Virus record (IMG/VR): IMGVR_UViG_3300032267_001142 | Span: 64,001 to 128,000 of that record | Length of the DNA: 64,000 nt | Direction: 5' to 3' (one strand) | Source: a virus | Shown here: positions 1-64,000 of the stretch, in pieces | Numbering within the stretch: position 1 is the first letter of the stretch | Layout of the letters: each line of letters opens with the position of its first letter | Notes under the pieces: generated by a model | Seen by the model: the letters and a program-made list of their open reading frames with translations, nothing else | What the model was told of the DNA's origin: nothing | Database searches by the model: none | Made by a program: the position numbers and the translations under genes

Positions 1-2739
1 GCAATCTCAAGTATACCACAGGTTAAAATCAACGGCTCTTCCAAGGCTTATGGAGGTTACATCTTTAATGTCAATTACGTTGTTGGCCTTAACAAAGTTC
101 CTTCAGAAATAACAATATCTTTTATTAGCGAATCCGGCTCATATCAACGCCCTACCCTTTCGAGCACGGTTCCCGTAAAAATCTCTATAGGCAATCTCGT
201 CGACGATACGTTTTACCCAATCTCTCTATCTGACAAGCGCAGCGGCGGCTCCAAAACCCTAGACGTTACATTCCGCGATTCTAGTCTAATTCTTGACAAA
301 TTGTTTATCGGATTGCACAAGCAACACGGTATCAATAAGAGGGCTGTCAGCAGAAAGAGCGCGACTAGCCTAGATAACTATGTGTCGAGCATATACCCAG
401 ACCCGATTCTTCATGTTTCGGAAAAAGGCTCGAATCTTATCATCGTTGGCGAAGAGGTTCACCCGTGCGACATGAACGACGATTTAGTTTTCGATGCTGC
501 GGATTTGGAGCTGCTCGCTTACGACGCTAGTGACCCCTGCCAGCTCAAATGCAATCATCATTACGCGGATTACAACTCTATACACGCAGAATGCGTCACA
601 AAAACCCGCACCTCAATTCTAGAAGTCAATTATAATCTAGAAGAGCTTCTCGCGGCAATCTCTCAGTATGTCTCGGTCGCTCAGGAGCCTTCGGATGTTC
701 ACACAAAATATCGAGCAAAATATACGGGGACGTTAAGGTCTGTATTGACTAGCTGGTGTTCCGACTTGGGATTATCTTTCTTCTGGGAAAAGGGACAGCT
801 ACATTTTGTAGATGTAAGTAAGAGAGTTAAAATAACGATTCCTGAGCTTCCTTGCTTTAAGGAATTCGAGTTCAATTCTACACTCGAAGGCACAATCTGC
901 CGAGGCACCATAACTAATTATTCAAAACAAGGCGAAATCATTTCCACCAATTGTAATTCGCCACAACCCGTTGCTCTTTCTTGTCTTACGCTACGTGACT
1001 TGTATCGTGATGTCTGGGTTCCTTCTGACCCGTTTGGCGACACTGGGACACCTCACCAGAAAAACAAAAGCTCTAGCGCGGCGGTAGGCACTTCTTCGTA
1101 TAAGTATAAAGACACTAAATATCCGCTAGGGGTTCCTGTCGAAAAACTGGAAGAGGCAGTTATTTGTTCTTTCTATGACCAGCGATTGAGATGGTTGTAT
1201 ATCCTAAGAAATTACTATGGACTGAACCAAGTCTCCGATTGGAGAGCCTCGATTAACGGGACGGCTGATAGGTTCGGGCAGATGAAAATTCTTGGCGTGT
1301 GCGACTCTTCTGACACTACGGCTTACTCCGCGCTGACTGCCGACGGAACTGCTTTTGATGTTAAACGTGGCGAACTAAAATCTTTCCAAGATAACCAAGG
1401 ATTCTTCGTCATCGCGGAGCTGAACCAAGACCTGTTAGAAGAGCAGTACGCGTTTGAGGCTGGCCTTGGCGCGTCTTTTATAGGTCAACACTGGGTTCGC
1501 AGCTATATCGGCCCAAATTCAGGCACCGCTCCAGAAATTAAACCCAACGGTCAATATTTGGGCGGAGCGACGGCGGAGCTTAAACAAGCAGGCTTCACTT
1601 CATTTCGGCACTCAAACAACTCTAAAGTAGCTAATCTCGCGAGACAACTTCAGGAACAACCCGAGTTGCTAGACAACAAAAGCCCGCTGAAGAATCGAAA
1701 TTTTATTCACAAAAACACGCGTTCTGTAATTTACTACGACAGAGGCTCCAACGCGAGATGGATGCCAAGAAGGGACGACAAACAAAACGAATTTCAAAAA
1801 GTCCTAGATAATATGGCCTCTCAGATGCCTGCGGTCATCAACGTTCAGGAGGCGGCAATTACTAATGTTCTGGCGTCTTTGCAAATATCGAACGCAAAAA
1901 ACGCTAAAGATTTGCAACAAAAAATCAAGGACAAAAAGGTTGTCATTTTGGCAATGTATCCAGGATACTTCACCATGACTGCATCGAAAGTCACAAATCC
2001 AGAAGAGGAGAGCCCGATGCACGTTCCTATCGGAGAGTCTTCGGTTTCTCAGCTCGGGCTGATGTCGAAGACTTCGTATAAGTATCTAGTCTGGGGAATG
2101 CCCGTTATTATGCCCGCCGCGTCTTCATGTAGGTTTAATAAGGACTACGATGACCCGTTGCTGACGACCTCAACAAACTTCCAGTTAAAAGTCAGGACTC
2201 AGGTCGATATGTCGAAGCCTTCTCTGATTACGGCTCCTCATTATCTGGTAGCTGTAAATCAAACCTATACGCCTTATTTTGAACTACCGAAGATACAGGC
2301 GGTGTTTTCCTCTTCTCCTGCGGTTGGGGACGCGCTTGCTGTCGAATACGCCGTTTATCCTCAAGGCTCCAAAAAAGAAATGGCTTTGCTTGCAAATATG
2401 AAAGACGAGTGCGTGCCTGATACGTCCTCTTTGCAGGCTTATCATGACGATTTCAACGCCAAACTCGTTGAAAGTGTCACGGAACCCTTTGACAGTTATA
2501 CGTTTTCGATTGACGGAGTTACCCTAGACAGCGCAGTGACGCCATCTATTTCCAATGGTTTAGAAAGAGTCAACATATCTGTATCCGAAAGAGGTGTTTC
2601 GTCTTCGTTCACTTTTGGAAATTCTTTGTTTACACCGATTCGTTTGGATACGAAACGCCAAGAAGTAGAATACGCGCTGGCGGCTTCTAGGAGGTCCGAA
2701 TTGTTCGGAAAATACGCAATGCCATCTCAGTCAGTATAA
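1..2739 (+). CDS. Putative virion structural/tail-associated protein, 5'-truncated by the window edge
   Basis: Frame is open from base 1 (AISSIPQVKINGSSKAY...) into the 301..2739 ORF, so the real start lies upstream. First of five contiguous or coupled + strand genes. No catalytic motif recognised; structural role inferred from context. Confidence 0.5.
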   Translation, partial: AISSIPQVKINGSSKAYGGYIFNVNYVVGLNKVPSEITISFISESGSYQRPTLSSTVPVKISIGNLVDDTFYPISLSDKRSGGSKTLDVTFRDSSLILDKLFIGLHKQHGINKRAVSRKSATSLDNYVSSIYPDPILHVSEKGSNLIIVGEEVHPCDMNDDLVFDAADLELLAYDASDPCQLKCNHHYADYNSIHAECVTKTRTSILEVNYNLEELLAAISQYVSVAQEPSDVHTKYRAKYTGTLRSVLTSWCSDLGLSFFWEKGQLHFVDVSKRVKITIPELPCFKEFEFNSTLEGTICRGTITNYSKQGEIISTNCNSPQPVALSCLTLRDLYRDVWVPSDPFGDTGTPHQKNKSSSAAVGTSSYKYKDTKYPLGVPVEKLEEAVICSFYDQRLRWLYILRNYYGLNQVSDWRASINGTADRFGQMKILGVCDSSDTTAYSALTADGTAFDVKRGELKSFQDNQGFFVIAELNQDLLEEQYAFEAGLGASFIGQHWVRSYIGPNSGTAPEIKPNGQYLGGATAELKQAGFTSFRHSNNSKVANLARQLQEQPELLDNKSPLKNRNFIHKNTRSVIYYDRGSNARWMPRRDDKQNEFQKVLDNMASQMPAVINVQEAAITNVLASLQISNAKNAKDLQQKIKDKKVVILAMYPGYFTMTASKVTNPEEESPMHVPIGESSVSQLGLMSKTSYKYLVWGMPVIMPAASSCRFNKDYDDPLLTTSTNFQLKVRTQVDMSKPSLITAPHYLVAVNQTYTPYFELPKIQAVFSSSPAVGDALAVEYAVYPQGSKKEMALLANMKDECVPDTSSLQAYHDDFNAKLVESVTEPFDSYTFSIDGVTLDSAVTPSISNGLERVNISVSERGVSSSFTFGNSLFTPIRLDTKRQEVEYALAASRRSELFGKYAMPSQSV

Positions 2740-5700
2740 TGAATACATCGTCAAAAATCAGCTCCAATTTCTATACTCAAACGGGAGTAGTAAGTTATCT
2801 ATTCGATATAGCACTCGATTCTACCCGCTCGGGCGCTTCTGTAGGCTTACGCTCCAGCTCTACTTCTTTCTATTTTACCTTTCGTAGTGGAAAGATTTTT
2901 GACTGGAGTAGACGAGTTATTGGTGGCTATTCTGCCGACGTTCCTGTAGAGATTTCTGGACAGGTGGGGCGCGGTCTCGCGGACTGCTTTATTAACGGTG
3001 TTCCAGCGGTTTTGGGCGGAGCTGCACCGACTGGAAATTGGACGGGTTGGTTTTTGGACCCTACCGGCGTTTCGGTAGATATCTTGAGTTCGGTACGCGG
3101 AAATCGTCCCGCTTACTCGGTGACTACTTCTGGAGAGTTTTTGGGACCGAACACCCCTGTATACGGGGCTATCACTAATAATTCCTCATTGCCGTTTTTG
3201 TTAGTGGGAACGGAGTTGATGTCTAATAGCTCTGACTTTAGGCTTACGTCTGGCGATAGCGGCAAAACGATTCAACCTTCAGAGAGCGGCGTTTTCGCGT
3301 TGAAGTCTGATGTTTCCGGAGCGTTCGGAGTTCTGCCTTTAAGGATTTCTACTGATTTCGGTCTAATTGATTTGAACTTTTCGGTTTACGGAAATTATCA
3401 AAACCTAGGGAACTCAAGCGTAACTATCTCGCCAGAATCGAATCTGAACGCCTTATTAGGCATCTACACTCCAGTCTCCTCTTTCGTAGATAACTATCCA
3501 AATAGTGCGGACTTTTCTGTAGAACTCGCGTATGTAAGCGGCACAACGGGAAACATTTTTGGAAGTCAGAGAAGAACACAAATAAAAACCGCCGCTCTTT
3601 CTGGTAAAATTTCTGGCTCTGGATTTTTGGAATCCGGAGCAGTTTCTACAATCGTCTATTTTGATACGGGTCTCTCGGGCAACGTTTCAGGTAACGGAAC
3701 TGGTGTTTATAGAAGTGCTTGGGTAACTTCAGTTTCAAGCGTTGGTCAAACCTTTAGTGTCCGTTCTACGGGACTCGGCGACGGGTCTCTATACGGCGAT
3801 TTCTCTGCTAGCGGAAAAGTCTTTTCTGCCGCGTCTGGAAATGTCGGACTGTTTGGCGATTACTCTTCTCCTAGAACGTTCTTTAATGTTTCTGGGTCTG
3901 GAACTTATCCGTTTTATTACCAAGGGGTAATACCGGTTTCTTCTGGACAATCGTTTTTAACTTACTCTGGTATTTTCCCTCTGTCGTCTATTATTCCTCA
4001 AGCTTACATAAGCTCAGGTCTACTGACAAAAGGTAAACTATTCTCCGGTTTACTGTATCAGCAGTATCGGGTCACTGGTTTGGGCTTCGCGACAGGAGCT
4101 TTTCAAACCGGTAAGGTAGACTCAAAATTCAACTACAATTTTGAACCAGGCTTATATATCTTTTCAAAGTCCTTTAGTGGATTGGTGTCCTCGTCACCTT
4201 ATACTCCGCCCGAACTTTTTGACCCGAGCGTTTGTGGTACCCAGAAAGAGATAGTCGCTAGTGGAGAAATTTTTGGAAACTTTTCTTGGCCGTCTTCAAA
4301 GATTTCCCTTCTCGGCCCAAGCGGATACAATAGTAGCGTAAGCGGAGACTTCTTGGACTGCGTTTCTATTAATTCGCTTCCTAACATTGTCGCTTCAGGT
4401 ATCCCATCCTCAATATTCGCTCCTGACGGTTCGGTCGTCTCTCATGATAGAGTTGTTTACTTTTCGCCGTCGGGAGGCTTTTCTGTCAATGAAAATAGCA
4501 GTTTCGTAGGCACCAAAAGAACTTCTATCTCAAGAATGGGTTCGACTCCCAGCGGCTACGGATTCTTTTCCGGAATAGTCGAGGACTGCGGACATGAGGG
4601 TGTGTGGAGGGAGTCCGTCTCTTATGAGTCTCAATTGCTATCGGGAAAACTAAGGCACGCCAAATATGGCGAAATGAGCTGCGTGGGGTTCCTCACCGAG
4701 AGCGGTGTCACTAAAAATAGTTTCGCGAAAGTTGTTATTGACTCGGAAAAGCCGATGTTGTTTTTGGCAGAGAACTATCCGAGCCTGCTGTCTCGATATG
4801 AGAATCTTGGGCAAACTGGGCAGACCTCTTTGTCAATGTATCCGGTGATAGAGCTTTATAAAAACTATTCTGGGGCTATCGCCGCGACAGGTTCAGTCGG
4901 GTGGACTGGCCGATTAATCTCAGGAGCGCGACTGTTTATAAACGGCTACGTTGCGAAATACGAACCCGTTCTGGGCTCTACAGGAAGTGGCGTTTTCTAT
5001 GATATTTATTCGCTAAAGTCGCTGCTTAACGACGACTTGAGGTATAAAGTTAAGGCGGAGGTAGATTATCCAGATTATAAATCGCTCTTTTTGTCTGCGA
5101 GAGTTTGGGGCGTCTCGGGAAATTCGGTAACTCTTTCTGGCAACTCTGGGTTCATATTCTCAGACAGCCATCTAACGGGCGGTATCGCCGAAGGCGCACA
5201 AGTCCGTTATTTGCCAATTTCTGAAAATTCATGCTGGAATCAGGGATTAGGAATGACGCAGTCCCTTTTAGAAAAGGCCAAAAAACCTCTGTCGTCATGC
5301 TATGCAGCAATCGGAACTGTATTGACAAAGGGAGAGTATATTCTCAAAACGTCTTATACCTCACCATTTGCAAGTGGCAATGCCAATTCTCGCGGCTTCG
5401 TTAGTTTTGCTACGGGCGAGTTTAGAACCTGCGAGTCTTGGAAATATCTTCCTGTTGAAATTAAAAGAGCTGGCGGCTCTTTGGGGCGCATTTACTGTGA
5501 AATCTCTACTTACGAAAGACCACAGGATATTGCAGAGGGCGCAGGAAAAGACTACACGGGAGACAAGTTTTATACACAACTGTCGGAAGGTCAGTCTGGG
5601 GCTTTTGTTTATGTCCCTGTTGTGGATGAGGGCGACAAGGAAGTGACAGAATCTCTCGGTCTCTCTTTGCTCGCTTATTATGAGAACGCTCCAGAAGTTT

Positions 5701-7454
5701 CGGCTATAAGCGGTCAGTCTAACGCGATAGGATACATCTTCGACGATGATTTTTCGCTAAGTGGAGTGTGCACCGGTTCCCCGTCTTTTCCGCAACCTAG
5801 TGGAGTATATAATCCTGAAGTTACAGGACATCCTACAAGAGCCAAGCTTTGCGGCGACAGTCAATTCTTTATCTGGAATGATATCATGTCGGGATATCAC
5901 GAGAGCCCCTTCAACTTCTCGGACAATTGCACTACGGGCAAACTATTATGGTTTGCCGCGCAGAACGCTAACGATGAGTGGTTTAAGATAGAATACACCC
6001 AGAAAAGATTCCCTTATATCTCTAATGGGTTCTCAATAGACAAAATTATCATCACGAAAGGTTCACAAGAACCGGAAGTAATTGAGCCTCTATCTGGCGG
6101 CGAGAGACTAAGATATACGTCTAGCTTAGGCGGATTTCTCAACACGGAAATAAAAAGCTCTAACTTCAAGGACTGCTCGTATTGCGTATTAAACCCTTCG
6201 TTTGATTATCTCTATATGTTCAATGAGATAACCGATGAGTGGTATAACGCTAAGCGTATTGGTGGAGCTTTCTATTTCTTGATGAAGGCCGCGTCTAATC
6301 AGGCGTCTACATACAATAATAACTCATCTGCGAACTATGATGGTATTTCCGAAATCCTTTACGGAGCGGGTCTCGGTAGTCGATACCGTTTTATGTCCTA
6401 TCCAGACTTGGAATCTGTCACGGAAGCGCCAGCGCAAAATGATATCAACAGCATCATTTATAAATGGCGTCAGTTCTCTACTGCTAAGGGCTCTACAGAC
6501 GTTTCTTGGGATTACATTCTGACCAGATGTGGTAATTCAGTCGTCGGTCTTGGCGATGGAAATGGAGGAGTCGCGGATTCCGGAGATAATGAAGCTTCGT
6601 TGGGAGACACGGAAGACAACGGAACTTTACTTTTCGGACCCTACTCTCCGTCTCCAAGCCCGCTACCTGACTTTCCTGTGGCCTACATGGGTTCTTCAAA
6701 TAATGGAGGCACAGGTGGGGAAAGCAAACCGCCCGGTAAAAAGCCGAAAGAGGTTACTCCGTCCGAAAGCACGAACGTCGAAATAGAGATTTCTGATATT
6801 CAGTTCGCTGAAAGCTGTTTCCCTGATGATTCGATACAGACCGCAACGGTTTACGTTAATGTCAAAGTCTTAAGTGCTCCTGAAAACGCAACCATACAAA
6901 TCTCCGTAAAGGGGTCGTATGGCCGCTCGCAGAGTTTGTCGCTAACCTCCGGTAATGACGGCGCTGTAAGTTTCGACCCTTCCGTGACGCCAGGAAAAGG
7001 AACGCTGACTTATTATGCGACTGCAAAGCTCAATGGAGAAATAGTCCATGAGGTCAGTAAGACTTCCGACCAAGTTCCGGGCGTTTGCGATAAGTGTTTT
7101 GGCGGCGTTACCGAAGAAAGCTCCCCTGTCACTATCGGCACAGCGAAGCTTTGCAGCCCAGACAACGGAGTCGTGCCGGTAGGAGAGGGCTCTTCTTACG
7201 GATATGATTATGACGGCGGAGGAGGATGCGAGTCGTGCGGTAAACTCAAGGCGTCTCTAGATTTGCGACCAATCCAAAAGCACGATTTTGGAAAGGGCAA
7301 GAATCGAACTCTCTCAGTTTATGATAACAAAGCTGGCCTCGTCCTAGGACCATTCACGATATCGAGCACAGGAAAAGTCCAAGGTATGCCAGATAGTTAC
7401 GAAGTAACCGATTGCAAAGTCCATTTGATAACAGTCAAAGTGGCTTGCGTGTAA
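2739..7454 (+). CDS. Large Ser/Gly-rich putative tail fibre/adhesin (1571 aa) with Calx-beta-like domain
   Basis: TAATG coupling. Beta-rich S/G composition. Calx-beta-like segment VEIKRAGGSLGRIYCEIST...GKDY...SEGQ...VPVVDEGDKEVTESLGLSL at about 5451-5680. Pro-rich linker and Cys-rich C-terminus. Confidence 0.6.
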   Translation: MNTSSKISSNFYTQTGVVSYLFDIALDSTRSGASVGLRSSSTSFYFTFRSGKIFDWSRRVIGGYSADVPVEISGQVGRGLADCFINGVPAVLGGAAPTGNWTGWFLDPTGVSVDILSSVRGNRPAYSVTTSGEFLGPNTPVYGAITNNSSLPFLLVGTELMSNSSDFRLTSGDSGKTIQPSESGVFALKSDVSGAFGVLPLRISTDFGLIDLNFSVYGNYQNLGNSSVTISPESNLNALLGIYTPVSSFVDNYPNSADFSVELAYVSGTTGNIFGSQRRTQIKTAALSGKISGSGFLESGAVSTIVYFDTGLSGNVSGNGTGVYRSAWVTSVSSVGQTFSVRSTGLGDGSLYGDFSASGKVFSAASGNVGLFGDYSSPRTFFNVSGSGTYPFYYQGVIPVSSGQSFLTYSGIFPLSSIIPQAYISSGLLTKGKLFSGLLYQQYRVTGLGFATGAFQTGKVDSKFNYNFEPGLYIFSKSFSGLVSSSPYTPPELFDPSVCGTQKEIVASGEIFGNFSWPSSKISLLGPSGYNSSVSGDFLDCVSINSLPNIVASGIPSSIFAPDGSVVSHDRVVYFSPSGGFSVNENSSFVGTKRTSISRMGSTPSGYGFFSGIVEDCGHEGVWRESVSYESQLLSGKLRHAKYGEMSCVGFLTESGVTKNSFAKVVIDSEKPMLFLAENYPSLLSRYENLGQTGQTSLSMYPVIELYKNYSGAIAATGSVGWTGRLISGARLFINGYVAKYEPVLGSTGSGVFYDIYSLKSLLNDDLRYKVKAEVDYPDYKSLFLSARVWGVSGNSVTLSGNSGFIFSDSHLTGGIAEGAQVRYLPISENSCWNQGLGMTQSLLEKAKKPLSSCYAAIGTVLTKGEYILKTSYTSPFASGNANSRGFVSFATGEFRTCESWKYLPVEIKRAGGSLGRIYCEISTYERPQDIAEGAGKDYTGDKFYTQLSEGQSGAFVYVPVVDEGDKEVTESLGLSLLAYYENAPEVSAISGQSNAIGYIFDDDFSLSGVCTGSPSFPQPSGVYNPEVTGHPTRAKLCGDSQFFIWNDIMSGYHESPFNFSDNCTTGKLLWFAAQNANDEWFKIEYTQKRFPYISNGFSIDKIIITKGSQEPEVIEPLSGGERLRYTSSLGGFLNTEIKSSNFKDCSYCVLNPSFDYLYMFNEITDEWYNAKRIGGAFYFLMKAASNQASTYNNNSSANYDGISEILYGAGLGSRYRFMSYPDLESVTEAPAQNDINSIIYKWRQFSTAKGSTDVSWDYILTRCGNSVVGLGDGNGGVADSGDNEASLGDTEDNGTLLFGPYSPSPSPLPDFPVAYMGSSNNGGTGGESKPPGKKPKEVTPSESTNVEIEISDIQFAESCFPDDSIQTATVYVNVKVLSAPENATIQISVKGSYGRSQSLSLTSGNDGAVSFDPSVTPGKGTLTYYATAKLNGEIVHEVSKTSDQVPGVCDKCFGGVTEESSPVTIGTAKLCSPDNGVVPVGEGSSYGYDYDGGGGCESCGKLKASLDLRPIQKHDFGKGKNRTLSVYDNKAGLVLGPFTISSTGKVQGMPDSYEVTDCKVHLITVKVACV

Positions 7455-7461
7455 ATAGAAT

Positions 7462-10400
7462 ATGTCACTTCCAACCAGAGGCAGAGCTAAAATCTCAATA
7501 TTCGACTTCTCTGAAGCCGCTGCTTCTCTCGCGCCCATACCAGAGGTTTTGTTCAGCGGAATCATGGATGAAGTGTCGGTATCTTGCGTAGGCAAGACCG
7601 CTTACGAGGCTTCCCCATCTGCTGTTTCGTCTTGGTATGTGAACAGCGCTGGCACCGGCTTCGTGCCTAGCTTGACTTTGTCTAGCGAAACTATCCTCGA
7701 TGAGAACAGGATAACCAAACTCAGCCCAGACTATAGTGGATTACTGAGCGGTCGGCATAATGCACCACCAAGCGATGATACGAGTAGCTCTGTATACGAA
7801 TCATTACTCGCTGGTAAAAACTACAAAGTAGAGGTCGGTCTTCCTGCCAATACCGATATTAACGCCCCTCGTTACGTTTCGGTGTCTCATCTATTCGGAC
7901 CAAAATATGAAGAGGTACAAGGTCTCGCGGCCACCTCTCAGTCTTGGTTGCGTTACAACGCTCAGACCGGCAATTTATCAAATATTTTCGCTTTTTCTCT
8001 CGAAATGGTCAGAGATATCAGCGGATATGGAGCTTCTATGGGGGTTTCAGGCAAGGGGTTGGAACTTGTTGATTGGTCTCCGGAGATTCTGAACGGTTAC
8101 TGCTCGAAGATTAAAACCGCACTTTCTGGATGCCAAATAAATGATGCGGAGTTTTCGGACTTGTCAAGATGCTTAACGGGTGAAGTTTCACAAGAGCTTT
8201 TGGAATCGACTATTTCAGGAATACTTAGGCAGTCTCTTTCTCGGAGGGGTGTGGTTCCGAGTTCGTCTTTACCTAATTCTGTGGGTGGCGACGGACAGGT
8301 AGATTTGGCGTCCCAGCTTTACCGTTATGCCGGTCATGTCAGTTACAATCAACCAATCGCGGGCGATTCGATTTGCATTCGCACGTTCACGGACTCAAGA
8401 ACCAATGAGTATAAATCCATTTACAACTCGGAGCCTCCTTATACCGGATACTATAAATGCTTTACTTATGGAGTCGACTTCTCCTCGATAAACAGCTTAG
8501 TAACTGCAATAAACAACGCTTTATACTACACCCCTCATCAGACTTGGCAGCAGTCCCAGTGTGAAACGTTAGCTAGTGGTCGGTTTGAATCTGGTCCGGT
8601 TCTTAGGGCGACCAAGACCGATAATAACACGATACGTTTTGAGTCTCAGGTTTTTGGAGATGCTGGAGCCTTTGGTTTGTCAATAACTTCTGGAGATAGG
8701 ACAGCCAACGTCAATGTCAAATCGTTTTTCCTTCCTGATAGGGTGGCGCTCGAAGGTCTTGACGCGTCCGGTAACTGGGTGTCCTTACTCGCTAGGTCAG
8801 GTATTGATTGGTTGGCCTTGGAGCCTACTTTAAGTGTCTCTGAAACTTCGATTTCTCCTATTTCTTCTGGACTTTCCGGAGCAATGAAGCCAGCCCCAGA
8901 AAAGTCACCGCAAGTTCAGGTAAGCGGCTCTGGTAATCTCCAATTGCTATACACTGTAAATATCAGCGGAAAAGACGCTTGCGGCAAAGATTTCCAAGAA
9001 GACGTTCCTATTTATAAGGCGATAGCTCCTAAATACTGCAAACAGGATACGGACCCCCTCAACGAAGAGTCTGATAAAAAAGACGCGATGCTATCCGGCA
9101 TCCTAGGCGGAGAAGTTTCGGGCGAGTATTTCGTGATGTCCAAGTTGAGAACGGGGTGGTTGGTCGATGTCACAGGAGCTTATAAAGAATATCGCTTAGC
9201 TTTATCTGAGATGTCATCTTACGTTGGTCAAGCGACCTGTCATCACGCAGGCGAAATTTACGCTACTAATCTTTCATTTTATGGAAGAGAATCCTCGGCC
9301 AGAGTATTTTCTGGCGAGTCTTGCATTTTCGGAGCGACATATCAGAATCATATAAGAGGATATGCTTCTGGTGTTATAACTGGAACGGCTTCAGGATTGG
9401 CGGAATCCGGTTTTCACGATTTCTCAAGGGATTCCGTCTATGGAACTCCTCTTAACAACACCGTAAGGTTTAATAACGCCGTCGGTAAGCCTATAGGATT
9501 GTTCACGGGTGCATGCACGGGCTCAATAACTGGAACCGGTTTTTATACAGATTATGTCAACTGTGTTCGTTTGATATCTTTGGGCTCGGGTTCGGGTATC
9601 GGCTTAAGTGGACAAGTTTCCGGAGTCATTACGGGAAGCGGACTGCTTGTTGGCGGTCCTTATTATTTCGTCAATGAGTCCTACGCTAGGACGGGAATAA
9701 AGGACACCGTTTACGCTTTCAATCCTTCAGGTTTGTTTCTAGTGAATGGACCTATCAAGGATGTTCCGTTTCCTTTTTCTCGCGGGCAGGCTTTTGGATA
9801 TCTCGATGTTACTATTGCCGCTTCCCAAATTACGGGATACAAGGATTTCTCGGGCGTAATTACAGGCTACCCATCTCAAGCCTTCTACGCGGCTCCTACG
9901 GGTTATTCTAATGCTACGGGCTCCGTCGCCGTCGTCTCGCCTGTGGCGGGCGATATCGTGCTGTTAAATGGCCTTCCTGTTGTTTATGGCACCGGCTCGG
10001 GCCAGAGCGCCCCTTCATATTTCAACTCCGCCGCGACTTTGGCCTCGATTATTAATTCGGGGGTATCTAGATTCTCTGCGTCGGCTTCTTTGTCAGGAAG
10101 CATTGTTAAACTACTCTCTGCGATATCTGGCTCTAGCGGTAATCTTATCGAGCTTTCCGTTATCGGTTCGACGGGATTAAAAACCTCATCCTCCTCACTT
10201 ATTGGAGGGGCTGAAGTTTATCCTTTCGTGACCGTCTCTTCTCCTTTTACTGGTATCTGGTCTAAGAGACTATATGCCGTTCAGTCTCATTCATTAAGTG
10301 GAAGCGGCGTATTTACGGGAGACCTGCCAGTGTTCCTTTACAAGCGCACGTTCACTGGTATTTGGAACCTCCGCTCTGGAGACATTGATTTTTCGGAAGC

Positions 10401-10587
10401 TAATAAAGTCACAAGTGGTAAATATTTCGGTGTTGTTTCTTCCGAAATGTCGCCTGTATCGCTCCCGTTAGATATACAATATGTAGGCCCATATCTACAA
10501 AACAATACCGATGTCGCTAGGCTGTTCGTCAGGGGCATCAACTTCCCATCATCATCTTCGGTGCTAATAACAGGAAAGCCTAACTAA
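7462..10587 (+). CDS. Ser/Gly-rich putative virion structural protein (1041 aa)
   Basis: Two copies of a domain shared with the 1571-aa protein. Discoidin/F5-8C-like fragments (PDRVALEGLDASGNWVSL; YKEYRLALSEM). Confidence 0.55.
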   Translation: MSLPTRGRAKISIFDFSEAAASLAPIPEVLFSGIMDEVSVSCVGKTAYEASPSAVSSWYVNSAGTGFVPSLTLSSETILDENRITKLSPDYSGLLSGRHNAPPSDDTSSSVYESLLAGKNYKVEVGLPANTDINAPRYVSVSHLFGPKYEEVQGLAATSQSWLRYNAQTGNLSNIFAFSLEMVRDISGYGASMGVSGKGLELVDWSPEILNGYCSKIKTALSGCQINDAEFSDLSRCLTGEVSQELLESTISGILRQSLSRRGVVPSSSLPNSVGGDGQVDLASQLYRYAGHVSYNQPIAGDSICIRTFTDSRTNEYKSIYNSEPPYTGYYKCFTYGVDFSSINSLVTAINNALYYTPHQTWQQSQCETLASGRFESGPVLRATKTDNNTIRFESQVFGDAGAFGLSITSGDRTANVNVKSFFLPDRVALEGLDASGNWVSLLARSGIDWLALEPTLSVSETSISPISSGLSGAMKPAPEKSPQVQVSGSGNLQLLYTVNISGKDACGKDFQEDVPIYKAIAPKYCKQDTDPLNEESDKKDAMLSGILGGEVSGEYFVMSKLRTGWLVDVTGAYKEYRLALSEMSSYVGQATCHHAGEIYATNLSFYGRESSARVFSGESCIFGATYQNHIRGYASGVITGTASGLAESGFHDFSRDSVYGTPLNNTVRFNNAVGKPIGLFTGACTGSITGTGFYTDYVNCVRLISLGSGSGIGLSGQVSGVITGSGLLVGGPYYFVNESYARTGIKDTVYAFNPSGLFLVNGPIKDVPFPFSRGQAFGYLDVTIAASQITGYKDFSGVITGYPSQAFYAAPTGYSNATGSVAVVSPVAGDIVLLNGLPVVYGTGSGQSAPSYFNSAATLASIINSGVSRFSASASLSGSIVKLLSAISGSSGNLIELSVIGSTGLKTSSSSLIGGAEVYPFVTVSSPFTGIWSKRLYAVQSHSLSGSGVFTGDLPVFLYKRTFTGIWNLRSGDIDFSEANKVTSGKYFGVVSSEMSPVSLPLDIQYVGPYLQNNTDVARLFVRGINFPSSSSVLITGKPN

Positions 10588-11429
10588 TGAACACTTCAAT
10601 AAAACATCAACGTCTACCTTCTTACGGAGGCGGTCAGGGCTCTTCGGCCTCACCGTTCCAACTTTTAGTTTCTGGGCAGAATTGCAGAATCAGTAGCAAC
10701 TCTCCTTTACTGTCTTCGTTTTCTGCACGCGACACTTTAGATATTTTCGGGTTAGACTGTTCTTTCGATATGTCCTACGGAAAGAGAATGTATCTTGAGG
10801 TTACTCTTAATGCGGTCTTACAGCCTGTGGCGGCTAGAATCAGGAATGATGGGTTATGGATGAAATCTAAAACTAAGATTACCACTTCTTCTGGAACGGT
10901 TTTATCTAACGTCTATCCGAATGAAATTGAACTAATTGCCAAGGCAGACTCTTCCGAAAAGCTTCTGGAGCTTAACTCTGATATTACGACGGCGGAAACT
11001 ATAGCTACACAAGAATTAGCCGTCATTAGTGGGGAGTTGTCGCGTGGAAATATCACCTCCCAACAAGCCTCCGCCAGAACGTCGGCCACAAATGAGTCTC
11101 TAAACTCATATAGAGACGCGCTGCAAAACCTAAGAAACAACTTCGCTTCATTCTTCGACGGTAACTCCGTCACCAAAAAGCAGTTCAAGGCTTACAAGAT
11201 GATAGCTTACACGACAAAGAATACGTCTTCAAGTCTAGGCGGAACTTTGGTCTTTCCTACCAATGGAACTGATTTTTACCAAATCGCGCCTTGCGTATCA
11301 AGCGCCCTGATGCTAGCCTCGTCTTCTTACGTAAACGTTCCAACTAAAGTTGCGATTCCTTGGTCAAGTCCAGTTTTTGAGTGGAAGGTCGATGGCGAGG
11401 TAGAAGACGTTACTATCTCGGGTGTGTAA
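10587..11429 (+). CDS. Hypothetical protein (structural module) with central coiled-coil
   Basis: TAATG coupling; 280-aa ORF. Confidence 0.5.
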   Translation: MNTSIKHQRLPSYGGGQGSSASPFQLLVSGQNCRISSNSPLLSSFSARDTLDIFGLDCSFDMSYGKRMYLEVTLNAVLQPVAARIRNDGLWMKSKTKITTSSGTVLSNVYPNEIELIAKADSSEKLLELNSDITTAETIATQELAVISGELSRGNITSQQASARTSATNESLNSYRDALQNLRNNFASFFDGNSVTKKQFKAYKMIAYTTKNTSSSLGGTLVFPTNGTDFYQIAPCVSSALMLASSSYVNVPTKVAIPWSSPVFEWKVDGEVEDVTISGV

Positions 11430-11430
11430 T

Positions 11431-12267
11431 ATGTTTTCCGCGCTTCCTAACATAAGGGTTTCAGATACTCTTCCTAACCTGTATTTTTATCCGATAGGAC
11501 TGAGCTATTCTGATTTTTTGCAGATGTTTTTTGATGTCGACAGATATCAGATTTCCGCATCATCTTTATCGTCTTCCGACCCTTATCTGGCTTTCATTTC
11601 GGCGGGCGGTGCCGCAGGAAATATAATTGGAACGATTGATGGACTGAACGCTGCAACATCCGCCATCTCTGGTGCTAGAGGCTTTTTCACCGGAGAAACA
11701 AAAAGGACTTGGTTAGCTCCCCAATTTGAGACTCAGCACGATTTAGAAATTTACCAGTCTCGTCGTATCAACTCGGATATTGGCGGGCCAATTCACAGCT
11801 TCTCTGGCGGTTTCAATTTAGAGATAGACATGACCCTTTCATTGCAATTCGGCGGACGGTATTATCCTCGTATTACCGCGTTTCTTTCTGGAATAACTTC
11901 GTCCAGTTCCTCTTTCTCTGTTGGTTATCTGTCTTTGGACGGCCTTGGCCTAGTTCCGGTATATTCCGATAACCCAACATTAACTTTTTCCGGCTCTATG
12001 AGCAGGGCGTTTTCTTACTCTCGCATTAGCGCTCGCTTTAGAGACGGGCGCATCACCATCTCTGATGCAGAATTCGGGAGATTACCTCAAATCAAATCGG
12101 CTTTTTGTAGGGGGTTTTCTTTGAAGTCCGAATTGCTATCACCAAATTCTATTACAATACAAGCTCCATTTTCGGGATTATCAGAATTAGAGCTTCTCCT
12201 ACAAGAAGGTCAGGGTACCTCTTTTAATCAGTATTCTGTTCTAGCTTCTTCTGTTCCGCAGCCCTAA
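11431..12267 (+). CDS. Hypothetical protein (structural module)
   Basis: The ATG at 11431, just after the upstream TAA, is preferred over the GTG at 11422. The 3' end overlaps the convergent gene by 44 nt. Confidence 0.5.
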   Translation: MFSALPNIRVSDTLPNLYFYPIGLSYSDFLQMFFDVDRYQISASSLSSSDPYLAFISAGGAAGNIIGTIDGLNAATSAISGARGFFTGETKRTWLAPQFETQHDLEIYQSRRINSDIGGPIHSFSGGFNLEIDMTLSLQFGGRYYPRITAFLSGITSSSSSFSVGYLSLDGLGLVPVYSDNPTLTFSGSMSRAFSYSRISARFRDGRITISDAEFGRLPQIKSAFCRGFSLKSELLSPNSITIQAPFSGLSELELLLQEGQGTSFNQYSVLASSVPQP

Positions 12268-12970
12268 TCTTAGCTTGGAGAACGGCTTTGACCCTTTCGA
12301 TAAGAGGGATAACTTGGTCCTGCGGAATATCTTCCATCTTTGTCCAAGAGTCCGCGCCTTCAACGCCATCTTTAATCATGCGGTTGAGAAACGCGTTGAA
12401 CTTGATTTTGTTCGCGGCCAAAAAGTCTTCTAGGACTTTGTGAGCCTCGTTTCCTGATGAATCCGCCATGCTTCTAGTATTACAGCTAGGAAGCTCGTCC
12501 TTTCCTAATACTGGGATGTTTAGGAAGCCTCTGACGGCGCGCACGAAGCCTCTGTTCTCGGCAATACTAGTCAAAAAGTTTTGTCCTAGCGACTTAGTGT
12601 TATTTAGATGGGCGTCAGCGCAAGCAGAAAACGATACGGCGAGGCCATCCGTTTCGTAATTAGGTATCCACGTAATACAGGTCTCGACGGCCACGAATTC
12701 GGCGTGAGAAGAAGGCAGCAAGGAATGCTTGACGCTAGAAAAACCTCTTAAAGTTGCCAAATTTCGATAACCTTGCAAAAGCACTAGGAGAGCTTCTTCT
12801 GGAACTTTAGTGATGTCCTGCTCAAGTGTCCTTTCGGTGTTTATCACGATGTACTGCGGTTCTATCATTTTTCTCCAGTCGACTCTTCCGTCAGACTTAA
12901 ATGGATATTCGACACCTTCGATAAGACCGAAGGTGTTCCGCTTGCGGGTGATAATATTCGTTTCGCTCAT
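12224..12970 (-). CDS. Putative Rad52/Sak-like single-strand annealing protein
   Basis: ACADAH...IAENRGFVRAVRGFLNIPVLGKDEL resembles the Rad52-like A-E-x-R-A-x-x-R-A motif; located in the replication module. Confidence 0.35.
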   Translation of the reverse strand: MSETNIITRKRNTFGLIEGVEYPFKSDGRVDWRKMIEPQYIVINTERTLEQDITKVPEEALLVLLQGYRNLATLRGFSSVKHSLLPSSHAEFVAVETCITWIPNYETDGLAVSFSACADAHLNNTKSLGQNFLTSIAENRGFVRAVRGFLNIPVLGKDELPSCNTRSMADSSGNEAHKVLEDFLAANKIKFNAFLNRMIKDGVEGADSWTKMEDIPQDQVIPLIERVKAVLQAKIRAAEQKKLEQNTD

Positions 12971-12976
12971 GTATGT

Positions 12977-13005
12977 GTTTTAATTGCTTTTGTTAGCCGC
13001 GTCAA
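12977..13005 (-). promoter_or_regulatory. Sigma70-like promoter, leaderless geometry
   Basis: TTGACG, 17 nt, TAAAAC, 6 nt, ATG 12970. Confidence 0.5.
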
Positions 13006-14197
13006 GGACATTGCCATTTCTGTAAATGTAGAAGAATTCGGAATCTTCCCAGAAATCAGCGCAGTCCAAAACCTCTCCCTCGTTGTCTCTAAGGTCGCCG
13101 CTTGGGACATTTTTACCGTCCTTCCAGTGGGCTCTACTGAGATAAAGCTTTCCAGACGATAGCAGAAATCTTCCAGTACGGAATCTCATACCCGCAACAT
13201 CTTTGTCAATAGTGGCTGGACGCTCAGAGCTTAAAGATTTGTGTATCGGCTCGAAGTCGAAATACTCTAATTTAATCGGCCCTAGCGTTTCTTCTGGCAG
13301 CTTAGAGAGGAGAATGTATTTAATTCCTAAGTCGGAGATAGCCTTAACGAAGAGAGGGTTATGATTTTCCTTAATTTCATAAACTATCGTGTCTACGTTG
13401 CCCATCACATTCCGAAGTTCGTCGACATTGACGGGCTTATCTGTGACGATATTGCATTTGCGATGTTTGAGAATCTTAAACATCACTTCTTCGCTTCCGC
13501 CTAGGTCAAATCTAAAGGTAGGAATTTGATTGCCACATACCCCTAAATCAATTAGTAAGTCGGGAATTACTTCAAAAGTGACTATTTGAAATTTCTCTCC
13601 TACGCGTATGGTTTTTGGTAAGCCTTCCAAGAATTTACGTTCGGCCTTGAGCACTCTCATTACCGCTCTCGCTACTTCTTCTGGACGTATCTCATCAATG
13701 TGTTTTTTGTGTTCCTCCGATTGAAATGACGGCCTGTGAGTATCGGGTGTGATGTAGTGTTGCTTCGTCTTGTCGCCAAACCAAGCTCCAGAAATATTAG
13801 GGTGGGTCGGCCCAAAGCACGAAACTAATGGGACGTTATGATGTCCTGCCAAATGGATGATACTCGTATCGTTCGCTAGCACTAATGACGAGTGCTTAAC
13901 AAGCCAAGAATACTGGTAAAGGGAAGTCTGTCCGCAAAAATTTAGGTGGACGTTAAGAGGGGTATCATTCGCAGAGCCAACTTGAATCAGCTTATAGCCG
14001 CAAGATTCAAGAAATGGAATTACGCAGCGCAAGACTTCATTGAGCAGTGAGTAATTTTTACTTTGCATGCCCGAGCTTGAGCATACCAAAACGTATTTAT
14101 CGAATCCGTCAGGCAAAGGGATGCTATGCTCATAGGTCTGCATCGAGCCTATCCTAAGCCCCGTCGAGCGACTATAAGTATCTAAAAGGTGAGCCAT
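12980..14197 (-). CDS. GT9 (heptosyltransferase-like) glycosyltransferase, C-terminal Rossmann half plus extra domain
   Basis: SKNY, LIQVG, and LVLANDTSIIHLAGHHNVPLVSCFGPT motifs. Lacks the GT9 N-terminal domain. Confidence 0.75.
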   Translation of the reverse strand: MAHLLDTYSRSTGLRIGSMQTYEHSIPLPDGFDKYVLVCSSSGMQSKNYSLLNEVLRCVIPFLESCGYKLIQVGSANDTPLNVHLNFCGQTSLYQYSWLVKHSSLVLANDTSIIHLAGHHNVPLVSCFGPTHPNISGAWFGDKTKQHYITPDTHRPSFQSEEHKKHIDEIRPEEVARAVMRVLKAERKFLEGLPKTIRVGEKFQIVTFEVIPDLLIDLGVCGNQIPTFRFDLGGSEEVMFKILKHRKCNIVTDKPVNVDELRNVMGNVDTIVYEIKENHNPLFVKAISDLGIKYILLSKLPEETLGPIKLEYFDFEPIHKSLSSERPATIDKDVAGMRFRTGRFLLSSGKLYLSRAHWKDGKNVPSGDLRDNEGEVLDCADFWEDSEFFYIYRNGNVLDAANKSN

Positions 14198-14200
14198 AGG

Positions 14201-16126
14201 TTACGGAAGTGTCAGTTGCAAATGATTAGTAGTTTCGCCGTTGTGCAGATAGTTTATCATTCTTTGAGTAAAGAAGTGCGGCTGCAATACGACCTGAAAA
14301 GTTTTATTGCCGTTGTAGCCCTCTAACTGCATACTGTTATCATACGCGGGTTGCCATTCCAGCACTCTTTTTATTAGAGTCCCCACGAGCGGCTCAAAAA
14401 CTTCCCTAAATTTGGGCTTTGTCGCGATGTAGATATCCTTGCCCACATAGACGTTATTTTTGGCGTCTTCTAGCAAAGCGGTAATGTAAAGAGCGTCTCC
14501 TAAAGACTCTGGTATATTGATGAGCACCCTGTTTTCTGGTAGACCCTCTAGCGAATCTAACTCAGAAGAGTTTTTCTTCAATTTATCGTTCTCTTGCTCG
14601 GCGATGTGACGAAAATAATTTTCGACATTCTGGCGCGGCACGTTTTTAGCAAGTTCCGACATCCAATATTTTACGCCCTCATCGTCGTCCGCGACTTCCA
14701 TATTGAGGATTTTTGAATACAGGCTTTTAACCCAAATTCTATCGTCAGTCGAGTCCTCTATTACGGCGGAGGGGTTTTTTGGTTTTACGGAAAAGTCGAA
14801 ATCGTAATCACTTAGAGGGAAGCTGTCCAATAATTGCTCAAACTGCTGTCCGATTTTTTCTATCGAGAAGTTCTCCAAGACCCACTGTCTTGCTTTTTTG
14901 CCCATCGCCTCTCTTTTTTCTAAGGCCATGTCTGAGACCTTCTTTAGGGAACTGGATATAGAATAGACACTCGTATTCGCTTTAATAAACGAACTGACGC
15001 CCTCACGATAAGAGCTGAACTCAAGAGGTATGGACGCAGCCCCCTCCTCGCAGTTATCTTCACCGCAGGAATAGTTCGTGACTAGAGTAACTAATTCCGC
15101 CAGCTTCGCTTCTTGAATGGTTCGCTCTTGTCCGCCGCTAGTGAAAGCATGCGCGTAAACGTCCAGCAGGTTATACCATTCATTTAGTTGAGACTCAGTA
15201 ACGCCGTCTTTTATATTGACCGTGACTAAGGAGTTTTTGTGTCCTGTCTCGGGATTATCTAAGTCTTGTCCAGCGTAAGGAAGAATATACATTCGTCCTG
15301 TAGAGCGGCACTTATAAGTAGCCAATACGTCGGACTCATTGAGTCCGTTTTGTTTGATTAATGGCGGCAAATCCCACCCCTCACCCCAATGAGTGTGAAG
15401 GAGGAGTTTGGCGTTTTTCTTTGGGTTTTTTTTCTTGAAATCGGCGAATCCTTCTATGAGTTGCGGAAAGCTTTTCCTTAGCTGATTTCTGCTGCACATG
15501 CCCACGCAGAAATCGCTTGGAGATATTCCGTAACGATGGCGCAATTCTTCACGAACACTCCGATTCAGCTTGAAAAATGCTCCGCTATTAACGCTTCCTC
15601 TCAAAGTCTTTACGTGGGTTTGGCCCCTAGCGTTCATATCCTTTGTCGCGAAATCTGCCCAAGAAAAGAAATACGGAGTAGCTTTAGCTAGCTCGAAGGC
15701 CATCTCTAAAATAGGTCTTGAATCGAGAGTTGTATGCACGACGCAAGGTATTTTGTTCCACCACGGCTTGTCCTTGAAGAATGCCAGTCCCCAAATATCT
15801 TCTACACCGATAAAAACGTCAGGCTTGACGGCTTTAACCACGTCATTAGCCCTATAATCTCCATAGTTGGCGAGCTTGAATGTGCGCTCGTCAGCCTGGA
15901 GAGATTGCAGCTCTTGTGGTGTGTTGGGGAGTGCTCCGTGACACTTCCACGGCCACTTGCTGAATTCAGGATAACCTTCGGTTACTGCCCCAGCTAATAG
16001 ATGAAGCTCGTATTTTCCGGTTTTATATAGGTAGGTCAGAAGCTCCCTCATGAAGCCACCGAAGCCGGTTTTCAGACCGCAATAATTCCCCGAAATTAAG
16101 ACCCTCTTTTTTCTAAGCTCGCTCAT
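14201..16126 (-). CDS. GT4-like glycosyltransferase fused to a DUF4214-like domain and a GT9 N-terminal half
   Basis: RNQLRKSFP and FTSGGQERTIQEA (GT-B). WVKSLYSKILNMEVADDDEGVKYWMSEL (DUF4214-like). RVLINIPESLGDALYITALL (GT9 N-terminus). Confidence 0.75.
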   Translation of the reverse strand: MSELRKKRVLISGNYCGLKTGFGGFMRELLTYLYKTGKYELHLLAGAVTEGYPEFSKWPWKCHGALPNTPQELQSLQADERTFKLANYGDYRANDVVKAVKPDVFIGVEDIWGLAFFKDKPWWNKIPCVVHTTLDSRPILEMAFELAKATPYFFSWADFATKDMNARGQTHVKTLRGSVNSGAFFKLNRSVREELRHRYGISPSDFCVGMCSRNQLRKSFPQLIEGFADFKKKNPKKNAKLLLHTHWGEGWDLPPLIKQNGLNESDVLATYKCRSTGRMYILPYAGQDLDNPETGHKNSLVTVNIKDGVTESQLNEWYNLLDVYAHAFTSGGQERTIQEAKLAELVTLVTNYSCGEDNCEEGAASIPLEFSSYREGVSSFIKANTSVYSISSSLKKVSDMALEKREAMGKKARQWVLENFSIEKIGQQFEQLLDSFPLSDYDFDFSVKPKNPSAVIEDSTDDRIWVKSLYSKILNMEVADDDEGVKYWMSELAKNVPRQNVENYFRHIAEQENDKLKKNSSELDSLEGLPENRVLINIPESLGDALYITALLEDAKNNVYVGKDIYIATKPKFREVFEPLVGTLIKRVLEWQPAYDNSMQLEGYNGNKTFQVVLQPHFFTQRMINYLHNGETTNHLQLTLP

Positions 16127-16137
16127 TAAACTCCTAG

Positions 16138-16770
16138 TTATTCAGAAGCGAAAGGGTCGTCTTCAATTTCGATTTGCTCTTCCTGCTCCGGCGCTGGCGG
16201 AGCAGATTTCTTGCTGCCGCCCGATGCTTTTTTGGCCGGAGCTGCCGCTTGCTCGTCTTCTTCCTTCTGCTTTCTATCGAAGAACTCTTGGCGTCTCTTT
16301 TTATCTTCGGCGTAAAGAGCGCTAAAGATATGGTCGAGCGAGAACTTCAGGAACTCTCGCAACACGGTGAATTCGCTCGGGGCGAGACCAATGGAAAAGG
16401 TTTGCTTGTCCGATGAGTCCTCCAAGTTGGTTCTCGTTATACGCAGCCCGAGCCCGCGTAATTTACCACGCTGGTCACCTTCGGTTTTTTCGTAGAATGG
16501 AGCGAAATGGATTTGGGAATTGTTCTTGGCGCTCTTGTGAAAGGTGCTGAACTCAATTAACTTTTCGCAAGTGAGCAGAAGCCCACCAATCTCAGTAAGA
16601 CTGAACTTCGCATTAGCTTTTTCGCCACCCTTGAAAGAGCCAGTTCGTTCGGACTCATTCCATCCAGTCTGCTTGACGAATTCGACAAAAAGACACTGCT
16701 CTTTGCTGTTGAAGGAAAAGGAGCACGCTGCCCCAGTATTACCGCGATTAGGCTTATAGAATTGTAGCAT
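16138..16770 (-). CDS. Putative PC4/Whirly-like ssDNA-binding protein
   Basis: Beta-rich core, low-complexity linker and acidic SSB-like tail (IEIEDDPFASE); adjacent to the polymerase gene. Confidence 0.45.
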   Translation of the reverse strand: MLQFYKPNRGNTGAACSFSFNSKEQCLFVEFVKQTGWNESERTGSFKGGEKANAKFSLTEIGGLLLTCEKLIEFSTFHKSAKNNSQIHFAPFYEKTEGDQRGKLRGLGLRITRTNLEDSSDKQTFSIGLAPSEFTVLREFLKFSLDHIFSALYAEDKKRRQEFFDRKQKEEDEQAAAPAKKASGGSKKSAPPAPEQEEQIEIEDDPFASE

Positions 16771-16778
16771 ATTTATGT

Positions 16779-16806
16779 ATTATTACGGAATTGGGTCTGA
16801 AGTCAA
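16779..16806 (-). promoter_or_regulatory. Sigma70-like promoter, leaderless geometry
   Basis: TTGACT, 16 nt, AATAAT, 8 nt, ATG 16770. Confidence 0.5.
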
Positions 16807-19800
16807 GGCTCTATTATTAGATTCCATGTCTTTTTGCACGTCCTTGAATTTGCAGTAGATTTTCAAAGACTGGTCGCTTATTCTGTCTAGAAAGATTGAA
16901 TCGCCGTGCTTTTTTCCAGAACAGAAGACTATCGAGTCTTTCGCTGGGAGCGACCCGTCGTGTAGAGCTTTCGTTCCTGATATCTTGTCCCCATCTTTTG
17001 TAGCGAAGATTAACGCTGTAATTGTTCCGGTCTCATCGCTGAGCTGCCAGCGAGCGTATCTAGTCTTCTTCTCGTTTTGTGCGACACCTTCGTAAGGCTT
17101 GTCGGAAACGACGGCTACAAAGCTACAGCGCTCACCTTCACTGGCACCGTTAAGTTCCTCTACGCTATACAAGACGCTGCCATCTGGAGAGTCAAATATT
17201 TCTGACAGCTTGTGGCTGTAGCTGTATCCGAGCAGCATTCTTTCGTAAAAGAAGTTTGCCATTTCTAAGTTTTTACGGTTCATTTCCCAAATAGCTCGGA
17301 ATGGCTCGCTTTTCTTTTTTATCGTTGCCATTCGTGACGGCTTGATTACGGGTTTACCGTCCGCGCCGATACCCGAAGCTAGTGAGTTGATTACCGCCGA
17401 TAAGCTGTGTTTGAACTGCTCGCCTCTATCAATACAGGCTTTCTTTTCTCTATCCGTCAAAAGGTTCCATACTTGAGCCTCCCAGACTAACCTTGGGCGG
17501 TCATAAGAACCTCCCACGCCATCAAAGCATCCGCTTTGTATTAGCGCCGCCAAGACGTTTACGGTGAGTCCGGCGTTATTAGCGGCCTCGAAAATCTCGA
17601 ACTTGGACGAAAACTCATCTCGAAAACAATTTAGCTTTGCGATGGACTTGTCGGAAATGCCTTTAATCATTGAGAGTCCAAATCTGATATCAGGCCCCTC
17701 GATAGTGAAATCCATCTCCGACTTCAAAATATTAGGAGGCAAAAGCTTGATGCCAAAGTTGCGAAGCTCCATTTGGATTTTGGTTATTTCCTCGACTGGC
17801 TTCGGTTCATTTTTTGCTTCTTGTAAAAGAGCGCAAAAGAACTCTTTCGGATACTTGAATTTCAAGTAAGTGGTTAGCGCCGATAGGCTGGCATAGGCTA
17901 CGCTGTGGCTATTTGAAACGACTAAACCGTCCGCATAAAAATTATGGTCTTTGTGAGCTACCTCTAAATCTAGCGTCGTTTTGAAGCCTATTGATTCATA
18001 AGATTTAACTTTTGTAACTCGCCTGTCTCTACACACGATATTTAAGTTTTGAGAAATAATATCCCTTAGTGGTCTCATTATCATGTCGTCGCAAAGGAGT
18101 TTATGTTCCATTGAGCATTTTATCACCTTCCCATCTTCCATCTCTACTTCAAATAGCTCCCGTTTCGCTTCCGTTTTATCTAAGACTTTGACGTAGCGAT
18201 TCACACGCTCATCTGTATCGAAACCGAGGACTTCGTCTCCTATTTGAATATCGAACAGCATCTTGTCTCCGTTTGGAGTCTCGACAACGGTGTCAGGCGA
18301 AAGGCATTTATTAAATGAATAGCTCGCGCTTTCTTCGAGAATCTTCCACAACATACTGCCAAGCTCTTCTGGCAGACCTTGTTCTTTTATTTTTTCTGAA
18401 ATCTTCTGCTCCCATTCTTTAACTTCGTTAATCTTCTTTTTCCCAACCACGCGACGCAAAACCTCGGCCTGCTCTAGACTAAACCCGATGGCGTTGGCGA
18501 GCTGCATCATTTGCTCCTGATACAGACATACGTTTCTGGTGGCCGCTAATATCTTGGCGAAAAGATGATGCACTTTATCTGCTTTTACGTTATTTTTCGC
18601 GTATCCCTCCAAATAGCTAAGCGCACCAGGCCTAGCAATAGCAACCACGTCGGCCAATTCCGTTAAATTCTTTGGTTTAACCTCTCTACACACTTTGAGG
18701 TTAGTAGGGGCTTCTAGCTGGAAAATACCATGCGCCGTATTCAGGTTTTGTAAATTATCGTAAATTACGGGGTCGTCATGGATATTTACGTCGTCGAACT
18801 TAATCCCGACGCTCTTCATAACGCGAGAAACGACGGAGCAGCAACGCACGCCAAGCAAATCCAGCTTGAGCGTCAAATAAGCGACTTCGTCCATCGTCAA
18901 AGAGGTGGCTATATTGATGTCGGCCTCTTCCTCGGAGGACTTCGCTTTTTCTAGAGGCAGAAATTCTGCTACTTCATCGAAAGAAACTACATAACCAGAT
19001 GGGTGCGTGCCTCTGTTTCTGATGATGTCTCTTAGACGTAGAGATATATCATAAGCTTCTGGGTTTTTAACAGCCCAGTTATTAAAGTCCTTGCTGCCAG
19101 CTTTTGCCTTTTCCAAATCCTCAACGACGCCGAACTTCTTTGGAATCATGTCCGACACGGTTTTCATTTCTTCGTCGCTATAGCCGCAGACGATTTTTCC
19201 GATATCTTTGATTAAGACCTTTCCGCTTAGAGTGCTTAAGGTACTGATTTTGCATACCTTTTTCGGATACAACGAATGCAAATAAGCGACGACCTCTTTT
19301 CTGCGCTCTTGCTCGATGTCGATATCAACGTCTGGGGCCAAGCTTCCGTCAATATACGTCACTCCATCGACTATTTTCTTCTTCGCTCGTGTCTCAGAAA
19401 CGAATCTTTCAAAAAATAGACCATAGCGAATGGGGTCGTTTGCCGTAATCCCAAGAAGGTAGAAAACCAGACTACCGCCAGCCGAGCCGCGTCCATAGTC
19501 TCTGGCGATGCCGGTCCTATCACAAAAAGACGTGACCTTCCACACTAACAAGACATAATCGACAAATCCGAGCTTGTCGAAGAGCGCTAACTCTTTCTTA
19601 ACGCGCTCGGCGTATTCCGCCCACTTGCTTTTTTGTATCTTCTTTGTAAATCCGGCACGAGCTAAGCACGTCAAGAACTCCAAATTAGAACTTCCCAAAG
19701 GGGCGCTGGCAGCAGCGCGCTCTTCATCAGAAATAGAAATCGAAGGCAACCTTACATACCCGTAATTCTCAAACTTGTAATCAGTGAACTGTTCTATGAA

Positions 19801-19818
19801 GTTTTCTTCTGCTGGCAT
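16783..19818 (-). CDS. dnaE: DNA polymerase III alpha (DnaE) catalytic subunit lacking PHP domain, intein-containing
   Basis: GRGSAGGSLV, LFFERFVS, PDVDIDIE, HPSG, KLDLLG, YQEQMMQ, FNK|SHSVAY and a C-terminal OB fold. The N-terminus begins after the PHP region. Confidence 0.95.
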   Translation of the reverse strand: MPAEENFIEQFTDYKFENYGYVRLPSISISDEERAAASAPLGSSNLEFLTCLARAGFTKKIQKSKWAEYAERVKKELALFDKLGFVDYVLLVWKVTSFCDRTGIARDYGRGSAGGSLVFYLLGITANDPIRYGLFFERFVSETRAKKKIVDGVTYIDGSLAPDVDIDIEQERRKEVVAYLHSLYPKKVCKISTLSTLSGKVLIKDIGKIVCGYSDEEMKTVSDMIPKKFGVVEDLEKAKAGSKDFNNWAVKNPEAYDISLRLRDIIRNRGTHPSGYVVSFDEVAEFLPLEKAKSSEEEADINIATSLTMDEVAYLTLKLDLLGVRCCSVVSRVMKSVGIKFDDVNIHDDPVIYDNLQNLNTAHGIFQLEAPTNLKVCREVKPKNLTELADVVAIARPGALSYLEGYAKNNVKADKVHHLFAKILAATRNVCLYQEQMMQLANAIGFSLEQAEVLRRVVGKKKINEVKEWEQKISEKIKEQGLPEELGSMLWKILEESASYSFNKCLSPDTVVETPNGDKMLFDIQIGDEVLGFDTDERVNRYVKVLDKTEAKRELFEVEMEDGKVIKCSMEHKLLCDDMIMRPLRDIISQNLNIVCRDRRVTKVKSYESIGFKTTLDLEVAHKDHNFYADGLVVSNSHSVAYASLSALTTYLKFKYPKEFFCALLQEAKNEPKPVEEITKIQMELRNFGIKLLPPNILKSEMDFTIEGPDIRFGLSMIKGISDKSIAKLNCFRDEFSSKFEIFEAANNAGLTVNVLAALIQSGCFDGVGGSYDRPRLVWEAQVWNLLTDREKKACIDRGEQFKHSLSAVINSLASGIGADGKPVIKPSRMATIKKKSEPFRAIWEMNRKNLEMANFFYERMLLGYSYSHKLSEIFDSPDGSVLYSVEELNGASEGERCSFVAVVSDKPYEGVAQNEKKTRYARWQLSDETGTITALIFATKDGDKISGTKALHDGSLPAKDSIVFCSGKKHGDSIFLDRISDQSLKIYCKFKDVQKDMESNNRALTSDPIP
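17911..18306 (-). mobile_element. Mini-intein (132 aa) in DnaE, no homing endonuclease
   Basis: Starts CLSPDT after YSFNK; block B CSMEH; block F TLDLEV...HNFYADG; ends VVSN before Ser (SHSVAY). Confidence 0.93.
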
Positions 19819-21317
19819 AGGAATCTCCTTAGTTTATCAATTTGTGGATTTATTTCCAGCACTTTCTTCGCTCTGGTAGCGGCGACATAGATGAGGTTCA
19901 TTTCTTGCGGGTCTACATCTTTATCGTCCGCGAGTCTTTCTTTTCCTGTATCTGGGTCAGATATGACCATGTCTGAAAAGTCATCAGTGAGTTTCACTTG
20001 GTCGAATTCCAAGCCCTTACTTCGGTGAGCAGTTACGAATTTTATGTCCGCTTCGCTCGGGTCTATAGATTTCGTTATTATTTTTCTGATGATGTCGGGG
20101 ACTTCATGAGTATATTCTAGGACCACAGAGGTTCTCGCTTGCAATTCCAAATCAGGTGCATCCTTATCCCTGATTACCCTAAGAAAGGATTCAAAATTGT
20201 CAAACCTCTTTATGTAGGAGTCCTTTATTCCAGCTTTGTTTCTGGCAAAAAGGTGATAAACGTCCTCTATTCGGTCGAAGAAGTAGTGCTTATATGGACT
20301 CCAGTTATCCTGTTCCCTAGTTCCTACCCATCCGAAAGTCGCGAAGTTGCCTCGTTCTTTTAATGTCTGCGCGGCTAAACGAAATAGAGAACCATTCGTT
20401 CTAGCGATTACCGTATAAGGCTTGCTCTCCTCTACTTTTTGTAGCTTGTCTCCTTTATTCAGACCGACGACGGCGCAAGTCTCTTTTTTCATGTTCTTAA
20501 GGATAGTATTAGCAACCTCTGAGACGCTGTCTCCGAAGCGGAAGCTGCCAGTAAGCCTCATCTCTATATTCCCTTTCAGTTTGTCCAGAGCGTTTTCCGC
20601 CCATCTAAATGCATAAATTGCTTGATGAGAGTCTCCGACGGCAATCCTCGCACAGTCTTGCGACTGGAAGATGTCGATGACGACGTCGCTAGTGTCGTGC
20701 GCCTCGTCCAGTAGAATTACGTCGTAATCGAGTTTCGGCTGCGAGAGTTGAAAAAGCTTAAGATACCCGTCGTGCGTCATAGGCATTTTGAGGTTTTTTG
20801 TGTCGCACATCTTTTCCCACACCTCTTTGGCTTTCTTGATTAGGAAAGCTATAGTCTCTGGGCTCTTCTTCCATGAAAGCTCCTCCACTGAGGATTCGGA
20901 ATCGAGCACTAGGTGTTTTTCACAGATGTCTCTGTCGGAGCTTGCGGCGAACTTTCCGATTACATCTGCGATGTATTTCGCTACTGGATACGTCAATCCC
21001 GCGACTTGGTCTTTGACATCGTGCGGTCTTAGATATCCAAGCTTGTGCTTGTAGATGAAACCTTTCTTATTAAACGCGACAGAGTGAGTCGTCGCACACT
21101 TGACGTTAGAAGGGAAAGCCTTTCTGGCTTCGGCGGCGACCGAAGTGTTAAAGGCCAAATAAAGAAAAGACTTGTCAGGATATGCTTTAGTGTATTCCCT
21201 TAGCGTTGTCGTCTTGGTGCATCCGGCAAATGCGTAGATTTTCATGAAATCTCCGCGCTTAAGATTGACCGCCACTATATCTTTCTGCTCTTGAGTTAAA
21301 TTCAGTGTATTTTCCAT
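19794..21317 (-). CDS. SF1 (UvrD/Rep-like) DNA helicase
   Basis: AFAGCTKT (variant Walker A), LAFN, ILLDEAHD, VGDSHQAIYAFR, LTGSFRFG, TAHRSKGLEFD, YVAATRA. The ATG at 21317 follows the upstream stop; an alternative start is at 21338. Confidence 0.9.
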   Translation of the reverse strand: MENTLNLTQEQKDIVAVNLKRGDFMKIYAFAGCTKTTTLREYTKAYPDKSFLYLAFNTSVAAEARKAFPSNVKCATTHSVAFNKKGFIYKHKLGYLRPHDVKDQVAGLTYPVAKYIADVIGKFAASSDRDICEKHLVLDSESSVEELSWKKSPETIAFLIKKAKEVWEKMCDTKNLKMPMTHDGYLKLFQLSQPKLDYDVILLDEAHDTSDVVIDIFQSQDCARIAVGDSHQAIYAFRWAENALDKLKGNIEMRLTGSFRFGDSVSEVANTILKNMKKETCAVVGLNKGDKLQKVEESKPYTVIARTNGSLFRLAAQTLKERGNFATFGWVGTREQDNWSPYKHYFFDRIEDVYHLFARNKAGIKDSYIKRFDNFESFLRVIRDKDAPDLELQARTSVVLEYTHEVPDIIRKIITKSIDPSEADIKFVTAHRSKGLEFDQVKLTDDFSDMVISDPDTGKERLADDKDVDPQEMNLIYVAATRAKKVLEINPQIDKLRRFLCQQKKTS

Positions 21318-21319
21318 GA

Positions 21320-21967
21320 TTATAATTCGACTTTCCAAATCAGTTTTTTCCAGATTTTTTCCAATAATTGCACATCGTAAAGGGCGTCGTGCGCCAGGCT
21401 CGGGTCATAAGGCACCTCTAGTTCGGAGCAAAGACTGAGTATAGAAGTTTTCAAACCTTTCTCAAAATAACCAGCCATTTTGTATTGAAACGCGAGAAAC
21501 TCGATTGAGTCTTTAGGAATTTTTACGCCTAGCTTCCACGCTTTAGCTATAGCATTAGAATCTATAAGACGACCCAAATAAGAGTAGTCTTCGGATAAAC
21601 CGAGTGCCCTTCTATGGATTTGGTGCAAATAGATATCGAAGTTCAAAGCGTTATGCGCGACGAGAGTGACTTTAGGGTCTGAAAGAAGAGACTCTATACG
21701 TTCGAGACCTTCTTCTGGAGTGATGCCGTATTGGTCTACTTTGGGTTGATAGAATCCTGTAATTCTTGCCGCCCCTTTGCTAACTCTAAGGTTCGGCCAC
21801 TTAACCAAAAATGAACCTTCGCTGATAGTTCGTTCCAAAGTGCAGTGCTTCCATCCCCACTGCCACGGAAGGTTCTCCGGAGCTGCTAAATTCAAATTAC
21901 AAGACTCGCAGTCGAAAAAAACATACTCGCGGGTTTTGTCGTATCTTATCAGTTCTTCGCCTATCAT
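21320..21967 (-). CDS. DEDDh 3'-5' exonuclease (DnaQ/epsilon-like)
   Basis: FFDCES, VAHNALNFD, AHDALYD. Start at 21967 directly follows the PHP gene stop. Confidence 0.9.
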   Translation of the reverse strand: MIGEELIRYDKTREYVFFDCESCNLNLAAPENLPWQWGWKHCTLERTISEGSFLVKWPNLRVSKGAARITGFYQPKVDQYGITPEEGLERIESLLSDPKVTLVAHNALNFDIYLHQIHRRALGLSEDYSYLGRLIDSNAIAKAWKLGVKIPKDSIEFLAFQYKMAGYFEKGLKTSILSLCSELEVPYDPSLAHDALYDVQLLEKIWKKLIWKVEL

Positions 21968-21968
21968 A

Positions 21969-22727
21969 TTAGGAGTTCTCCAAAAAGTTGTCAAAACCGA
22001 ATCGCGAAGAAGAGTAGTGTTCTAGATTCGGGCATTCGAGAGTTGAGCGTTTACCGATGCATTTAAGGGCTTGATGTGCTCTGGCGTGAGCCTTAGAGTA
22101 GTAATAAACAGTATGGGCTTTTACTTGTTTAGATTGGTCTACATAACCGTTCAAATAGTGCTGAATCAAACCTTCAAATGGCAGTCCATGCCTCTCGCTA
22201 AAGAAGGTAGGAACCACAGGGAACTCTGGTGTGGCCATATGCGCGTATTCGAGAGTGTTTCTCGCGATAAACGACGAGTAGAATGGTATTCCTAGTGTTA
22301 AATTATCCGTCCACAGTCGCTTAAGTGCTGTGTTGCCTATCCTTGGGCGATAATAAAACCCATGAAGACTCGCGTGAGAGGAGATAGCGATTAAGTCCTT
22401 ATATCCTTGCGAGTTTTTAGCGAATACGATTATACCGCTTTCAGTGCGCAAAGAGTCGGGCGTTTTATCTTCTTCGTTCTGACAGAGGCAAAGTTTCAGT
22501 CCGAAAGTGAACGGAACACCGCACTCTTTCGAGGTTTTGAAGGCCGACCAGAAGCCGGAGATAGATGAGTCTGTGATGACCACTCTCGGCAATTTATGTT
22601 TGGCCGCGATAGAAAAGATACCTACCGGAGCGGGCGTGTTTAGGTCGGGTCTATCTTTCTCGCTCTGAAATCCGATAGTCAAAACCGAGTCGGTTAGGGA
22701 GTGGTCTGAGACAAAAAGAGGTATCAT
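21969..22727 (-). CDS. Stand-alone PHP domain of DNA polymerase III alpha
   Basis: SDHSL, VVITDSSISGFWSAFK, FTFGLKL, FAKNSQGYKDL, RPRI, HTVYY...AHQALKCI all match the DnaE N-terminal PHP domain. Confidence 0.85.
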   Translation of the reverse strand: MIPLFVSDHSLTDSVLTIGFQSEKDRPDLNTPAPVGIFSIAAKHKLPRVVITDSSISGFWSAFKTSKECGVPFTFGLKLCLCQNEEDKTPDSLRTESGIIVFAKNSQGYKDLIAISSHASLHGFYYRPRIGNTALKRLWTDNLTLGIPFYSSFIARNTLEYAHMATPEFPVVPTFFSERHGLPFEGLIQHYLNGYVDQSKQVKAHTVYYYSKAHARAHQALKCIGKRSTLECPNLEHYSSSRFGFDNFLENS

Positions 22728-22735
22728 CTACCCGC

Positions 22736-22764
22736 AGAATACCTAAATTTGAACACTCGGGCAA
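22736..22764 (-). promoter_or_regulatory. Sigma70-like promoter for the PHP-exonuclease-helicase-dnaE unit
   Basis: TTGCCC, 17 nt, TATTCT, 8 nt, ATG 22727. Confidence 0.45.
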
Positions 22765-22766
22765 GA

Positions 22767-23756
22767 CTATTTATTGAAATGCGGGCATCCCGCATACCTT
22801 CTCTTGACTACATACTGCCCCTTGCTTTCGTCTGCCGTCATTTTTTCAAGAGAGGTCGAAACAGTCTCGTCCTTATCGTTGCAAAGGCTGTAGTATTCAA
22901 AAGGAAACTTGAAAGAACATCCCCATTTGGGGCTTCCATCCGCTTTGGTCTCGTTGGGCTTCTTGCATCTTCCACAGAGCAGCGGGCCAGAAAATCCCTC
23001 AGATGGCATCGGTTTTTTCGCAGCAAGATTAGTAGTGGCGTCTCTAGGAGAGAATCTGCCTATCTTATCGCTAGTTTGCTTAAGGTATTCCTCGAATTCT
23101 TCGAGTTCGGCTTCGGAAAATCTAAGGCGTTGAATCGGCGCGTCGGGGAACTTCAAAAATAGAAACTCTACTACGGGCTGTAACGCTGGGTTAATCTTCT
23201 TCGAGGCGAGGGAATACATTTTCGCTTGGACATTGTCAGTTAAGTCTTCGCCGTCGAACTTCTTCTTGGAGGACTTGTAGTCGACAATCCTAGCTAATCC
23301 CTTTTCTGGATATAACGCGTATTTATCAATAAAACCCGCAATCCTATAGTGACCTAGAGGGTCAACAATATCGAACTTCTTTTCGCACTCTAAGCTTGCG
23401 GCGCGGCCCTTCTCACAGAAGAAGTCATTAGACAGCGCGGTGATTACCATATCGTCAATTTTGTCGATATCACTTGCGCACATACCGCTTGCAGCGTGCG
23501 TGCTCAGATAAGTCTTGACGTATCTATGAATTGCCGCGTCCTTTTTAATGCTTCGCGGATGAGCCATTATTAACTCAAACTTCTGTCTGTTTTTGGGTTT
23601 CAACAGATGCTCAAGAATCATATGGCAACAACTACCAGACAAAGCTCCCGTATTGGTTTTGTCAGGAAGCTTGAGCACATACTTCGCGTGATAAATCCAA
23701 GAGCAGCTTTCAAATGTCTTTATTCGGCTGGCCGAAAGAGGAACTAAGTCTTTCAT
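22767..23756 (-). CDS. PD-(D/E)XK RecB/Cas4-like exonuclease
   Basis: LSASRIKTFESC, GFIDK, IVDYKSSK and C-terminal LCGRC...C. ATG 23756 follows the upstream TAG. Confidence 0.85.
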   Translation of the reverse strand: MKDLVPLSASRIKTFESCSWIYHAKYVLKLPDKTNTGALSGSCCHMILEHLLKPKNRQKFELIMAHPRSIKKDAAIHRYVKTYLSTHAASGMCASDIDKIDDMVITALSNDFFCEKGRAASLECEKKFDIVDPLGHYRIAGFIDKYALYPEKGLARIVDYKSSKKKFDGEDLTDNVQAKMYSLASKKINPALQPVVEFLFLKFPDAPIQRLRFSEAELEEFEEYLKQTSDKIGRFSPRDATTNLAAKKPMPSEGFSGPLLCGRCKKPNETKADGSPKWGCSFKFPFEYYSLCNDKDETVSTSLEKMTADESKGQYVVKRRYAGCPHFNK

Positions 23757-23757
23757 A

Positions 23758-25089
23758 CTAATCGAAATAGACATGACCTGTCTCTTTAAGTCCGTCGTTA
23801 TCAATGACTAGATAAGACTGGCGCGGTCTATTCTTGAGGTTATTAACGCTCGCGTGCATATCGCCTCCGATGACGGTCGAAAACATTACGAATTGAAAAT
23901 CGTTATACTCGACGTGCTCCCAGTGATGCCTGTCTCCGACGATAAACAGCCTCTCTTTGACGCCTATAAGATTTTCTGGGTTTTGCAACAGGAGGCTCTG
24001 AACGTGCGTTTGCAGCTTCGCGTCGCTTGCTGTAGGAACGTAAGCCCTTTCAATAGAGTCCGCACCGTGGTCGAGAAGGAATAGCGTAGTGCCTTCCTTG
24101 AAGGCGGCGGGACGTGATGAGTGATGAAAGAAGTTGAGGTTCTCTTGCTGAGTGAAGGCTTTTTCAAGAGCCCTGAAGAGTGCCATATCACCTTCATAGT
24201 TGTGATTTCCTCCGACCGAATGCACGTCGACGACGGGAATCTGAGAGTATATCATCGAGATGAACTGATATAGACTTTGCAACGCATAATCGAATTGCTC
24301 TTCTCTCACACAATCATAAAGAAGCTCGGTGCCCCTTCCCGTTTTGCCGTTGACGCTGTGAATCAGGTCTCCCAGCCCTAAGATAACTACCTTTTTGTAT
24401 CTATAGGTTCTTGCCGCCGCTCTTTGGAGTATCTTCTCCGCGAACTTCTTAACGCAGGCAACGGTTTTTTCAGTAGTCCAGCTTGGGCGGTTGAACATAT
24501 ACCTTTCATTGCTAGCGCTGCCGAAATGCAAATCACTAAGGCCAATAACTAACACCTCGTCACTTACCTCTTTTGTGGAGGTTTCTATGTGTAGTCTAGG
24601 CACTCTTGCTGGCTTCCAGTTTTCGACAGCCAAGCCGAAAGGGTCAAGCGTTCCATTCTGGAAGGCTTCCCAGTTTTCGGCGCTTTTTTGAGTGGCTTTC
24701 CATAATTCCTTTTCGTAGCTCTGCGCGACTGCCAGCTTCTTGCTCTCTAGGAGATTCGCTGCGCAAGCCTCTACGGGAAGTTCTGTTAACTCTTCGTTAG
24801 AGAGCGGCAGACTGTCACGCGTCAGTCCGTGAACCTTTTTATACTCCTCAAGTATCTTCACAGGTATACCGAATTTAGCTGCGACTTCCTCGGTGGTTTT
24901 TGACGGCGAAAACAGGTTGGAAATATGAGCTACGATATTACGATGAACGGAACCCTTTAGCACTAAAGGCTTAGAGAGACTCTTAAGCGTAGTGATATAA
25001 ACGTCAGTCTCTCCATTATAGACGACGTTTGGCCTTGGTTCTTGTATCGGTTCTTGCACCGGCACTGAGATTTTAGTTTTTCTTGGCAT
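23758..25089 (-). CDS. Calcineurin-like metallophosphoesterase with N-terminal extension
   Basis: SDLHFG, GDLIH, GGNHN, DHG, GDRHH motifs. Confidence 0.8.
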   Translation of the reverse strand: MPRKTKISVPVQEPIQEPRPNVVYNGETDVYITTLKSLSKPLVLKGSVHRNIVAHISNLFSPSKTTEEVAAKFGIPVKILEEYKKVHGLTRDSLPLSNEELTELPVEACAANLLESKKLAVAQSYEKELWKATQKSAENWEAFQNGTLDPFGLAVENWKPARVPRLHIETSTKEVSDEVLVIGLSDLHFGSASNERYMFNRPSWTTEKTVACVKKFAEKILQRAAARTYRYKKVVILGLGDLIHSVNGKTGRGTELLYDCVREEQFDYALQSLYQFISMIYSQIPVVDVHSVGGNHNYEGDMALFRALEKAFTQQENLNFFHHSSRPAAFKEGTTLFLLDHGADSIERAYVPTASDAKLQTHVQSLLLQNPENLIGVKERLFIVGDRHHWEHVEYNDFQFVMFSTVIGGDMHASVNNLKNRPRQSYLVIDNDGLKETGHVYFD

Positions 25090-25549
25090 AATGAATAATG
25101 TCGATATTTTCGTCAGTGTAAAGTTGAGAATACGGTTTGAAAAAGTCAGAGAACTCGGGCAACTCTACATCCCCTTCGTAATCTTTTTTTACAATAGTGA
25201 GTAAAAGGTCGCTGCAATACGGAAAGCATAGCTCGTAGGTTTTCGCGCCGCCAATACAAACGCATCTCTCGCTTGCGAGAGATGGTATATCGCTTGGTCG
25301 AATTACGCGACTATATTCTAGTCCGTTTTTGTTAGGTGAAGTGGGAAGCTGGCCACGATTGCTAACGAGCGTGATTTTTCTTTTCGGAAGCTTGGGTAAG
25401 TCAATATAAGTACGCGCTCCCACAACGCAATCAACGTTGTACTGAGTGACGATTCTAAAAAACTTGAAATCTTGCGGGATTTTCGGCCAAGGAAGGGCGC
25501 TGCCCTTACCGATGTAACCGTTTGAAGATACTGCTGCAATCGCTATCAT
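25073..25549 (-). CDS. folA: Dihydrofolate reductase
   Basis: IAAVSSNGYIGKGSALPWPKIPQDFKFFR, VVGARTY, LPKR, IGGAKTY, YEGDVELP. Confidence 0.93.
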   Translation of the reverse strand: MIAIAAVSSNGYIGKGSALPWPKIPQDFKFFRIVTQYNVDCVVGARTYIDLPKLPKRKITLVSNRGQLPTSPNKNGLEYSRVIRPSDIPSLASERCVCIGGAKTYELCFPYCSDLLLTIVKKDYEGDVELPEFSDFFKPYSQLYTDENIDIIHYAKKN

Positions 25550-25827
25550 TTTAAGTATAAGAAATTAGAAGACTTGAGAGGCTCTGGCTTTTTGTTATTG
25601 ATAGCCGTTTTTTGTTCTCTACGCAAGCACCAAAGCTCGTTCGACTTATCTAGGCGCATCACTACTATCGAACCATCGAGATGCGCGGTAGTAGTCGCGG
25701 GCAAAAATCCTAAACCTTGAAGTTCTTTTAACGTAGATACGAAAACATTATCGGGCCTGCCGGAGCTGGCCGATTCGTATTCGCGGCATGCTTTATTTAT
25801 CATTTCTGAGATTTTAGAACGTTTCAT
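25546..25827 (-). CDS. Hypothetical protein
   Basis: 93-aa ORF overlapping both neighbours. Confidence 0.5.
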   Translation of the reverse strand: MKRSKISEMINKACREYESASSGRPDNVFVSTLKELQGLGFLPATTTAHLDGSIVVMRLDKSNELWCLRREQKTAINNKKPEPLKSSNFLYLK

Positions 25828-26725
25828 GTTTTGACCGGACTGCGTTATACCACGTTTTGACTTCTTCGACCGTCATTTCAAAGAAGTCTTTTTTAGGAGG
25901 AAGCTCTATGAATACTTTGCTTTCGTCATAGTATTTTAGAAGTTTGTCTTTCGCATCTTGCGCGGCGATATTGCCAATAGAATCGTTATCGACTTCATTA
26001 TTGGTCGAAATGATTATCCTCTTTGGGTTCTCTGAAAGAATCTTTTTCAATAAAGCTCCACTCAGTTCTATGCCGAAAAGACAAAACGCGTTGGTTATGC
26101 CCGCTTCATAGAGCCTTAGCACGCACCCAATACTCTCTACCAGTATGATTCCCTCGTCTGGATGAACGGAGTTGAGATGGGACGGGAAAATGAATGCTTT
26201 TTTACGACCGATGATTTTCCACTTGGGGGTGTTTTCGGGAGGAACCTTTTGGTGCCATCGACCAGCAAACCCTATTATTTTATCCTTATCAAAGATAGGA
26301 AAACAAACCCTTCGGTTTAGTTTACCGCTCGAAGCGGTGCCAGCTCTAAATAGCCGCATAGTATCCTCGGATATTCCTCTAGAAGTAAAAAAGTCCCACA
26401 TCGGCATCAAGCGCTTTAGGCAAGATTCGTCGTATACGATATCCTTTTTCAAGTCTTGAGTCGGTGTCGCTTCTTTGATTTCTACAGAATCTATACCCCC
26501 TTCATGATTCAGCAACTTCAATAGCAAGTCCAAGTCACCCCTTAATGGGTATTTTCCTGAAGCGCCGAAGTCTCTGAAGTTGCCATCTGACTTTCTGACG
26601 CACAAAGCTATGACGTTCTTGCCTCCACGGTAAAGCGCTGCCATTCTATAGTATGCTCCGTAGTCTTTAGGAGCATAGCCTTTACTGATTAGGAGTTCTA
26701 ATATATTAGTCTTCGAGGCGGTCAT
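25814..26725 (-). CDS. DnaG-like primase with degenerate Toprim acidic residues and Cys-free N-terminal domain
   Basis: RRVCFPIFD...IGFAGR, PKWK, ILVESIGC, CLFGIELS, IIISTNNE; adjacent to dnaB. Confidence 0.75.
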   Translation of the reverse strand: MTASKTNILELLISKGYAPKDYGAYYRMAALYRGGKNVIALCVRKSDGNFRDFGASGKYPLRGDLDLLLKLLNHEGGIDSVEIKEATPTQDLKKDIVYDESCLKRLMPMWDFFTSRGISEDTMRLFRAGTASSGKLNRRVCFPIFDKDKIIGFAGRWHQKVPPENTPKWKIIGRKKAFIFPSHLNSVHPDEGIILVESIGCVLRLYEAGITNAFCLFGIELSGALLKKILSENPKRIIISTNNEVDNDSIGNIAAQDAKDKLLKYYDESKVFIELPPKKDFFEMTVEEVKTWYNAVRSKHETF

Positions 26726-28280
26726 CGAGTGAATCGTCAGTTAGTGTATCGTTGTCGTGGTCTTGGGCTGGCTTTGCGGACTTGAAAGGTGCCGTAGCGC
26801 TCTGTCTTACTGTTGTAGCGAAGTCTCCCATTTCTTCGATATGAAAGCTGGTGACTTTGAAATGAAGAAAATTCTTTACTAGCGTGTTATTCGGTGTCTT
26901 TACTGGCGTTAGGGCCGCTTGCGCGTTCCTGCCAAGATGACGATGTTTAACGAACACGCCTTTTACAGTGCCGTATCTTCCATTTTCGGCAGCGATTTCT
27001 TCGTTCATCTTTGGTCGAAGCAATAGGGCGTGCGTCGCTTGCTGAGTGATTCGGTCAGATACACCAAATACGTTTTCAGTGTCATCGACGGTGGCCGCGT
27101 TTTTGTTTCCAACGATGCCTCCACGGTTCAACTGAACCGACGTCCAAAACGGATTGTTCAGTTCGTTCTTATAGAGGTTCTTCACGTCTTTGAGAAACTT
27201 GCCCATAACTTGCCATTCCTCGCCTCTGGCGTCCTCCAAATCGAACGCTTTGAGATAGTCGTAGTGAGTCAGAAATTTATTGCCTCGTCCGATTTTCGCA
27301 AGATAGAACCTCTTGATAAACCAAAGGATTTCAGTAGGAGACATCCTAGAGACGTCTTGATAATACATCTTTAGCTTTTTCACCCTTGGCCAAACAGACC
27401 TAACTAAAGCTGTGGTCTCCTTATTTTTCCTCCAATAGCCATGTTCAAGAGCGTCGTAAGAAACTTGCCCATTTGTCATCATGCTTACAGCGCGATACTG
27501 AAGTTCCTCTATAGACATTTCTCCTTGGTCTAAGTGAAGGACAGGAACGTCGTATTTGTCGGCCACATGAGTCATGTAGAACATGCCTGCGGCAGTTTTA
27601 CCGACTCCCGTTCGCGCCCCAAGAACGGTAATAGCTCCGTCGCGCAGCAACGAGCCGTATAACTCGTTTGTTTTCGGGAACGGCCCCATGAACCCGATTT
27701 CTTCTACCGGATTCTCTCCGCGTTCCTCTATCTTCTGCTCGATACTAGAGAAAATATCTACGAACTCTTCTGTCGACGACTCGAATCCTGCTATCTTTTC
27801 TGAAAAGATGGCGTCCGCTTCTTTCAGAATATCTGAGATGCCTGCGTCTTTGAGAGCTAGCATCCTTGTCTGCATCCGACCGGCCATCTCGGACAGTTCA
27901 CGTCTAACTGTCGTCTTTTTCAACTGCTTGAACCCTTCTATCGCCGCAAGTTCAGTCAGGCTTATTAAACGTAGCGACTCCAAATACTCCATCGGAGACA
28001 AATCGCTTTCGGAAAAGGTGATGTTGAGATTTTTTATCTTCTCGGCGAGAAGTATATCATTGAGTTCCGCTCCCACGGACAGAAACGATTTTATCGCGGC
28101 GTAGACTATCCGGTTCAGCTTGCTAACGAAGTCGGAATCGGTGACGACGGCCTCGACCTTGACGTAAAGGTCTGGGTATTTTAACAGTCCTGAAAGGCAG
28201 AGCCTCTCTAACTCAAAGTTGTGAATAACGGGCATATAGTTGGCACTATATCCCGATTTCTTGACCTTGTCAACGCTCAA
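26706..28280 (-). CDS. dnaB: DnaB-like replicative helicase
   Basis: ELERLCLSGLL N-domain, GARTGVGKT, GEMSIEEL, YDYLK, VQLNR, KHRH. Start is TTG 28280 or ATG 28235. Confidence 0.9.
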   Translation of the reverse strand: MSVDKVKKSGYSANYMPVIHNFELERLCLSGLLKYPDLYVKVEAVVTDSDFVSKLNRIVYAAIKSFLSVGAELNDILLAEKIKNLNITFSESDLSPMEYLESLRLISLTELAAIEGFKQLKKTTVRRELSEMAGRMQTRMLALKDAGISDILKEADAIFSEKIAGFESSTEEFVDIFSSIEQKIEERGENPVEEIGFMGPFPKTNELYGSLLRDGAITVLGARTGVGKTAAGMFYMTHVADKYDVPVLHLDQGEMSIEELQYRAVSMMTNGQVSYDALEHGYWRKNKETTALVRSVWPRVKKLKMYYQDVSRMSPTEILWFIKRFYLAKIGRGNKFLTHYDYLKAFDLEDARGEEWQVMGKFLKDVKNLYKNELNNPFWTSVQLNRGGIVGNKNAATVDDTENVFGVSDRITQQATHALLLRPKMNEEIAAENGRYGTVKGVFVKHRHLGRNAQAALTPVKTPNNTLVKNFLHFKVTSFHIEEMGDFATTVRQSATAPFKSAKPAQDHDNDTLTDDSLDDRLED

Positions 28281-28588
28281 TCCTCTTCCGCCCCAGCTTC
28301 TTCGTCCCCACCTTCGGCTATGAAATTTGACATCGCGACTCCGTCTTTGATGCTTTCGCTGAAATCTTCCTCACGCGCTTTGAAATACTCTAACGCGTGG
28401 CGCTCCAAGCCCGATTGAATAATGACGTTGTCCGAGCAGTCCTCGATAACGACTTGCCCGTCTCCGTTTGCGTAAATCAAAATAAATCCACCTCCAGTGA
28501 ATTCATTAAGCCGCGTTAGAAAGTTTGCTGGAACTCCGGTATCTTTGGCCTTCATGGTGGTTTTTTGATGTGACTTATGGGGAATCAT
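28277..28588 (-). CDS. Hypothetical acidic protein
   Basis: 103-aa ORF coupled to dnaB. Confidence 0.5.
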   Translation of the reverse strand: MIPHKSHQKTTMKAKDTGVPANFLTRLNEFTGGGFILIYANGDGQVVIEDCSDNVIIQSGLERHALEYFKAREEDFSESIKDGVAMSNFIAEGGDEEAGAEED

Positions 28589-28594
28589 AATAGA

Positions 28595-29023
28595 TTACAC
28601 CGGAGTCAGTTGGATTCCGTAGTTTTTGAAAAAGAACTCTCGCGTCAAAGGTAGGTCTGTTGGCTCGATTTCTACCAACGTAAATCCGTTTGCTACTGAC
28701 CACTCCCTTTTAGCCTCGTCTCTCACTATTTGCTCATGGAAGTTGAAGCGATTCTTGCCGTGAAAGAACGAATTATACTGACTGTGCTGTATTCCGTTGG
28801 TTTCGACAATAATCATTTTCGATAGATTCACCAAGTCGAAGCTGTATCTGGTTCCAGGAACGGGCATCTCCTCCAAGCATATGTCCATCTTCCAATACGG
28901 ATGAAGCCACACCTTCACCTGCTTTTGAAACTTGCTGCGGCAGTCCCCGCCCCAATCCACGGCGTAATTGGCCGTGTTGATGTTAACGAGCTTCTCGCTG
29001 CGATATTTCTTGAACTTAGGCAT
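28595..29023 (-). CDS. DUF559/Vsr-like endonuclease
   Basis: SKFQ, EEMPVPG, FDLVN, VETNGIQH, RDEAKREW...NGFTLVEI. Confidence 0.75.
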   Translation of the reverse strand: MPKFKKYRSEKLVNINTANYAVDWGGDCRSKFQKQVKVWLHPYWKMDICLEEMPVPGTRYSFDLVNLSKMIIVETNGIQHSQYNSFFHGKNRFNFHEQIVRDEAKREWSVANGFTLVEIEPTDLPLTREFFFKNYGIQLTPV

Positions 29024-29588
29024 TTACTAGGCCCCGCTTTTGCATCTCGAAGAAGCACTCGGCGCAGGCCGAGCAATCCGCCAAGGCGTCGTGGGCGTTC
29101 TCGAACTCTTTTCCAAATAAGAAACGGTACAACTCTATGAGCTTGGGCCATTTATATCCGCCCCTCGTGCTGGGGATTTTGACTAGGTCGGTGGAGGACT
29201 TCATTGTGCAAAAATGACGACGACCATCCACGATGCTGTTCTTACCGAGTCTCGCGGTCTCAATATTCATCATGAATCTATCATAATCGCCATTGTGAGC
29301 TAACAAAAGCGGCTCAGCTTTCGTGAGCTGGTTAAACATACTTAGCGCGGAAAGAATAGGAACTCCGTATTTTTCACAGTCTAAGGTCGAGATGCCGTGG
29401 ATATCTTCAACCTTCTTCGGTATTGTCCAGCCGTCGGGCTTAATCAGCACATTCAATTGAGCTTTGATTTTCTTCTGCTCGTCATATAGTACCGCCGCTA
29501 ATTGCACAATTGACGGCTGCGACTGATGATTAAGCGGAAGGCTCGCGTTAAAGAATCCTGTCGTTTCTGTATCCCAAGATATAAACAT
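29016..29588 (-). CDS. Second DEDDh 3'-5' exonuclease (DnaQ-like)
   Basis: WDTETTG, LAHNGDYD, AHDALADC. Confidence 0.9.
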   Translation of the reverse strand: MFISWDTETTGFFNASLPLNHQSQPSIVQLAAVLYDEQKKIKAQLNVLIKPDGWTIPKKVEDIHGISTLDCEKYGVPILSALSMFNQLTKAEPLLLAHNGDYDRFMMNIETARLGKNSIVDGRRHFCTMKSSTDLVKIPSTRGGYKWPKLIELYRFLFGKEFENAHDALADCSACAECFFEMQKRGLVNA

Positions 29589-29591
29589 AAA

Positions 29592-30812
29592 TTAAAGCTC
29601 TGTTACTGCCACTACTTCCAGAGGGTCTTCCGAGTCTGTAACTACGGCCTCCTGTTTGAGGGCGTTCCTGAATTTCTCGAATAGAAAATCGGTAATCTTC
29701 TGGTTCTCTTCAAGGAATTCATATAGTTTGTCAGTGCCTTGGATTTTGGCTGGCATGACTAATCCAGCGGCGGCAAGCTCCTCAATCAGTTGAGTAGAGA
29801 ACTCTATCCATGACCCCTTTTTCTTCGCGTAGAAGGCAATTACCGCATCTCCTACCTCCCTTTGGACCCAAACAGACTTTCCTCCGGTCATTCCGTAACG
29901 AATTGGATATTTGACGCGAACGCTGTTTTTCTCATTGTTACTCTTGCGAACAGTAATAGGAACTAGGTGTCCTATGATTGGGTTTTTTGACTCGTTGTAT
30001 TTCGCATTCGGGTCTTTAAGAATGATATCGTCTTGGAATCGAGCATTGAACTCCCAAATATTCTCTGGATAGTGCAGAGCCCAGTTGCCTCCGCTAGAGG
30101 CAAAGTCCCTATGCTCAAGCTTAGCATAGGGGTCTATTTTCGGCTGAGCGGTTACTTGACTTGTGAACGCAAAGATATGGCCAAATTTAACCAAAGCTAG
30201 AGCTAGTTTTTGCATCATCTTCTTGCCTAAGACTTGCGGGCCAGCGACTTTATGTGAGTCTTCGTAAGCCTTACTCAAATCATCGCGCAGAATCAAGCCG
30301 TCCAAAGAATCGACGATGAACATATATTCCTGTTCGGTAGGATTGTTACGGATAAGATTCTCGACAAAATTACATACAGACTCGAAGATATTCGACTCGT
30401 ATATCAAGCAAGTGCCCTCCTGCCAGTCTTTAGGATGCGTCACGAATTTTACTCCAGAGCGAACTTGCAGTTCCTTTGAGAACTTGCCTTCGGCCTGAAC
30501 ATACAAACCCCTTCGTCCCTTTTCTAGAAGGAAGTTTCGCAGAATTTCCAAACATTCTGATGTTTTTCCTCCAGAGTTTCTTCCGACTAAGCGCAGAATT
30601 CCAGGAGTAATGCCTCCGCCAGTAAGAATGTCCAGCTTTAGAGAACCCGTGGATACACGATAATAACGACCGACTTGGAAATTATAGTGGTCTTTAGCGT
30701 TGTCCTTGTCCGACATGAACGCAAAAGCCTGTTCATCGGGGGTAACGACTTTTGAGCTTTCTGCATCTTCGCTAAATTCGTCTTTGACTGTTTTTTTATC
30801 TTTTGGAGGCAT
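29592..30812 (-). CDS. recA: RecA/UvsX-like recombinase
   Basis: STGSLKLDILTGGG, GRNSGGKTS, IVDSLDGL, TSQV, SGGNWALHY. Confidence 0.88.
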   Translation of the reverse strand: MPPKDKKTVKDEFSEDAESSKVVTPDEQAFAFMSDKDNAKDHYNFQVGRYYRVSTGSLKLDILTGGGITPGILRLVGRNSGGKTSECLEILRNFLLEKGRRGLYVQAEGKFSKELQVRSGVKFVTHPKDWQEGTCLIYESNIFESVCNFVENLIRNNPTEQEYMFIVDSLDGLILRDDLSKAYEDSHKVAGPQVLGKKMMQKLALALVKFGHIFAFTSQVTAQPKIDPYAKLEHRDFASSGGNWALHYPENIWEFNARFQDDIILKDPNAKYNESKNPIIGHLVPITVRKSNNEKNSVRVKYPIRYGMTGGKSVWVQREVGDAVIAFYAKKKGSWIEFSTQLIEELAAAGLVMPAKIQGTDKLYEFLEENQKITDFLFEKFRNALKQEAVVTDSEDPLEVVAVTEL

Positions 30813-30813
30813 A

Positions 30814-31176
30814 TTATTTACAAAAATCGACTATAGATTTGGGTTTGTTTATTGGTTGGGACGGAGCATAAGCCACGCCAACTTTGCTAGTTTCAAGAGC
30901 GTAAGGCTTATTTTCAGGAATGTCCAGCTTAAAGACGTCCCATCTTTTTTTGAAGAACTTTTTAGCAAATTCTGTGGTGAACATCACCATACTCTCGCCC
31001 TGAAAGGAGACCTCTAGCGAATCCCAAAACTCGGCGGATGGATACTTAGTCGCTAAGTCCATCGCGAATTTCATGTCTCTTGGCCAGATTATCTTCTTTT
31101 CTAGCACGTATTTCTTCACGATAGCTCTCGCGATTTTGCCTTCTGGCGGTGCGGATTTCTTTTTCTTTGCTGGCAT
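30814..31176 (-). CDS. Hypothetical basic protein
   Basis: TAATG coupling at 31176 gives the start MPAKKKK. Confidence 0.5.
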   Translation of the reverse strand: MPAKKKKSAPPEGKIARAIVKKYVLEKKIIWPRDMKFAMDLATKYPSAEFWDSLEVSFQGESMVMFTTEFAKKFFKKRWDVFKLDIPENKPYALETSKVGVAYAPSQPINKPKSIVDFCK

Positions 31177-31427
31177 TATCTCTTTTTGTATACTGGACAA
31201 TCTCTACAAACCGTCGGGCCTAAGAAGTTAATGTCCCTCTTTTCGCAGCGAAAACCCCTTTGTGTGTAGCTGCTACAGCATGTTTTTATTACTATGTCGA
31301 CCTCTTCTATAGTTCGGTGAACGCATGTCTCGAACATTTCCATGTAAGACGCCGCTTCGCTCTGCTTCGGGGCACTCGCGCTTGTGATTACTTTATCACC
31401 AACCCAAACTGTGTAGCTCTCTTCCAT
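31176..31427 (-). CDS. Hypothetical protein with C-terminal Cys cluster
   Basis: 83-aa ORF coupled to neighbours; CC...C...CxxC. Confidence 0.45.
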   Translation of the reverse strand: MEESYTVWVGDKVITSASAPKQSEAASYMEMFETCVHRTIEEVDIVIKTCCSSYTQRGFRCEKRDINFLGPTVCRDCPVYKKR

Positions 31428-31428
31428 T

Positions 31429-32388
31429 TTATGAAACTAAATCTGTAATGAGTTCATTATAGCTGTATTGTCTTTTGAACGCAAGCTCTTCGTAACACCG
31501 GCTAGGGGCTGAAACGAACGCTCGTTCAGGCTCTACGATTCCAGAAGAAGAATCAAATACTACCCTACCCATAACGTCGTTTTCGTCAATATCTAAAGCT
31601 TGAGCAAGAGACATAAGCAGTCGTCTTGGCGTTCGAGTCTCTCCACTTGAAAAAACATAGTTTCTCGCTAGCTTTTGTCTACAAACAGACCAAATCAATC
31701 CAATGAAGTCTTTAGCGTGAGACCAATCCTTCCGACTGTCTAAATTGCCAAGCTGTATCGTGTTGTTGTTCTTTTTGAAATCTTTCAGCCAGTCCGAAAC
31801 TTTACGAGAAAAGAAGTCCCTTCCCCTGACTTTGGATTCATGATTGAACATGACGCAGTGAGACGCCCAAACGCCAGACTGTCTAAAAAAATCACACGTT
31901 ACACGGCACGCGGCCTTAGAAAGTCCGTATAGCCCATGAGGCGCAATCGGTGTGTCGATTGTATGCTCCTCGTCTTTTGCCAAATACATCTCGTAACAGG
32001 AGCCGCAGGAAACAAACTTTATGTCAAGGCCGGTCTTTTGAATCGTTTCAAGGATTTTTGAAGGCAACCCCAAGTTACAGTCGAGCATTGTTGCCGCGTC
32101 CCCGTAGTTTGGGCGGCTTTTGCCAGCAAAATTTATAAAGCAAAAGGGGCGATAACGTAGCAATAACTCTGCTATCCTTGCAGAGAATTCAGAACTGTGA
32201 GGTTTCGTTAGCGTTGAAACCCCAACGACTACGACTCGTCCCTTCCGACACTCTGGAGGAACCCATCCGTTTTTCAAATCTTTTGGCCTCATCAATAATA
32301 CAACGGTGAGACCTTCTGACAGAAGCTTCTCCGTCATCAGAATCCCGTCTTGGCCAGCGCCACCAGTGATGAAGACTACATCGTTCAT
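31429..32388 (-). CDS. gmd: GDP-mannose 4,6-dehydratase-like SDR enzyme
   Basis: ITGGAGQDG, YGLSK, MFNHES, LGNLDSRKDWSHAKDF. Confidence 0.85.
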   Translation of the reverse strand: MNDVVFITGGAGQDGILMTEKLLSEGLTVVLLMRPKDLKNGWVPPECRKGRVVVVGVSTLTKPHSSEFSARIAELLLRYRPFCFINFAGKSRPNYGDAATMLDCNLGLPSKILETIQKTGLDIKFVSCGSCYEMYLAKDEEHTIDTPIAPHGLYGLSKAACRVTCDFFRQSGVWASHCVMFNHESKVRGRDFFSRKVSDWLKDFKKNNNTIQLGNLDSRKDWSHAKDFIGLIWSVCRQKLARNYVFSSGETRTPRRLLMSLAQALDIDENDVMGRVVFDSSSGIVEPERAFVSAPSRCYEELAFKRQYSYNELITDLVS

Positions 32389-33143
32389 TGCTCTTTGTGG
32401 ACGGTTGGTAATGGTATGGCGTTCAGCAGAAAATAGTTAAAATCGAATTCGAGAGATTGGGTTTCTTCGTTCCATTGAAACGAACAGCGACCGAAGTGTT
32501 TCTTCTGATATTCTACTTTGTCTTTCCCAACGCTATTAATCCAGCTTAGATGCTTTACATGGGCTATCGCTTTGGGGACTACCACAGTCGGAAGAGACTG
32601 ATACGAAACCTTTTCGCCGAATCTATTCAAATAGTTGACGTCATTATCCCAATAGAACTCGTCAATATTATGGTTGACTACCTCGGTTTTGAAGATTCTC
32701 GGAGGACAAAATCCGTCAATCCATTGCTTCTCATCAAAGACGCAGTTTTTGAAATTTATGGAAAGCCAAACCGCGAAAGGTTCGTTTTTCAAAAAGCTGA
32801 TTATACCCTTTATCTGTTCTAGCGTATAAAGCTCGTCCGCGTCGACTAGCCAGACGTAATCTACGCCGATTTCTTTGAAATAATGCAACGGTATGTTCCT
32901 CGCCTCGTGCTCTGACAGCGGCTTCGGAGAGTTTATTACTGTGGCCTTCGAGCTGGCTAGCATTTCTGAAACTTTTCTCAAAGTCGGGCCGTTATCTTTC
33001 TCGGGGAACCCCACAAACTGCGAGCTTATCACGCAGATTTCTTCGATTTCTTCAAGTTCGTCGCTTGCCTGCCGCCAAGCGGGCAAAGACCTCTCCAAGA
33101 AAGTTTCACAGTTATACGCGCAAAAAATGATACCAATTTTCAT
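32385..33143 (-). CDS. GT-A (GT2-like) glycosyltransferase
   Basis: IIFCAYNCE; VWLVDADELY DxD motif. Confidence 0.7.
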   Translation of the reverse strand: MKIGIIFCAYNCETFLERSLPAWRQASDELEEIEEICVISSQFVGFPEKDNGPTLRKVSEMLASSKATVINSPKPLSEHEARNIPLHYFKEIGVDYVWLVDADELYTLEQIKGIISFLKNEPFAVWLSINFKNCVFDEKQWIDGFCPPRIFKTEVVNHNIDEFYWDNDVNYLNRFGEKVSYQSLPTVVVPKAIAHVKHLSWINSVGKDKVEYQKKHFGRCSFQWNEETQSLEFDFNYFLLNAIPLPTVHKEQ

Positions 33144-33832
33144 CTGTTTGTATTATTTATGTCAAAGGCTGAGATTTCACCTGAATGTACGACGTAGTCT
33201 TTACCTACCGTAGCAACTCTATATCCCATATCATACATTCTGTCTCCAAAGCTATTTTCTGTGTCGTAGCTTCTGAAAGAATGAAAATTAGAACGAAAGA
33301 ACTCGAAATCTTGTAAAGATGGATTGAGAGAATAGCCGTGCCCGCGTCTGTGACCGATACGGTCGATGCCGCGCTCGCATATAAAATATTCCGTGCCATC
33401 GCTTAAGGTTCTCGGAGTATACATCTCCAACCGGCGCGACAGTACGGATTTTATTACGCCTTCGGATTCGTTAATAATTCTGAACGATTCGGCAAGGATA
33501 TTGCCTTTTCTGACGTATTCCCAATCGTCTTCTAGATGATAAATATATCGTGTCTTGACATTGTCCCAAATGCGATTAAGGCTAGCGGCCAACCCTTTCT
33601 CCGCGTCGTTTTTTGCTGTAAGAACCTCGATAGTCGCGAAATTTCCAAATAAAACATCAAGCTCGCGTTTCATAATCCGAACCTCTTCCTCGCTAGAGCT
33701 ATCGTCAGACAGGATGACGGAGCCAATACTCGTGACATCTAAACACGCTTGAGAGAACGCGCGCATCGTCTTAAGAAATAGCTCCAACCTCTTGCAAGAG
33801 GTTATCGTCAGGGTTACGTCGCCGCTAGTCAT
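33140..33832 (-). CDS. GT-A (GT2-like) glycosyltransferase
   Basis: TITSCKR, ILSDDSS, YHLEDDW, SLNPSL. Confidence 0.75.
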   Translation of the reverse strand: MTSGDVTLTITSCKRLELFLKTMRAFSQACLDVTSIGSVILSDDSSSEEEVRIMKRELDVLFGNFATIEVLTAKNDAEKGLAASLNRIWDNVKTRYIYHLEDDWEYVRKGNILAESFRIINESEGVIKSVLSRRLEMYTPRTLSDGTEYFICERGIDRIGHRRGHGYSLNPSLQDFEFFRSNFHSFRSYDTENSFGDRMYDMGYRVATVGKDYVVHSGEISAFDINNTNR

Positions 33833-34631
33833 TGCACTCTTCCCCGCGATGTAATACGTTATGAACGAACTTGCCTATACTCATTCCGTGTATGCGCTCA
33901 AAAGTTGCGTCGCCGTTATTATGCACAAAATTTTTGACCTTTGTAGTTTTGCAAATAAAGTGGTAAACTAAACTTCGACCAACCCCAACGAATTTTCTTA
34001 TTCCTACATCATAGAGCTTCTTTGCTAAGTCGGGGTCGCTACCGAAGCCTGGCGAGAATTCTGTAGAGTATCCTCCTACTTTTATCCAGTTATCCCTACT
34101 GACGATGCAAGGGGGCCAAGTCGAACCTTTCCTATTTGGAGATTGCTCTCTCAGGGCGGTCAGGTCTTTTATTAAGTCCGATTCTCTGAAAGTCTCGATG
34201 CTTTGACCATAATCTCTTGGAGCCAGACAACAAGGGTTATCACCCCGTGGCTCTATCATTGTAGAAGAAATAAACGCCTCGTTAGTGCCGATGTCTCTTG
34301 CACTAGCAAATAAAGCTAGCTCCACGTCCCAGCTTGGCAGGGCAAACATATCATCGTTAAAATAGATTGTTTGTTTTCTAGACGAAATCGAGAACGCGGC
34401 GTTCATAGATTCACAAACCCCGACGTTATTTTTGGTGTATGTGAACTTAAGACCTTCGGATTGAGCCCATTCTAAAGTCCCGTCAGTCCCCTCGTTAATG
34501 TGTAGCACAATTTCATGAGGGAATCGGCTATAATCTCTGATGCTCCTTACGCAAGCTTGAACGTATTTCAGGTTGTTCCAAGTAGGAATCAATACACTAA
34601 ACCCGTCCTGTATATCGTGATGCAAACTCAT
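33825..34631 (-). CDS. GT2 family glycosyltransferase
   Basis: VLIPTWNNL, NEGTDGT, NVGVCESMN, FNDDM, GGYSTEF...SDPDL. ATG 34631 follows the upstream TAG. Confidence 0.85.
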   Translation of the reverse strand: MSLHHDIQDGFSVLIPTWNNLKYVQACVRSIRDYSRFPHEIVLHINEGTDGTLEWAQSEGLKFTYTKNNVGVCESMNAAFSISSRKQTIYFNDDMFALPSWDVELALFASARDIGTNEAFISSTMIEPRGDNPCCLAPRDYGQSIETFRESDLIKDLTALREQSPNRKGSTWPPCIVSRDNWIKVGGYSTEFSPGFGSDPDLAKKLYDVGIRKFVGVGRSLVYHFICKTTKVKNFVHNNGDATFERIHGMSIGKFVHNVLHRGEECND

Positions 34632-34633
34632 AT

Positions 34634-35434
34634 CTAATCGCGGAGACTTAGGCGGTGGTTCACCGTCGTTTTCTTTGTCAACTCTTCCAGTTTTGTCGGC
34701 ACTGATACCTCTTCTCCACACTCAGTTTTCCAGTGGCTATTCCAAAATGACCTATTTAATTCAGCCCTTCTTTCTAGATTGACGTAGCCGGTGTGGACGA
34801 CGAAAGGCAAACGCTTCCTAGCGAGAATCTCTAGCCTCTCTTCCGTAGATAGAGACTGAATAATGTTCGGGAGCGTGTGAGCTAAATCCCCTTTGCCGTC
34901 TAGCAATTCGCAGCCGTCAGATTTGGTGATATCGTGCGTTCCGTCGGGCTTCTTCGCAAAATTTACTACCCCTCTATGATAGCCAGAGCGATGAATATAC
35001 CATTTCTGACCCACATCAGAAACATGATACTCGTCGCCATAAAGATTGACAACCGGAACGAAAGCCGCTGGGAAACCAAAAGTCAGCATTTTCTCGGCCA
35101 AAGTGTCCCAAAGTCCATTAGCTATTTGCCAATAGGGAATATACTCGTCAAGGTCTAGACCTATTTTGAATAGACTAGAGGTTCTTTGTAAGGCGGCGTC
35201 TTTTAGCATCCCATCCATTTCAGGATGCGTATAAGGAATGTTTTCGCTTACGATTTTGAGCTTGCCACCGCAATACAGACGACCACACTCCTCTACCCTT
35301 GCTAAGGTGTCGTCTTCGCTTTTATTGACGGCAATAACTACTTCATCTGCTATCCGCGCAAACCGGCGAAGAGCCTGTCCGAAATTGAAACCGCCCTTGA
35401 TGAGGTTGAAGCCTGATGTATAAATCGAGAACAT
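34634..35434 (-). CDS. GT-A (GT2-like) glycosyltransferase
   Basis: EVVIAVNKSEDDT; GLDLDEY DxD motif. Confidence 0.7.
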   Translation of the reverse strand: MFSIYTSGFNLIKGGFNFGQALRRFARIADEVVIAVNKSEDDTLARVEECGRLYCGGKLKIVSENIPYTHPEMDGMLKDAALQRTSSLFKIGLDLDEYIPYWQIANGLWDTLAEKMLTFGFPAAFVPVVNLYGDEYHVSDVGQKWYIHRSGYHRGVVNFAKKPDGTHDITKSDGCELLDGKGDLAHTLPNIIQSLSTEERLEILARKRLPFVVHTGYVNLERRAELNRSFWNSHWKTECGEEVSVPTKLEELTKKTTVNHRLSLRD

Positions 35435-35443
35435 GAAATAGTC

Positions 35444-35472
35444 ATACTACCTTTCTATGACCGAGCAGTCAA
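35444..35472 (-). promoter_or_regulatory. Sigma70-like promoter for the GT/gmd cluster
   Basis: TTGACT, 17 nt, TAGTAT, 9 nt, ATG 35434. Confidence 0.6.
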
Positions 35473-35481
35473 GAAAAGATT

Positions 35482-37635
35482 TTAAGCTTCACATGATTTA
35501 CAGGCCAAAATGCTTCTTCCTAGCTCTTGGGCGGGAGACGTGCTTCTCTGATAATACAAAGTTTTTACTCCTAATTTCCAAGCCTCAATCAGCAACGCGT
35601 TGACTTCTTTTACTGAAGCTTTTGGATGAATCATTAGATTGATTGACTGAGACTGGTCAATATATTTTTGGCGTTGAGCGGCTTGAATGATGATTTCTTT
35701 TTGGCTAATCTCTCCGAAGGTTTTGAAGACATCCCTCTCGTTGTCAGTCAAGAAATCGAGATGCTGCACTGAGCCGTCGTGAATGAGGATGTTTTGCCAT
35801 ACTTCCTGAGTATCCTTGCTGTGCTTTTTAAGCACTTCTTTCAAATATGGGTTTTTGTATGTGAATTTGCCTTTGGCCAAGTCTTTGACGAAGTAGTTAG
35901 AGTTAAGCGGTTCGATTGATGGGGAGACCTGCCCCAGAATGAACGAGGATGACGTTGTAGGGGCTATCGCCATCGTCGTGACGTTACGCAGCCCATAACC
36001 CTTCAAAAGCGGTGGCTCGCCAAATAGAACGGCCCTAACTTTATTAGCTTCGTGGTTTCTTTCGGCCAAGAACTTGCTGATTTTCACGTTCCACATTTTT
36101 GCGTCGAATGACTCAAAAGCAATGCTTTTTGATTGAAGGAACGAGTGCCAGCCTAATGTTCCCATTCCTAGGGCGCGTTGATTGACGGCAAAGCGGTATG
36201 CAGCTTCCATGAAGCGGATGCCTTTAACTTTGTCGATGTATTCCGACATGACCGCGTCCAAAAAGAGCGCGAAGACTTCTACCGCATCCGTCTGCATCCA
36301 TTCTTCTGCATGCAATAGGTTCATTGAACCTAAATCGCAAACAAAAGACTCGTCCCTATCTGAAGCTAGGGCTATCTCAGAACAGTTATGAACTAGGATG
36401 TTGTTCGCGAAGAAATTTTCAGTCTTTTCTACTGTGATATCGTAAACGGCTTCGACGTGAGTGTATCTTTTAATTTTTAGCGTATTAATGAACCGCTCAG
36501 ATAGTCCCGAAGCATTACCGTTAGCACTTTGTCTAAGAATATCGTCTTCTTTTAAGTCCTGCGCTTCAACGTATCCTCGGTTTTGTGTGTAGATTTTATG
36601 TTCAGGCGTGCATTTTATGACGTTGCCTTGCTCGTCCTCAATTTCAATAATTTCCGTCGACTCTCCCGTTTGCGAGAAGAGCTTAACCGAAGAATAAACG
36701 TCCTTGCCGGTTTCGATGTCAAAGGATTTTACTTCTACTGGTTTATCCATGTAAAAATCCAAATCCTTCATTCGGACAGTTAGTTCTTCACCTTCTACAC
36801 GAATTTGGACTAATGTATCGCCGGTCAGACACAGGTTGGAGGCGTGAATCTTCATTCCTTTATCTTTGTAGACTTGCGGGGCGTTGTTGTTCACCGTGTC
36901 CGAGAACATGATGTAAGGATAGCCAGACTCAAATCTCTTCTTGATGATTTTCGCCCAAAGCTCGCGCTTGTCTTTGTCGCCTGAAATCATGGACTCCATC
37001 CACGCATCGGAAACCGTGACGCCGATGCTCATATGTTGGATAGCGTGACCCTCGTTGCGAATCTGTAGAAACTCGGCAATATCTGGGTGTTCGACGGGAA
37101 GATACGCCGCAAAGTTGCCACGACGAACTCCAGACTGCGATACGACTTCAGTAATTACGTCATATATCTCCATGAAATGAACGGGACCGCTAGAGCGTCC
37201 ACCACCAGAAACTTTAGCGCCGCGCTCACGCAATGCCCCGAAATATCCAGAAGTGCCGCTGCCGTGCTTCGACATCATTCCTATCTCGGAGGCTTTATAG
37301 AGAATCTCCCCCATATCATCTCCGATATAAGAGCCATTACAACTAATCGGAAGTCCTCTTTTGAGGCCGAAGTTCGCCCACACCGGAGAGGCTAAAGAGT
37401 AGTAACCTTTCTTCATGTATCCGACGAACTTCTCCGCGAAGCCTTTTAGCGCTTCGTAGTCGGTGTCGCCGCTTTCGACTTTTCCATTACGGAAGTCTTC
37501 ATAGTCTTTCAGTAGAATCGCTTGGGCAGCGTCAGCTATCTCCTGAATGCGGACTTCTGGAGACTGTCCATTTTGCAAATATCCGCGCTCAAGAAATGTG
37601 CGGGATTTTTCGTTAAGCCAATAAAAATCTTTCAT
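35482..37635 (-). CDS. nrdA: Class I ribonucleotide reductase alpha subunit, no ATP cone, intein-containing
   Basis: SLASPV, LPISC, GSGTS, RRGNFAAYL, SNL|CSEI, IAPTTSSS, QSQSINL, KTLYY. Confidence 0.95.
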   Translation of the reverse strand: MKDFYWLNEKSRTFLERGYLQNGQSPEVRIQEIADAAQAILLKDYEDFRNGKVESGDTDYEALKGFAEKFVGYMKKGYYSLASPVWANFGLKRGLPISCNGSYIGDDMGEILYKASEIGMMSKHGSGTSGYFGALRERGAKVSGGGRSSGPVHFMEIYDVITEVVSQSGVRRGNFAAYLPVEHPDIAEFLQIRNEGHAIQHMSIGVTVSDAWMESMISGDKDKRELWAKIIKKRFESGYPYIMFSDTVNNNAPQVYKDKGMKIHASNLCLTGDTLVQIRVEGEELTVRMKDLDFYMDKPVEVKSFDIETGKDVYSSVKLFSQTGESTEIIEIEDEQGNVIKCTPEHKIYTQNRGYVEAQDLKEDDILRQSANGNASGLSERFINTLKIKRYTHVEAVYDITVEKTENFFANNILVHNCSEIALASDRDESFVCDLGSMNLLHAEEWMQTDAVEVFALFLDAVMSEYIDKVKGIRFMEAAYRFAVNQRALGMGTLGWHSFLQSKSIAFESFDAKMWNVKISKFLAERNHEANKVRAVLFGEPPLLKGYGLRNVTTMAIAPTTSSSFILGQVSPSIEPLNSNYFVKDLAKGKFTYKNPYLKEVLKKHSKDTQEVWQNILIHDGSVQHLDFLTDNERDVFKTFGEISQKEIIIQAAQRQKYIDQSQSINLMIHPKASVKEVNALLIEAWKLGVKTLYYQRSTSPAQELGRSILACKSCEA
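36385..36831 (-). mobile_element. Mini-intein (149 aa) in NrdA, inserted immediately before the catalytic Cys
   Basis: CLTGDT start, CTPEH block B, VYDITV...NFFAN block F, LVHN end, +1 Cys of NLCSE. Confidence 0.95.
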
Positions 37636-37641
37636 ATAAGT

Positions 37642-38613
37642 TTAGAACAAATCGTCTGCCGTAAATGCTTTTGCTTTTTTAGCATAATCCACGGGGCGCT
37701 TGAAAAAGAAGTCGGTCGCGTTATTGCCGAGCACCTCTTCGTCCATCCATTCAAAATCACGAGCAAGCTCAGGGTTGATTTCGTAAATCTTGGAGTAGCC
37801 AATCTGCTGAAGCGAATCGTTGATTCGCGACTTGACATACTCTTTCAGCACGTCGGGATTCATTCGGGGTCCGACGTAATCTCCAATCATCCAATCAATT
37901 ATCTTCGATTCGGCTTTGAAAGCGTCCGCCGCCTCGGCCTTGATTCGCTCTTCCAGCTCCGCGTCGAATAGCTCAGGATACTCTTCTCGAAGCACGTTGA
38001 CCAGCTTGATACCGACCTGAGCGTGAATAAGCTCCTCGTTTTTTGTATAAAGGACTTGTTGGTTTGTATCTTTAAGAAGATTTTTGAATCTTCCGAACCA
38101 CAAAACCGTATAAAACTGGCTGAACAGAGACACATTCTCGATAAAGAGCGTGAACAAAATCAACGCATAGATGTAATTCTTCTTCGAGTTATCGTAAAAC
38201 CGGTGTGTGTATTTGCGTAGATAGTTTACGCGGCCAGATATGACGGCTTCTTTTAGATTTTCCTCGAAAATATCTTCTAGCTCAAGCTCCTTCAGAAGCC
38301 TTTCGTAAGCGTTATTATGAATGACTTCTACGTTAGCCATAACGTAGCCCAAGTCGGTGATGGACGGGTGCGGAAGATTGTCTCCAAGTTTCGCCCAAAA
38401 CTTTTTCACCGCGACCTCGATTTGCCCAATCGCAGAAAGCGTCCTAACTATCACCTGCTTTTCAAGTGGAGTAAGGGCGGTCTTAAAGTCTTGCTTGTCG
38501 CTCTGAAAATTGAACTCTTTATCGGTCCAAAAGCCGTTATGCATCGCCTCAATAAACTGCTCTGTCCAAGGGTAGAGATTCGGCTTGCGAGATACCTGTT
38601 CTTCAAATAGCAT
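37642..38613 (-). CDS. nrdB: Class I ribonucleotide reductase beta subunit
   Basis: FWTDKEF, EVIHNNAY (radical Tyr), ENVSLFSQF, EELIH, DFFFKRPVDY. Confidence 0.95.
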   Translation of the reverse strand: MLFEEQVSRKPNLYPWTEQFIEAMHNGFWTDKEFNFQSDKQDFKTALTPLEKQVIVRTLSAIGQIEVAVKKFWAKLGDNLPHPSITDLGYVMANVEVIHNNAYERLLKELELEDIFEENLKEAVISGRVNYLRKYTHRFYDNSKKNYIYALILFTLFIENVSLFSQFYTVLWFGRFKNLLKDTNQQVLYTKNEELIHAQVGIKLVNVLREEYPELFDAELEERIKAEAADAFKAESKIIDWMIGDYVGPRMNPDVLKEYVKSRINDSLQQIGYSKIYEINPELARDFEWMDEEVLGNNATDFFFKRPVDYAKKAKAFTADDLF

Positions 38614-38621
38614 ATCGAGAA

Positions 38622-39200
38622 TTAGGCTGAAGCTCCCTCTTTTTGAGAGAGGATAATCGGAGCAATATTCGCTTCGCTATATGAAGGAGACTTCATAATC
38701 TTTCCGTCGAGCCTTTTCACCAAAAACTTATCCGGCCCTACTTCGGTAATGACGCAGCTCGGGCTACCGGAAAGGACGGGTAGCCGTGTTTCGACGTCTT
38801 TGCCACTCCATAGTTTCGACATATTGGAGCGATGTATTTCGTCCTGAATAGGTTCGAGGTCAATCCCTGCGGCTACCGCAGTCCCAAATTCGGCCACATA
38901 AGCCAAATCTCCCAAACCGTCCGCCAGTTGCACCAAATCTGGCTCTTTCTCTTTTTTGAAATCAAAGGTTAGGCAATTCAGGGAGCCTTCCTTTACCGTG
39001 AAGTCTGAAGAGTGGTTTTCATAGCTATCGACCAACCTGACGCTTAATCCTAACCCCTTTGTGATAGTTTCAAAAGCCTCTTCAAGAATAAGAGCAGCTC
39101 TCAGCTTGGCTGTTTTTTCGTCTAATTGAATGGGACTTTTCGGAACCTCTTGTCCGAATTTAGTCATGAATTCCGCTACCTGTGTCTGTCCTTTTGTCAT
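38622..39200 (-). CDS. MazG-like/PRA-PH NTP pyrophosphohydrolase
   Basis: LILEEAFE, DGLGDLAYV, EIHRSNMSK, GKIMKSPSY. Confidence 0.85.
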   Translation of the reverse strand: MTKGQTQVAEFMTKFGQEVPKSPIQLDEKTAKLRAALILEEAFETITKGLGLSVRLVDSYENHSSDFTVKEGSLNCLTFDFKKEKEPDLVQLADGLGDLAYVAEFGTAVAAGIDLEPIQDEIHRSNMSKLWSGKDVETRLPVLSGSPSCVITEVGPDKFLVKRLDGKIMKSPSYSEANIAPIILSQKEGASA

Positions 39201-39209
39201 ATGCCTTCT

Positions 39210-39238
39210 ATATTACAGCCTATAGAACGGCAAGTCCA
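39210..39238 (-). promoter_or_regulatory. Sigma70-like promoter for the MazG-nrdB-nrdA unit
   Basis: TGGACT, 17 nt, TAATAT, 9 nt, ATG 39200. Confidence 0.5.
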
Positions 39239-39296
39239 GAAAAATCAGGAGGCTGGTCTTTTTTTATAGCGACTCGTCGCTATTTCGTGTAGGAGG

Positions 39297-39458
39297 CTAC
39301 GCTGACGCCTGCGTCAGCAATTCAATAGCTTTCAGGTAAGACTGCGCGTTAGCGCGCTCAAGCTCGGCCTGCTCGATATTCCCTCTGGATTCATTGATTG
39401 GGGCGTTGTTGAGCATCGTTTCTAGGTTGATTTGTAGTAGTGTGATGGCTTCGTTCAT
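39297..39458 (-). CDS. Small helical hypothetical protein (53 aa), absent from the ORF track
   Basis: ATG..TAG: MNEAITLLQINLETMLNNAPINESRGNIEQAELERANAQSYLKAIELLTQASA; fills the gap on the module strand. Confidence 0.5.
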   Translation of the reverse strand: MNEAITLLQINLETMLNNAPINESRGNIEQAELERANAQSYLKAIELLTQASA

Positions 39459-39471
39459 ATTCGGTTGTATG

Positions 39472-39852
39472 TTACAAGGTGGCCGAAGCTGATTCGGCTC
39501 GCTTTTTGAGTTCTAGAAAGCTCGGCTTGCCTTTTCTTTTTTCGCGGGCTTTCTTAAAATAGCTTTCTTGAACTGGGTCGACTCCATCCCTTTTCTCGGC
39601 TCTTTTCCTAGACATTTCTGCCGAGCGGTCCCAAAGGTCTCCGATACTTCCTTTGTCTTTGCCGGTTTTATCGACAAACGCGTTCGCGTTAAATGGGTCG
39701 ATGGCCGCATCTACTGAGGCTTGCGGCACGAACCATACTCTGTCCCATTCTACACCGTTTTTATCTACAAAGCGGTGCTCATCATTCATACCTAAATGAA
39801 TGTCAACAGTCTTTTTTTCGTTTTTTGGATGCGAAAAGCGATAGATTGGCAT
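39472..39852 (-). CDS. FmdB-like protein without Zn-ribbon cysteines
   Basis: N-terminal MPIYRF...MND...WDRV pattern. Confidence 0.45.
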   Translation of the reverse strand: MPIYRFSHPKNEKKTVDIHLGMNDEHRFVDKNGVEWDRVWFVPQASVDAAIDPFNANAFVDKTGKDKGSIGDLWDRSAEMSRKRAEKRDGVDPVQESYFKKAREKRKGKPSFLELKKRAESASATL

Positions 39853-39853
39853 A

Positions 39854-40945
39854 TTAGTTGGCGATGATGCTGGTCAGAGAGTCCGCTGTCTTTTCCCAAG
39901 AAAACTCGCTCTGGAGCTTTTTACCAGCAGCGTTTTCCTTATTGTTCAGCTTTCTTGCTAGGGCTTTTTCACAAGCTTCGATGAATGCCTCTTCTTCCCA
40001 GTCAAAGATGTTGCCTTGGTTGAAAGGCGCTCCTTGCTGAAAAAACACACCGTCGTACGCAGGAATCTTCTTGCTCGGCTGTACAAGAACGGCGTTTTCG
40101 TCATTTGCCCAGTCCTTCATTGCGGTGCAATTATGAATGACACCGTGCTTTCCTAGGGCAAGACAGTGAAAAGACGGAAGAGAGAATCCCTCTGCGCCAG
40201 ACATATCAATAACGATGTCCGTTGCGTTGTAAGCCTCGTTAAGTTCTCCCAGAGTCCTTGAAAAAGGAAGAACATTCACATTGAACGGCTTAGCGCCGCC
40301 AAATAAATCGGCATAAATCATCTGATGGTTCTCTGCCGAGAAATGAGGGTTCGCAACGTGGGTATGTAGGATTACATCTCTACGGTTTTTGTATTTCTTA
40401 ATCCAAGCCTTGATTGCTTTCGCGTGACGCTTTCGATACTCGAATTTTCCAAATATAGAGAACACCGTTACCTCTTTTGGATAGTAGTCTTTTCCAGTCT
40501 CGAAAAAATGTTTATTGTCGAAGCCTAGAGGAACGTAATTGATGTTTTTCAGACCAAATTCCTCGAATTTAGACTTAGCCGAGCGCGAGGTTACTACAAC
40601 ATTATCGTATGACGATAAGATAGCCAGCTCTTGCTGTGTCGGGGAGTCCAACTCGTAAAACGTAATCAGGTTTGAGTGCTTGCTGATTCGAGCTTCGCTT
40701 CCCGCGATATGCCAGAGACGCAACTCCGGTATATCTCGGTCTATTTTTGATGCTCCTCTCGCTATTCCGTCAGATAGCTTCTGGCGAAAATCCCCAGTTA
40801 GCTTATTGTAAGCAGACAAATCGGCTTGACCGCCAATAGGGTAGACGGACAACAGATTGTCGCGCTCCATTAGGACTCTGGCGATGTTATACGCGCAGAA
40901 CCCGAAGCTTACGGTATTGAATGGGGCTGAGAAGTTGAGCTTCAT
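39854..40945 (-). CDS. GT4-like (GT-B) glycosyltransferase
   Basis: VPLGFD, FGKFEYRK, MSGAEGFSLPSFHCLALGK. Confidence 0.8.
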   Translation of the reverse strand: MKLNFSAPFNTVSFGFCAYNIARVLMERDNLLSVYPIGGQADLSAYNKLTGDFRQKLSDGIARGASKIDRDIPELRLWHIAGSEARISKHSNLITFYELDSPTQQELAILSSYDNVVVTSRSAKSKFEEFGLKNINYVPLGFDNKHFFETGKDYYPKEVTVFSIFGKFEYRKRHAKAIKAWIKKYKNRRDVILHTHVANPHFSAENHQMIYADLFGGAKPFNVNVLPFSRTLGELNEAYNATDIVIDMSGAEGFSLPSFHCLALGKHGVIHNCTAMKDWANDENAVLVQPSKKIPAYDGVFFQQGAPFNQGNIFDWEEEAFIEACEKALARKLNNKENAAGKKLQSEFSWEKTADSLTSIIAN

Positions 40946-40950
40946 TCTTC

Positions 40951-41292
40951 TTAGAAGCCTGTGTCAAAGGGGTCTTCCTCAGAAGTGACGGGAGCTTTTG
41001 AACGCGGCTGAGCGGGTTTCTTTGCTGCCGCTTTCGGAGCCTGAGTTCTTGGTCTTTCCGAAGACTCCTGCTTAGGCTTGTAAGTATTCAGAATTCCATA
41101 ATGGGTCTTATCTTCTGTAGGCTCCCTGCGCTCAAGGATGTCTACGCGGACGTATCCCCTCTCGTCCTTATGCTCGTTGAGAAATTCAATGAATTTATCG
41201 ACGCTGATTGCGAGCTTGCCGATTTTTCCATAAGAGTTTTCCTTTTCAGTATAGAAAAGGCCATCTGCGAATACGCGGTCTGATTGTGACAT
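40951..41292 (-). CDS. Putative small phage ssDNA-binding protein
   Basis: FIEFLNEH...GYVRVDI...YGILNTYKP core, basic linker and acidic tail EEDPFDTGF. Confidence 0.5.
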   Translation of the reverse strand: MSQSDRVFADGLFYTEKENSYGKIGKLAISVDKFIEFLNEHKDERGYVRVDILERREPTEDKTHYGILNTYKPKQESSERPRTQAPKAAAKKPAQPRSKAPVTSEEDPFDTGF

Positions 41293-41297
41293 AGCTT

Positions 41298-41326
41298 ATG
41301 TTTATCTTTTTTTGTTAGGATTGCAA
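41298..41326 (-). promoter_or_regulatory. Sigma70-like promoter, leaderless geometry
   Basis: TTGCAA, 16 nt, TAAACAT, 5 nt, ATG 41292. Confidence 0.5.
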
Positions 41327-41902
41327 GCCTTTTTTCACTTTATCTTTGAGGACTTCCAAAGCTTTGTTATGAACAATTACCGTCCCCCATATGGAAAGGC
41401 CGACGTTTTTTGCTATTTTCTCGAAGGTCATCGGCTTCTTTCCGCCAGAGAGATATCTCAGCTTGAGAACTTTATTAGCTCGCCTAGTTAAGCGGTTATC
41501 ACTTTCAGCCGAAAGCTCTTTTTTCACAATAGCTAGAGCTTCTTCGTGAGCTTCTTCGCTTCTTTCTAATGGGACGCCTCCCAAGAAATCGTCGTCAACG
41601 TGAACTAAATTATGAGTTCTAGACTCGAATTTCTTGAAGGAGGTCATTCTCGCAAATTTAGTCTGCGCAAACAACCAAGTTGAAAACTTAACCTTCCTAT
41701 CGGGCCTGAACGAATCGCAAGATTTCCAAATAATAAGATAGAAGTCTTCGTCTAGTATATCTCGCTGAAGTTCGTCAGGGAGCTTCCTTCTCTCTGAGCG
41801 GAATATGGCTAAATGCCTAGTATAAAGCTCTTTAATAGCGCTGTTATCGCCTTCAAGTCTGACCTTTTCGGCCAGTTCCTCATCAGAAACAGTGCTATTC
41901 AT
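41315..41902 (-). CDS. Phage-encoded sigma-70 family (small, regions 2+4) sigma factor
   Basis: SDEEL...KELYTRH, FRPDRKVKFSTWL (region 2), VLKLRY...TFEKIAKNVGLS (region 4 HTH). Confidence 0.85.
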   Translation of the reverse strand: MNSTVSDEELAEKVRLEGDNSAIKELYTRHLAIFRSERRKLPDELQRDILDEDFYLIIWKSCDSFRPDRKVKFSTWLFAQTKFARMTSFKKFESRTHNLVHVDDDFLGGVPLERSEEAHEEALAIVKKELSAESDNRLTRRANKVLKLRYLSGGKKPMTFEKIAKNVGLSIWGTVIVHNKALEVLKDKVKKGLQS

Positions 41903-42515
41903 GTGATAGGTAGTAATCGACGATTCTGTTTACTTGCGGAGACAGCTCCGCGAGATTCATTCTTTCGTCAGTGTTTACGTTTTGAGCGACGATTCTTATA
42001 TCGGCGGCTGAGATGACTTTAGGATTGTTCAGTTCTTCGGACTGATTGGCTGGTGGAACCAAGTTCCCGTCACAATCAAATCTGGAAATATGGACAAGCA
42101 ATCCGCCTTGGCTTTTGACCCACGAAACTTCATCGTTTTCGTATTCATCGAATCTTACGTCAGTGATGACTGGAACGAATGGCTGGTCGGCTTCGTTCGC
42201 CGCCTTCTGTATTTGCTTGCTGACGAGGCTCGTCCAATACTGGCCTTGAGAAACGGCGCGTTTAATCTTACCTACAGCTACCATTAAGTCTCTAACGAGT
42301 TCTTTTTGTTCAGCCGTGCAGTTGAAGATATCAAATGAACAAAGCTCAGAAATGAATGGCGCGGTTTTCTTTTTTAGTTCGTCGGCTAGAGCGAATCTTT
42401 TCGCAACGATTCCGCGAGAGGCAAACTCTCTAATCAGGAGTCGGCAAAATGTGTCTTTGCCTGCGGTAGCTACGCCAGAAAGCGCAAGTGGTTTATAGTG
42501 TTTGGTTTTTAGCAT
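41895..42515 (-). CDS. Deoxynucleoside monophosphate kinase
   Basis: SGVATAGKDT, FALADELK, ITDVRFDEYENDE. Confidence 0.85.
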   Translation of the reverse strand: MLKTKHYKPLALSGVATAGKDTFCRLLIREFASRGIVAKRFALADELKKKTAPFISELCSFDIFNCTAEQKELVRDLMVAVGKIKRAVSQGQYWTSLVSKQIQKAANEADQPFVPVITDVRFDEYENDEVSWVKSQGGLLVHISRFDCDGNLVPPANQSEELNNPKVISAADIRIVAQNVNTDERMNLAELSPQVNRIVDYYLSHE

Positions 42516-42973
42516 GTCTTTTGTAAAATGATGGACTCAAGCTCGGGTGAGTTTACCTGAATTAGTTTAATTTTGAATTCTTTGGCCAATTCCAAAGAGA
42601 GTGGATTCCTTTTGTAAATCTCATCATATACCACCAATGGTATTCTGTATTTCGCGATTTCCGTGAGGCAATCTGGGCACGGAAGCATCGTGCAGGCGAT
42701 GAGCTTGATTTCCCCTATTCTTGCGTAACCTAGAGCGTTACGCTCAGCGTGGATAACCCTTGCTAACCTCTTGTCCCTATCGGACCAGTCGACTTCTACA
42801 CCGCTTGGCGGTCCATTGTAACCTACTCCTGCCACGGAATAGTCCCAACGCAGCGCGCATGCGCCAACTTTAACGTATGGGTCTTCTGACCTGAACGTCG
42901 CGGCGACTGCTAGATTCATAGCGTGTCTTCCCCATCCAATTCTTTTTTTCTCGGCTAAAAATACTTTCATCAA
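42509..42973 (-). CDS. dCMP deaminase
   Basis: RSEDP..KVGAC, GYNG, HAERNA, PCPDC. Confidence 0.9.
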   Translation of the reverse strand: MMKVFLAEKKRIGWGRHAMNLAVAATFRSEDPYVKVGACALRWDYSVAGVGYNGPPSGVEVDWSDRDKRLARVIHAERNALGYARIGEIKLIACTMLPCPDCLTEIAKYRIPLVVYDEIYKRNPLSLELAKEFKIKLIQVNSPELESIILQKTC

Positions 42974-43209
42974 GTTAGTTTTTCTTCTTTTGGCGTTTTC
43001 CGGTATAAAGTCGGAGGGCGTCCGTTCTCTACTATCGGCACAATTCCTGCGAACTCTATTGCTTTGCTTTTAATTCCTGTTTTAATTCTATACCTAGCGG
43101 CGGTCTCGCTGAATCCGTTTAATGACATCAGTTGTTCAATGGTGAACGTTTCTGCTGGCCATTTGATTCGTCGAGAGGGTCTTCCCCTTTTTGAGGCTGC
43201 GCTGGGCAT
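42970..43209 (-). CDS. Small winged-HTH-like DNA-binding protein
   Basis: RGRP at the N-terminus, FTIEQLMSLNGFSETAARYRIK, GRPPTLY. Confidence 0.55.
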   Translation of the reverse strand: MPSAASKRGRPSRRIKWPAETFTIEQLMSLNGFSETAARYRIKTGIKSKAIEFAGIVPIVENGRPPTLYRKTPKEEKLT

Positions 43210-43269
43210 TCTTATTAGAATCTTCTACGAATTTCTTCACGAAGCAAGAGAAAAAGCTTGATTGTCGAA

Positions 43270-43436
43270 AAAATAAGCGTACTTGTACAGTACACCAGTT
43301 GTTATCTGTGTACACTAGAGCTGCCGCTCGTACAATTAGTACAAATAAGAAGCCGATAGGCTTCTAGCTGTCGCTAGACAGCTTCCGCTTCGGCGGTGAG
43401 CGACCACTTAAGCGGAGAGCGGCAGCTAGAGCGTAC
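43270..43436 (-). ncRNA. Candidate structured ncRNA or origin element at the strand switch
   Basis: An 11-bp outer helix (43319-29/43417-27) encloses three 7-bp helices. Seven GTAC sites. Lies downstream of a TTGACA-17-TAAAAT promoter and ends at a T-run. No ORF. Confidence 0.5.
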
Positions 43437-43439
43437 TCT

Positions 43440-43468
43440 ATTTTATGAGTTTTGCCGAGGTCTGTCAA
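43440..43468 (-). promoter_or_regulatory. Sigma70-like promoter (leftward)
   Basis: TTGACA (43463-68), 17 nt, TAAAAT (43440-45). Confidence 0.75.
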
Positions 43469-43482
43469 GCTATTTTTTCTGC

Positions 43483-43510
43483 TTGATGTTCGCGAAAAAC
43501 GGAGTAGCAT
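43483..43510 (+). promoter_or_regulatory. Sigma70-like promoter (rightward), leaderless geometry
   Basis: TTGATG, 16 nt, TAGCAT, 6 nt, ATG 43517. Confidence 0.6.
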
Positions 43511-43516
43511 CCAATT

Positions 43517-44692
43517 ATGACAATTAGCTTGCCTATTAACAATGAAAATTTCAATGTCGTCGCTGGCAGAATAGCCGGAGACGAGGTATTTCTTGTGACT
43601 CCAAAGGGTATCGGCGCGAAGTTCACAAAAGACGACTTGATTTTTAGGTCTTCAGTCTGGACTAAAGACGGAAAACCCGTCTCGTTGTCATTGAAGAAAT
43701 TCTTTAACCTAGGCGAACGTCCTGATATTTATGACGCATCTGAAGATTTGCGTTTTTGCGAGATTATTGAAAAAATTGACGGTTCCTTACTGTGTGTATC
43801 GAAGTATAAAGGTGAAACGATTATTCGTACACGAGGAACATTATCCGCATTCGGCATGCCGAACGCGGCGGACATCTCAGCTTTGCAGCTTCGATATCCG
43901 AAAGCTTTTGAAATGGCCGCTTACCCAAGTGGGACTTGCGACTATTCCTTGATTTTTGAGTGGTATTCTCCGTCCAACAAAATCGTCATATCCTACGGCG
44001 ATGAACCTGAGCTATTCCTGATTGGTTGCGTTTCTCACGAAGATTACAGCCTATACACTCAATCCCAGTTAGACGCTATAGCCGCAGAGCTAGGAGTGAG
44101 GAGGCCCAAAAGATACAAGTTCGACACGCTGGCCGAAATGAAAAGGGCCATCGGAGCTTTGGACTATCAGCAAACTCAGGCGATGAGGTCCACGAAAGAC
44201 GCGGAAGCCCCTCCTGACGCGGCTCCTCTGGAAGGCTTCGCGGGAATGGAAGGCTTCTGTGTTTACTCACGAAATGGCCAGAAAATAGCCAAAGTAAAGA
44301 GCGCCACGTACTTGTGCCTGCACCGCATGAAGTCGGAACTGTCGTCGTTTGACAAGGTTTTGGATTTGTGGTTGATAAGCGATAGCAAGAACTTCAACGA
44401 TTTCTATTCTTACGTCTGCACGAATCTTGACTTTGAGATTGCCGAAATGGCCAAACCAGACATGAGCAAGGTGGCTGACGCGGCCAAGCAGGTAGATGGT
44501 ATCATCGCAGGGATGTCTCGCTTCGTCGAGACACGCCTTCGCCATCTGTCTTCTAGAAAGGAGCAGGCTCTAGCTATCCAAAGCGCCTACTCAAACACAA
44601 ACCGAGCCAGCTTCGTGTTCGCTATACTTGACGGAAAAGACTTAACAATCGACCAAAAGAGAAAGCTCTATTGGCAAGTCATTAAAAAGTAA
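43517..44692 (+). CDS. RNA ligase, T4 Rnl1-like
   Basis: EKIDGSL motif I, IFEW, EGFCVY, AKVKSATYLCLH. Confidence 0.8.
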   Translation: MTISLPINNENFNVVAGRIAGDEVFLVTPKGIGAKFTKDDLIFRSSVWTKDGKPVSLSLKKFFNLGERPDIYDASEDLRFCEIIEKIDGSLLCVSKYKGETIIRTRGTLSAFGMPNAADISALQLRYPKAFEMAAYPSGTCDYSLIFEWYSPSNKIVISYGDEPELFLIGCVSHEDYSLYTQSQLDAIAAELGVRRPKRYKFDTLAEMKRAIGALDYQQTQAMRSTKDAEAPPDAAPLEGFAGMEGFCVYSRNGQKIAKVKSATYLCLHRMKSELSSFDKVLDLWLISDSKNFNDFYSYVCTNLDFEIAEMAKPDMSKVADAAKQVDGIIAGMSRFVETRLRHLSSRKEQALAIQSAYSNTNRASFVFAILDGKDLTIDQKRKLYWQVIKK

Positions 44693-44710
44693 TCCGGTGT
44701 AATCTTCTTG

Positions 44711-45364
44711 ATGAAGACTATTATCATCTCTGATATCCATTTGGGCAGTCCCGTCTGTCGGGCCGACAAGGTTCTGGACATTTTGAACTCCGATATGGAT
44801 GAATTAATCATTAATGGTGATTTAATAGACAGCAAGAACCTCACACGGTTTCGCTCTAAGCATTGGGAGATTTTGTCAAAGTTGAGAAAGTTGACGAAGA
44901 AGATTCCAACGCACCTTATCGGAGGGAACCATGACGGAGACTTAGGGCAGGTTTCTGATATGCTCGGTTTGGATTTCCGTCAGAGTATGGATATCAAAAC
45001 CGATAACTTTAATGCCTATGTTACTCACGGAGATAAGTTTGACCTCTGGATGAGCCTCCGAGGCGTGTCCGATTTCTTTTCTGGGCTTTACTATTACGTC
45101 CAAAGAATTGACAGTAAGAGTCGCCGGATGTCGAGGTTTATTAAACGCCTGAGCAAGAAGCTCATAAAGACAGACTCAAATATGGCAAATAAAGCGTGTC
45201 GCTACGCTAGCAAGCACGGTTACGATACCGCTATTTTGGGCCATAGTCATTTTGCAGACGATAAGATGATAGATGGCGTGCGTTACCTCAATAGTGGCTC
45301 TTTCTGTGAAGACCCGTGCCATTTTATTGAAGTTTCAGATTGCATTACTCTAAAAGAATGCTAG
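44711..45364 (+). CDS. LpxH-like calcineurin-family metallophosphoesterase
   Basis: SDIHLG, NGDLID, GGNHDG, THGDKFD, LGHSH, NSGS. Confidence 0.85.
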   Translation: MKTIIISDIHLGSPVCRADKVLDILNSDMDELIINGDLIDSKNLTRFRSKHWEILSKLRKLTKKIPTHLIGGNHDGDLGQVSDMLGLDFRQSMDIKTDNFNAYVTHGDKFDLWMSLRGVSDFFSGLYYYVQRIDSKSRRMSRFIKRLSKKLIKTDSNMANKACRYASKHGYDTAILGHSHFADDKMIDGVRYLNSGSFCEDPCHFIEVSDCITLKEC

Positions 45365-45377
45365 CATCTGAATATAG

Positions 45378-45551
45378 ATGCACTACCTTTATTTAAGCCT
45401 TCTGAAAGAGTCTACTCTCACCGAGCTTGAGAGTATGAAGAGAAACTTGGAGCAAAGTGTTGCGGCTGTAGAGGAAGTTATAAAAGCTAAAAAAGAAAGC
45501 TCGGCACAAAAGCCTCCAGAGCCAAAACGAGAGCTTCTCGTTACATCGTGA
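45378..45551 (+). CDS. Small coiled-coil hypothetical protein (57 aa), absent from the ORF track
   Basis: MHYLYLSLLKESTLTELESMKRNLEQSVAAVEEVIKAKK...; TGA is 1 nt before the next ATG. Confidence 0.5.
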   Translation: MHYLYLSLLKESTLTELESMKRNLEQSVAAVEEVIKAKKESSAQKPPEPKRELLVTS

Positions 45552-45552
45552 T

Positions 45553-46092
45553 ATGCCTACGGACTCAATAAAAAAGCTAGAAAACGTCCTTCGCCACATC
45601 AAGCTAGTGCAAGATGCGACCCAGCTCTTAGGAAAGAGACTGATAGAGTCCGGTGAGGAGGAATTCGGAAGGGCGCTAATTGCTAGAGGGCTGATGCACG
45701 ATGTATCGAAACTCAGAGGCATCGAATGGAAGTTTCTGCACTCTTCCGAGCCTGCCACTACGGACGACGACAAAAAGAATCTGTCGTTAGCCATAGAGCA
45801 GCACCACGCAAGTAACGAGCATCATATTGAATTCTGGGGCGACCCCGAGTTTATGCCGAGATTATCCGTGGCCGAAATGATTTGCGACCTATACGCAAGG
45901 GCGCAGGAATTTGGTAGCGATGTCAAGGAATACATTTTTACTGACTTTTTCCGTCATCATAAGATTGGGCCTAATACCAAGACCGCGAAAAGGATGAAGT
46001 TTTTTCTCGACGTACTTCTAAATAAGCCCTTCAAAAAGGTTAAAGTCTGCGATAAGCAAGACGACAGCCGCGAACACAAAGAATCCAAATAA
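45553..46092 (+). CDS. HD-like protein (DUF5662-like)
   Basis: RHIKLVQ, MHDVSKL, HHASNEHH, EMICD. Confidence 0.65.
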   Translation: MPTDSIKKLENVLRHIKLVQDATQLLGKRLIESGEEEFGRALIARGLMHDVSKLRGIEWKFLHSSEPATTDDDKKNLSLAIEQHHASNEHHIEFWGDPEFMPRLSVAEMICDLYARAQEFGSDVKEYIFTDFFRHHKIGPNTKTAKRMKFFLDVLLNKPFKKVKVCDKQDDSREHKESK

Positions 46093-46108
46093 GTTAGCGC
46101 ACAATATC

Positions 46109-46480
46109 ATGAAAATAATTACAAGGTTCGTTAGATGGCTAACGAGATGGGCATGGAAGAAAGAGCTTGAGGCTACAGAAAACATCGCGACGCTAGAAAA
46201 GCTAGCCATGTCAGGAAATTACGCCGAGCTTGAGTTAAAGGCGAAATCTCCGGCGCTTCATCGTCATCTTTGTCGCTCTTTAGCGGCAATCGTCGCGGAA
46301 TCTCCGAATTACACAGAAATGAAATTCGATGTTGTCTCCGACCACGAGGACGGAAAGATATGGGTCACTGTCTTAGTTCAGAAAGGCTCAGGTCTTACTC
46401 CTCACGAATTGAGACGTGAAGCCGAGGCGCGGATAGCGGAGCTGCAAAAAGAGCTGGATTCTTTTAACAAGAGCAGTTAG
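46109..46480 (+). CDS. Hypothetical protein
   Basis: 123-aa ORF on the module strand. Confidence 0.5.
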   Translation: MKIITRFVRWLTRWAWKKELEATENIATLEKLAMSGNYAELELKAKSPALHRHLCRSLAAIVAESPNYTEMKFDVVSDHEDGKIWVTVLVQKGSGLTPHELRREAEARIAELQKELDSFNKSS

Positions 46481-46483
46481 TAT
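46455..46483 (+). promoter_or_regulatory. Sigma70-like promoter of the ABC-GNAT/MazG/aaRS-like/NADAR operon
   Basis: TGGATT, 17 nt, TAGTAT, 6 nt, ATG 46490. Confidence 0.5.
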
Positions 46484-46489
46484 CGCTCA

Positions 46490-47623
46490 ATGACACCGTC
46501 ACTTTCTGATAGAGCGGACCTAATCGTATTGCGGCATCCGATAGTTCACGATAAATATACACAGGCCGCGCAGCAGATGTTTGACGTGCCTCACGCCGAG
46601 GAAAGCGTTACAGTTATTCAAAACGAGCTGACGATGCCGACTTCCGATTGGAACATCGGGCTTATTCATGGTCCGAGCGGTGCAGGAAAGTCTACTCTTC
46701 TTCGCCAATTCGGGAATCCCAAGACTTTCGCGTGGGACGCTCAGAAATCCGTGATAAGCCACTTTGACAACGTGTCTCCAGAAGAAGCAGCGGCGCTGCT
46801 TTCTTCGGTAGGATTTTCTACGGTTCCTGCTTGGCTCCGTCCGTATCATTGCTTGAGTGTCGGGGAAAGGTTCAGGTGCGATTTGGCTAGAGCCGTGGCA
46901 AGCGATGATACTATCATTTTAGTCGATGAGTTTACTTCTGTAGTCGATAGGAACGTCGCTCGCTCAGCCTGCGTGGCGCTTTCAAAACTAATACGCAAGA
47001 CCGGCAAAAAAATTATTCTGGCCTCGTGTCATTCGGATATAATTCCTTGGCTTTGCCCTGACTGGAGCTATGACCCTTCGGAGGCTGTGACCCACGAGTA
47101 TGCTCGTGGGAGCCTTCAACGCCCCGACGTTCATCTCAAAGTATTCAGAACAAAATATGAGGCGTGGCACCTATTCAGCAAATATCACTATCTGAGTGGA
47201 GACCTAAACAAGGCCGCTCGATGTTTCATGGCTACGTGGAATGACGTGCCGGTAGCTTTTTGTGCTATCCTCGCAATGCCTAATCCATACAAGAAGAATT
47301 GCTGGAGAGCCTCACGCACAGTAGTATTACCTGACTATCAAGGTTTGGGCATCGGAGTTAAGTTGTCAGACTATATGGGTTCATTAGTCAAAGCTGGCGG
47401 TGGAGTATATTATTCAAAGACTATTCATCCAGCCCTCATCGCTCACCGTTTGAAATCTGGTAAATGGAAAGAGACCTCCCATAGCCGTCAAGCTCGTAAT
47501 CCTTCCAACGAGTCAATGCAAAAAAGAAATTGGTTCGTTAGCCCTAGATTCTGCTACGCTTTTGAATATACTGGAGAGCCCGCTACAGAAGGGGCTGATA
47601 ATATCTTCTGGCAGAAATGCTGA
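46490..47623 (+). CDS. ABC-type ATPase fused to a GNAT acetyltransferase-like domain
   Basis: GPSGAGKST, LSVGERFR (ABC signature), ILVDEFTSVVD, SCH; C-terminal RTVVLPDYQGLGIG (GNAT motif A). Confidence 0.85.
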   Translation: MTPSLSDRADLIVLRHPIVHDKYTQAAQQMFDVPHAEESVTVIQNELTMPTSDWNIGLIHGPSGAGKSTLLRQFGNPKTFAWDAQKSVISHFDNVSPEEAAALLSSVGFSTVPAWLRPYHCLSVGERFRCDLARAVASDDTIILVDEFTSVVDRNVARSACVALSKLIRKTGKKIILASCHSDIIPWLCPDWSYDPSEAVTHEYARGSLQRPDVHLKVFRTKYEAWHLFSKYHYLSGDLNKAARCFMATWNDVPVAFCAILAMPNPYKKNCWRASRTVVLPDYQGLGIGVKLSDYMGSLVKAGGGVYYSKTIHPALIAHRLKSGKWKETSHSRQARNPSNESMQKRNWFVSPRFCYAFEYTGEPATEGADNIFWQKC

Positions 47624-47877
47624 CCGCTAAGATTATGGGATATCATCGAAGAAAAATACCTAAAGGCAAACTAGGAGAAGCGTCCAAAATAACAGAAGAG
47701 TATCAAGAGATGCTCGATGGATTAGAGCAAGGAAATAAGGTGCTTGTTATCTGCGAGTTAGCTGATATGCTAGGAGCTATAGAAGCTTACGCTCTCAAGA
47801 CTTTCAATTTAACACTTGAGGATTTGCACAAAATGTCTAAAGCTACCGCAAGAGCTTTCAAAAAAGGAGACCGGTAA
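47617..47877 (+). CDS. Minimal MazG-like nucleotide pyrophosphohydrolase
   Basis: KITEEYQEMLD...ELADMLGAI (EExxE / ExxD). Confidence 0.7.
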   Translation: MLTAKIMGYHRRKIPKGKLGEASKITEEYQEMLDGLEQGNKVLVICELADMLGAIEAYALKTFNLTLEDLHKMSKATARAFKKGDR

Positions 47878-48458
47878 TGATAAACTTTAAGGTAATAGAT
47901 GATTCGATTAAGCACTATGAAAAACGCGGATTTCAGAGAATAGAGAGTCCGTGGACAGTGACTCAAGAAGTGCTGGATATCACTAAGCCTGATAGTGCCG
48001 TTGACTCGTTCCGGCTATTACATAAGAACGGTAAGGGTCTTGTAGCCTCTGGAGAGCAATCGTTTCTATATCTTTACTTGAAGGGTTTCCTACCGCTTGG
48101 AAGGTTCCAGACTGTGACGCCGTGTTTTAGGTTTGAGAATTTTGACTCCCTGCATACGAAATACTTCATAAAAAACGAACTAATAGAAACGAAAGCCGTC
48201 TCCGAGGCGACTCTAAATGATATTCTCGCGAACGCTCACGCTTTCTTCTCTTCGTATTTTTCAGACGCGGAGGAGCAGCTTAAAATAATAAAGACAAATA
48301 AAGAAGGCTCGCCAACGTCTTACGACATTTGTTATAGAGGCGTCGAGTTAGGAAGCTACGGTATTCGTAGTTGCGACTTTCTGGAATGGATTTATGGGAC
48401 TGGCGTTGCCGAGCCGAGGCTATCCCAAGTAATAAGGAAATTCAAAGACAAGCGATAA
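47877..48458 (+). CDS. Stand-alone class II aminoacyl-tRNA-synthetase-like catalytic core (193 aa)
   Basis: Motif 1 GFQRIESP, motif 2 CFRFE...H...FIKNEL, ELGSYG, motif 3 GTGVAEPRL. No tRNA-binding domain. Confidence 0.75.
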   Translation: MINFKVIDDSIKHYEKRGFQRIESPWTVTQEVLDITKPDSAVDSFRLLHKNGKGLVASGEQSFLYLYLKGFLPLGRFQTVTPCFRFENFDSLHTKYFIKNELIETKAVSEATLNDILANAHAFFSSYFSDAEEQLKIIKTNKEGSPTSYDICYRGVELGSYGIRSCDFLEWIYGTGVAEPRLSQVIRKFKDKR

Positions 48459-48896
48459 TGAAACAACCGATACTTGGATTCTTTGGAGACTTCCGTGTCC
48501 TATCTAACTTTTGGCCGTGCGTAATAGAATACTGCGGCTATTCTTACCAGAATACGGAGGCGGCTTTTCAGGGCAATAAAAGCAACTCACAAGAGGATAA
48601 AGAAAGGTTTTCTTCCATGACCGCCGCCGAAGCGAAGAGAGAAAGTAAGAAACTTCGGCTTCGCGATGACTGGCTCGCCGTTAGGGACCAAATAATGCTG
48701 GACCTTATTAGGATAAAGTTCTCTAGTGCGAACCCCCGACTTGGTAGATAAACTCGAAGCTACAGGGGACGCATATCTCGAAGAGACTAACACTTGGGGA
48801 GACATCTATTGGGGAGTTTGCAAAGGCGTCGGCCAGAATAAACTCGGGAAAATAATCGCGCAGGTCCGAGAAGAAAACAGAAGCTCTTTTTGTTAA
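48458..48896 (+). pseudogene. NADAR family protein interrupted by a +1 frameshift in a C5 run
   Basis: LSNFWP, TEAAFQGNK, DW...IMLDLIRIKF in one frame. Removing one C at 48733-37 restores NPDLVDKLEATG...EETNTWGDIYWG...GQNKLGKII, 145 aa in total. Confidence 0.85.
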
Positions 48897-48932
48897 ATAT
48901 TAGAGACAGGCTTATGGTGGCAACAATTTTTA

Positions 48933-48960
48933 TTGATTCTTCTCGAAAAACGTAGATAAT
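48933..48960 (+). promoter_or_regulatory. Sigma70-like promoter, leaderless geometry
   Basis: TTGATT, 16 nt, GATAAT, 6 nt, ATG 48967. Confidence 0.55.
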
Positions 48961-48966
48961 CGCGCT

Positions 48967-49998
48967 ATGAAAAGAAAACTGGCCTCAGTAAATGTCCTGA
49001 CGAATCTTCAAAAAATCGAGGGTGCCGACACCCTACAGAAGGGCAACATTCTGGGGTGGTCAGTAGTAACAAAAGCCGGAGCCTTCTCAGAGGGAGAAGA
49101 GGTCGTATACATCGAAGCGGATGCGGTTCTTCCAGAGGTTACGGAGTTCGAGTTTCTTCGCAAGAATAAGTTTAGGATTAAGCCGTGCAGGCTGCGCGGT
49201 CAGGTGTCTTTGGGACTCTGTATCCCTCTAAGCGAGGCGAAACAGGTCGCCGCAAATCTCGGCAACACAAACGTCAACTGGTCTGTCGGTGAAGATGTGA
49301 CAGAAGCGCTAGGAATCAAGAAGTTCGAGCCGTATGTTAGCCTATCCCTTTCTTCCGATATCAAGGGGCTATTTCCTTCATTCATTCCTCAGACCGATGA
49401 AATGAGAATCCAGTCAGTGCCAGAGCTTCTTAACAGGCACGAAAACCGTGAAGTCTATGTGTCTGAAAAATTGGAAGGAAGTTCCGCGACGTATTACTTG
49501 AATGATGGCGTCTTTGGGGTCTGTTCAAGGACGAGAGAACTTAAAGAGAGCGAATCTAACGCCTTCTGGTCCGTAGCGAAAAAGAACTCCATAGAACAGG
49601 GACTCAATACACTTGCTAAGTTCAGCAAGAATACCAAAAATATTGCTATCCAAGGCGAGCTGATTGGCCCTAAAATTCAGGGCAATCACTATGGATTAAC
49701 GGCTCCAGAATTTCGTCTTTTCAATGTTTGGGATATTGACAAACAGTGTCCGGTCGATTATGGTGACTTGTGCCTCGCCAGCTCAGTTCTTGAGCTGTAT
49801 TTGGTGCCAATCGTATATCACCGTATAAATCTGTCCGACAAAACTCTGGAAGAGTGGGTTTCTTTTGCTAACGGAAGAAGTCAGCTTGCCGATGTTCTCC
49901 GCGAAGGAATCGTCGTCAGGGCGATTTCTCCAGTCAGAGACGAAGACGTAGGCTGGATGTCCTTCAAGGCGATTTCTTCCGAATACCTTCTGCGATAA
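48967..49998 (+). CDS. RNA ligase, DRB0094 (Rnl5)-like
   Basis: N-terminal OB-like KIEGAD...GWSVV, SEKLEGSS, QGELIG, FRLFNV, EGIVVR, SFKAIS. Confidence 0.88.
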   Translation: MKRKLASVNVLTNLQKIEGADTLQKGNILGWSVVTKAGAFSEGEEVVYIEADAVLPEVTEFEFLRKNKFRIKPCRLRGQVSLGLCIPLSEAKQVAANLGNTNVNWSVGEDVTEALGIKKFEPYVSLSLSSDIKGLFPSFIPQTDEMRIQSVPELLNRHENREVYVSEKLEGSSATYYLNDGVFGVCSRTRELKESESNAFWSVAKKNSIEQGLNTLAKFSKNTKNIAIQGELIGPKIQGNHYGLTAPEFRLFNVWDIDKQCPVDYGDLCLASSVLELYLVPIVYHRINLSDKTLEEWVSFANGRSQLADVLREGIVVRAISPVRDEDVGWMSFKAISSEYLLR

Positions 49999-51119
49999 TG
50001 AACAACCTGCCCACATTATACTCCCGTAATCAAGACGGCTCCGTCCAGCAGTGGACTATCTTTTATGATGAAGATGGGTATTGGACGGAAAGCGGAAGAG
50101 TTGACGGCGTCATAACGCAGCACGGCAAGGTCGCGTGCGTAGGTAAAAATCTCGGGAAAAAGAACGAGACCACCGCAGCCCAACAAGCCGCGAGCGAGGC
50201 GCGTAGTAAGTTTGATAAGAAACTCAAGACCGGCCACTTCGAGGATGTGGCGCACATTGATAACTTCTACTTTGTAGAGCCCCAATTAGCAGTAGCGCTT
50301 GATAAAGTTAAGGCTGGTCTAGTTACACCGTGTTTGGTGCAGTGTAAGTATAACGGCGGCTGCGTTATTGCGACCCGTAAAGGTCTGTTTTCTCGCAAAG
50401 GCGAAGAGTATCTGTCGATACCTCACATTCAGCAGGCATTGAAGCCTATATTCGACAAATATCCAAACGCGGTCCTTCACGGCGAGGCGTTTAACGAAGG
50501 GTTACGCCAGCATCTTAATGAGATAATGAAGATTCTACGCAGAACTGTGAATGTCACCTCGGAAGTGTTACAGCGTAGCGAACAGCTCGTCCGTTTTTAT
50601 ATTTATGACGGTTATGGGTTTGAGGGAATGGAAGAGGAGACGCCATACAAGGACCGCAAGGCTGCGATTGACAACATTATCGCTGGGCATCCTAAATATT
50701 TATTTCAAGTTCCTACAGCGAAATGCTTGACGCAAAAAGAAGTTTGGGCGCTTTATCAAAGTTACATAGACGATGGGCACGAAGGGGCTATCGTCCGCTA
50801 CGAAGACAACATCTACGAACACAAACGCACACAGAAGCTTATCAAGCTCAAGCCTACGGACGATGATGAATTTTTGGTTGTAGCCTTACATGAAGGCACC
50901 GGAGACTGGGCTGGCACGGCTAGGCGCGTTGATTTCAAAATGAAGAACGGCGAAGTGTTCGGCGGCAACTTTAAGGGAAAGTTTGAGCAGGCGAAAGACG
51001 CTTGGGAGCACCCAGAGAAATATGTCGGCAAAGTCGTAACAGTGAGCTACAACGGACTCACTGGGCTGAATACTCCCAATTTCGCGCAGCTTGACCCCGA
51101 CAATTGTTTCAAATCGTAA
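49998..51119 (+). CDS. lig: ATP-dependent DNA ligase
   Basis: KYNG motif I, LHGEAF, FYIYD, GHEGAIVR, LIKLKP and an OB domain. Confidence 0.88.
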   Translation: MNNLPTLYSRNQDGSVQQWTIFYDEDGYWTESGRVDGVITQHGKVACVGKNLGKKNETTAAQQAASEARSKFDKKLKTGHFEDVAHIDNFYFVEPQLAVALDKVKAGLVTPCLVQCKYNGGCVIATRKGLFSRKGEEYLSIPHIQQALKPIFDKYPNAVLHGEAFNEGLRQHLNEIMKILRRTVNVTSEVLQRSEQLVRFYIYDGYGFEGMEEETPYKDRKAAIDNIIAGHPKYLFQVPTAKCLTQKEVWALYQSYIDDGHEGAIVRYEDNIYEHKRTQKLIKLKPTDDDEFLVVALHEGTGDWAGTARRVDFKMKNGEVFGGNFKGKFEQAKDAWEHPEKYVGKVVTVSYNGLTGLNTPNFAQLDPDNCFKS

Positions 51120-51526
51120 TGCCGGAAGCAAAAACAACAAAAGTTGGCAAAGTTTTCATTTTTCCGTCAAGCAAGTTCTATTATTCGATAGAATTTGTAG
51201 ACAACCTGACTGAACTGGAATCGTTTTTATCTGGTCCTTGTGAAATAAAGCCCGAAGCTTTATGTATCTCTGGGCAAATAACTCCAAGGGCTACTAATTC
51301 TGTGGGCCGGATTATCTTTAGAAGAGACTTATTCAATGTGCGTCTGGTCGTTCATGAAGCGTGCCACGCTGCACATTATATCGTTCATGGGGGCTACTTT
51401 GAATTCAAAGGCGATGCCTTTGATAAAGAAGAGCTTGTCGCGACTTTCACTGAAATGATTTTCGCGAAGACCTGCCGAGTAGTTTCTCGATTTGAAGATT
51501 TGACTGATTCCAAAAAGCGAAGATAA
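51119..51526 (+). CDS. Hypothetical protein with HExxH motif
   Basis: VVHEACHAAH...EELVA; TAATG-coupled start at 51119. Confidence 0.5.
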   Translation: MPEAKTTKVGKVFIFPSSKFYYSIEFVDNLTELESFLSGPCEIKPEALCISGQITPRATNSVGRIIFRRDLFNVRLVVHEACHAAHYIVHGGYFEFKGDAFDKEELVATFTEMIFAKTCRVVSRFEDLTDSKKRR

Positions 51527-51990
51527 TGGCAGAAATGAAAGCGAACGCAAACAGTTTGTATTTAATGGTCGGGGCTCCAGCTTCAGGAAAGAGCACTTTT
51601 TCCATTCTCGATGCCGAGAAGAAAAGAGCCATCCGACTCAGCAGCGACGAGCTGCGTGCCACGATTGGTAAAAACGAAGAAGACCAAACCGTTACGGGCA
51701 AAGTTTTTGACTTTATTAAGGCCGCTGTCAAATACTTTCTGCGCGGAGGGTTTTCCGTCATCGTAGACGCCACGAACATCAATAAGAAAAACAGAGCGGA
51801 CTATCTCCGCATAGCCACGGAACTTAATGTGTCAGCGGTCGCTGTATGCTTTGAGGTGCCCGTCGAAGAGCTGAAGAAACGAAATTCCGAAAGGGCGCGC
51901 CAAGTGCCCGAATGGGTTATCGACAGATTTGTCAACTCGTACGAGCGCCCCACCCTATCTGAGGGCTTTTCGCGCATAGAAATGAGATAA
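51526..51990 (+). CDS. Polynucleotide kinase-like P-loop kinase
   Basis: GAPASGKST, SSDELR, IVDATN, RNSER...VPEWVI. Confidence 0.85.
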   Translation: MAEMKANANSLYLMVGAPASGKSTFSILDAEKKRAIRLSSDELRATIGKNEEDQTVTGKVFDFIKAAVKYFLRGGFSVIVDATNINKKNRADYLRIATELNVSAVAVCFEVPVEELKKRNSERARQVPEWVIDRFVNSYERPTLSEGFSRIEMR

Positions 51991-51992
51991 CA

Positions 51993-52649
51993 ATGTTAAA
52001 AAATATCCACTTAACCACAAAAAACGGCAGCAACGTCTGGTTCTGCTCTGATACCCACTTCGGGCATGATAAGGAATTCATTATCAAGCCAAGGGGTTTC
52101 AATTCCATTCAGGAACACGATGCCGCTATCATAAAAGCTTGGAACGAGCGCGTGAAACCCTCCGACGCTGTCGTATTCCTAGGGGACTTCAGCCTGCGTT
52201 CGAGTGTAGAGCGGACAAAAGAGCTTCTGAATCTTCTGCATGGAACGATTTACTACATTTGGGGAAATCACGAAAGCTACGCTACGAGGATTTACAAAGA
52301 GGAACTCAACAAAGAGTTCGGCCACGCGAATTTCGAGATTTATCCCTTGAAGTGGAACAATAAAGTTGTATTCTTGGGCTCTGTAGCGAATGTTGTTGTC
52401 GATGGTCAGTTCATCGTGTGCTCTCATTTCCCATTTAGAATCTGGGAACACTGTCACCACGGGTCTTGGAATCTGAGCGGTCATAGCCACAGCAACGACA
52501 AAGAAAGAAACCCTGACCACACCGAGGGCAAGTGCCTCGATTGCGGCATTGATAACTTCTCCGGCCCGATAAGCTTCGCGGAAGTTTCTGAGAAACTCAA
52601 AAACCGAACGGTGGTCGCGTTAGACCATCACAATAGAAAAACCACATAA
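51993..52649 (+). CDS. Calcineurin-like phosphoesterase (possible RNA end-healing partner)
   Basis: SDTHFGH, LGDF, WGNHE, CSHFP, LSGHSH, DCGID. Confidence 0.85.
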   Translation: MLKNIHLTTKNGSNVWFCSDTHFGHDKEFIIKPRGFNSIQEHDAAIIKAWNERVKPSDAVVFLGDFSLRSSVERTKELLNLLHGTIYYIWGNHESYATRIYKEELNKEFGHANFEIYPLKWNNKVVFLGSVANVVVDGQFIVCSHFPFRIWEHCHHGSWNLSGHSHSNDKERNPDHTEGKCLDCGIDNFSGPISFAEVSEKLKNRTVVALDHHNRKTT

Positions 52650-52650
52650 C

Positions 52651-53595
52651 ATGAGTACTAATAAAGACCTATCTGTCGGAGTTATCGTCGGGCGCTTTCA
52701 ATGCGTGAATTTACACGCTGGGCACCGTTTCATTTTCGATGAGGTTATACGAAAACATAGCCGCGTCATTGTCTTCCTCGCTACAGGAGTACTGAAGGCG
52801 ACCGGAAATAATACGCTCTCCTATGCGGAACGCGAAAAGATGATACGCGAAGTATATCCTGACTTGGAAATTCATGAGTTGGAGAATCATCAGTCTGACC
52901 ACGAGTGGAGTCTGAACTTGGATAGGAAAATAGCTAGAGCAATACCTTTCGGAGTAAAGGCGCTGTTGTATTGTGGCAGAGAAGGTTTTAACAAGTACTA
53001 TTCGGGGAGTATAAGCGTGAACGTATTAAAAGCTCCAGAAGAGATTCTTGATTCTGCAACCGACCAAAGAAGAGAGGCTATATTCACTCCCATTTCGGAG
53101 AGAAATGCGTCGTTCCGAGCTGGCGCAATTTCGGCGGCTAATTCGCGCCCACCTACAGCCTATCAGACAGTAGACGTGGCGATACTTGATAAGAGCGGAC
53201 AAATCTTGTTGGCCGGAAAGCCGACGGACCCGCCGCATCTGTGGAGATTTGTGGGGGGTTTTTCCGAGCCTAGCTCACCGTCGCTAGAGCACGACGCTCT
53301 GAAAGAGGCGCGTGAAGAAGCGGGGCTTGAGGTCGCAAATCCCAAATATGTAGGTAGCCTTCTAACTGGCGACTGGAGATATCGTTGGGAAAAGGACAAA
53401 ATCAAGACCGCGCTATTTACGGTAGATTACGTCTTTGGAGCTGCGGTAGCGGGCGATGACGTTAGCCGCGTGCGGTGGTTTAACATCAAGGACGTGACAC
53501 TCGACATGATTGTTGAAGGCCATAGGCCGCTATGGGAAATGCTCAAAAGACATCTCGAAGATAAGAGTTGTCGTCCTGCACAAAGCGTAGTATAA
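52651..53595 (+). CDS. nadM: Bifunctional NMN adenylyltransferase / Nudix ADP-ribose pyrophosphatase (NadM-Nudix)
   Basis: GRFQCVNLHAGH, SATDQR, VGGFSE...ALKEAREEAGL Nudix box, AGDD. Confidence 0.9.
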   Translation: MSTNKDLSVGVIVGRFQCVNLHAGHRFIFDEVIRKHSRVIVFLATGVLKATGNNTLSYAEREKMIREVYPDLEIHELENHQSDHEWSLNLDRKIARAIPFGVKALLYCGREGFNKYYSGSISVNVLKAPEEILDSATDQRREAIFTPISERNASFRAGAISAANSRPPTAYQTVDVAILDKSGQILLAGKPTDPPHLWRFVGGFSEPSSPSLEHDALKEAREEAGLEVANPKYVGSLLTGDWRYRWEKDKIKTALFTVDYVFGAAVAGDDVSRVRWFNIKDVTLDMIVEGHRPLWEMLKRHLEDKSCRPAQSVV

Positions 53596-53605
53596 AAGAC
53601 CCATC

Positions 53606-55036
53606 ATGAAGCCAAAAATGAAAGACAACACGGTATTCCTACTTGATTCTTACAAAATCGCGCATCCTAAAATGTTGCCCGAAGGAACAACTGGCGCATT
53701 TTCTTATGGCGAATCGCGTAAAGGCGCTCGTTACCCCTATACTGCGCTTTTCGGTCTTAGATATATCCTGCAAACTCATTTGGCTGGGCCGCGAGTTACT
53801 CCTGAAAAAATCGCTCAAGCGAACGAGCTTCTGACTGAGCATTTCAAATTCTGCGGTGATGTTTATGACGCCCGCATCTGGGAATACATTCTGAGAGAGT
53901 ATAACGGGCGACTTCCGTTGACAATTCGCGCCGTTCGTGAAGGAACGAAAGTGCCTACCGCTAACATGATGGTCAGTGTAGAGACTAGCGACAAAAACTG
54001 CGCGTGGCTCGTCGGTGGCGTTGAAACGGTATTGCAGCAAATGTGGTATCCTTCTACGGTTGCGACGCGTAGTCGATGCATCATCGACATCATCAAGGCT
54101 TACTTCAAGAGAACTGTTGATGACGATTTGCAGTGGCTTGCGGATTATTATTTGCACGACTTCGGGCAGAGGGCCGCGACGTGTATGGAGGCGGCTGGCC
54201 TAGGGGGAATGTCGCATCTACTCAACAGCAAGGGCACGGACACTCTTATGGGTATGGCTTATGCTATTGACGAATATGACGCAAGCCCTAAAGATTTGGC
54301 ATATTCGGTTCCTGCTAGTGAGCACCTGATTGCCACGTCGCTAGGTAAAGCTGGAGAATTTGCGGTAGCCAAGAGGCTCTTGCAGCTTTTTCCGAAGGGC
54401 ATATTGTCGCATGTTTCGGATAGCTATAACATCACTGAGGCAATCAGGATGTATAACGAAGACCCCGAGTTCCGCCGACTTATCTTGGCGAGGGATGGTA
54501 AATTCGTAGCTAGACCCGATAGTCCACGCTTTGAGCAGGACACGCCGCAAGACCAGATTCTTTGGATTACCCAACAGTGGGACAAGGGTTACGGCCACCG
54601 CGTAAACACTAAGGGCTATAAAGATTTGGACCCTCATGTCGGAACTATCTACGGAGATAGCCTTACAGAGGACAATATTGAGGACACGCTTAGTCTGCTA
54701 GAACAAAACGGTTATAGCGCGTTGGCGAGCGTTTTCGGATGTGGTGGTTATTTAATCCAGCGGATGCACCGCGATACTCAGCGTCAAGCTTTCAAGTGCA
54801 GCGCCCTCATGCACGACGGCGAGTGGCGCGATATCTGTAAAGAGCCGCTGGATAAGACGAAGGTTTCCAAGAAAGGGCGGCTCAAGCTCATCAAGAACGA
54901 ATATGGAGACTTTGAAACGGTTCCGTTTGAAGTGGACAAGCCCGACCAGATGGTTACGGTGTTCAAGAACGGCAACATGATGAACGTGGAAAACTTCGCG
55001 CAAATCAGACGCCGCATCAACGGAGAAATAGAATGA
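53606..55036 (+). CDS. nadV: Nicotinamide phosphoribosyltransferase (NAMPT)
   Basis: LDSYKIAH, HDFGQR, GTDT, SVPASEH, VSDSY, RPDS, GCGGYL, FKCS. Confidence 0.93.
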   Translation: MKPKMKDNTVFLLDSYKIAHPKMLPEGTTGAFSYGESRKGARYPYTALFGLRYILQTHLAGPRVTPEKIAQANELLTEHFKFCGDVYDARIWEYILREYNGRLPLTIRAVREGTKVPTANMMVSVETSDKNCAWLVGGVETVLQQMWYPSTVATRSRCIIDIIKAYFKRTVDDDLQWLADYYLHDFGQRAATCMEAAGLGGMSHLLNSKGTDTLMGMAYAIDEYDASPKDLAYSVPASEHLIATSLGKAGEFAVAKRLLQLFPKGILSHVSDSYNITEAIRMYNEDPEFRRLILARDGKFVARPDSPRFEQDTPQDQILWITQQWDKGYGHRVNTKGYKDLDPHVGTIYGDSLTEDNIEDTLSLLEQNGYSALASVFGCGGYLIQRMHRDTQRQAFKCSALMHDGEWRDICKEPLDKTKVSKKGRLKLIKNEYGDFETVPFEVDKPDQMVTVFKNGNMMNVENFAQIRRRINGEIE

Positions 55037-55212
55037 GCGCCGGAAAGGGAGACAAGCCTAGAAATCTAGGCCCGAACTTCAAGAAGAACTACGACTTGAT
55101 TAAATGGAAAAAGACCTCGCAAACAGACCACAAGAGTCGATGTGGCAAGCCTTCAACAGAATTGAAGAAGAACTCGAAAAAGAAATCACCGAGTGGGAAC
55201 GAGCCAACCTAG
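55033..55212 (+). CDS. Small basic GKGDKPR-type phage protein (59 aa), absent from the ORF track
   Basis: ATGA-coupled to nadV: MSAGKGDKPRNLGPNFKKNYDLIKW...; its TAG overlaps the thyA GTG. Confidence 0.55.
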   Translation: MSAGKGDKPRNLGPNFKKNYDLIKWKKTSQTDHKSRCGKPSTELKKNSKKKSPSGNEPT

Positions 55213-56072
55213 TGCAAAACAACGCCGATAAAAGATATTTCGAGCTAGTCAATAAAATACTAGCCGAAGGAGAATGGAAAGGCAACAGGACGGGTGTAGA
55301 TTGTCTAGCGATTGCGGGATTCATGTTTGAACATGATATGAGCGAGGGCTTCCCTCTACTCACCAGCCGTAAGTTGCCGTTCAAAAGCACTACGGTCGAG
55401 CTAGAGTTCTTCATTAAGGGCCTCAGAAGCAAGAAGTGGCTTCAGGACCGAGGGTGTCATTATTGGGACGGGTGGTGCAATCCACAAAAAGTGGCATACG
55501 CCCATGACGAAGAGACTAAGCGCAGGATGGCAGAAGAGGACGATTTAGGTCTTATTTACGGAACGCAATGGAGAGATTTCCGTGACCCAAGCATGCCAGA
55601 CGGAAGTGGTATCGACCAACTCAAAGAAGCCGTTAATAAACTCAAAACTAATCCGCTCGACAGGAGAATGCTTGTCTCGGCTTGGAACCCGCTAGCTATA
55701 CCTCATGCGGCGCTTCCTAGCTGTCATGATGGGTTCAGAATCTCCGTCGTGAATAACAAGCTAAACTTAGCTTGGACACAGCGCTCAGTTGATGTTTGTT
55801 GCAATCAGAGCATTACAACTTACGGTCTCCTGTTGCATCTTTTAGCTAAAGAAGCGAATCTGCAAGAAGGAAAGTTGATAGGATTTTTGATGGATTGTCA
55901 TATCTACAAAAACCATTTAGACGGTATACAAAAACAACTATCTCAAAAAACTCACAACCTTCCGAGAGTTCAGACAAAGAATTTTAGTTCGATATTCGAC
56001 TGGACATATAGCGATACGTCGCTATTAGATTATCAACATAGCGAGCCGATTAGATACGAGGTTGCAATATAA
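55212..56072 (+). CDS. thyA: Thymidylate synthase-family enzyme with atypical QRSxD...N region
   Basis: NRTG, GFPLLT, YGTQWR, RRMLVSAWNP, LPSCH, QRSVD, DCHIYKNH. GTG 55212 (TAGTG overlap) gives a normal-length N-terminus; the ORF track start is 55104. Confidence 0.85.
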   Translation: MQNNADKRYFELVNKILAEGEWKGNRTGVDCLAIAGFMFEHDMSEGFPLLTSRKLPFKSTTVELEFFIKGLRSKKWLQDRGCHYWDGWCNPQKVAYAHDEETKRRMAEEDDLGLIYGTQWRDFRDPSMPDGSGIDQLKEAVNKLKTNPLDRRMLVSAWNPLAIPHAALPSCHDGFRISVVNNKLNLAWTQRSVDVCCNQSITTYGLLLHLLAKEANLQEGKLIGFLMDCHIYKNHLDGIQKQLSQKTHNLPRVQTKNFSSIFDWTYSDTSLLDYQHSEPIRYEVAI

Positions 56073-56076
56073 GCCG

Positions 56077-56105
56077 TTGCGATTCTTAAAAACATATCGT
56101 ATAAC
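56077..56105 (+). promoter_or_regulatory. Sigma70-like promoter, leaderless geometry
   Basis: TTGCGA, 17 nt, TATAAC, 6 nt, ATG 56112. Confidence 0.55.
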
Positions 56106-56111
56106 ATCAAG

Positions 56112-56579
56112 ATGAACCTCTTTTTTTTAGACCCTGACTTGCAACGCTGCGCGGAAGCCCACGTTGACCGACACGTTGTCAAAATCATCACTGAGGCTAA
56201 TCAGTGTATGGCGTGCGCCTATCCCAAAGGCGTCGCACCTTACCGCCACTCTTACACTAACCACCCGATGACCGTTTGGGTCCGCACGAACCTTGCGAAT
56301 TTTAACTGGACGGTTGAATACTGCCTAGCTCTCTGTTACGAATACACTTACCGATATGGCCGCGTCCATGCCGGAGAAAGGGTCGCCAACTGGTATAAAC
56401 AAAATCCTCCCACAATTCCTAACGGAGAATTGACAGAGCCACCGCGTTGTTTTGGGGCATTCAAAGACCAAATCAATATCACTACCAGCGTCTACGACGA
56501 TTACCGCTCATATTACAAGGTCGGCAAGAGCCATCTATTCAATTGGAAAAACCGCGCAACACCGAGTTGGCTACTATGA
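56112..56579 (+). CDS. Pyrimidine-dimer DNA glycosylase-like protein
   Basis: MNLFFLD...CAEAHVDRHVVKIITEANQ, NHPMTVWVR, EYTYRYGRVH, YRSYY. Confidence 0.8.
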   Translation: MNLFFLDPDLQRCAEAHVDRHVVKIITEANQCMACAYPKGVAPYRHSYTNHPMTVWVRTNLANFNWTVEYCLALCYEYTYRYGRVHAGERVANWYKQNPPTIPNGELTEPPRCFGAFKDQINITTSVYDDYRSYYKVGKSHLFNWKNRATPSWLL

Positions 56580-56758
56580 GCGATAAAAACAAAGTCAGAG
56601 CATTGATTAAGAAGACTCAGCATGTCGCTGACGCGAGAGACGCCGCCTACAGGCGAGAAGCGGCTAAAGACGCGGCAGAGCAGGAATCTACAGTCGAAGG
56701 AGCAATGCTGGCATTAAGCATACTGCTAGCAGGTTATCCCAAGGGCAGACGCTCATAA
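56576..56758 (+). CDS. Hypothetical protein (60 aa)
   Basis: ATGA-coupled start at 56576. Confidence 0.45.
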   Translation: MSDKNKVRALIKKTQHVADARDAAYRREAAKDAAEQESTVEGAMLALSILLAGYPKGRRS

Positions 56759-57583
56759 ATGACAAGAGTAGTTAATAAGAAATTCACCAAAGACTTCGAC
56801 GTATTCATCGGTCGTCCGTCTTTGTTTGGCAATCCTGATGTAATCGGTATTCACGGAACCCGTGAGCAGGTAATCGCCGCTTACAAAGCCGCGTTTTACG
56901 AAAGGGTCGGCTCAGATTTGAAATTCAGAGAAGAGGTCAAAGCCTTAAAAGGCAAAACCCTTGGATGCTTTTGCAAAGACCCAAATAAGGAAGTACCGTG
57001 CCACGGCGATGTCTTCGTTGAGTTCTTGGAAGAGTGTCCAAAATTTCGAGTGGCGTGCGTGGGCAGTCGGGAGATTTCAGAAGAGAAGCGGCTTTTGCTT
57101 TCACGAGTTGGAAAGCATATCGCAGCGAGGAATTGGTGGCTGTCTTCTGGGAATGCGTTGGGAAGCGATATAGCTTATGCCTCTGGCGCGAATGAGGTAG
57201 ACCCTACCCGCGTTGTGCTTTATCTTCCTTGGCTAGCTTACAACGAGGAACATATAGTAAAAGGTAACTGGAAATCGGCGGTGATAAAGCCTGAATGGCT
57301 CGAAATAGCGAAAGAACACCACGGCAAATGGGACGCTTTAGGCCAAGGTGGTAAGAAAATGATGGGAAGAAACGTGGGAATTGTCTCTCGTGCCAATGTG
57401 GTCTTGGCAGTGCTGAATCACAACAAAGTCGGCTTTGGCGGAACCGGACAGGCGTGGAGGGTAAGCGAAAGTTTAGGATTGCCGTGTTTAGACCTTTCCT
57501 TGGATTACAAATACGAGTATATTGTTTCATTCCTAGAGGAACACTATGAGTCTACACGTCAGAAAAACATCCAGTTGTCCTAA
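56759..57583 (+). CDS. DUF4326 domain fused to a SLOG (DprA/YspA-like) domain
   Basis: VFIGRPSLFGNP, LKGKTLGCFCK...CHGDV; VGSREI, SGNALGSD, YLPW, GGTGQAWR. Confidence 0.8.
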   Translation: MTRVVNKKFTKDFDVFIGRPSLFGNPDVIGIHGTREQVIAAYKAAFYERVGSDLKFREEVKALKGKTLGCFCKDPNKEVPCHGDVFVEFLEECPKFRVACVGSREISEEKRLLLSRVGKHIAARNWWLSSGNALGSDIAYASGANEVDPTRVVLYLPWLAYNEEHIVKGNWKSAVIKPEWLEIAKEHHGKWDALGQGGKKMMGRNVGIVSRANVVLAVLNHNKVGFGGTGQAWRVSESLGLPCLDLSLDYKYEYIVSFLEEHYESTRQKNIQLS

Positions 57584-57767
57584 CTGCGGCGCTTCATCCG
57601 CGCCGAGCGATGCGCGGTGCGGGTATTGTGGTTCGTTTTTTATCGACTCGTATAACCGCCCAAAACAGCCACATCCAATTATGACCACGGGCTGTTACTC
57701 TAGGGCATATCCCGTTTTCACTGGAGAAATCTTTTGTTGTTCAGGTATAGCCCATCCATACGTTTAA
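57546..57767 (+). CDS. Zinc-ribbon protein
   Basis: CPNCG...CGYCG. Confidence 0.55.
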   Translation: MSLHVRKTSSCPNCGASSAPSDARCGYCGSFFIDSYNRPKQPHPIMTTGCYSRAYPVFTGEIFCCSGIAHPYV

Positions 57768-58888
57768 TGAAGAGGAGGCTTGTCATATTTTGCACAGGAG
57801 GAATGGGCGACATCATCATGGCATCTCCGATGATTCGTCAGCTCACCAAAACGTATTCCGTGACGCTTGTGGCTAAGCGCTGGCATCATCCCGCGATAAT
57901 GCTGCGCGATGTTAGCACTATCTATTACGAGGAAATTAAGGGGCAAAACGTAATAAGCAAAAACCCTCAAGGTAAGACCGACTTAAACATATCCGAGTCT
58001 TTTTTCGAGGCTACCGTCCGAGGCGACTTGTGGATAGTCCCGCTGTTAGACGGTGATGTAATAGCTGGAGGGCAAATAAAGAAAAGTTCATTCCCAGTCA
58101 GTATCGTGGACGGAAAGAATATGTGCCGCAGCGATTTGCTGCTTTTGAAATATACAGATTGGGACGGAGGTAGATACGAGTTTGAATGTTCCACGACAGA
58201 AGACACGGAAGGCTACCGAATTACGCCGAGTATCGCGCTGTGCTCGTCAGCGGAAAAATTAAGGACTCTGCCGGTCGGCGCTGTTCAAAAAATACTTTCT
58301 AGGTATTCACACATAAACGCCGCAGTAATAGGAGCGGAGAAAGATTATCCTAGATTGCCTATACAAGAGATATGTGCGAGCCGAGACATAAATCTTGATT
58401 ATCGCTGCGACTCCAGAAAAGACTACGCGTCGATTCAGTGGAAATTCAAGGCTGTCGCAGATTCGGATTTGGTAATAGCGACCGATTGTGGTTGGGCGTG
58501 GATTGCGATGGCGCTCAAAATACCTGTAGTGTGGCTGGAGAGTAGGGTCTCTTACGAGCGCTTAATACCTAAGCATTATTGGGATGCCGTAAAACTCTAC
58601 AAGTCCTACAAAATAAGCTGCGATAGGATGTGTCAGGCCGGAAGGGAAGAGATGCTCGCAAGAATATATGGCGACAGCGCCAATCGCCCGAGAGAGAATT
58701 GGCAGTTCTTTAATGGTGGTCCGAAAGAATTTTCACTCAGATTGCCTGACGCACAGTCTCACTTTGATTTGGCGTGTAGGCAAAAAGAAAACGTCCCCTG
58801 CCTAGATTATAGCGAGGCTGACGTTTCACAAATACTAAGCTTAGCAGAGGAATTGGCTCCCGCGCTGAAAGGATGCAGAATACGTTGA
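57767..58888 (+). CDS. GT9-like (GT-B) glycosyltransferase, both halves
   Basis: GGMGDIIMASP, VIGAEKD, DLVIATDCGWAWIAMALKIPVV; TAATG start at 57767. Confidence 0.75.
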   Translation: MKRRLVIFCTGGMGDIIMASPMIRQLTKTYSVTLVAKRWHHPAIMLRDVSTIYYEEIKGQNVISKNPQGKTDLNISESFFEATVRGDLWIVPLLDGDVIAGGQIKKSSFPVSIVDGKNMCRSDLLLLKYTDWDGGRYEFECSTTEDTEGYRITPSIALCSSAEKLRTLPVGAVQKILSRYSHINAAVIGAEKDYPRLPIQEICASRDINLDYRCDSRKDYASIQWKFKAVADSDLVIATDCGWAWIAMALKIPVVWLESRVSYERLIPKHYWDAVKLYKSYKISCDRMCQAGREEMLARIYGDSANRPRENWQFFNGGPKEFSLRLPDAQSHFDLACRQKENVPCLDYSEADVSQILSLAEELAPALKGCRIR

Positions 58889-58912
58889 CTCTACTGGCAT
58901 AAAGAGTAACAT
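58885..58912 (+). promoter_or_regulatory. Sigma70-like promoter
   Basis: TTGACT, 16 nt, TAACAT, 9 nt, ATG 58922. Confidence 0.6.
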
Positions 58913-58921
58913 ACAGAGAAT

Positions 58922-59212
58922 ATGGATAAGACCCAACACCTATTGACAATTCTCATGGAAGAATGCGCGGAAGTCTCGCAGCGGGCTAGTAAAGCGCTCC
59001 GCTTTGGTCTAAAAGAGCAGCAGAGCGAGCTTCACCCGCCAAACGATGAGAGGCTCACTTACGAGTTTGCCGACCTATTGGCCGTGTATCGCTGTTTGGT
59101 GGATTTGGGACTACTGAAGACGCCATCACCAGAAGATTTGGAAAAGAAGAGGATGAAGCTGGAGGAGTATACAAAGTATTCTCAATCGCTAGGAATCGTT
59201 GACCCTGATTAA
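58922..59212 (+). CDS. MazG-like protein
   Basis: LMEECAEVSQRASKALRFG, YEFADL. Confidence 0.75.
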   Translation: MDKTQHLLTILMEECAEVSQRASKALRFGLKEQQSELHPPNDERLTYEFADLLAVYRCLVDLGLLKTPSPEDLEKKRMKLEEYTKYSQSLGIVDPD

Positions 59213-59214
59213 AA

Positions 59215-59463
59215 ATGCGCCCAGCCAAAACTCATGAATTAAAAATCCTTCCGAAATACTTCGTAGCGGTAATCTCAGGCGCGAAAACGTTTGAGATTCG
59301 CGAGAAGAGGGATAGAGACTTTCAAGTAGGCGACATTCTTTGGCTAAGGCAGTATTTGCCGTACCCAGAGAACAGATTCACGGGTCTTGGCGTGTACAAG
59401 CGTGTCTCTTATATTTCCGAGTTCTTTGAAAAAGAGGGGTTCGTAGTGATGTCGATAGTATGA
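59215..59463 (+). CDS. ASCH/DUF3850-like protein
   Basis: HELKILPKYF...GAKTFEIR...DRDFQVGDIL. Confidence 0.8.
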   Translation: MRPAKTHELKILPKYFVAVISGAKTFEIREKRDRDFQVGDILWLRQYLPYPENRFTGLGVYKRVSYISEFFEKEGFVVMSIV

Positions 59464-59864
59464 ACAATATCAGATATCGAGTTTGGGACATCAAGAATAA
59501 ATCGTTCACAAACGATGATTCTATTTGCGTGTCGCCGCTAGGCAAGGTTTTCTCTATTCGTGATTATACGAGAGACGTATCGGACAGATTCATTATTCAG
59601 CGGTTTACTGGCGTCAAAGATAGCGTCGGCGTGGATATTTACGAAGGTGACATTGTTAAAACAGACCCGAAGCATATCACCGTCTCTTTGTGTGACGTTT
59701 CTGAATATACGCATGGGGAAGTCCGTTGGTTTAACTCCTCGTTCAAAGTCTGTCAAGAGTTTATAGGCGCGGCGTATCTTAACGATTATGTCACTTGTAA
59801 CTGCTGCGGCTGTGGCTTGACGATAATTGGAAACGTATTCAATACACCTTACCCTTGTGAATAA
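59460..59864 (+). CDS. YopX-family protein
   Basis: IRYRVWD, QRFTGVKD..GVDIYEGDIV, IIGNVF. Confidence 0.85.
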   Translation: MNNIRYRVWDIKNKSFTNDDSICVSPLGKVFSIRDYTRDVSDRFIIQRFTGVKDSVGVDIYEGDIVKTDPKHITVSLCDVSEYTHGEVRWFNSSFKVCQEFIGAAYLNDYVTCNCCGCGLTIIGNVFNTPYPCE

Positions 59865-59870
59865 CAAAAG

Positions 59871-60476
59871 ATGAGCGACAAATACAAGATTAACGAAGTC
59901 TATACTCTACGAGTTTTTTCTGAGCCGGAAGAAATGGAATACCTAGGAAAGATTCAAAACTCTAAAACTAACGGCGCGGACACTTCAATTGTTTTTGAAG
60001 TGTTTCGTCGCATGTCTTTCGGAAGATTAGATTTGATGGCGCTAGCCAGTAATAAGTTCATCGCTAGGTCATACGACGGGACTATAGAGGGATTGTTGGC
60101 GGAGATTAGGAAAGGATTGACATTCTTCGGAAGTGGTCACGACTCCATCACAGTCGGCGACAAGAAACTACAAATAGGAGAGTTCAAAGCTCAGGTCGCC
60201 GGTTTATTAACCGACGAGCAGATTGAAGAGAGTGTTTTACGAGGTCGTTACGACGCAATAAATAACGGACATGGTGAAGTGAAGTGGTGCCCATCTTGCG
60301 GAAGGGTATCGCAGACTAGCTGCGCTGCCTGTGGTTGCGGTAATTGTAAGACTTGCGGACATCGTTGGACGTGCCAAACACCATTTATGCAAGTTGTAAA
60401 TCTTCTCTCTCCTTTCTCCAAGTTTTTTATTGACAAATCTGAAAATCAGTGTAATATAACAGCGCCTAGGAATTAG
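59871..60476 (+). CDS. Hypothetical protein with C-terminal Zn-finger cluster
   Basis: CPSCG...CAACGCGNCKTC. Confidence 0.5.
   Translation: MSDKYKINEVYTLRVFSEPEEMEYLGKIQNSKTNGADTSIVFEVFRRMSFGRLDLMALASNKFIARSYDGTIEGLLAEIRKGLTFFGSGHDSITVGDKKLQIGEFKAQVAGLLTDEQIEESVLRGRYDAINNGHGEVKWCPSCGRVSQTSCAACGCGNCKTCGHRWTCQTPFMQVVNLLSPFSKFFIDKSENQCNITAPRN
60430..60457 (+). promoter_or_regulatory. Sigma70-like promoter
   Basis: TTGACA, 16 nt, TAATAT with an upstream T-tract. Confidence 0.65.
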
Positions 60477-60520
60477 CCTCGGCAGAACAAGTCCTCATTA
60501 GTGGGGCGAAAACAAAAAAA

Positions 60521-61252
60521 ATGTCAAATAAAGCAAACGCTTTGTCCGTTCTAGTAAACGGTCGTAACTGCAAGACCTATGGAAAAGATGGAAGGGTCTT
60601 CATTGAAGGCCGCAAAGGGTCCGAATACTCTATCAGGATTACCAATGACCGTATCCGCAGGGTTTTGGCCGTCATTACGGTAGACGGAATCAACGTCATC
60701 AGCGGCAATCTCGGCGGCGATGGTGATGAGGGTTACGTGATTGAGCCGTTCTCCAAGGCTGAGATTAAAGGGTTCCGCACTTCGGAAAGCGAAGTCCACC
60801 CGTTCCTGTTCAGCGACAAGGATAAAAGCTACGCCGCGAAAACCGATACCGAAGGTTCCAGTGACCGTAATTGTGGAGTTATTGCGGTTAAGCTATTTCA
60901 GGAATATCGTCCCGAACCGACTTACATGATGCGCAAGAAATCTCTGTCGCCAGACTGGGATTTATCAACAATGAGAGGCGCGCACGATGCACAGTATAGG
61001 TCTTGTCTGACCTCCTGCGCCTCGCTTAATGAGGTAGGCTCTTTTGATTTGGGCACCAAGTTTGCCGATGAGGCAATTACCGACACCGTTACCACAGTGT
61101 CCTTTACTAAGGGGTCGCTCATTGGAATTGATGAGATTTACTACGCGTCTTTCTCCGAGCTAGAGAAGATGGGCGTCATTGATAAGTCCCCGAAGGTAGC
61201 TTTCCCTCAAGCTTTCCCTGAAAGGAAATTCTGCAAGCCTCCGAAAAAGTAA
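60521..61252 (+). CDS. Hypothetical beta-rich protein
   Basis: 243-aa ORF downstream of a promoter; EYSIRITN...VITVDGINVI...GYVIEP...CGVIAVKLF. Confidence 0.6.
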   Translation: MSNKANALSVLVNGRNCKTYGKDGRVFIEGRKGSEYSIRITNDRIRRVLAVITVDGINVISGNLGGDGDEGYVIEPFSKAEIKGFRTSESEVHPFLFSDKDKSYAAKTDTEGSSDRNCGVIAVKLFQEYRPEPTYMMRKKSLSPDWDLSTMRGAHDAQYRSCLTSCASLNEVGSFDLGTKFADEAITDTVTTVSFTKGSLIGIDEIYYASFSELEKMGVIDKSPKVAFPQAFPERKFCKPPKK

Positions 61253-61259
61253 AAAGCTC

Positions 61260-61287
61260 TTGCAAAGGCGAAAAAGAGAGCTAGTAT
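61260..61287 (+). promoter_or_regulatory. Sigma70-like promoter, leaderless geometry
   Basis: TTGCAA, 16 nt, TAGTAT, 7 nt, ATG 61295. Confidence 0.6.
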
Positions 61288-61294
61288 AGGATAT

Positions 61295-61585
61295 ATGCAA
61301 ATTCCCACATCTGACGAACTCCAGCGCAATATCGTAACAGGAGCGCCTCGATATGATTCTCCTAGCCATAAGCAACAGGAGACAGCCGAGACAGCCGAGA
61401 CAGCCGAGACAGTCCTAGCCGTAGGCGCAGCTCTAGGTGGCTCGTTGTCTTACGGGTTCGATGGTCCGTGCGAGCCAGCTCTCCGTGCCGAACTAGAGGC
61501 TAAAGGATATGAAGTAGAGGATGAGTGGTATCCAGCCGATGAGCGCGGGCCTAAATCTTGTTACGTTTTTGTCAGCCCGAAGTAA
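61295..61585 (+). CDS. Hypothetical acidic protein with ETA repeat
   Basis: 96-aa ORF with its own promoter. Confidence 0.55.
   Translation: MQIPTSDELQRNIVTGAPRYDSPSHKQQETAETAETAETVLAVGAALGGSLSYGFDGPCEPALRAELEAKGYEVEDEWYPADERGPKSCYVFVSPK
61379..61414 (+). repeat. 9-bp tandem repeat (GAGACAGCC x3 + GAGACAGTC)
   Basis: Seen directly; encodes ETAETAETAETV. Confidence 0.9.
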
Positions 61586-61662
61586 TTCGGAAATCGTTCC
61601 CTCAAAAAAAAAACGAAAAAGTTCTGGACAATCCGAAGAAAGTAGTGTAAACATCATCAGTA

Positions 61663-61776
61663 ATGAAAGCAGTCACCTTTAGTATTAAACACGGTTCCGC
61701 CGATTTGGTGGGGTATAATCTCCCCACGAATCAGCGTCTACAGGCAACCTGTGCCTCAGAACCGAAAGAAACATAG
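61663..61776 (+). CDS. Possible leader peptide (37 aa)
   Basis: MKAVTFSIKHGSADLVGYNLPTNQRLQATCASEPKET; follows a TGGACA/TAAACAT promoter-like element. Confidence 0.3.
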   Translation: MKAVTFSIKHGSADLVGYNLPTNQRLQATCASEPKET

Positions 61777-61811
61777 AACTGCGAGCGATAAAAGAAAACA
61801 GGTCAGAAGAC

Positions 61812-61852
61812 AACCCGCCGCTCGCAGAAAACGAAGGCGGGTTTTCAATTTT
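61812..61852 (+). terminator. Possible intrinsic terminator / switchable hairpin
   Basis: AACCCGCC / GGCGGGTT stem followed by TTCAATTTT; the loop can alternatively pair upstream. Confidence 0.4.
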
Positions 61853-61976
61853 AGCAGAAAAGTTTAAGGGATAGCCAATGTCCCCGAAAAAATTGGTAAA
61901 CTCCGGTGAGGACGCGGCAGAAATTCCGGCTCTGTTTAACGACAGATGACTTAACTCGCGCATGTAAAAGACGATT

Positions 61977-62828
61977 ATGGAAAAAATCCATTATTCACGC
62001 AATGAATACCGACAGGACTACCTTGCTTCCGACGATTGGAAGCAGAAAAGCCGTTTAATTTTAGATAGAGACAAGGTTTGTCGAGTTTGCGAAAGAAAAG
62101 AGAGTTGCGACACTCATCATCTGACCTACGAAAGAGTAGGTTTCGAGAACCTAGAAACAGATTTGATAGGTGTGTGCCGCAATTGTCATAATCGTATTCA
62201 CCGCCACGAAGAGTTGGTGAAGATTTCTGATTTGTCAGTATTAAAGATGGAGTTTGAGCGCTCGAAGAAACCCTTTTTGGTGAAAGAAGGTGTCGTCAAT
62301 CAAATTCTAGATTGTAACGTCGCGACTCAAAGAGCTATCGCAGGTATCCTAAGAATCAGACCGGAAGACATTTGTTTTCAAAAAAACAGAAAATGGCACT
62401 ATTTCAGTGCGCAGAAAATCCTGTTCTTAATGAGAAACAATTTGCCTGACGGAAAGAGGCTCATGGACGTTAATAAGCACTCCGTAGCTAGTTTTAGAGA
62501 CTTCGATACTGAGGACTGGCTAAACTATAAAGAATCCTTATTGCGAAATCTCGGTGATAAAATCAAGAAGATGTCGCGGCGCGAAATTCTTAGGTTTTTT
62601 GCTAGAGAAAAAACGATTTGGGGACAAAAAAGACAAAACGACCTCAATAAAGAACGCCAAGTTTATCTCGACAAACGAGCTAAAACAAGGCAACTCAGAA
62701 AGAGTCAGGACGCGATTTTGAAGCGTCTAGCCCGAGAAGTCCTCACTCCAGAGTGCAGGAGTGAATTAGAGAAAGAACTAGGAATTTTGAACGCGGAAGC
62801 GAAAAGAAATTCTCCCACGGCGGGTTAG
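61977..62828 (+). CDS. HNH endonuclease
   Basis: CRVC...HHLTYER.G.E...DLIGVCRNCHNRIH. Confidence 0.85.
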   Translation: MEKIHYSRNEYRQDYLASDDWKQKSRLILDRDKVCRVCERKESCDTHHLTYERVGFENLETDLIGVCRNCHNRIHRHEELVKISDLSVLKMEFERSKKPFLVKEGVVNQILDCNVATQRAIAGILRIRPEDICFQKNRKWHYFSAQKILFLMRNNLPDGKRLMDVNKHSVASFRDFDTEDWLNYKESLLRNLGDKIKKMSRREILRFFAREKTIWGQKRQNDLNKERQVYLDKRAKTRQLRKSQDAILKRLAREVLTPECRSELEKELGILNAEAKRNSPTAG

Positions 62829-62834
62829 CCGAAT

Positions 62835-62908
62835 GCGCGCATCGTATATGAGTATTACTCCTGATTGCCATTCAGGGAAAGCGGTTGCAAGTCCCGCTGC
62901 GCGCTCCA
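62835..62908 (+). tRNA. trnG: tRNA-Gly(GCC), non-canonical D/T loops
   Basis: Acceptor GCGCGCA/TGCGCGC + T + CCA. Anticodon arm CCTGA-TTGCCAT-TCAGG. T-loop TGCAAGT; no GG in the D-loop. Confidence 0.85.
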
Positions 62909-62925
62909 AGTTTTTCAAAAACCTG

Positions 62926-62953
62926 TTGACCTTTTCAAAAAAGGCAGTAGAGT
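62926..62953 (+). promoter_or_regulatory. Sigma70-like promoter for the tRNA cluster
   Basis: TTGACC, 16 nt, TAGAGT with an upstream A/T tract. Confidence 0.6.
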
Positions 62954-63098
62954 GAGTGAAGTAAAGGGAAGCCGCCCTAAACGCAAACGGCGAAAACGAC
63001 CATAGAGAGTCTAGCATTAAAATCGGCCAGCTAGCGCCCCTGTCGGATAGCTTGTAAAAAGCTTAAAGATGTTTGTTATTTGCAGTGGTAGTTATTAT

Positions 63099-63176
63099 GC
63101 GGTATTCGCCTAGTTAGTTATGGCACCTGTCTTCCAAATAGGAATAACGTCGGAGCAAAGCCGACATACCGCACCA
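63099..63176 (+). tRNA. trnG: tRNA-Gly(TCC), non-canonical D/T loops, A73
   Basis: Acceptor GCGGTAT/ATACCGC + A + CCA. Anticodon arm CCTGT-CTTCCAA-ATAGG. T-arm GTCGG-AGCAAAG-CCGAC. Confidence 0.85.
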
Positions 63177-63185
63177 TTCTTTACT

Positions 63186-63279
63186 TCCAAAGTACACTAA
63201 CTGGAAAGTGGCGAAGCTGTTAACTTCGTGCATCCCACCCCTGCGTGGTATCTAGGTCCGAATCCTAGCTTTGGAGCCA
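63186..63279 (+). tRNA. trnN: tRNA-Asn(GTT) with a 23-nt variable arm
   Basis: Acceptor TCCAAAG/CTTTGGA + G + CCA. D-arm CAC-TAACTGGAAA-GTG. Anticodon arm CGAAG-CTGTTAA-CTTCG. T-arm CTAGG-TCCGAAT-CCTAG. 94 nt in total. Confidence 0.85.
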
Positions 63280-63280
63280 C

Positions 63281-63847
63281 TTAACATTTGGAAGTAATAA
63301 TACCAAGTTTTTTAGCTCTTTTGCGAATTCCTGTTGGGCTAATGTTTATTAATTCCGATATCGAATTCGGGCTGAGTTTTTGCACGACCATCATATCATA
63401 CAGGTCTATTGACGACCAATCAAACTTCTCCCGAAGTTTGCACGCACAAGACCTCGAACAAACTTTGTAACCTACTGGTTTATCTGCGCCGCAGATAGGG
63501 CACGAATTCATTTCTATCACTGTTTCCGGTCTATAGTTGACGAACGACTCATTAAACGCCCGAAAGGTTTCGGGAACATTTGCAACTCCGTTATGCACTT
63601 CTCGATGACAGTTGGAACATAACAAAATACACTTTTTTAGTTCGGCACAAATCTTGCTCCAAGCTTTAGGTGACGACATAGTTTTACCAAACGAAAACTC
63701 TTTAATAGATGGGTCTAAATGATGAAGTTCGAGCGCCGCGTTACATTTTTTGTAATTGCAGATTTGGCAGCATCCTCCCATAGATTCGATGATACGGATT
63801 TTGGTATTTTTGCGCCACATTTTGACATGATTAGAATTTTTGCTCAT
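63281..63847 (-). CDS. HNH homing-type endonuclease with Zn-finger and HTH
   Basis: CQIC...ELHHLDP...ELKKCILLCSNCHREVH; CPICG...CSRSC; C-terminal HTH. Confidence 0.88.
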   Translation of the reverse strand: MSKNSNHVKMWRKNTKIRIIESMGGCCQICNYKKCNAALELHHLDPSIKEFSFGKTMSSPKAWSKICAELKKCILLCSNCHREVHNGVANVPETFRAFNESFVNYRPETVIEMNSCPICGADKPVGYKVCSRSCACKLREKFDWSSIDLYDMMVVQKLSPNSISELINISPTGIRKRAKKLGIITSKC

Positions 63848-64000
63848 ATATTAACAGATTATGTTAATTTACACCATTAGTGGTGTGATGTGAGGGTTAT
63901 CTTGGAATTAGAGCCTATTTCTAGTAGCGACACTGCCAAAGCGTTGAACGTGGCCCGTCATAGTAACGGGATAAAGAAATGCGTTTCTCAACCGCTAGAA

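Follow-up and report, generated by a model that had tools for sequence, protein, structure and literature searches.

The closest described counterparts of the genes analysed here belong to separate systems. In the amino acid:[carrier protein] ligases, a truncated core of the seryl-tRNA synthetase (SerRS) type, without a tRNA-binding domain, adenylates an amino acid for a non-tRNA acceptor. These ligases, which Mocibob et al. are said to have described in 2010, are reportedly about 300 aa long, their partner being a phosphopantetheinyl carrier protein. Members of the NADAR family remove ADP-ribose from guanine in DNA and neutralise DarTG1 (PMC11543638, PMC11257639), and other NADARs cleave riboflavin intermediates (PMC11543638). 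A review of jumbo phages mentions MazG and NADAR in general terms only (PMC7824862). Our literature search found no study of a pair formed by a MazG-like protein and a mini-SerRS, and no paper on a fusion of an ABC ATPase with a GNAT acyltransferase.

The window, a stretch of 64,000 nt from a complete phage genome of 186 kb, brings relatives of these families together in four reading units on the plus strand (46490–48896; Table 1), which the initial annotation had interpreted as a self-contained operon. Our analysis makes another organization quite probable, in which this 2.4-kb stretch consists of three independently inherited accessory modules, lying head to tail within a long rightward array. 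The modules would be the ABC-GNAT fusion, the MazG-like protein together with the mini-SerRS (the sole true unit), and NADAR. The four family assignments made earlier (ABC-ATPase-GNAT, MazG-like, class II aminoacyl-tRNA synthetase (aaRS)-like core and NADAR) are borne out by profile matches and fold. The positions of the four ORFs also stand, except that NADAR is not one intact ORF but is divided between frames 0 and +1. The array in which the block sits spans 19 kb on the same strand (43.5–62.8 kb) and encodes two RNA ligases, a DNA ligase, a P-loop kinase, two metallophosphoesterases, an NMNAT-Nudix protein, NAMPT, ThyA and a DUF4326-SLOG protein; its remaining ORFs are long and unbroken. 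The block as a whole had no blastn match among 50,697 phage records, and none of the four proteins matched an NCBIfam model above its cut-off.

Table 1. Features of the four-gene block and its flanks, in window positions.
Feature	Position	Strand	Basis and remarks
Promoter motif of the initial annotation, TGGATT-17-TAGTAT-6-ATG	46455..46483	+	letters present; 3+4 = 7/12 consensus matches
ABC-type ATPase fused to GNAT acyltransferase, 377 aa	46490..47623	+	Pfam; phrog_11143, 2e-114
HisE/MazG-type all-alpha NTP pyrophosphohydrolase-like protein	47635..47877	+	phrog_6408, 3e-28; 80 aa (86 aa from ATG 47617)
Mini seryl-tRNA-synthetase-like catalytic core, 193 aa	47877..48458	+	phrog_4806, 1.4e-39; class II aaRS fold
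NADAR N-terminal part, frame 0, 97 aa then stop	48458..48751	+	PF08719 positions 11-104, 29.5 bits
C5 homopolymer, site of +1 frame change in NADAR	48733..48737	+	read from letters
NADAR C-terminal part, frame +1 (frame open 48726-48896)	48738..48896	+	PF08719 positions 104-161, 23.9 bits
Promoter-like TTGATT-16-GATAAT	48933..48960	+	9/12 matches; 70-nt gap before RNA ligase gene

The limits of the block do not set it apart from the surrounding array. The upstream ORF (46109–46480) stops 9 nt ahead of 46490, and the motif that had been taken for the block's own promoter overlaps the TAG stop of this ORF. The promoter scan of the region did not report the motif, and promoter-like sites between 43 and 53 kb number 14, against 13.0 ± 3.9 in shuffles, which is the level of chance; the claim of an own promoter is therefore unsupported. 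The site that had been called the next promoter does exist, and such sites are no commoner in the region than in shuffles. No terminator-like site was found on the plus strand after 48896, so that the sharp boundaries described earlier are lost at both ends. The TAATG junctions are present twice, as reported (47875–47879 and 48456–48460), and the reported 7-nt overlap holds only if the MazG-like gene is started at ATG 47617, a start at ATG 47635 leaving an 11-nt gap. Given this tight packing, the four genes are probably co-transcribed and translationally coupled in this phage, and they could be functionally linked locally in a way that conservation would not reveal.

Conservation across genomes separates the modules. 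One self-contained four-gene pathway had been proposed together with the outcome that would tell against it, namely a cassette that does not recur in other genomes, and this is what the homology and synteny check gives: all four genes occur together in 0/35 viral loci, conservation is confined to the MazG-like/aaRS-like pair, and the proposal fails on this ground. The related-locus search required an alignment as query, a single aaRS-like sequence having returned no relatives. The two genes of the pair are adjacent and on the same strand in 35/35 IMG/VR loci with an aaRS-like gene, and likewise in loci L044 and L045; among 31 loci from a genome collection, mostly CPR and DPANN MAGs, 26 have them side by side or fused (11 fusions). 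They are the only linked genes of the four, always adjacent or fused in viral loci. Carriers include the cultured phages phi92, CR3, Acj61 and CcrColossus, huge phages, and CPR and DPANN genomes. A related contig with P0284 has the order Rnl1, DUF5662, x, ABC-GNAT, 185-aa ORF, RNA ligase, NADAR, DNA ligase, and by repeating the order it indicates that the arrangement is conserved at least within this phage lineage.

The ABC-GNAT gene is an independent, widespread stand-alone phage module, unlinked to the pair. It has at least 4886 relatives, and those of Nonlabens P12024S, Tenacibaculum pT24, Aeromonas PX29 and loci L050–L052 have no MazG/aaRS pair nearby. An ABC-GNAT gene lies within ±8 kb of the pair in 0/35 viral loci, and a full-length one is found in only 2/35 whole viral records with the pair, about 190 kb from it. 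Both domains of the window protein exceed their Pfam cut-offs (ABC_tran, 36.3 bits, 1e-8, cut-off 25; Acetyltransf_1, 27.3 bits, 4.7e-6, cut-off 20.7), and its translation reads Walker A GPSGAGKST, signature LSVGE, Walker B ILVDE and an H-loop in the ATPase part and the acyl-CoA motif YQGLGIG in the GNAT part. A ParB partner was sought in this genome and is absent. By analogy with TmcA, the protein may couple ATP hydrolysis to acyl-CoA transfer, with a nucleic acid or another macromolecule most likely being acylated.

NADAR, the third module, is a common, loosely placed counter-defence gene. It occurs in 19/35 viral records with the pair (many of the 16 records lacking it are fragments), and among these 19 it lies at most 6 kb from the pair in four and at least 14 kb away in 15; it is adjacent once (L012), about 2 kb away twice (L029, L024) and otherwise at least 5 kb, mostly 14–100 kb, distant. 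In locus L045 the distance is 3.9 kb. These placements bring NADAR near the pair somewhat more often than random placement would. Its sequence suggests a counter-defence protein of the ADP-ribosyl-base glycohydrolase kind, as is AdfN against DarTG1, and a 1-nt frameshift interrupts this copy. Each half falls below the PF08719 cut-off of 35.1 and no single ORF reaches it; when CCCC is read as one Pro, a 145-aa NADAR (P0280) results, which scores 61.1 bits on PF08719 and whose residues 2–144 are 47% identical to intact NADARs of T5-like phages. The break may not mark a dead gene, and could be due to an assembly error at the homopolymer or to a programmed +1 frameshift at CCC-C then CGA, an explanation to which we give somewhat less than an even chance. 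Both halves score as NADAR, joining them at the C run produces an uninterrupted full-length match, the rest of the array consists of long unbroken ORFs, and on CCC_C tRNAPro can re-pair in the +1 frame, a known frameshift chemistry. However, 18/19 viral NADAR records have no internal stop (the G022 copy has three) and the T5-like phages have a single ORF at this position, so a conserved recoding signal is not seen, and no stimulatory element was identified. For the automated annotation of counter-defence genes, the frameshifted copy serves as a minor warning.

Judged by its sequence and its model, the core of the pair is derived from SerRS, with the active site retained and the tRNA-contacting parts deleted. 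Foldseek on the AF2 model (pLDDT 96) returns PylRS, SerRS and PheRS as top matches at about E 1e-10, and in the structural comparison SerRS catalytic domains come out best (Z 17.7–19.8, rmsd 2.5–2.8, about 188/193 residues aligned). Aligned with E. coli SerS by hhalign (89% probability), the core shows a 7-residue deletion in the motif-2 loop and pairs ASGEQ with PTAEV, TPCFRxE with TPCFRSE (TPCFR identical) and FxKxE with FDKVE; S58/E60 correspond to the T/E of PTAEV, and F97-x-K99-x-E101 to FDKVE. By eye, ELGS pairs with EISS (E157, S160) and GTGxAEPR with GSGLAVGR (T175, R181). Across the core alignment R85, F97, E101, E157, S160, T175 and R181 are invariant and P25 nearly so, and we take the conserved positions to be the serine- and ATP-binding residues of SerRS. 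The antiparallel-sheet fold and the motif residues P25, R85 and R181 are those of a class II aaRS. Missing by comparison with SerRS are the coiled-coil arm and, by eye, about 20 residues that follow the E..SS strand. Pfam matches neither the N-terminal arm PF02403 nor tRNA-synt_2b in the core, and both in the true SerRS of locus L060; the phage protein begins directly at the catalytic core. A class IIb (AsnA/EpmA-like) ancestry, raised by faint PF00152 flags, was dropped for SerRS on structure and motifs. The core family comprises 1589 cluster representatives (50% identity), and single-chain fusions account for 7 of the best 150 of these.

The window copy of the MazG-like partner scores 16.8 bits on PF01503 PRA-PH, under the cut-off of 21.3, and the same model is matched by 27/33 members of the family at E ≤ 0.05 (best 4.6e-5); the Atlas neighbours of the protein are MazG or PRA-PH clusters. 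In the alignment of 33 sequences the metal-binding EExxE...ExxD residues (E27, E28, E31, E47, D50) are invariant, along with a family-specific N-terminal YH motif and C-terminal R. All stand-alone homologues aligned begin M-G/A/S-Y-H, which corresponds to ATG 47635, a few having upstream extensions from ORF calling. Run against PDB sequences, the MazG-like profile returned nothing but spurious coiled-coil matches. In the model of a fusion (pLDDT 95) the partner domain forms three helices.

It is still plausible that the core and the MazG-like protein together act on something other than tRNA. With the ATP- and serine-binding residues of SerRS retained, the core should make seryl-adenylate or, from a similar small amino acid, the corresponding adenylate, and the loss of the tRNA-binding arm, of seven motif-2-loop residues and of the segment of about 20 residues suggests that the acceptor is probably not a tRNA recognised canonically. 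The MazG-like partner, with EExxE...ExxD kept, should cleave a pyrophosphate bond of the nucleoside-triphosphate type, and because the genes are always adjacent or fused, a single nucleotide-linked small molecule is most likely handled by the two proteins one after the other. The combination of intact-looking active sites and deleted tRNA-handling parts suggests that the pair probably makes a novel amino-acid/nucleotide product.

An unlikely alternative is that the mini-SerRS does charge a tRNA, be it tRNASer of the phage or the host or a tRNA that has been damaged or repaired, with the helical MazG-like protein standing in for the lost N-terminal arm. The order MazG-like then core, found in the window, phi92, CR3 and CcrColossus, mirrors arm then core in SerRS, the pair of phi92 adjoins a GatB/YqeY tRNA-binding-type protein, and RNA ligases are often near the pair. 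However, core then MazG-like is the commonest order in viral loci, a YqeY/GatB-type protein was sought in this genome and is absent, and the invariants of the partner form the acidic metal-binding motif of NTP pyrophosphohydrolases and not a basic RNA-binding surface. The deletions in the core also speak against charging, as does a Nanoarchaeota MAG in which the fused pair has a complete SerRS, Seryl_tRNA_N arm included, at a distance of 0.9 kb.

A bolder version of the small-molecule reading is that the pair is one two-step enzyme, which would place serine or a similar amino acid on a free adenine nucleotide or nucleotide-derived molecule (e.g., the ribose of ATP, ADP-ribose or an immune signal) and then trim the pyrophosphate, with neighbouring NADAR, NAMPT and small radical-SAM proteins providing accessory steps. 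We consider this version improbable; if true, it would mean a new aminoacyl-nucleotide metabolite of large phages, CPR bacteria and DPANN archaea. In CPR and DPANN genomes the fused pair has a small radical-SAM neighbour; an HMM built from it matched nothing in the window, at the radical-SAM locus of the phage itself or among the viral loci, so this lead stops short of the present phage. In any case the pair is very widespread and strictly linked, and the E. coli, Cronobacter and Acinetobacter phages that carry it make a direct test possible.

Similarly doubtful is a link of the pair and NADAR through ADP-ribose/NAD chemistry, in which, for example, the core aminoacylates an adenine-nucleotide derivative or the three proteins process an ADP-ribose-based immune signal. 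The short distances in L012 (where NADAR is directly upstream of the core), L029, L024 and L045, the adjacency in the window, and the NAMPT or NMNAT genes that recur near the pair are consistent with such a link, but the records with the pair and no NADAR, the distances of at least 14 kb in most of the others and the broken copy in the window argue against it. Large phages in general often carry NADAR and NAD-salvage genes (PMC7824862), whose proximity to the pair may thus reflect a shared accessory-gene region.

That all four proteins form one pathway under its own promoter, whether to make, to install or to remove an aminoacyl- or acyl-nucleotide modification, is very improbable, for the tight TAATG packing, the nucleotide or nucleic-acid handling common to the four families and the lineage relative in which ABC-GNAT and NADAR again lie in one region are set against an ABC-GNAT near the pair in none of the 35 viral loci and with relatives free of it, a NADAR mostly distant and here frameshifted, a promoter match at chance level and an upstream gene ending 9 nt before the block. 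As a unit, the four-gene set would be a chance juxtaposition, and an effort of cloning and LC-MS on the whole set would be wasted.

Comparison with known systems follows the same division into three modules. The NADAR gene resembles AdfN (T4 gp30.3) and the DarT1-associated NADAR antitoxins in being a free-standing phage NADAR domain, and differs in that the window copy is split by a +1 frameshift. The ABC-GNAT fusion shares with TmcA/NAT10 an NTPase domain and a GNAT acyl-CoA transferase in one chain, which suggests ATP-driven nucleic-acid acylation; however, its ATPase is of the ABC type, with Walker A, LSVGE, Walker B and H-loop, whereas that of TmcA is a helicase-type module, and Pfam found only ABC_tran and GNAT in the phage protein, with neither the DUF1726 nor the tRNA-binding domain of the TmcA architecture. 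Like HisE and MazG, the phage MazG-like protein is short and helical with EExxE...ExxD, but it is invariably the neighbour of a SerRS-like core or fused with one, an association that to our knowledge has no precedent for either HisE or MazG. The core matches the amino acid:[carrier protein] ligase Bll0957 (PDB 3MEY) in structure (Z 17.0) and, like these ligases, is truncated; no carrier protein gene was seen near the phage pair in the loci examined, and the conserved partner is instead an NTP-pyrophosphatase-like protein. With SerRS itself the core shares the fold and the TPCFRxE, (S/T)xE, FxKxE, E..S and (S/T)G..R positions, and it departs from SerRS in lacking the N-terminal arm, in its shorter motif-2 loop and in its constant pairing or fusion with a MazG/HisE-like protein.

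Four consecutive plus-strand units are present in both the ORF listing and the raw sequence (table), and embedded within this four-gene block is a conserved, unstudied two-gene enzyme pair, formed by the MazG/HisE-like gene and the gene for a class II aaRS-like core (a mini-SerRS). The initial annotation had read the block as a self-contained operon encoding one pathway of aminoacyl/acyl-nucleotide modification; our analysis confirms the observation in part and does not support a four-gene pathway. The family calls hold for the ABC-ATPase::GNAT, MazG-like, aaRS-like and NADAR proteins, but the NADAR does not stand as one ORF. Both ABC-GNAT domain scores exceed the Pfam cut-offs, and the translation shows a Walker A motif (GPSGAGKST), an ABC signature (LSVGE), a Walker B motif (ILVDE) and an acyl-CoA motif (YQGLGIG). 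The phrog matched by the core is labelled "histidyl tRNA synthetase", and a Pfam search with the core returned no match.

Coordinates of the features discussed (window positions unless a fetched locus, L, is named)
Feature	Location	Strand	Matches
ABC-ATPase::GNAT, 377 aa	46490-47623	+	ABC_tran 36.3 bits, Acetyltransf_1 27.3 bits; phrog_11143 2e-114
MazG-like, 86 aa	47617-47877	+	phrog_6408; weak PRA-PH match
aaRS-like core, 193 aa	47877-48458	+	phrog_4806 1.4e-39
NADAR signal, two frames	48458-48896	+	profile positions 11-104 in 48458-48751, 104-161 in 48726-48896
Array, first part in order: Rnl1-type RNA ligase, metallophosphoesterase, DUF5662, unknown protein	from 43517	same strand	
Array, second part: the four genes above			
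Array, third part in order: PHA02142-type RNA ligase, DNA ligase, AAA_33/KTI12 kinase, second metallophosphoesterase			
Array, fourth part in order: NMNAT-Nudix, NAMPT, ThyA, Pyr_excise glycosylase, DUF4326-SLOG	to ~62.8 kb		
Radical SAM neighbour of the pair, example	L065:4737-5435		
Complete SerRS	L060:1798-3090		
Fused mini-SerRS::MazG-like	L060:3974-4789		

Homology and synteny searches show that the four-gene cassette is not conserved, and that the MazG-like/aaRS-like pair alone is linked across loci. The aaRS-like family is large (1849 matches in one search; a second gave 1589 representatives of 50%-identity clusters). We took 35 IMG/VR loci, each spanning 8 kb on either side of the aaRS-like gene, and searched them by tblastn with all window proteins. 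In 35 of 35 the MazG-like gene adjoins the aaRS-like gene on the same strand, mostly overlapping it or a few bases apart, and the pair is also present in contigs L044 and L045. ABC-GNAT was not found by tblastn in these flanks; the search was also blank for NADAR, yet a profile search later placed NADARs in four of the flanks, so the blank is valid for ABC-GNAT only. Across the 35 whole records, profile searches recovered phrog_11143 (ABC-GNAT) at full length in only two, both of one lineage and with the gene ~190 kb from the pair, and NADAR in 19. In one record (L012) the NADAR immediately precedes the core, in two (L029, L024) it lies within ~2 kb, in one it is 5 kb from the pair on the opposite strand, and in the remainder it is 14-100 kb away. 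A related contig of the same phage lineage, encoding protein P0284, carries the order Rnl1, DUF5662, x, ABC-GNAT, a 185-aa ORF, RNA ligase, NADAR, DNA ligase. Since the order is repeated on this one lineage relative, the local arrangement is lineage-level synteny and not a conserved cassette.

The proposed limits of the operon fare unevenly. The two TAATG junctions are borne out by the raw sequence, while the 7-nt overlap at 47617-47623 exists if the MazG-like gene starts at ATG 47617 and gives way to an 11-nt gap with the homologue-supported ATG 47635. Among 33 aligned homologues, those that stand alone start M-G/A/S-Y-H, which corresponds to ATG 47635 in the window, and the upstream extensions of a few are a product of ORF calling. 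The letters of the supposed promoter, TGGATT-17-TAGTAT, exist 6 nt from the ATG, but they match 7 of 12 consensus positions, take in the TAG that ends upstream ORF 46109-46480 and are absent from the promoter scan output; the 43-53 kb region holds 14 promoter-like sites, against 13.0 ± 3.9 in shuffles. Nor are the boundaries sharp: the upstream gene stops 9 nt before 46490, and the scan found no plus-strand terminator-like site past 48896. The block lies within an array of same-strand genes (window positions 43517 to ~62.8 kb), and the virus record, 186,105 bp long and bearing terminal repeats, is a complete genome. A Shine-Dalgarno sequence is missing at most array gene starts in 43-50 kb, including 46490 and 48967, the mini-SerRS start being an exception (AGGAG 7 nt upstream), and phages of Flavobacteriia supply the best matches to ABC-GNAT. 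Perhaps the host bacterium makes little use of Shine-Dalgarno sequences, a possibility that weakens promoter calls made on the E. coli consensus. The flanks of the block (43517-45364 and 48967-52649) encode two RNA ligases, two metallophosphoesterases, an AAA_33/KTI12 P-loop kinase and a DNA ligase, whose kinase, phosphoesterase and ligase activities would together make an RNA-end healing and sealing set.

The MazG-like gene precedes the core in the window and in phi92 (gp197/gp196), CR3 (gp192/gp191) and CcrColossus (gp132/gp133), and follows it in most viral loci. The core and the MazG-like protein form a single chain of 260-268 aa in seven of the top 150 cluster representatives. In a species-genome collection the family occurs in 31 loci, mostly of CPR bacteria and DPANN archaea together with other uncultured-bacterium MAGs, and the partner is adjacent (15) or fused (11) in 26 of them. 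The genes stay adjacent even where their order is inverted and have been fused repeatedly, which is strong evidence that their products cooperate. One 443-aa protein (P0255) has the core (residues 1-183) fused to a phrog_20092 domain, not to a MazG-like domain. In a Nanoarchaeota MAG (L060), a complete SerRS with Seryl_tRNA_N and tRNA-synt_2b domains lies 0.9 kb upstream of the fused gene; as both are present, the mini form is no replacement for the housekeeping enzyme.

An AF2 model of the core (pLDDT 96, pTM 0.91) retrieves with Foldseek the class II catalytic domains of PylRS, SerRS and PheRS-alpha at E values around 1e-10. In a structure search independent of Foldseek, SerRS catalytic domains rank first (Z 17.7-19.8, rmsd 2.5-2.8, ~188 of 193 residues aligned), above HisRS/HisZ, PylRS, the accessory subunit of Pol-gamma and the amino acid:carrier-protein ligase Bll0957 (Z 17.0). 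Profile comparison with E. coli SerS (89% probability) places ASGEQ on PTAEV, TPCFRxE on TPCFRSE and FxKxE on FDKVE, with a 7-residue deletion in the motif-2 loop of the core. Visual comparison pairs the C-terminal ELGSYG and GTGxAEPR of the core with EISSCS and GSGLAVGR of SerS, and the SerS segment of ~20 residues between the latter two is missing from the core. Also missing are the coiled-coil arm and loop segments through which SerRS contacts tRNA. Residues invariant among 74 diverse members include S58, E60, R85, F97, K99, E101, E157, S160, T175 and R181, which in SerRS structures are the positions that bind ATP and serine; the core should therefore still form an aminoacyl-adenylate, most likely seryl-AMP.

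For the partner, PF01503 (PRA-PH, the HisE family) is matched by 27 of 33 members (best E 4.6e-5), atlas neighbours are viral clusters with PRA-PH or MazG, and a viral fold search returned a phage protein annotated as MazG-like. In the fusion model its domain consists of an extended YH segment followed by three helices (pLDDT 95, pTM 0.76). EExxE and ExxD are invariant in the family alignment (33 homologues), and from this motif we infer that the partner is probably an active NTP-pyrophosphohydrolase-type enzyme.

The pair combines strict linkage and fusion, catalytic residues conserved in both proteins, and loss of the core's tRNA-handling parts. We propose that the core would adenylate serine, or another small amino acid like it, and then hand it to a non-tRNA acceptor, and that the partner would act on the same nucleotide-linked substrate or product by cutting a pyrophosphate bond of the triphosphate type. 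Gene context hints weakly at metabolism of nucleotides, RNA ends or NAD: RNA ligase (8 loci), NAMPT (5) and DNA ligase (5) occur near the pair in viral loci, NrdD and NrdG in phi92, and NrdR, on the other strand, in five CPR loci (e.g. L057:3120-3641). In six cellular loci the pair adjoins a gene for a small radical SAM protein with low-scoring similarity to MoaA, viperin or NrdG, three enzymes whose substrates are NTPs. This neighbour (~230 aa) directly flanks the fused gene on the same strand in CPR and DPANN loci L061, L065, L068, L071, L077 and L082. The window's phage has one radical SAM protein (G000:C1:151173-151634, outside the window), ~39 kb from the pair, for which no relation to the CPR/DPANN neighbour was found. 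In phi92 (L001, NC_023693; locus positions 3756-5991), gp197/gp196 are followed first by gp195 (a GatB/YqeY-domain protein; phrog_1460) and next by genes for class III ribonucleotide reductase.

The outer two genes of the block are separate matters. ABC-GNAT, which has at least 4886 relatives, is an independent enzyme. Unrelated phages (Nonlabens P12024S gp24, Tenacibaculum pT24, Aeromonas PX29) encode it by itself in their replication or early regions, as do loci L050-L052. Its homologue in pT24 (L038, 4004-5176) is annotated as two ORFs, an ABC part and a GNAT part, spanned by a single tblastn alignment. ABC-GNAT resembles TmcA in its ATPase-plus-acyltransferase logic and is unlike it in architecture. 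A search of the phage genome for a ParB_N partner of ABC-GNAT gave no match. The NADAR, which the initial annotation counted as a fourth ORF, is a frameshifted gene, since its signal is split over two frames at a C5 run (48733-48737) and is restored when CCCC is taken as one proline. The resulting 145-aa protein (P0280) reaches 61.1 bits against PF08719, whose cut-off is 35.1, and residues 2-144 align at 47% identity to intact NADARs of T5-like phages. The break may stem from misassembly, from mutation or from +1 recoding; neighbouring long ORFs are unbroken, and 18 of the 19 NADAR-bearing viral records have a match without an internal stop, so a conserved recoding signal is lacking. NADAR domains strip ADP-ribose from guanine and act as DarT1 antitoxins (PMC11543638), and in phages, NADARs (T4 AdfN, for example) neutralise DarTG1 (PMC11257639). 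The NADAR of the window is like these phage proteins in kind, and differs from them by its frameshift.

Follow-up and report, generated by a model that had tools for sequence, protein, structure and literature searches.

The DNA analysed here (the window) is a stretch of 64,000 nucleotides corresponding to positions 64,001 to 128,000 of the IMG/VR virus record IMGVR_UViG_3300032267_001142, a complete genome of 186,105 bp with terminal repeats. A ThyA-family thymidylate synthase (TS) gene is located on the plus strand (55104..56072) and encodes a protein of 322 amino acids when read from the ATG at 55104. It is the single ThyA gene of the complete 186,105-bp genome, in which neither ThyX nor a second TS was found; since a phage has no strict need of its own TS, this sole-copy status is no proof of dTMP synthesis. 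The protein matches the whole Pfam profile PF00303 (Thymidylat_synt; positions 1-266 of 266, E 6.2e-77, 258.8 bits for a cut-off of 24.3), clears the threshold of TIGR03284, the NCBIfam equivalog for "thymidylate synthase" (227.3 bits for a cut-off of 108.35), and is assigned to phrog_160 (thymidylate synthase) in PHROGs. It scores below the cut-offs of narrower equivalog models (five PRK01827-type models and one PRK13821), as does P0008, a relative with a full-length loop. The AF2 model of the protein has a pLDDT of 91.3 overall and of 96, 93 and 99 for the three 10-residue blocks covering residues 221-250; its top structural neighbours are all dTMP synthases (E. coli TS: TM 0.95, rmsd 1.6 A).

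The 5' end of the gene may be misplaced. Alignments of relatives to the protein begin at about residue 37, and a basic ORF of 59 amino acids (55033..55212, plus strand, predicted from the sequence), without any Pfam family in the Pfam scan, lies between the NAMPT gene and the TS gene. The three genes form a chain of overlaps (window positions 53606-55214), in which the NAMPT stop overlaps the ATG of the 59-aa ORF (ATGA, 55033-55036) and the TAG of that ORF overlaps a GTG at 55212. As most relatives start at the position of this GTG, the ATG at 55104 may be the wrong start, and GTG 55212 (V37) may be the true one, giving a protein of 286 amino acids as in most relatives; the 36-residue N-terminal helix of the model may in that case be spurious. 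The gene downstream of TS is Pyr_excise-like. The NAMPT gene belongs to a NAD salvage pair (52651-55036, NAMPT and an NMNAT-Nudix fusion); the genome also encodes a PARP-like protein with WGR, PARP regulatory and catalytic domains (genome positions 162323-163576; L044:18323-19576), and SIR2 and ADP-ribosylglycohydrolase genes were seen near TS in two relatives (L052 and L009, respectively).

The window contains further genes of nucleotide metabolism, all on the minus strand: dihydrofolate reductase (DHFR; 25073..25549; PF00186, E 3.7e-20), dCMP deaminase (42509..42973; PF00383, E 3.9e-13), a dNMP-kinase-like protein (41895..42515; PF21448, E 2.4e-5, under the family cut-off), and both subunits of ribonucleotide reductase, the large one containing an intein (35482..38613; PF02867, PF14890, PF00268). 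The presence of DHFR and dCMP deaminase had been reported in a first-pass annotation made from the sequence, which considered that both favour a dUMP pathway; we found both genes and judge the remark correct. Intein signatures (Hint / Intein_splicing) were observed in a DnaE-type polymerase (16783-19818) and in the ribonucleotide reductase large subunit (35482-37635), and the PHP domain of the polymerase is encoded by a separate gene (21969-22727). Glycosyltransferase genes occur at 12980-14197, 32385-34721 and 39854-40945. In a tblastn search with the terminase, no match to a cultured relative exceeded 27% identity.

The distinctive feature of this TS is a remodelled loop which, with the start of helix J, occupies 55791..55823 (plus strand) and reads D230-V-C-C-N234-Q235-S236-I-T-T239-Y240, as delimited by alignment with E. 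coli ThyA. It is part of the peptide WTQRSVDVCCNQSITTYGLL, encoded at 55776-55835 in the ORF 55104-56072(+); the first-pass annotation had singled out 55779-55823, which spans TQRSVDVCCNQSITT. Residues were mapped with MAFFT on E. coli ThyA (NC_000913), T4 gp42 and the best 120 relatives. In this map, E. coli D169 corresponds to D230, L172 to C233, G173 to N234, F176 to Q235, N177 to S236, S180 to T239 and Y181 to Y240, and L174-P175 are deleted. HMMER alignments against solved TS chains place the two-residue gap after CCNQ and set the serine opposite the base-reading asparagine. Both alignments thus confirm the initial observation of a D-to-Y stretch two residues shorter with Ser at the Asn177 position, and the catalytic Cys (LPSCH, C207) and the QRSxD and DxHIY motifs, described at the same time as intact, are so. 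Asn177, which in TS forms hydrogen bonds to O4/N3 of dUMP, is therefore aligned to Ser236. In E. coli ThyA, 12 residues are located within 6 A of C5 of dUMP, G173 and N177 being two of them (PMC13326640, in part), and Asn177 is counted as a catalytic residue for which a limited number of substitutions is tolerated (PMC4304848, in part). Helix J begins at S236 in the AF2 model of the window TS and at G199 (equivalent to G173) in the model of the long-loop P0008 (pLDDT 93.8), which indicates that the first turn of the helix is absent from the short form. Two changes in the folate pocket relative to E. coli (L172 to C and F176 to Q) are common to the long-form sisters.

Whether relatives share the deletion was a question raised by the first-pass annotation, and many do. 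Among the top 120 relatives (55-76% identity), 31 have the short loop, the other 89 having a full-length loop of the types CCG[LF]PQN, YLGIPAN or ALGLPFN. An extra search scored on residues 212-262 recovered one more short form, bringing the count to 32 of 183 protein clusters; ten spellings of the loop are represented among these 32, and 18 of them share VCCNQSITTY. N234, Q235, T239 and Y240 are invariant in the 31 short forms; position 236 is Ser in 27 and Thr in 4. The glycine at 173 and the canonical Asn177 are likewise invariant in all 89 long-form relatives. The columns that separate the 31 short forms from the 89 long forms are solely within the loop, no co-varying change being seen elsewhere in the enzyme.

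At the DNA level, the short loop is present in 3 of 37 IMG/VR loci and is genuine in 6 of 9 pattern matches from JGI metagenomes; the three other matches (L055, L058 and L060) were dropped as chance matches in unrelated bacterial genes. This gives nine short-form loci on other contigs, seven of them with distinct sequences. The codons of the cassette vary across loci: serine is encoded by AGC/AGT in two and by TCA in two others, and asparagine by AAT or AAC. Such synonymous turnover implies that the peptide rather than the DNA has been conserved, over a long time. For the nine short-form coding sequences, dN/dS ranges from 0.035 to 0.154 in the 14 of 36 pairs for which it was computable (dS was saturated in 20 pairs, and 2 pairs were identical). 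A search of sequencing runs found the stretch in one run alone, probably that of the source sample, and listed no RNA run; Logan contigs of this run, which are an independent assembly, contain 1.00 of the sampled words. An assembly error or a decaying pseudogene, for which nothing speaks beyond the oddity of the motif, is scarcely credible in view of these results: the same loop recurs in 32 protein clusters and nine other DNA loci, the frame is open, dN/dS is far under 1, and the AF2 model is confident. The decaying gene envisaged at first is thus contradicted both by the spread of the motif and by the selection acting on it.

The catalytic set is complete. C146, H147, E58 and Y94 of E. coli ThyA correspond to C207 (codon at 55722..55724, plus strand), H208, E99 and Y152, residues that do not vary in any of the 31 short or 89 long forms. 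The phosphate-binding arginines R21, R126', R127' and R166 are present as R62, R187, R188 and R227, and the folate site is represented by D230, W121 and W124 (E. coli D169, W80 and W83) and by the C-terminal tail V320-A321-I322. All 31 short forms retain R21 (except one row, itself incomplete), E58, W80, W83, Y94, R126, R127, L143, C146, H147, Q165, R166, S167, D169, H207, Y209 and the C-terminal V-A-I/V.

ThyA homologues with other substrates or products carry known signatures. The residue at 177 determines whether dUMP or dCMP is used (PMC8670742, in part; PMC13326640, in part); N177D marks the use of dCMP, L143D/E a hydroxymethyl product and D169N the 5-hydroxy-dCMP synthases (PMC13326640, in part). 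In the MetaGPA study, H147 is a second position that tracks cytosine modification, being His in unmodified contigs (PMC8670742, in part). The window TS has Ser at 177 (Ser or Thr among the short forms), which sets it apart from dCMP methylases of the N177D type; with S236, L204 and a C-terminal tail, it also differs from dCMP hydroxymethylases of the T4 gp42 type, and D230, found in 31/31 short forms, separates it from 5-hydroxy-dCMP synthases of the RB69 gp48 / DLP3 gp80 type. Its H147 equivalent is His. A natural N177D was observed elsewhere in the data set: P0161, closely related to the canonical ALGLPFN group, reads GLPFDIASY and is thus of the dCMP type in an otherwise ordinary TS clade.

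These signatures bear on the proposal, made in the first-pass annotation, that the enzyme supplies a modified pyrimidine handle for the glycosyltransferases. In this reading it would be a hydroxymethylase or hydroxylase making 5hm-dUMP, 5hm-dCMP or 5ho-dCMP, on which the glycosyltransferases of the window would glycosylate the DNA. Several glycosyltransferase genes are indeed present, and TS homologues feed DNA glycosylation in other phages (PMC13326640, in part). Within the enzyme, the proposal conflicts with the methylase-type residues: L143 is Leu in 31/31 short forms where hydroxymethylases have D/E, D169 is retained where 5hodCMP synthases have Asn, H147 is of the methylase type, N177D is absent, the C-terminal tail is present (T4 gp42 has none) and W80 is kept (K in gp42). 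It conflicts equally with the context. The glycosyltransferases of the window lie away from TS and adjoin an NDP-sugar dehydratase/epimerase gene (GDP-mannose-dehydratase type, 31429-32388); no recognisable base-hypermodification genes emerged when 60 ORFs of the window and 144 from elsewhere in the genome were scanned against Pfam; and sisters with Asn and a long loop occur in the same kind of genome, nucleotide-metabolism genes being alike in short- and long-loop genomes. In addition, DHFR, which is needed only where dihydrofolate is produced, is linked to TS: it immediately precedes the short-form TS in L051, and is found 2.1 kb upstream of it in L052 and less than 1 kb upstream in L056. 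It is present in two of the three other short-form records (the remaining one is 39% complete), each of which has a single TS. The modified-handle proposal is consequently unsupported, and we regard it as very improbable.

Loop-restricted differences, a common genomic context, a methylase-type catalytic set and the linkage to DHFR point instead to a working dTMP synthase. From sequence comparison, the window gene probably encodes, on balance, a functional folate-dependent enzyme of this kind with a rebuilt base-reading loop, which would convert dUMP to dTMP and release dihydrofolate, to be recycled by the phage DHFR. In the proposed mechanism, deletion of L174-P175 would remove the first turn of helix J and bring Ser/Thr to the new helix start, and the new invariant Asn234 would take the place of Gly173, a residue that adjoins the pyrimidine. 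Ser and Thr are both typical of helix starts. The invariance of Asn234 at a glycine site near the base, together with the tolerance of Ser or Thr at 236, leads us to infer that Asn234 recognises the base and that residue 236 caps the helix. Asn234, possibly with a water molecule held on Ser236, would supply the hydrogen bonds to uracil O4/N3 that Asn177 makes elsewhere, and Ser/Thr236 would cap the shortened helix; the specificity residue would then be shifted in sequence and the same in function. For the short-form TS, the substrate and product assigned here, like the role given to Asn234, are thus deductions. The interleaving of short and long forms on the tree (see below) is as expected if the two are functionally interchangeable.

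An argument against dTMP synthesis is that none of the 89 long forms departs from the canonical Asn. Asn229 mutants of L. casei TS reportedly include some in which kcat is strongly cut and the exclusion of dCMP relaxed, several remaining partly active, and such behaviour suggests that Ser at this position could lower activity or fidelity. For the same reason, relaxed or switched base specificity remains the main rival: dCMP would be accepted alone or beside dUMP and converted to 5-methyl-dCMP, the phage DNA then containing 5-methylcytosine. Position 177 sets the choice between the two bases (as above), the side chains of Ser/Thr and of Asn can each donate or accept a hydrogen bond, and Asn229/N177 mutants bind dCMP according to PDB titles (1nja is N229C with dCMP). 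On the other hand, there is no Asp at or near 177, the dCMP-using homologues cited being all N177D (PMC13326640, in part), and H147 is His, as in the unmodified MetaGPA contigs (PMC8670742, in part). Further points against it are that dCMP deaminase is retained in short-form genomes (it occurs in genomes of both loop forms), that co-varying changes elsewhere in the enzyme are absent and that Q165 is retained. Q165 fixes the orientation of the base-reading Asn. We consider a change of base specificity unlikely. Were specificity relaxed, these uncultured large phages would be able to make 5-methylcytosine by a route not recognised so far.

The distribution of the two loop forms was examined on trees from which the loop columns had been excluded. 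Short forms are scattered over these trees: 12 (FastTree) or 11 (IQ-TREE) changes of label between short and long are needed, and the best tree with all short forms in one clade falls 234.6 log-likelihood units short (p-AU 0.002; LG+G4, quick search), so that such a clade is rejected. Repeated origin of a nine-residue cassette that includes a deletion is improbable, which makes intragenic recombination the simpler explanation. The loop form requires 13 label changes on a tree of the 82 post-loop residues and 18 on a tree of the 190 pre-loop residues, for about 27.8 on either tree with shuffled labels; the better fit of the loop form to the 3' part of the gene than to its 5' part is suggestive only.

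A possible, though somewhat unlikely, origin of the short loop, compatible with either function, is that it was shaped by homing endonucleases: a 6-nt deletion and flanking changes would have destroyed the site bound by an I-TevI-like GIY-YIG endonuclease in the most conserved stretch of TS, the resulting allele being spread by recombination or co-conversion. When the T4 td gene is translated, exon 1 ends with ...QRSVDVFLG and exon 2 begins with LPFNIASY, so that its group I intron sits between the Gly (Asn here) and the Leu-Pro (missing here), in exact coincidence with the G-to-N change and the loss of LP. I-TevI binds 20 bp centred on this insertion site through its DNA-binding domain and cuts 23-25 nt upstream (PMC2988022, in part). 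Free-standing ORFs of the GIY-YIG/NUMOD3/I-TevI_DNA-bd type lie directly beside TS in 2 of the 7 distinct short-form loci (L052, at 6284-7102, and L057, at 82-876) and in four of the 31 long-form loci examined (L003, at 10848-11618, L012, L019 and L026; duplicate contigs L011, L027 and L028 omitted), and HNH genes were found within two ORFs of TS in two further long-form loci (L014 and L037). The rejection of a single short-form clade and the fit of the loop form to the 3' part are in keeping with such an origin. Several observations weigh against it. A test for association between the short form and an adjacent endonuclease gene was negative (2/7 vs 4/31), the window TS itself has no adjacent endonuclease gene, and no intron at the td site is present in the 37 IMG/VR loci. 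Moreover, these endonucleases have no known target site, ordinary phage recombination accounts equally well for the mosaic tree, and introns and indels may favour the site for unrelated reasons. The cassette codons have also diverged, and any spread of the short-loop allele is thus old. That the base-specificity Asn was relocated (from N177 to the G173 site) and, in addition, that this rewiring arose and spread by erasing the site of an I-TevI-like endonuclease is, as a combined scenario, quite unlikely; if true, a selfish-DNA arms race would have reshaped the active site of an enzyme. In L019 (10001-12353), the TS loop reads ALGAGYNIANY, with A-G replacing L-P, and the TS and DHFR genes are separated by an inserted endonuclease gene (GIY-YIG/NUMOD3).

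Other departures from the usual TS architecture were noted among the relatives, and those of P0093, P0099, P0079, P0102 and P0034 leave the loop untouched. In P0093, P0099 and the TS of Bacillus phage 015DV002, an in-frame insertion of 200-280 amino acids follows the YGxQW motif in the small domain, and a motif common to the insertions (RCYN..YK.YGG.GI.V...W..FE.F) is shared across very distant phages; the inserted segment may be a domesticated or parasitic module, DNA-binding or endonuclease-like. The two-piece match of the 015DV002 gene (L050:498-2192) was considered as a loop intron and rejected, since it corresponds to such an insertion of about 280 amino acids. P0079, P0102 and P0034 are long-form TS with a Cys-rich N-terminal extension of 70-130 amino acids bearing CxxC pairs, probably zinc-binding. 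No Pfam families were found for the extra segments of P0093, P0099, P0121 and P0079.

Asn177 is regarded as invariant in dTMP synthases and as diagnostic in separating phage ThyA homologues that make T from those that make modified C. A conserved natural form with Ser or Thr at 177, otherwise canonical, means that rules based on position 177 only can misfile enzymes, and the short-form TS may be viewed as a natural experiment in rebuilding base recognition. If the endonuclease link holds, pressure from mobile elements would have fixed escape alleles that are non-synonymous and alter the structure of an essential loop of the active site. We found no account of a natural ThyA clade combining Ser/Thr177 with a shortened loop in the literature searched, which lies mostly outside subscription journals.

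Among known systems, bacterial ThyA (E. coli ThyA and L. casei TS; 2tsc, 1tys, 4tms) has the same fold as the window TS at about 35% identity and shares with it the full set of catalytic and phosphate-binding residues as well as the C-terminal tail. The window TS differs by G173N, the deletion of L174-P175, N177S, S180T, a helix J shorter by one turn, L172C and F176Q. The long-loop sisters of related uncultured large phages (e.g. P0008, CCG[LF]PQN) are closer, being 66-76% identical to the window TS, with an active site identical elsewhere and the same context (DHFR, dCMP deaminase, thymidylate kinase); they differ in keeping G173, L-P and N177, and are interleaved with the short forms on the tree. 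Phage T4 Td is likewise a phage dTMP synthase encoded beside DHFR, and its intron site (G | LP) is the site of the short-form indel; it has, however, the canonical GLPFN loop and a group I intron with I-TevI, whereas the window TS gene is intronless.

The specificity Asn is also replaced in engineered mutants of Asn229 (L. casei) or N177 (E. coli) (1jmf-1jmi, 1bq2, 1nja, 1njc), and the sequence behind 1jmi has Ser at the same position in the HMMER alignment. These mutants carry point changes in a full-length loop; the window loop, in contrast, is shortened, contains a second Asn, and is natural and conserved. Enzymes of the T4 gp42 and RB69 gp48 type resemble the window TS in being phage members of the ThyA family with an altered position 177. 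In the alignment used here, T4 gp42 has D at both 143 and 177 and K in place of W80, and it lacks the tail; the window TS shows none of this. More generally, enzymes of the gp42/RB69 gp48 type combine N177D with L143D/E or D169N and are without the tail (PMC13326640, in part), and the window TS has none of these features.
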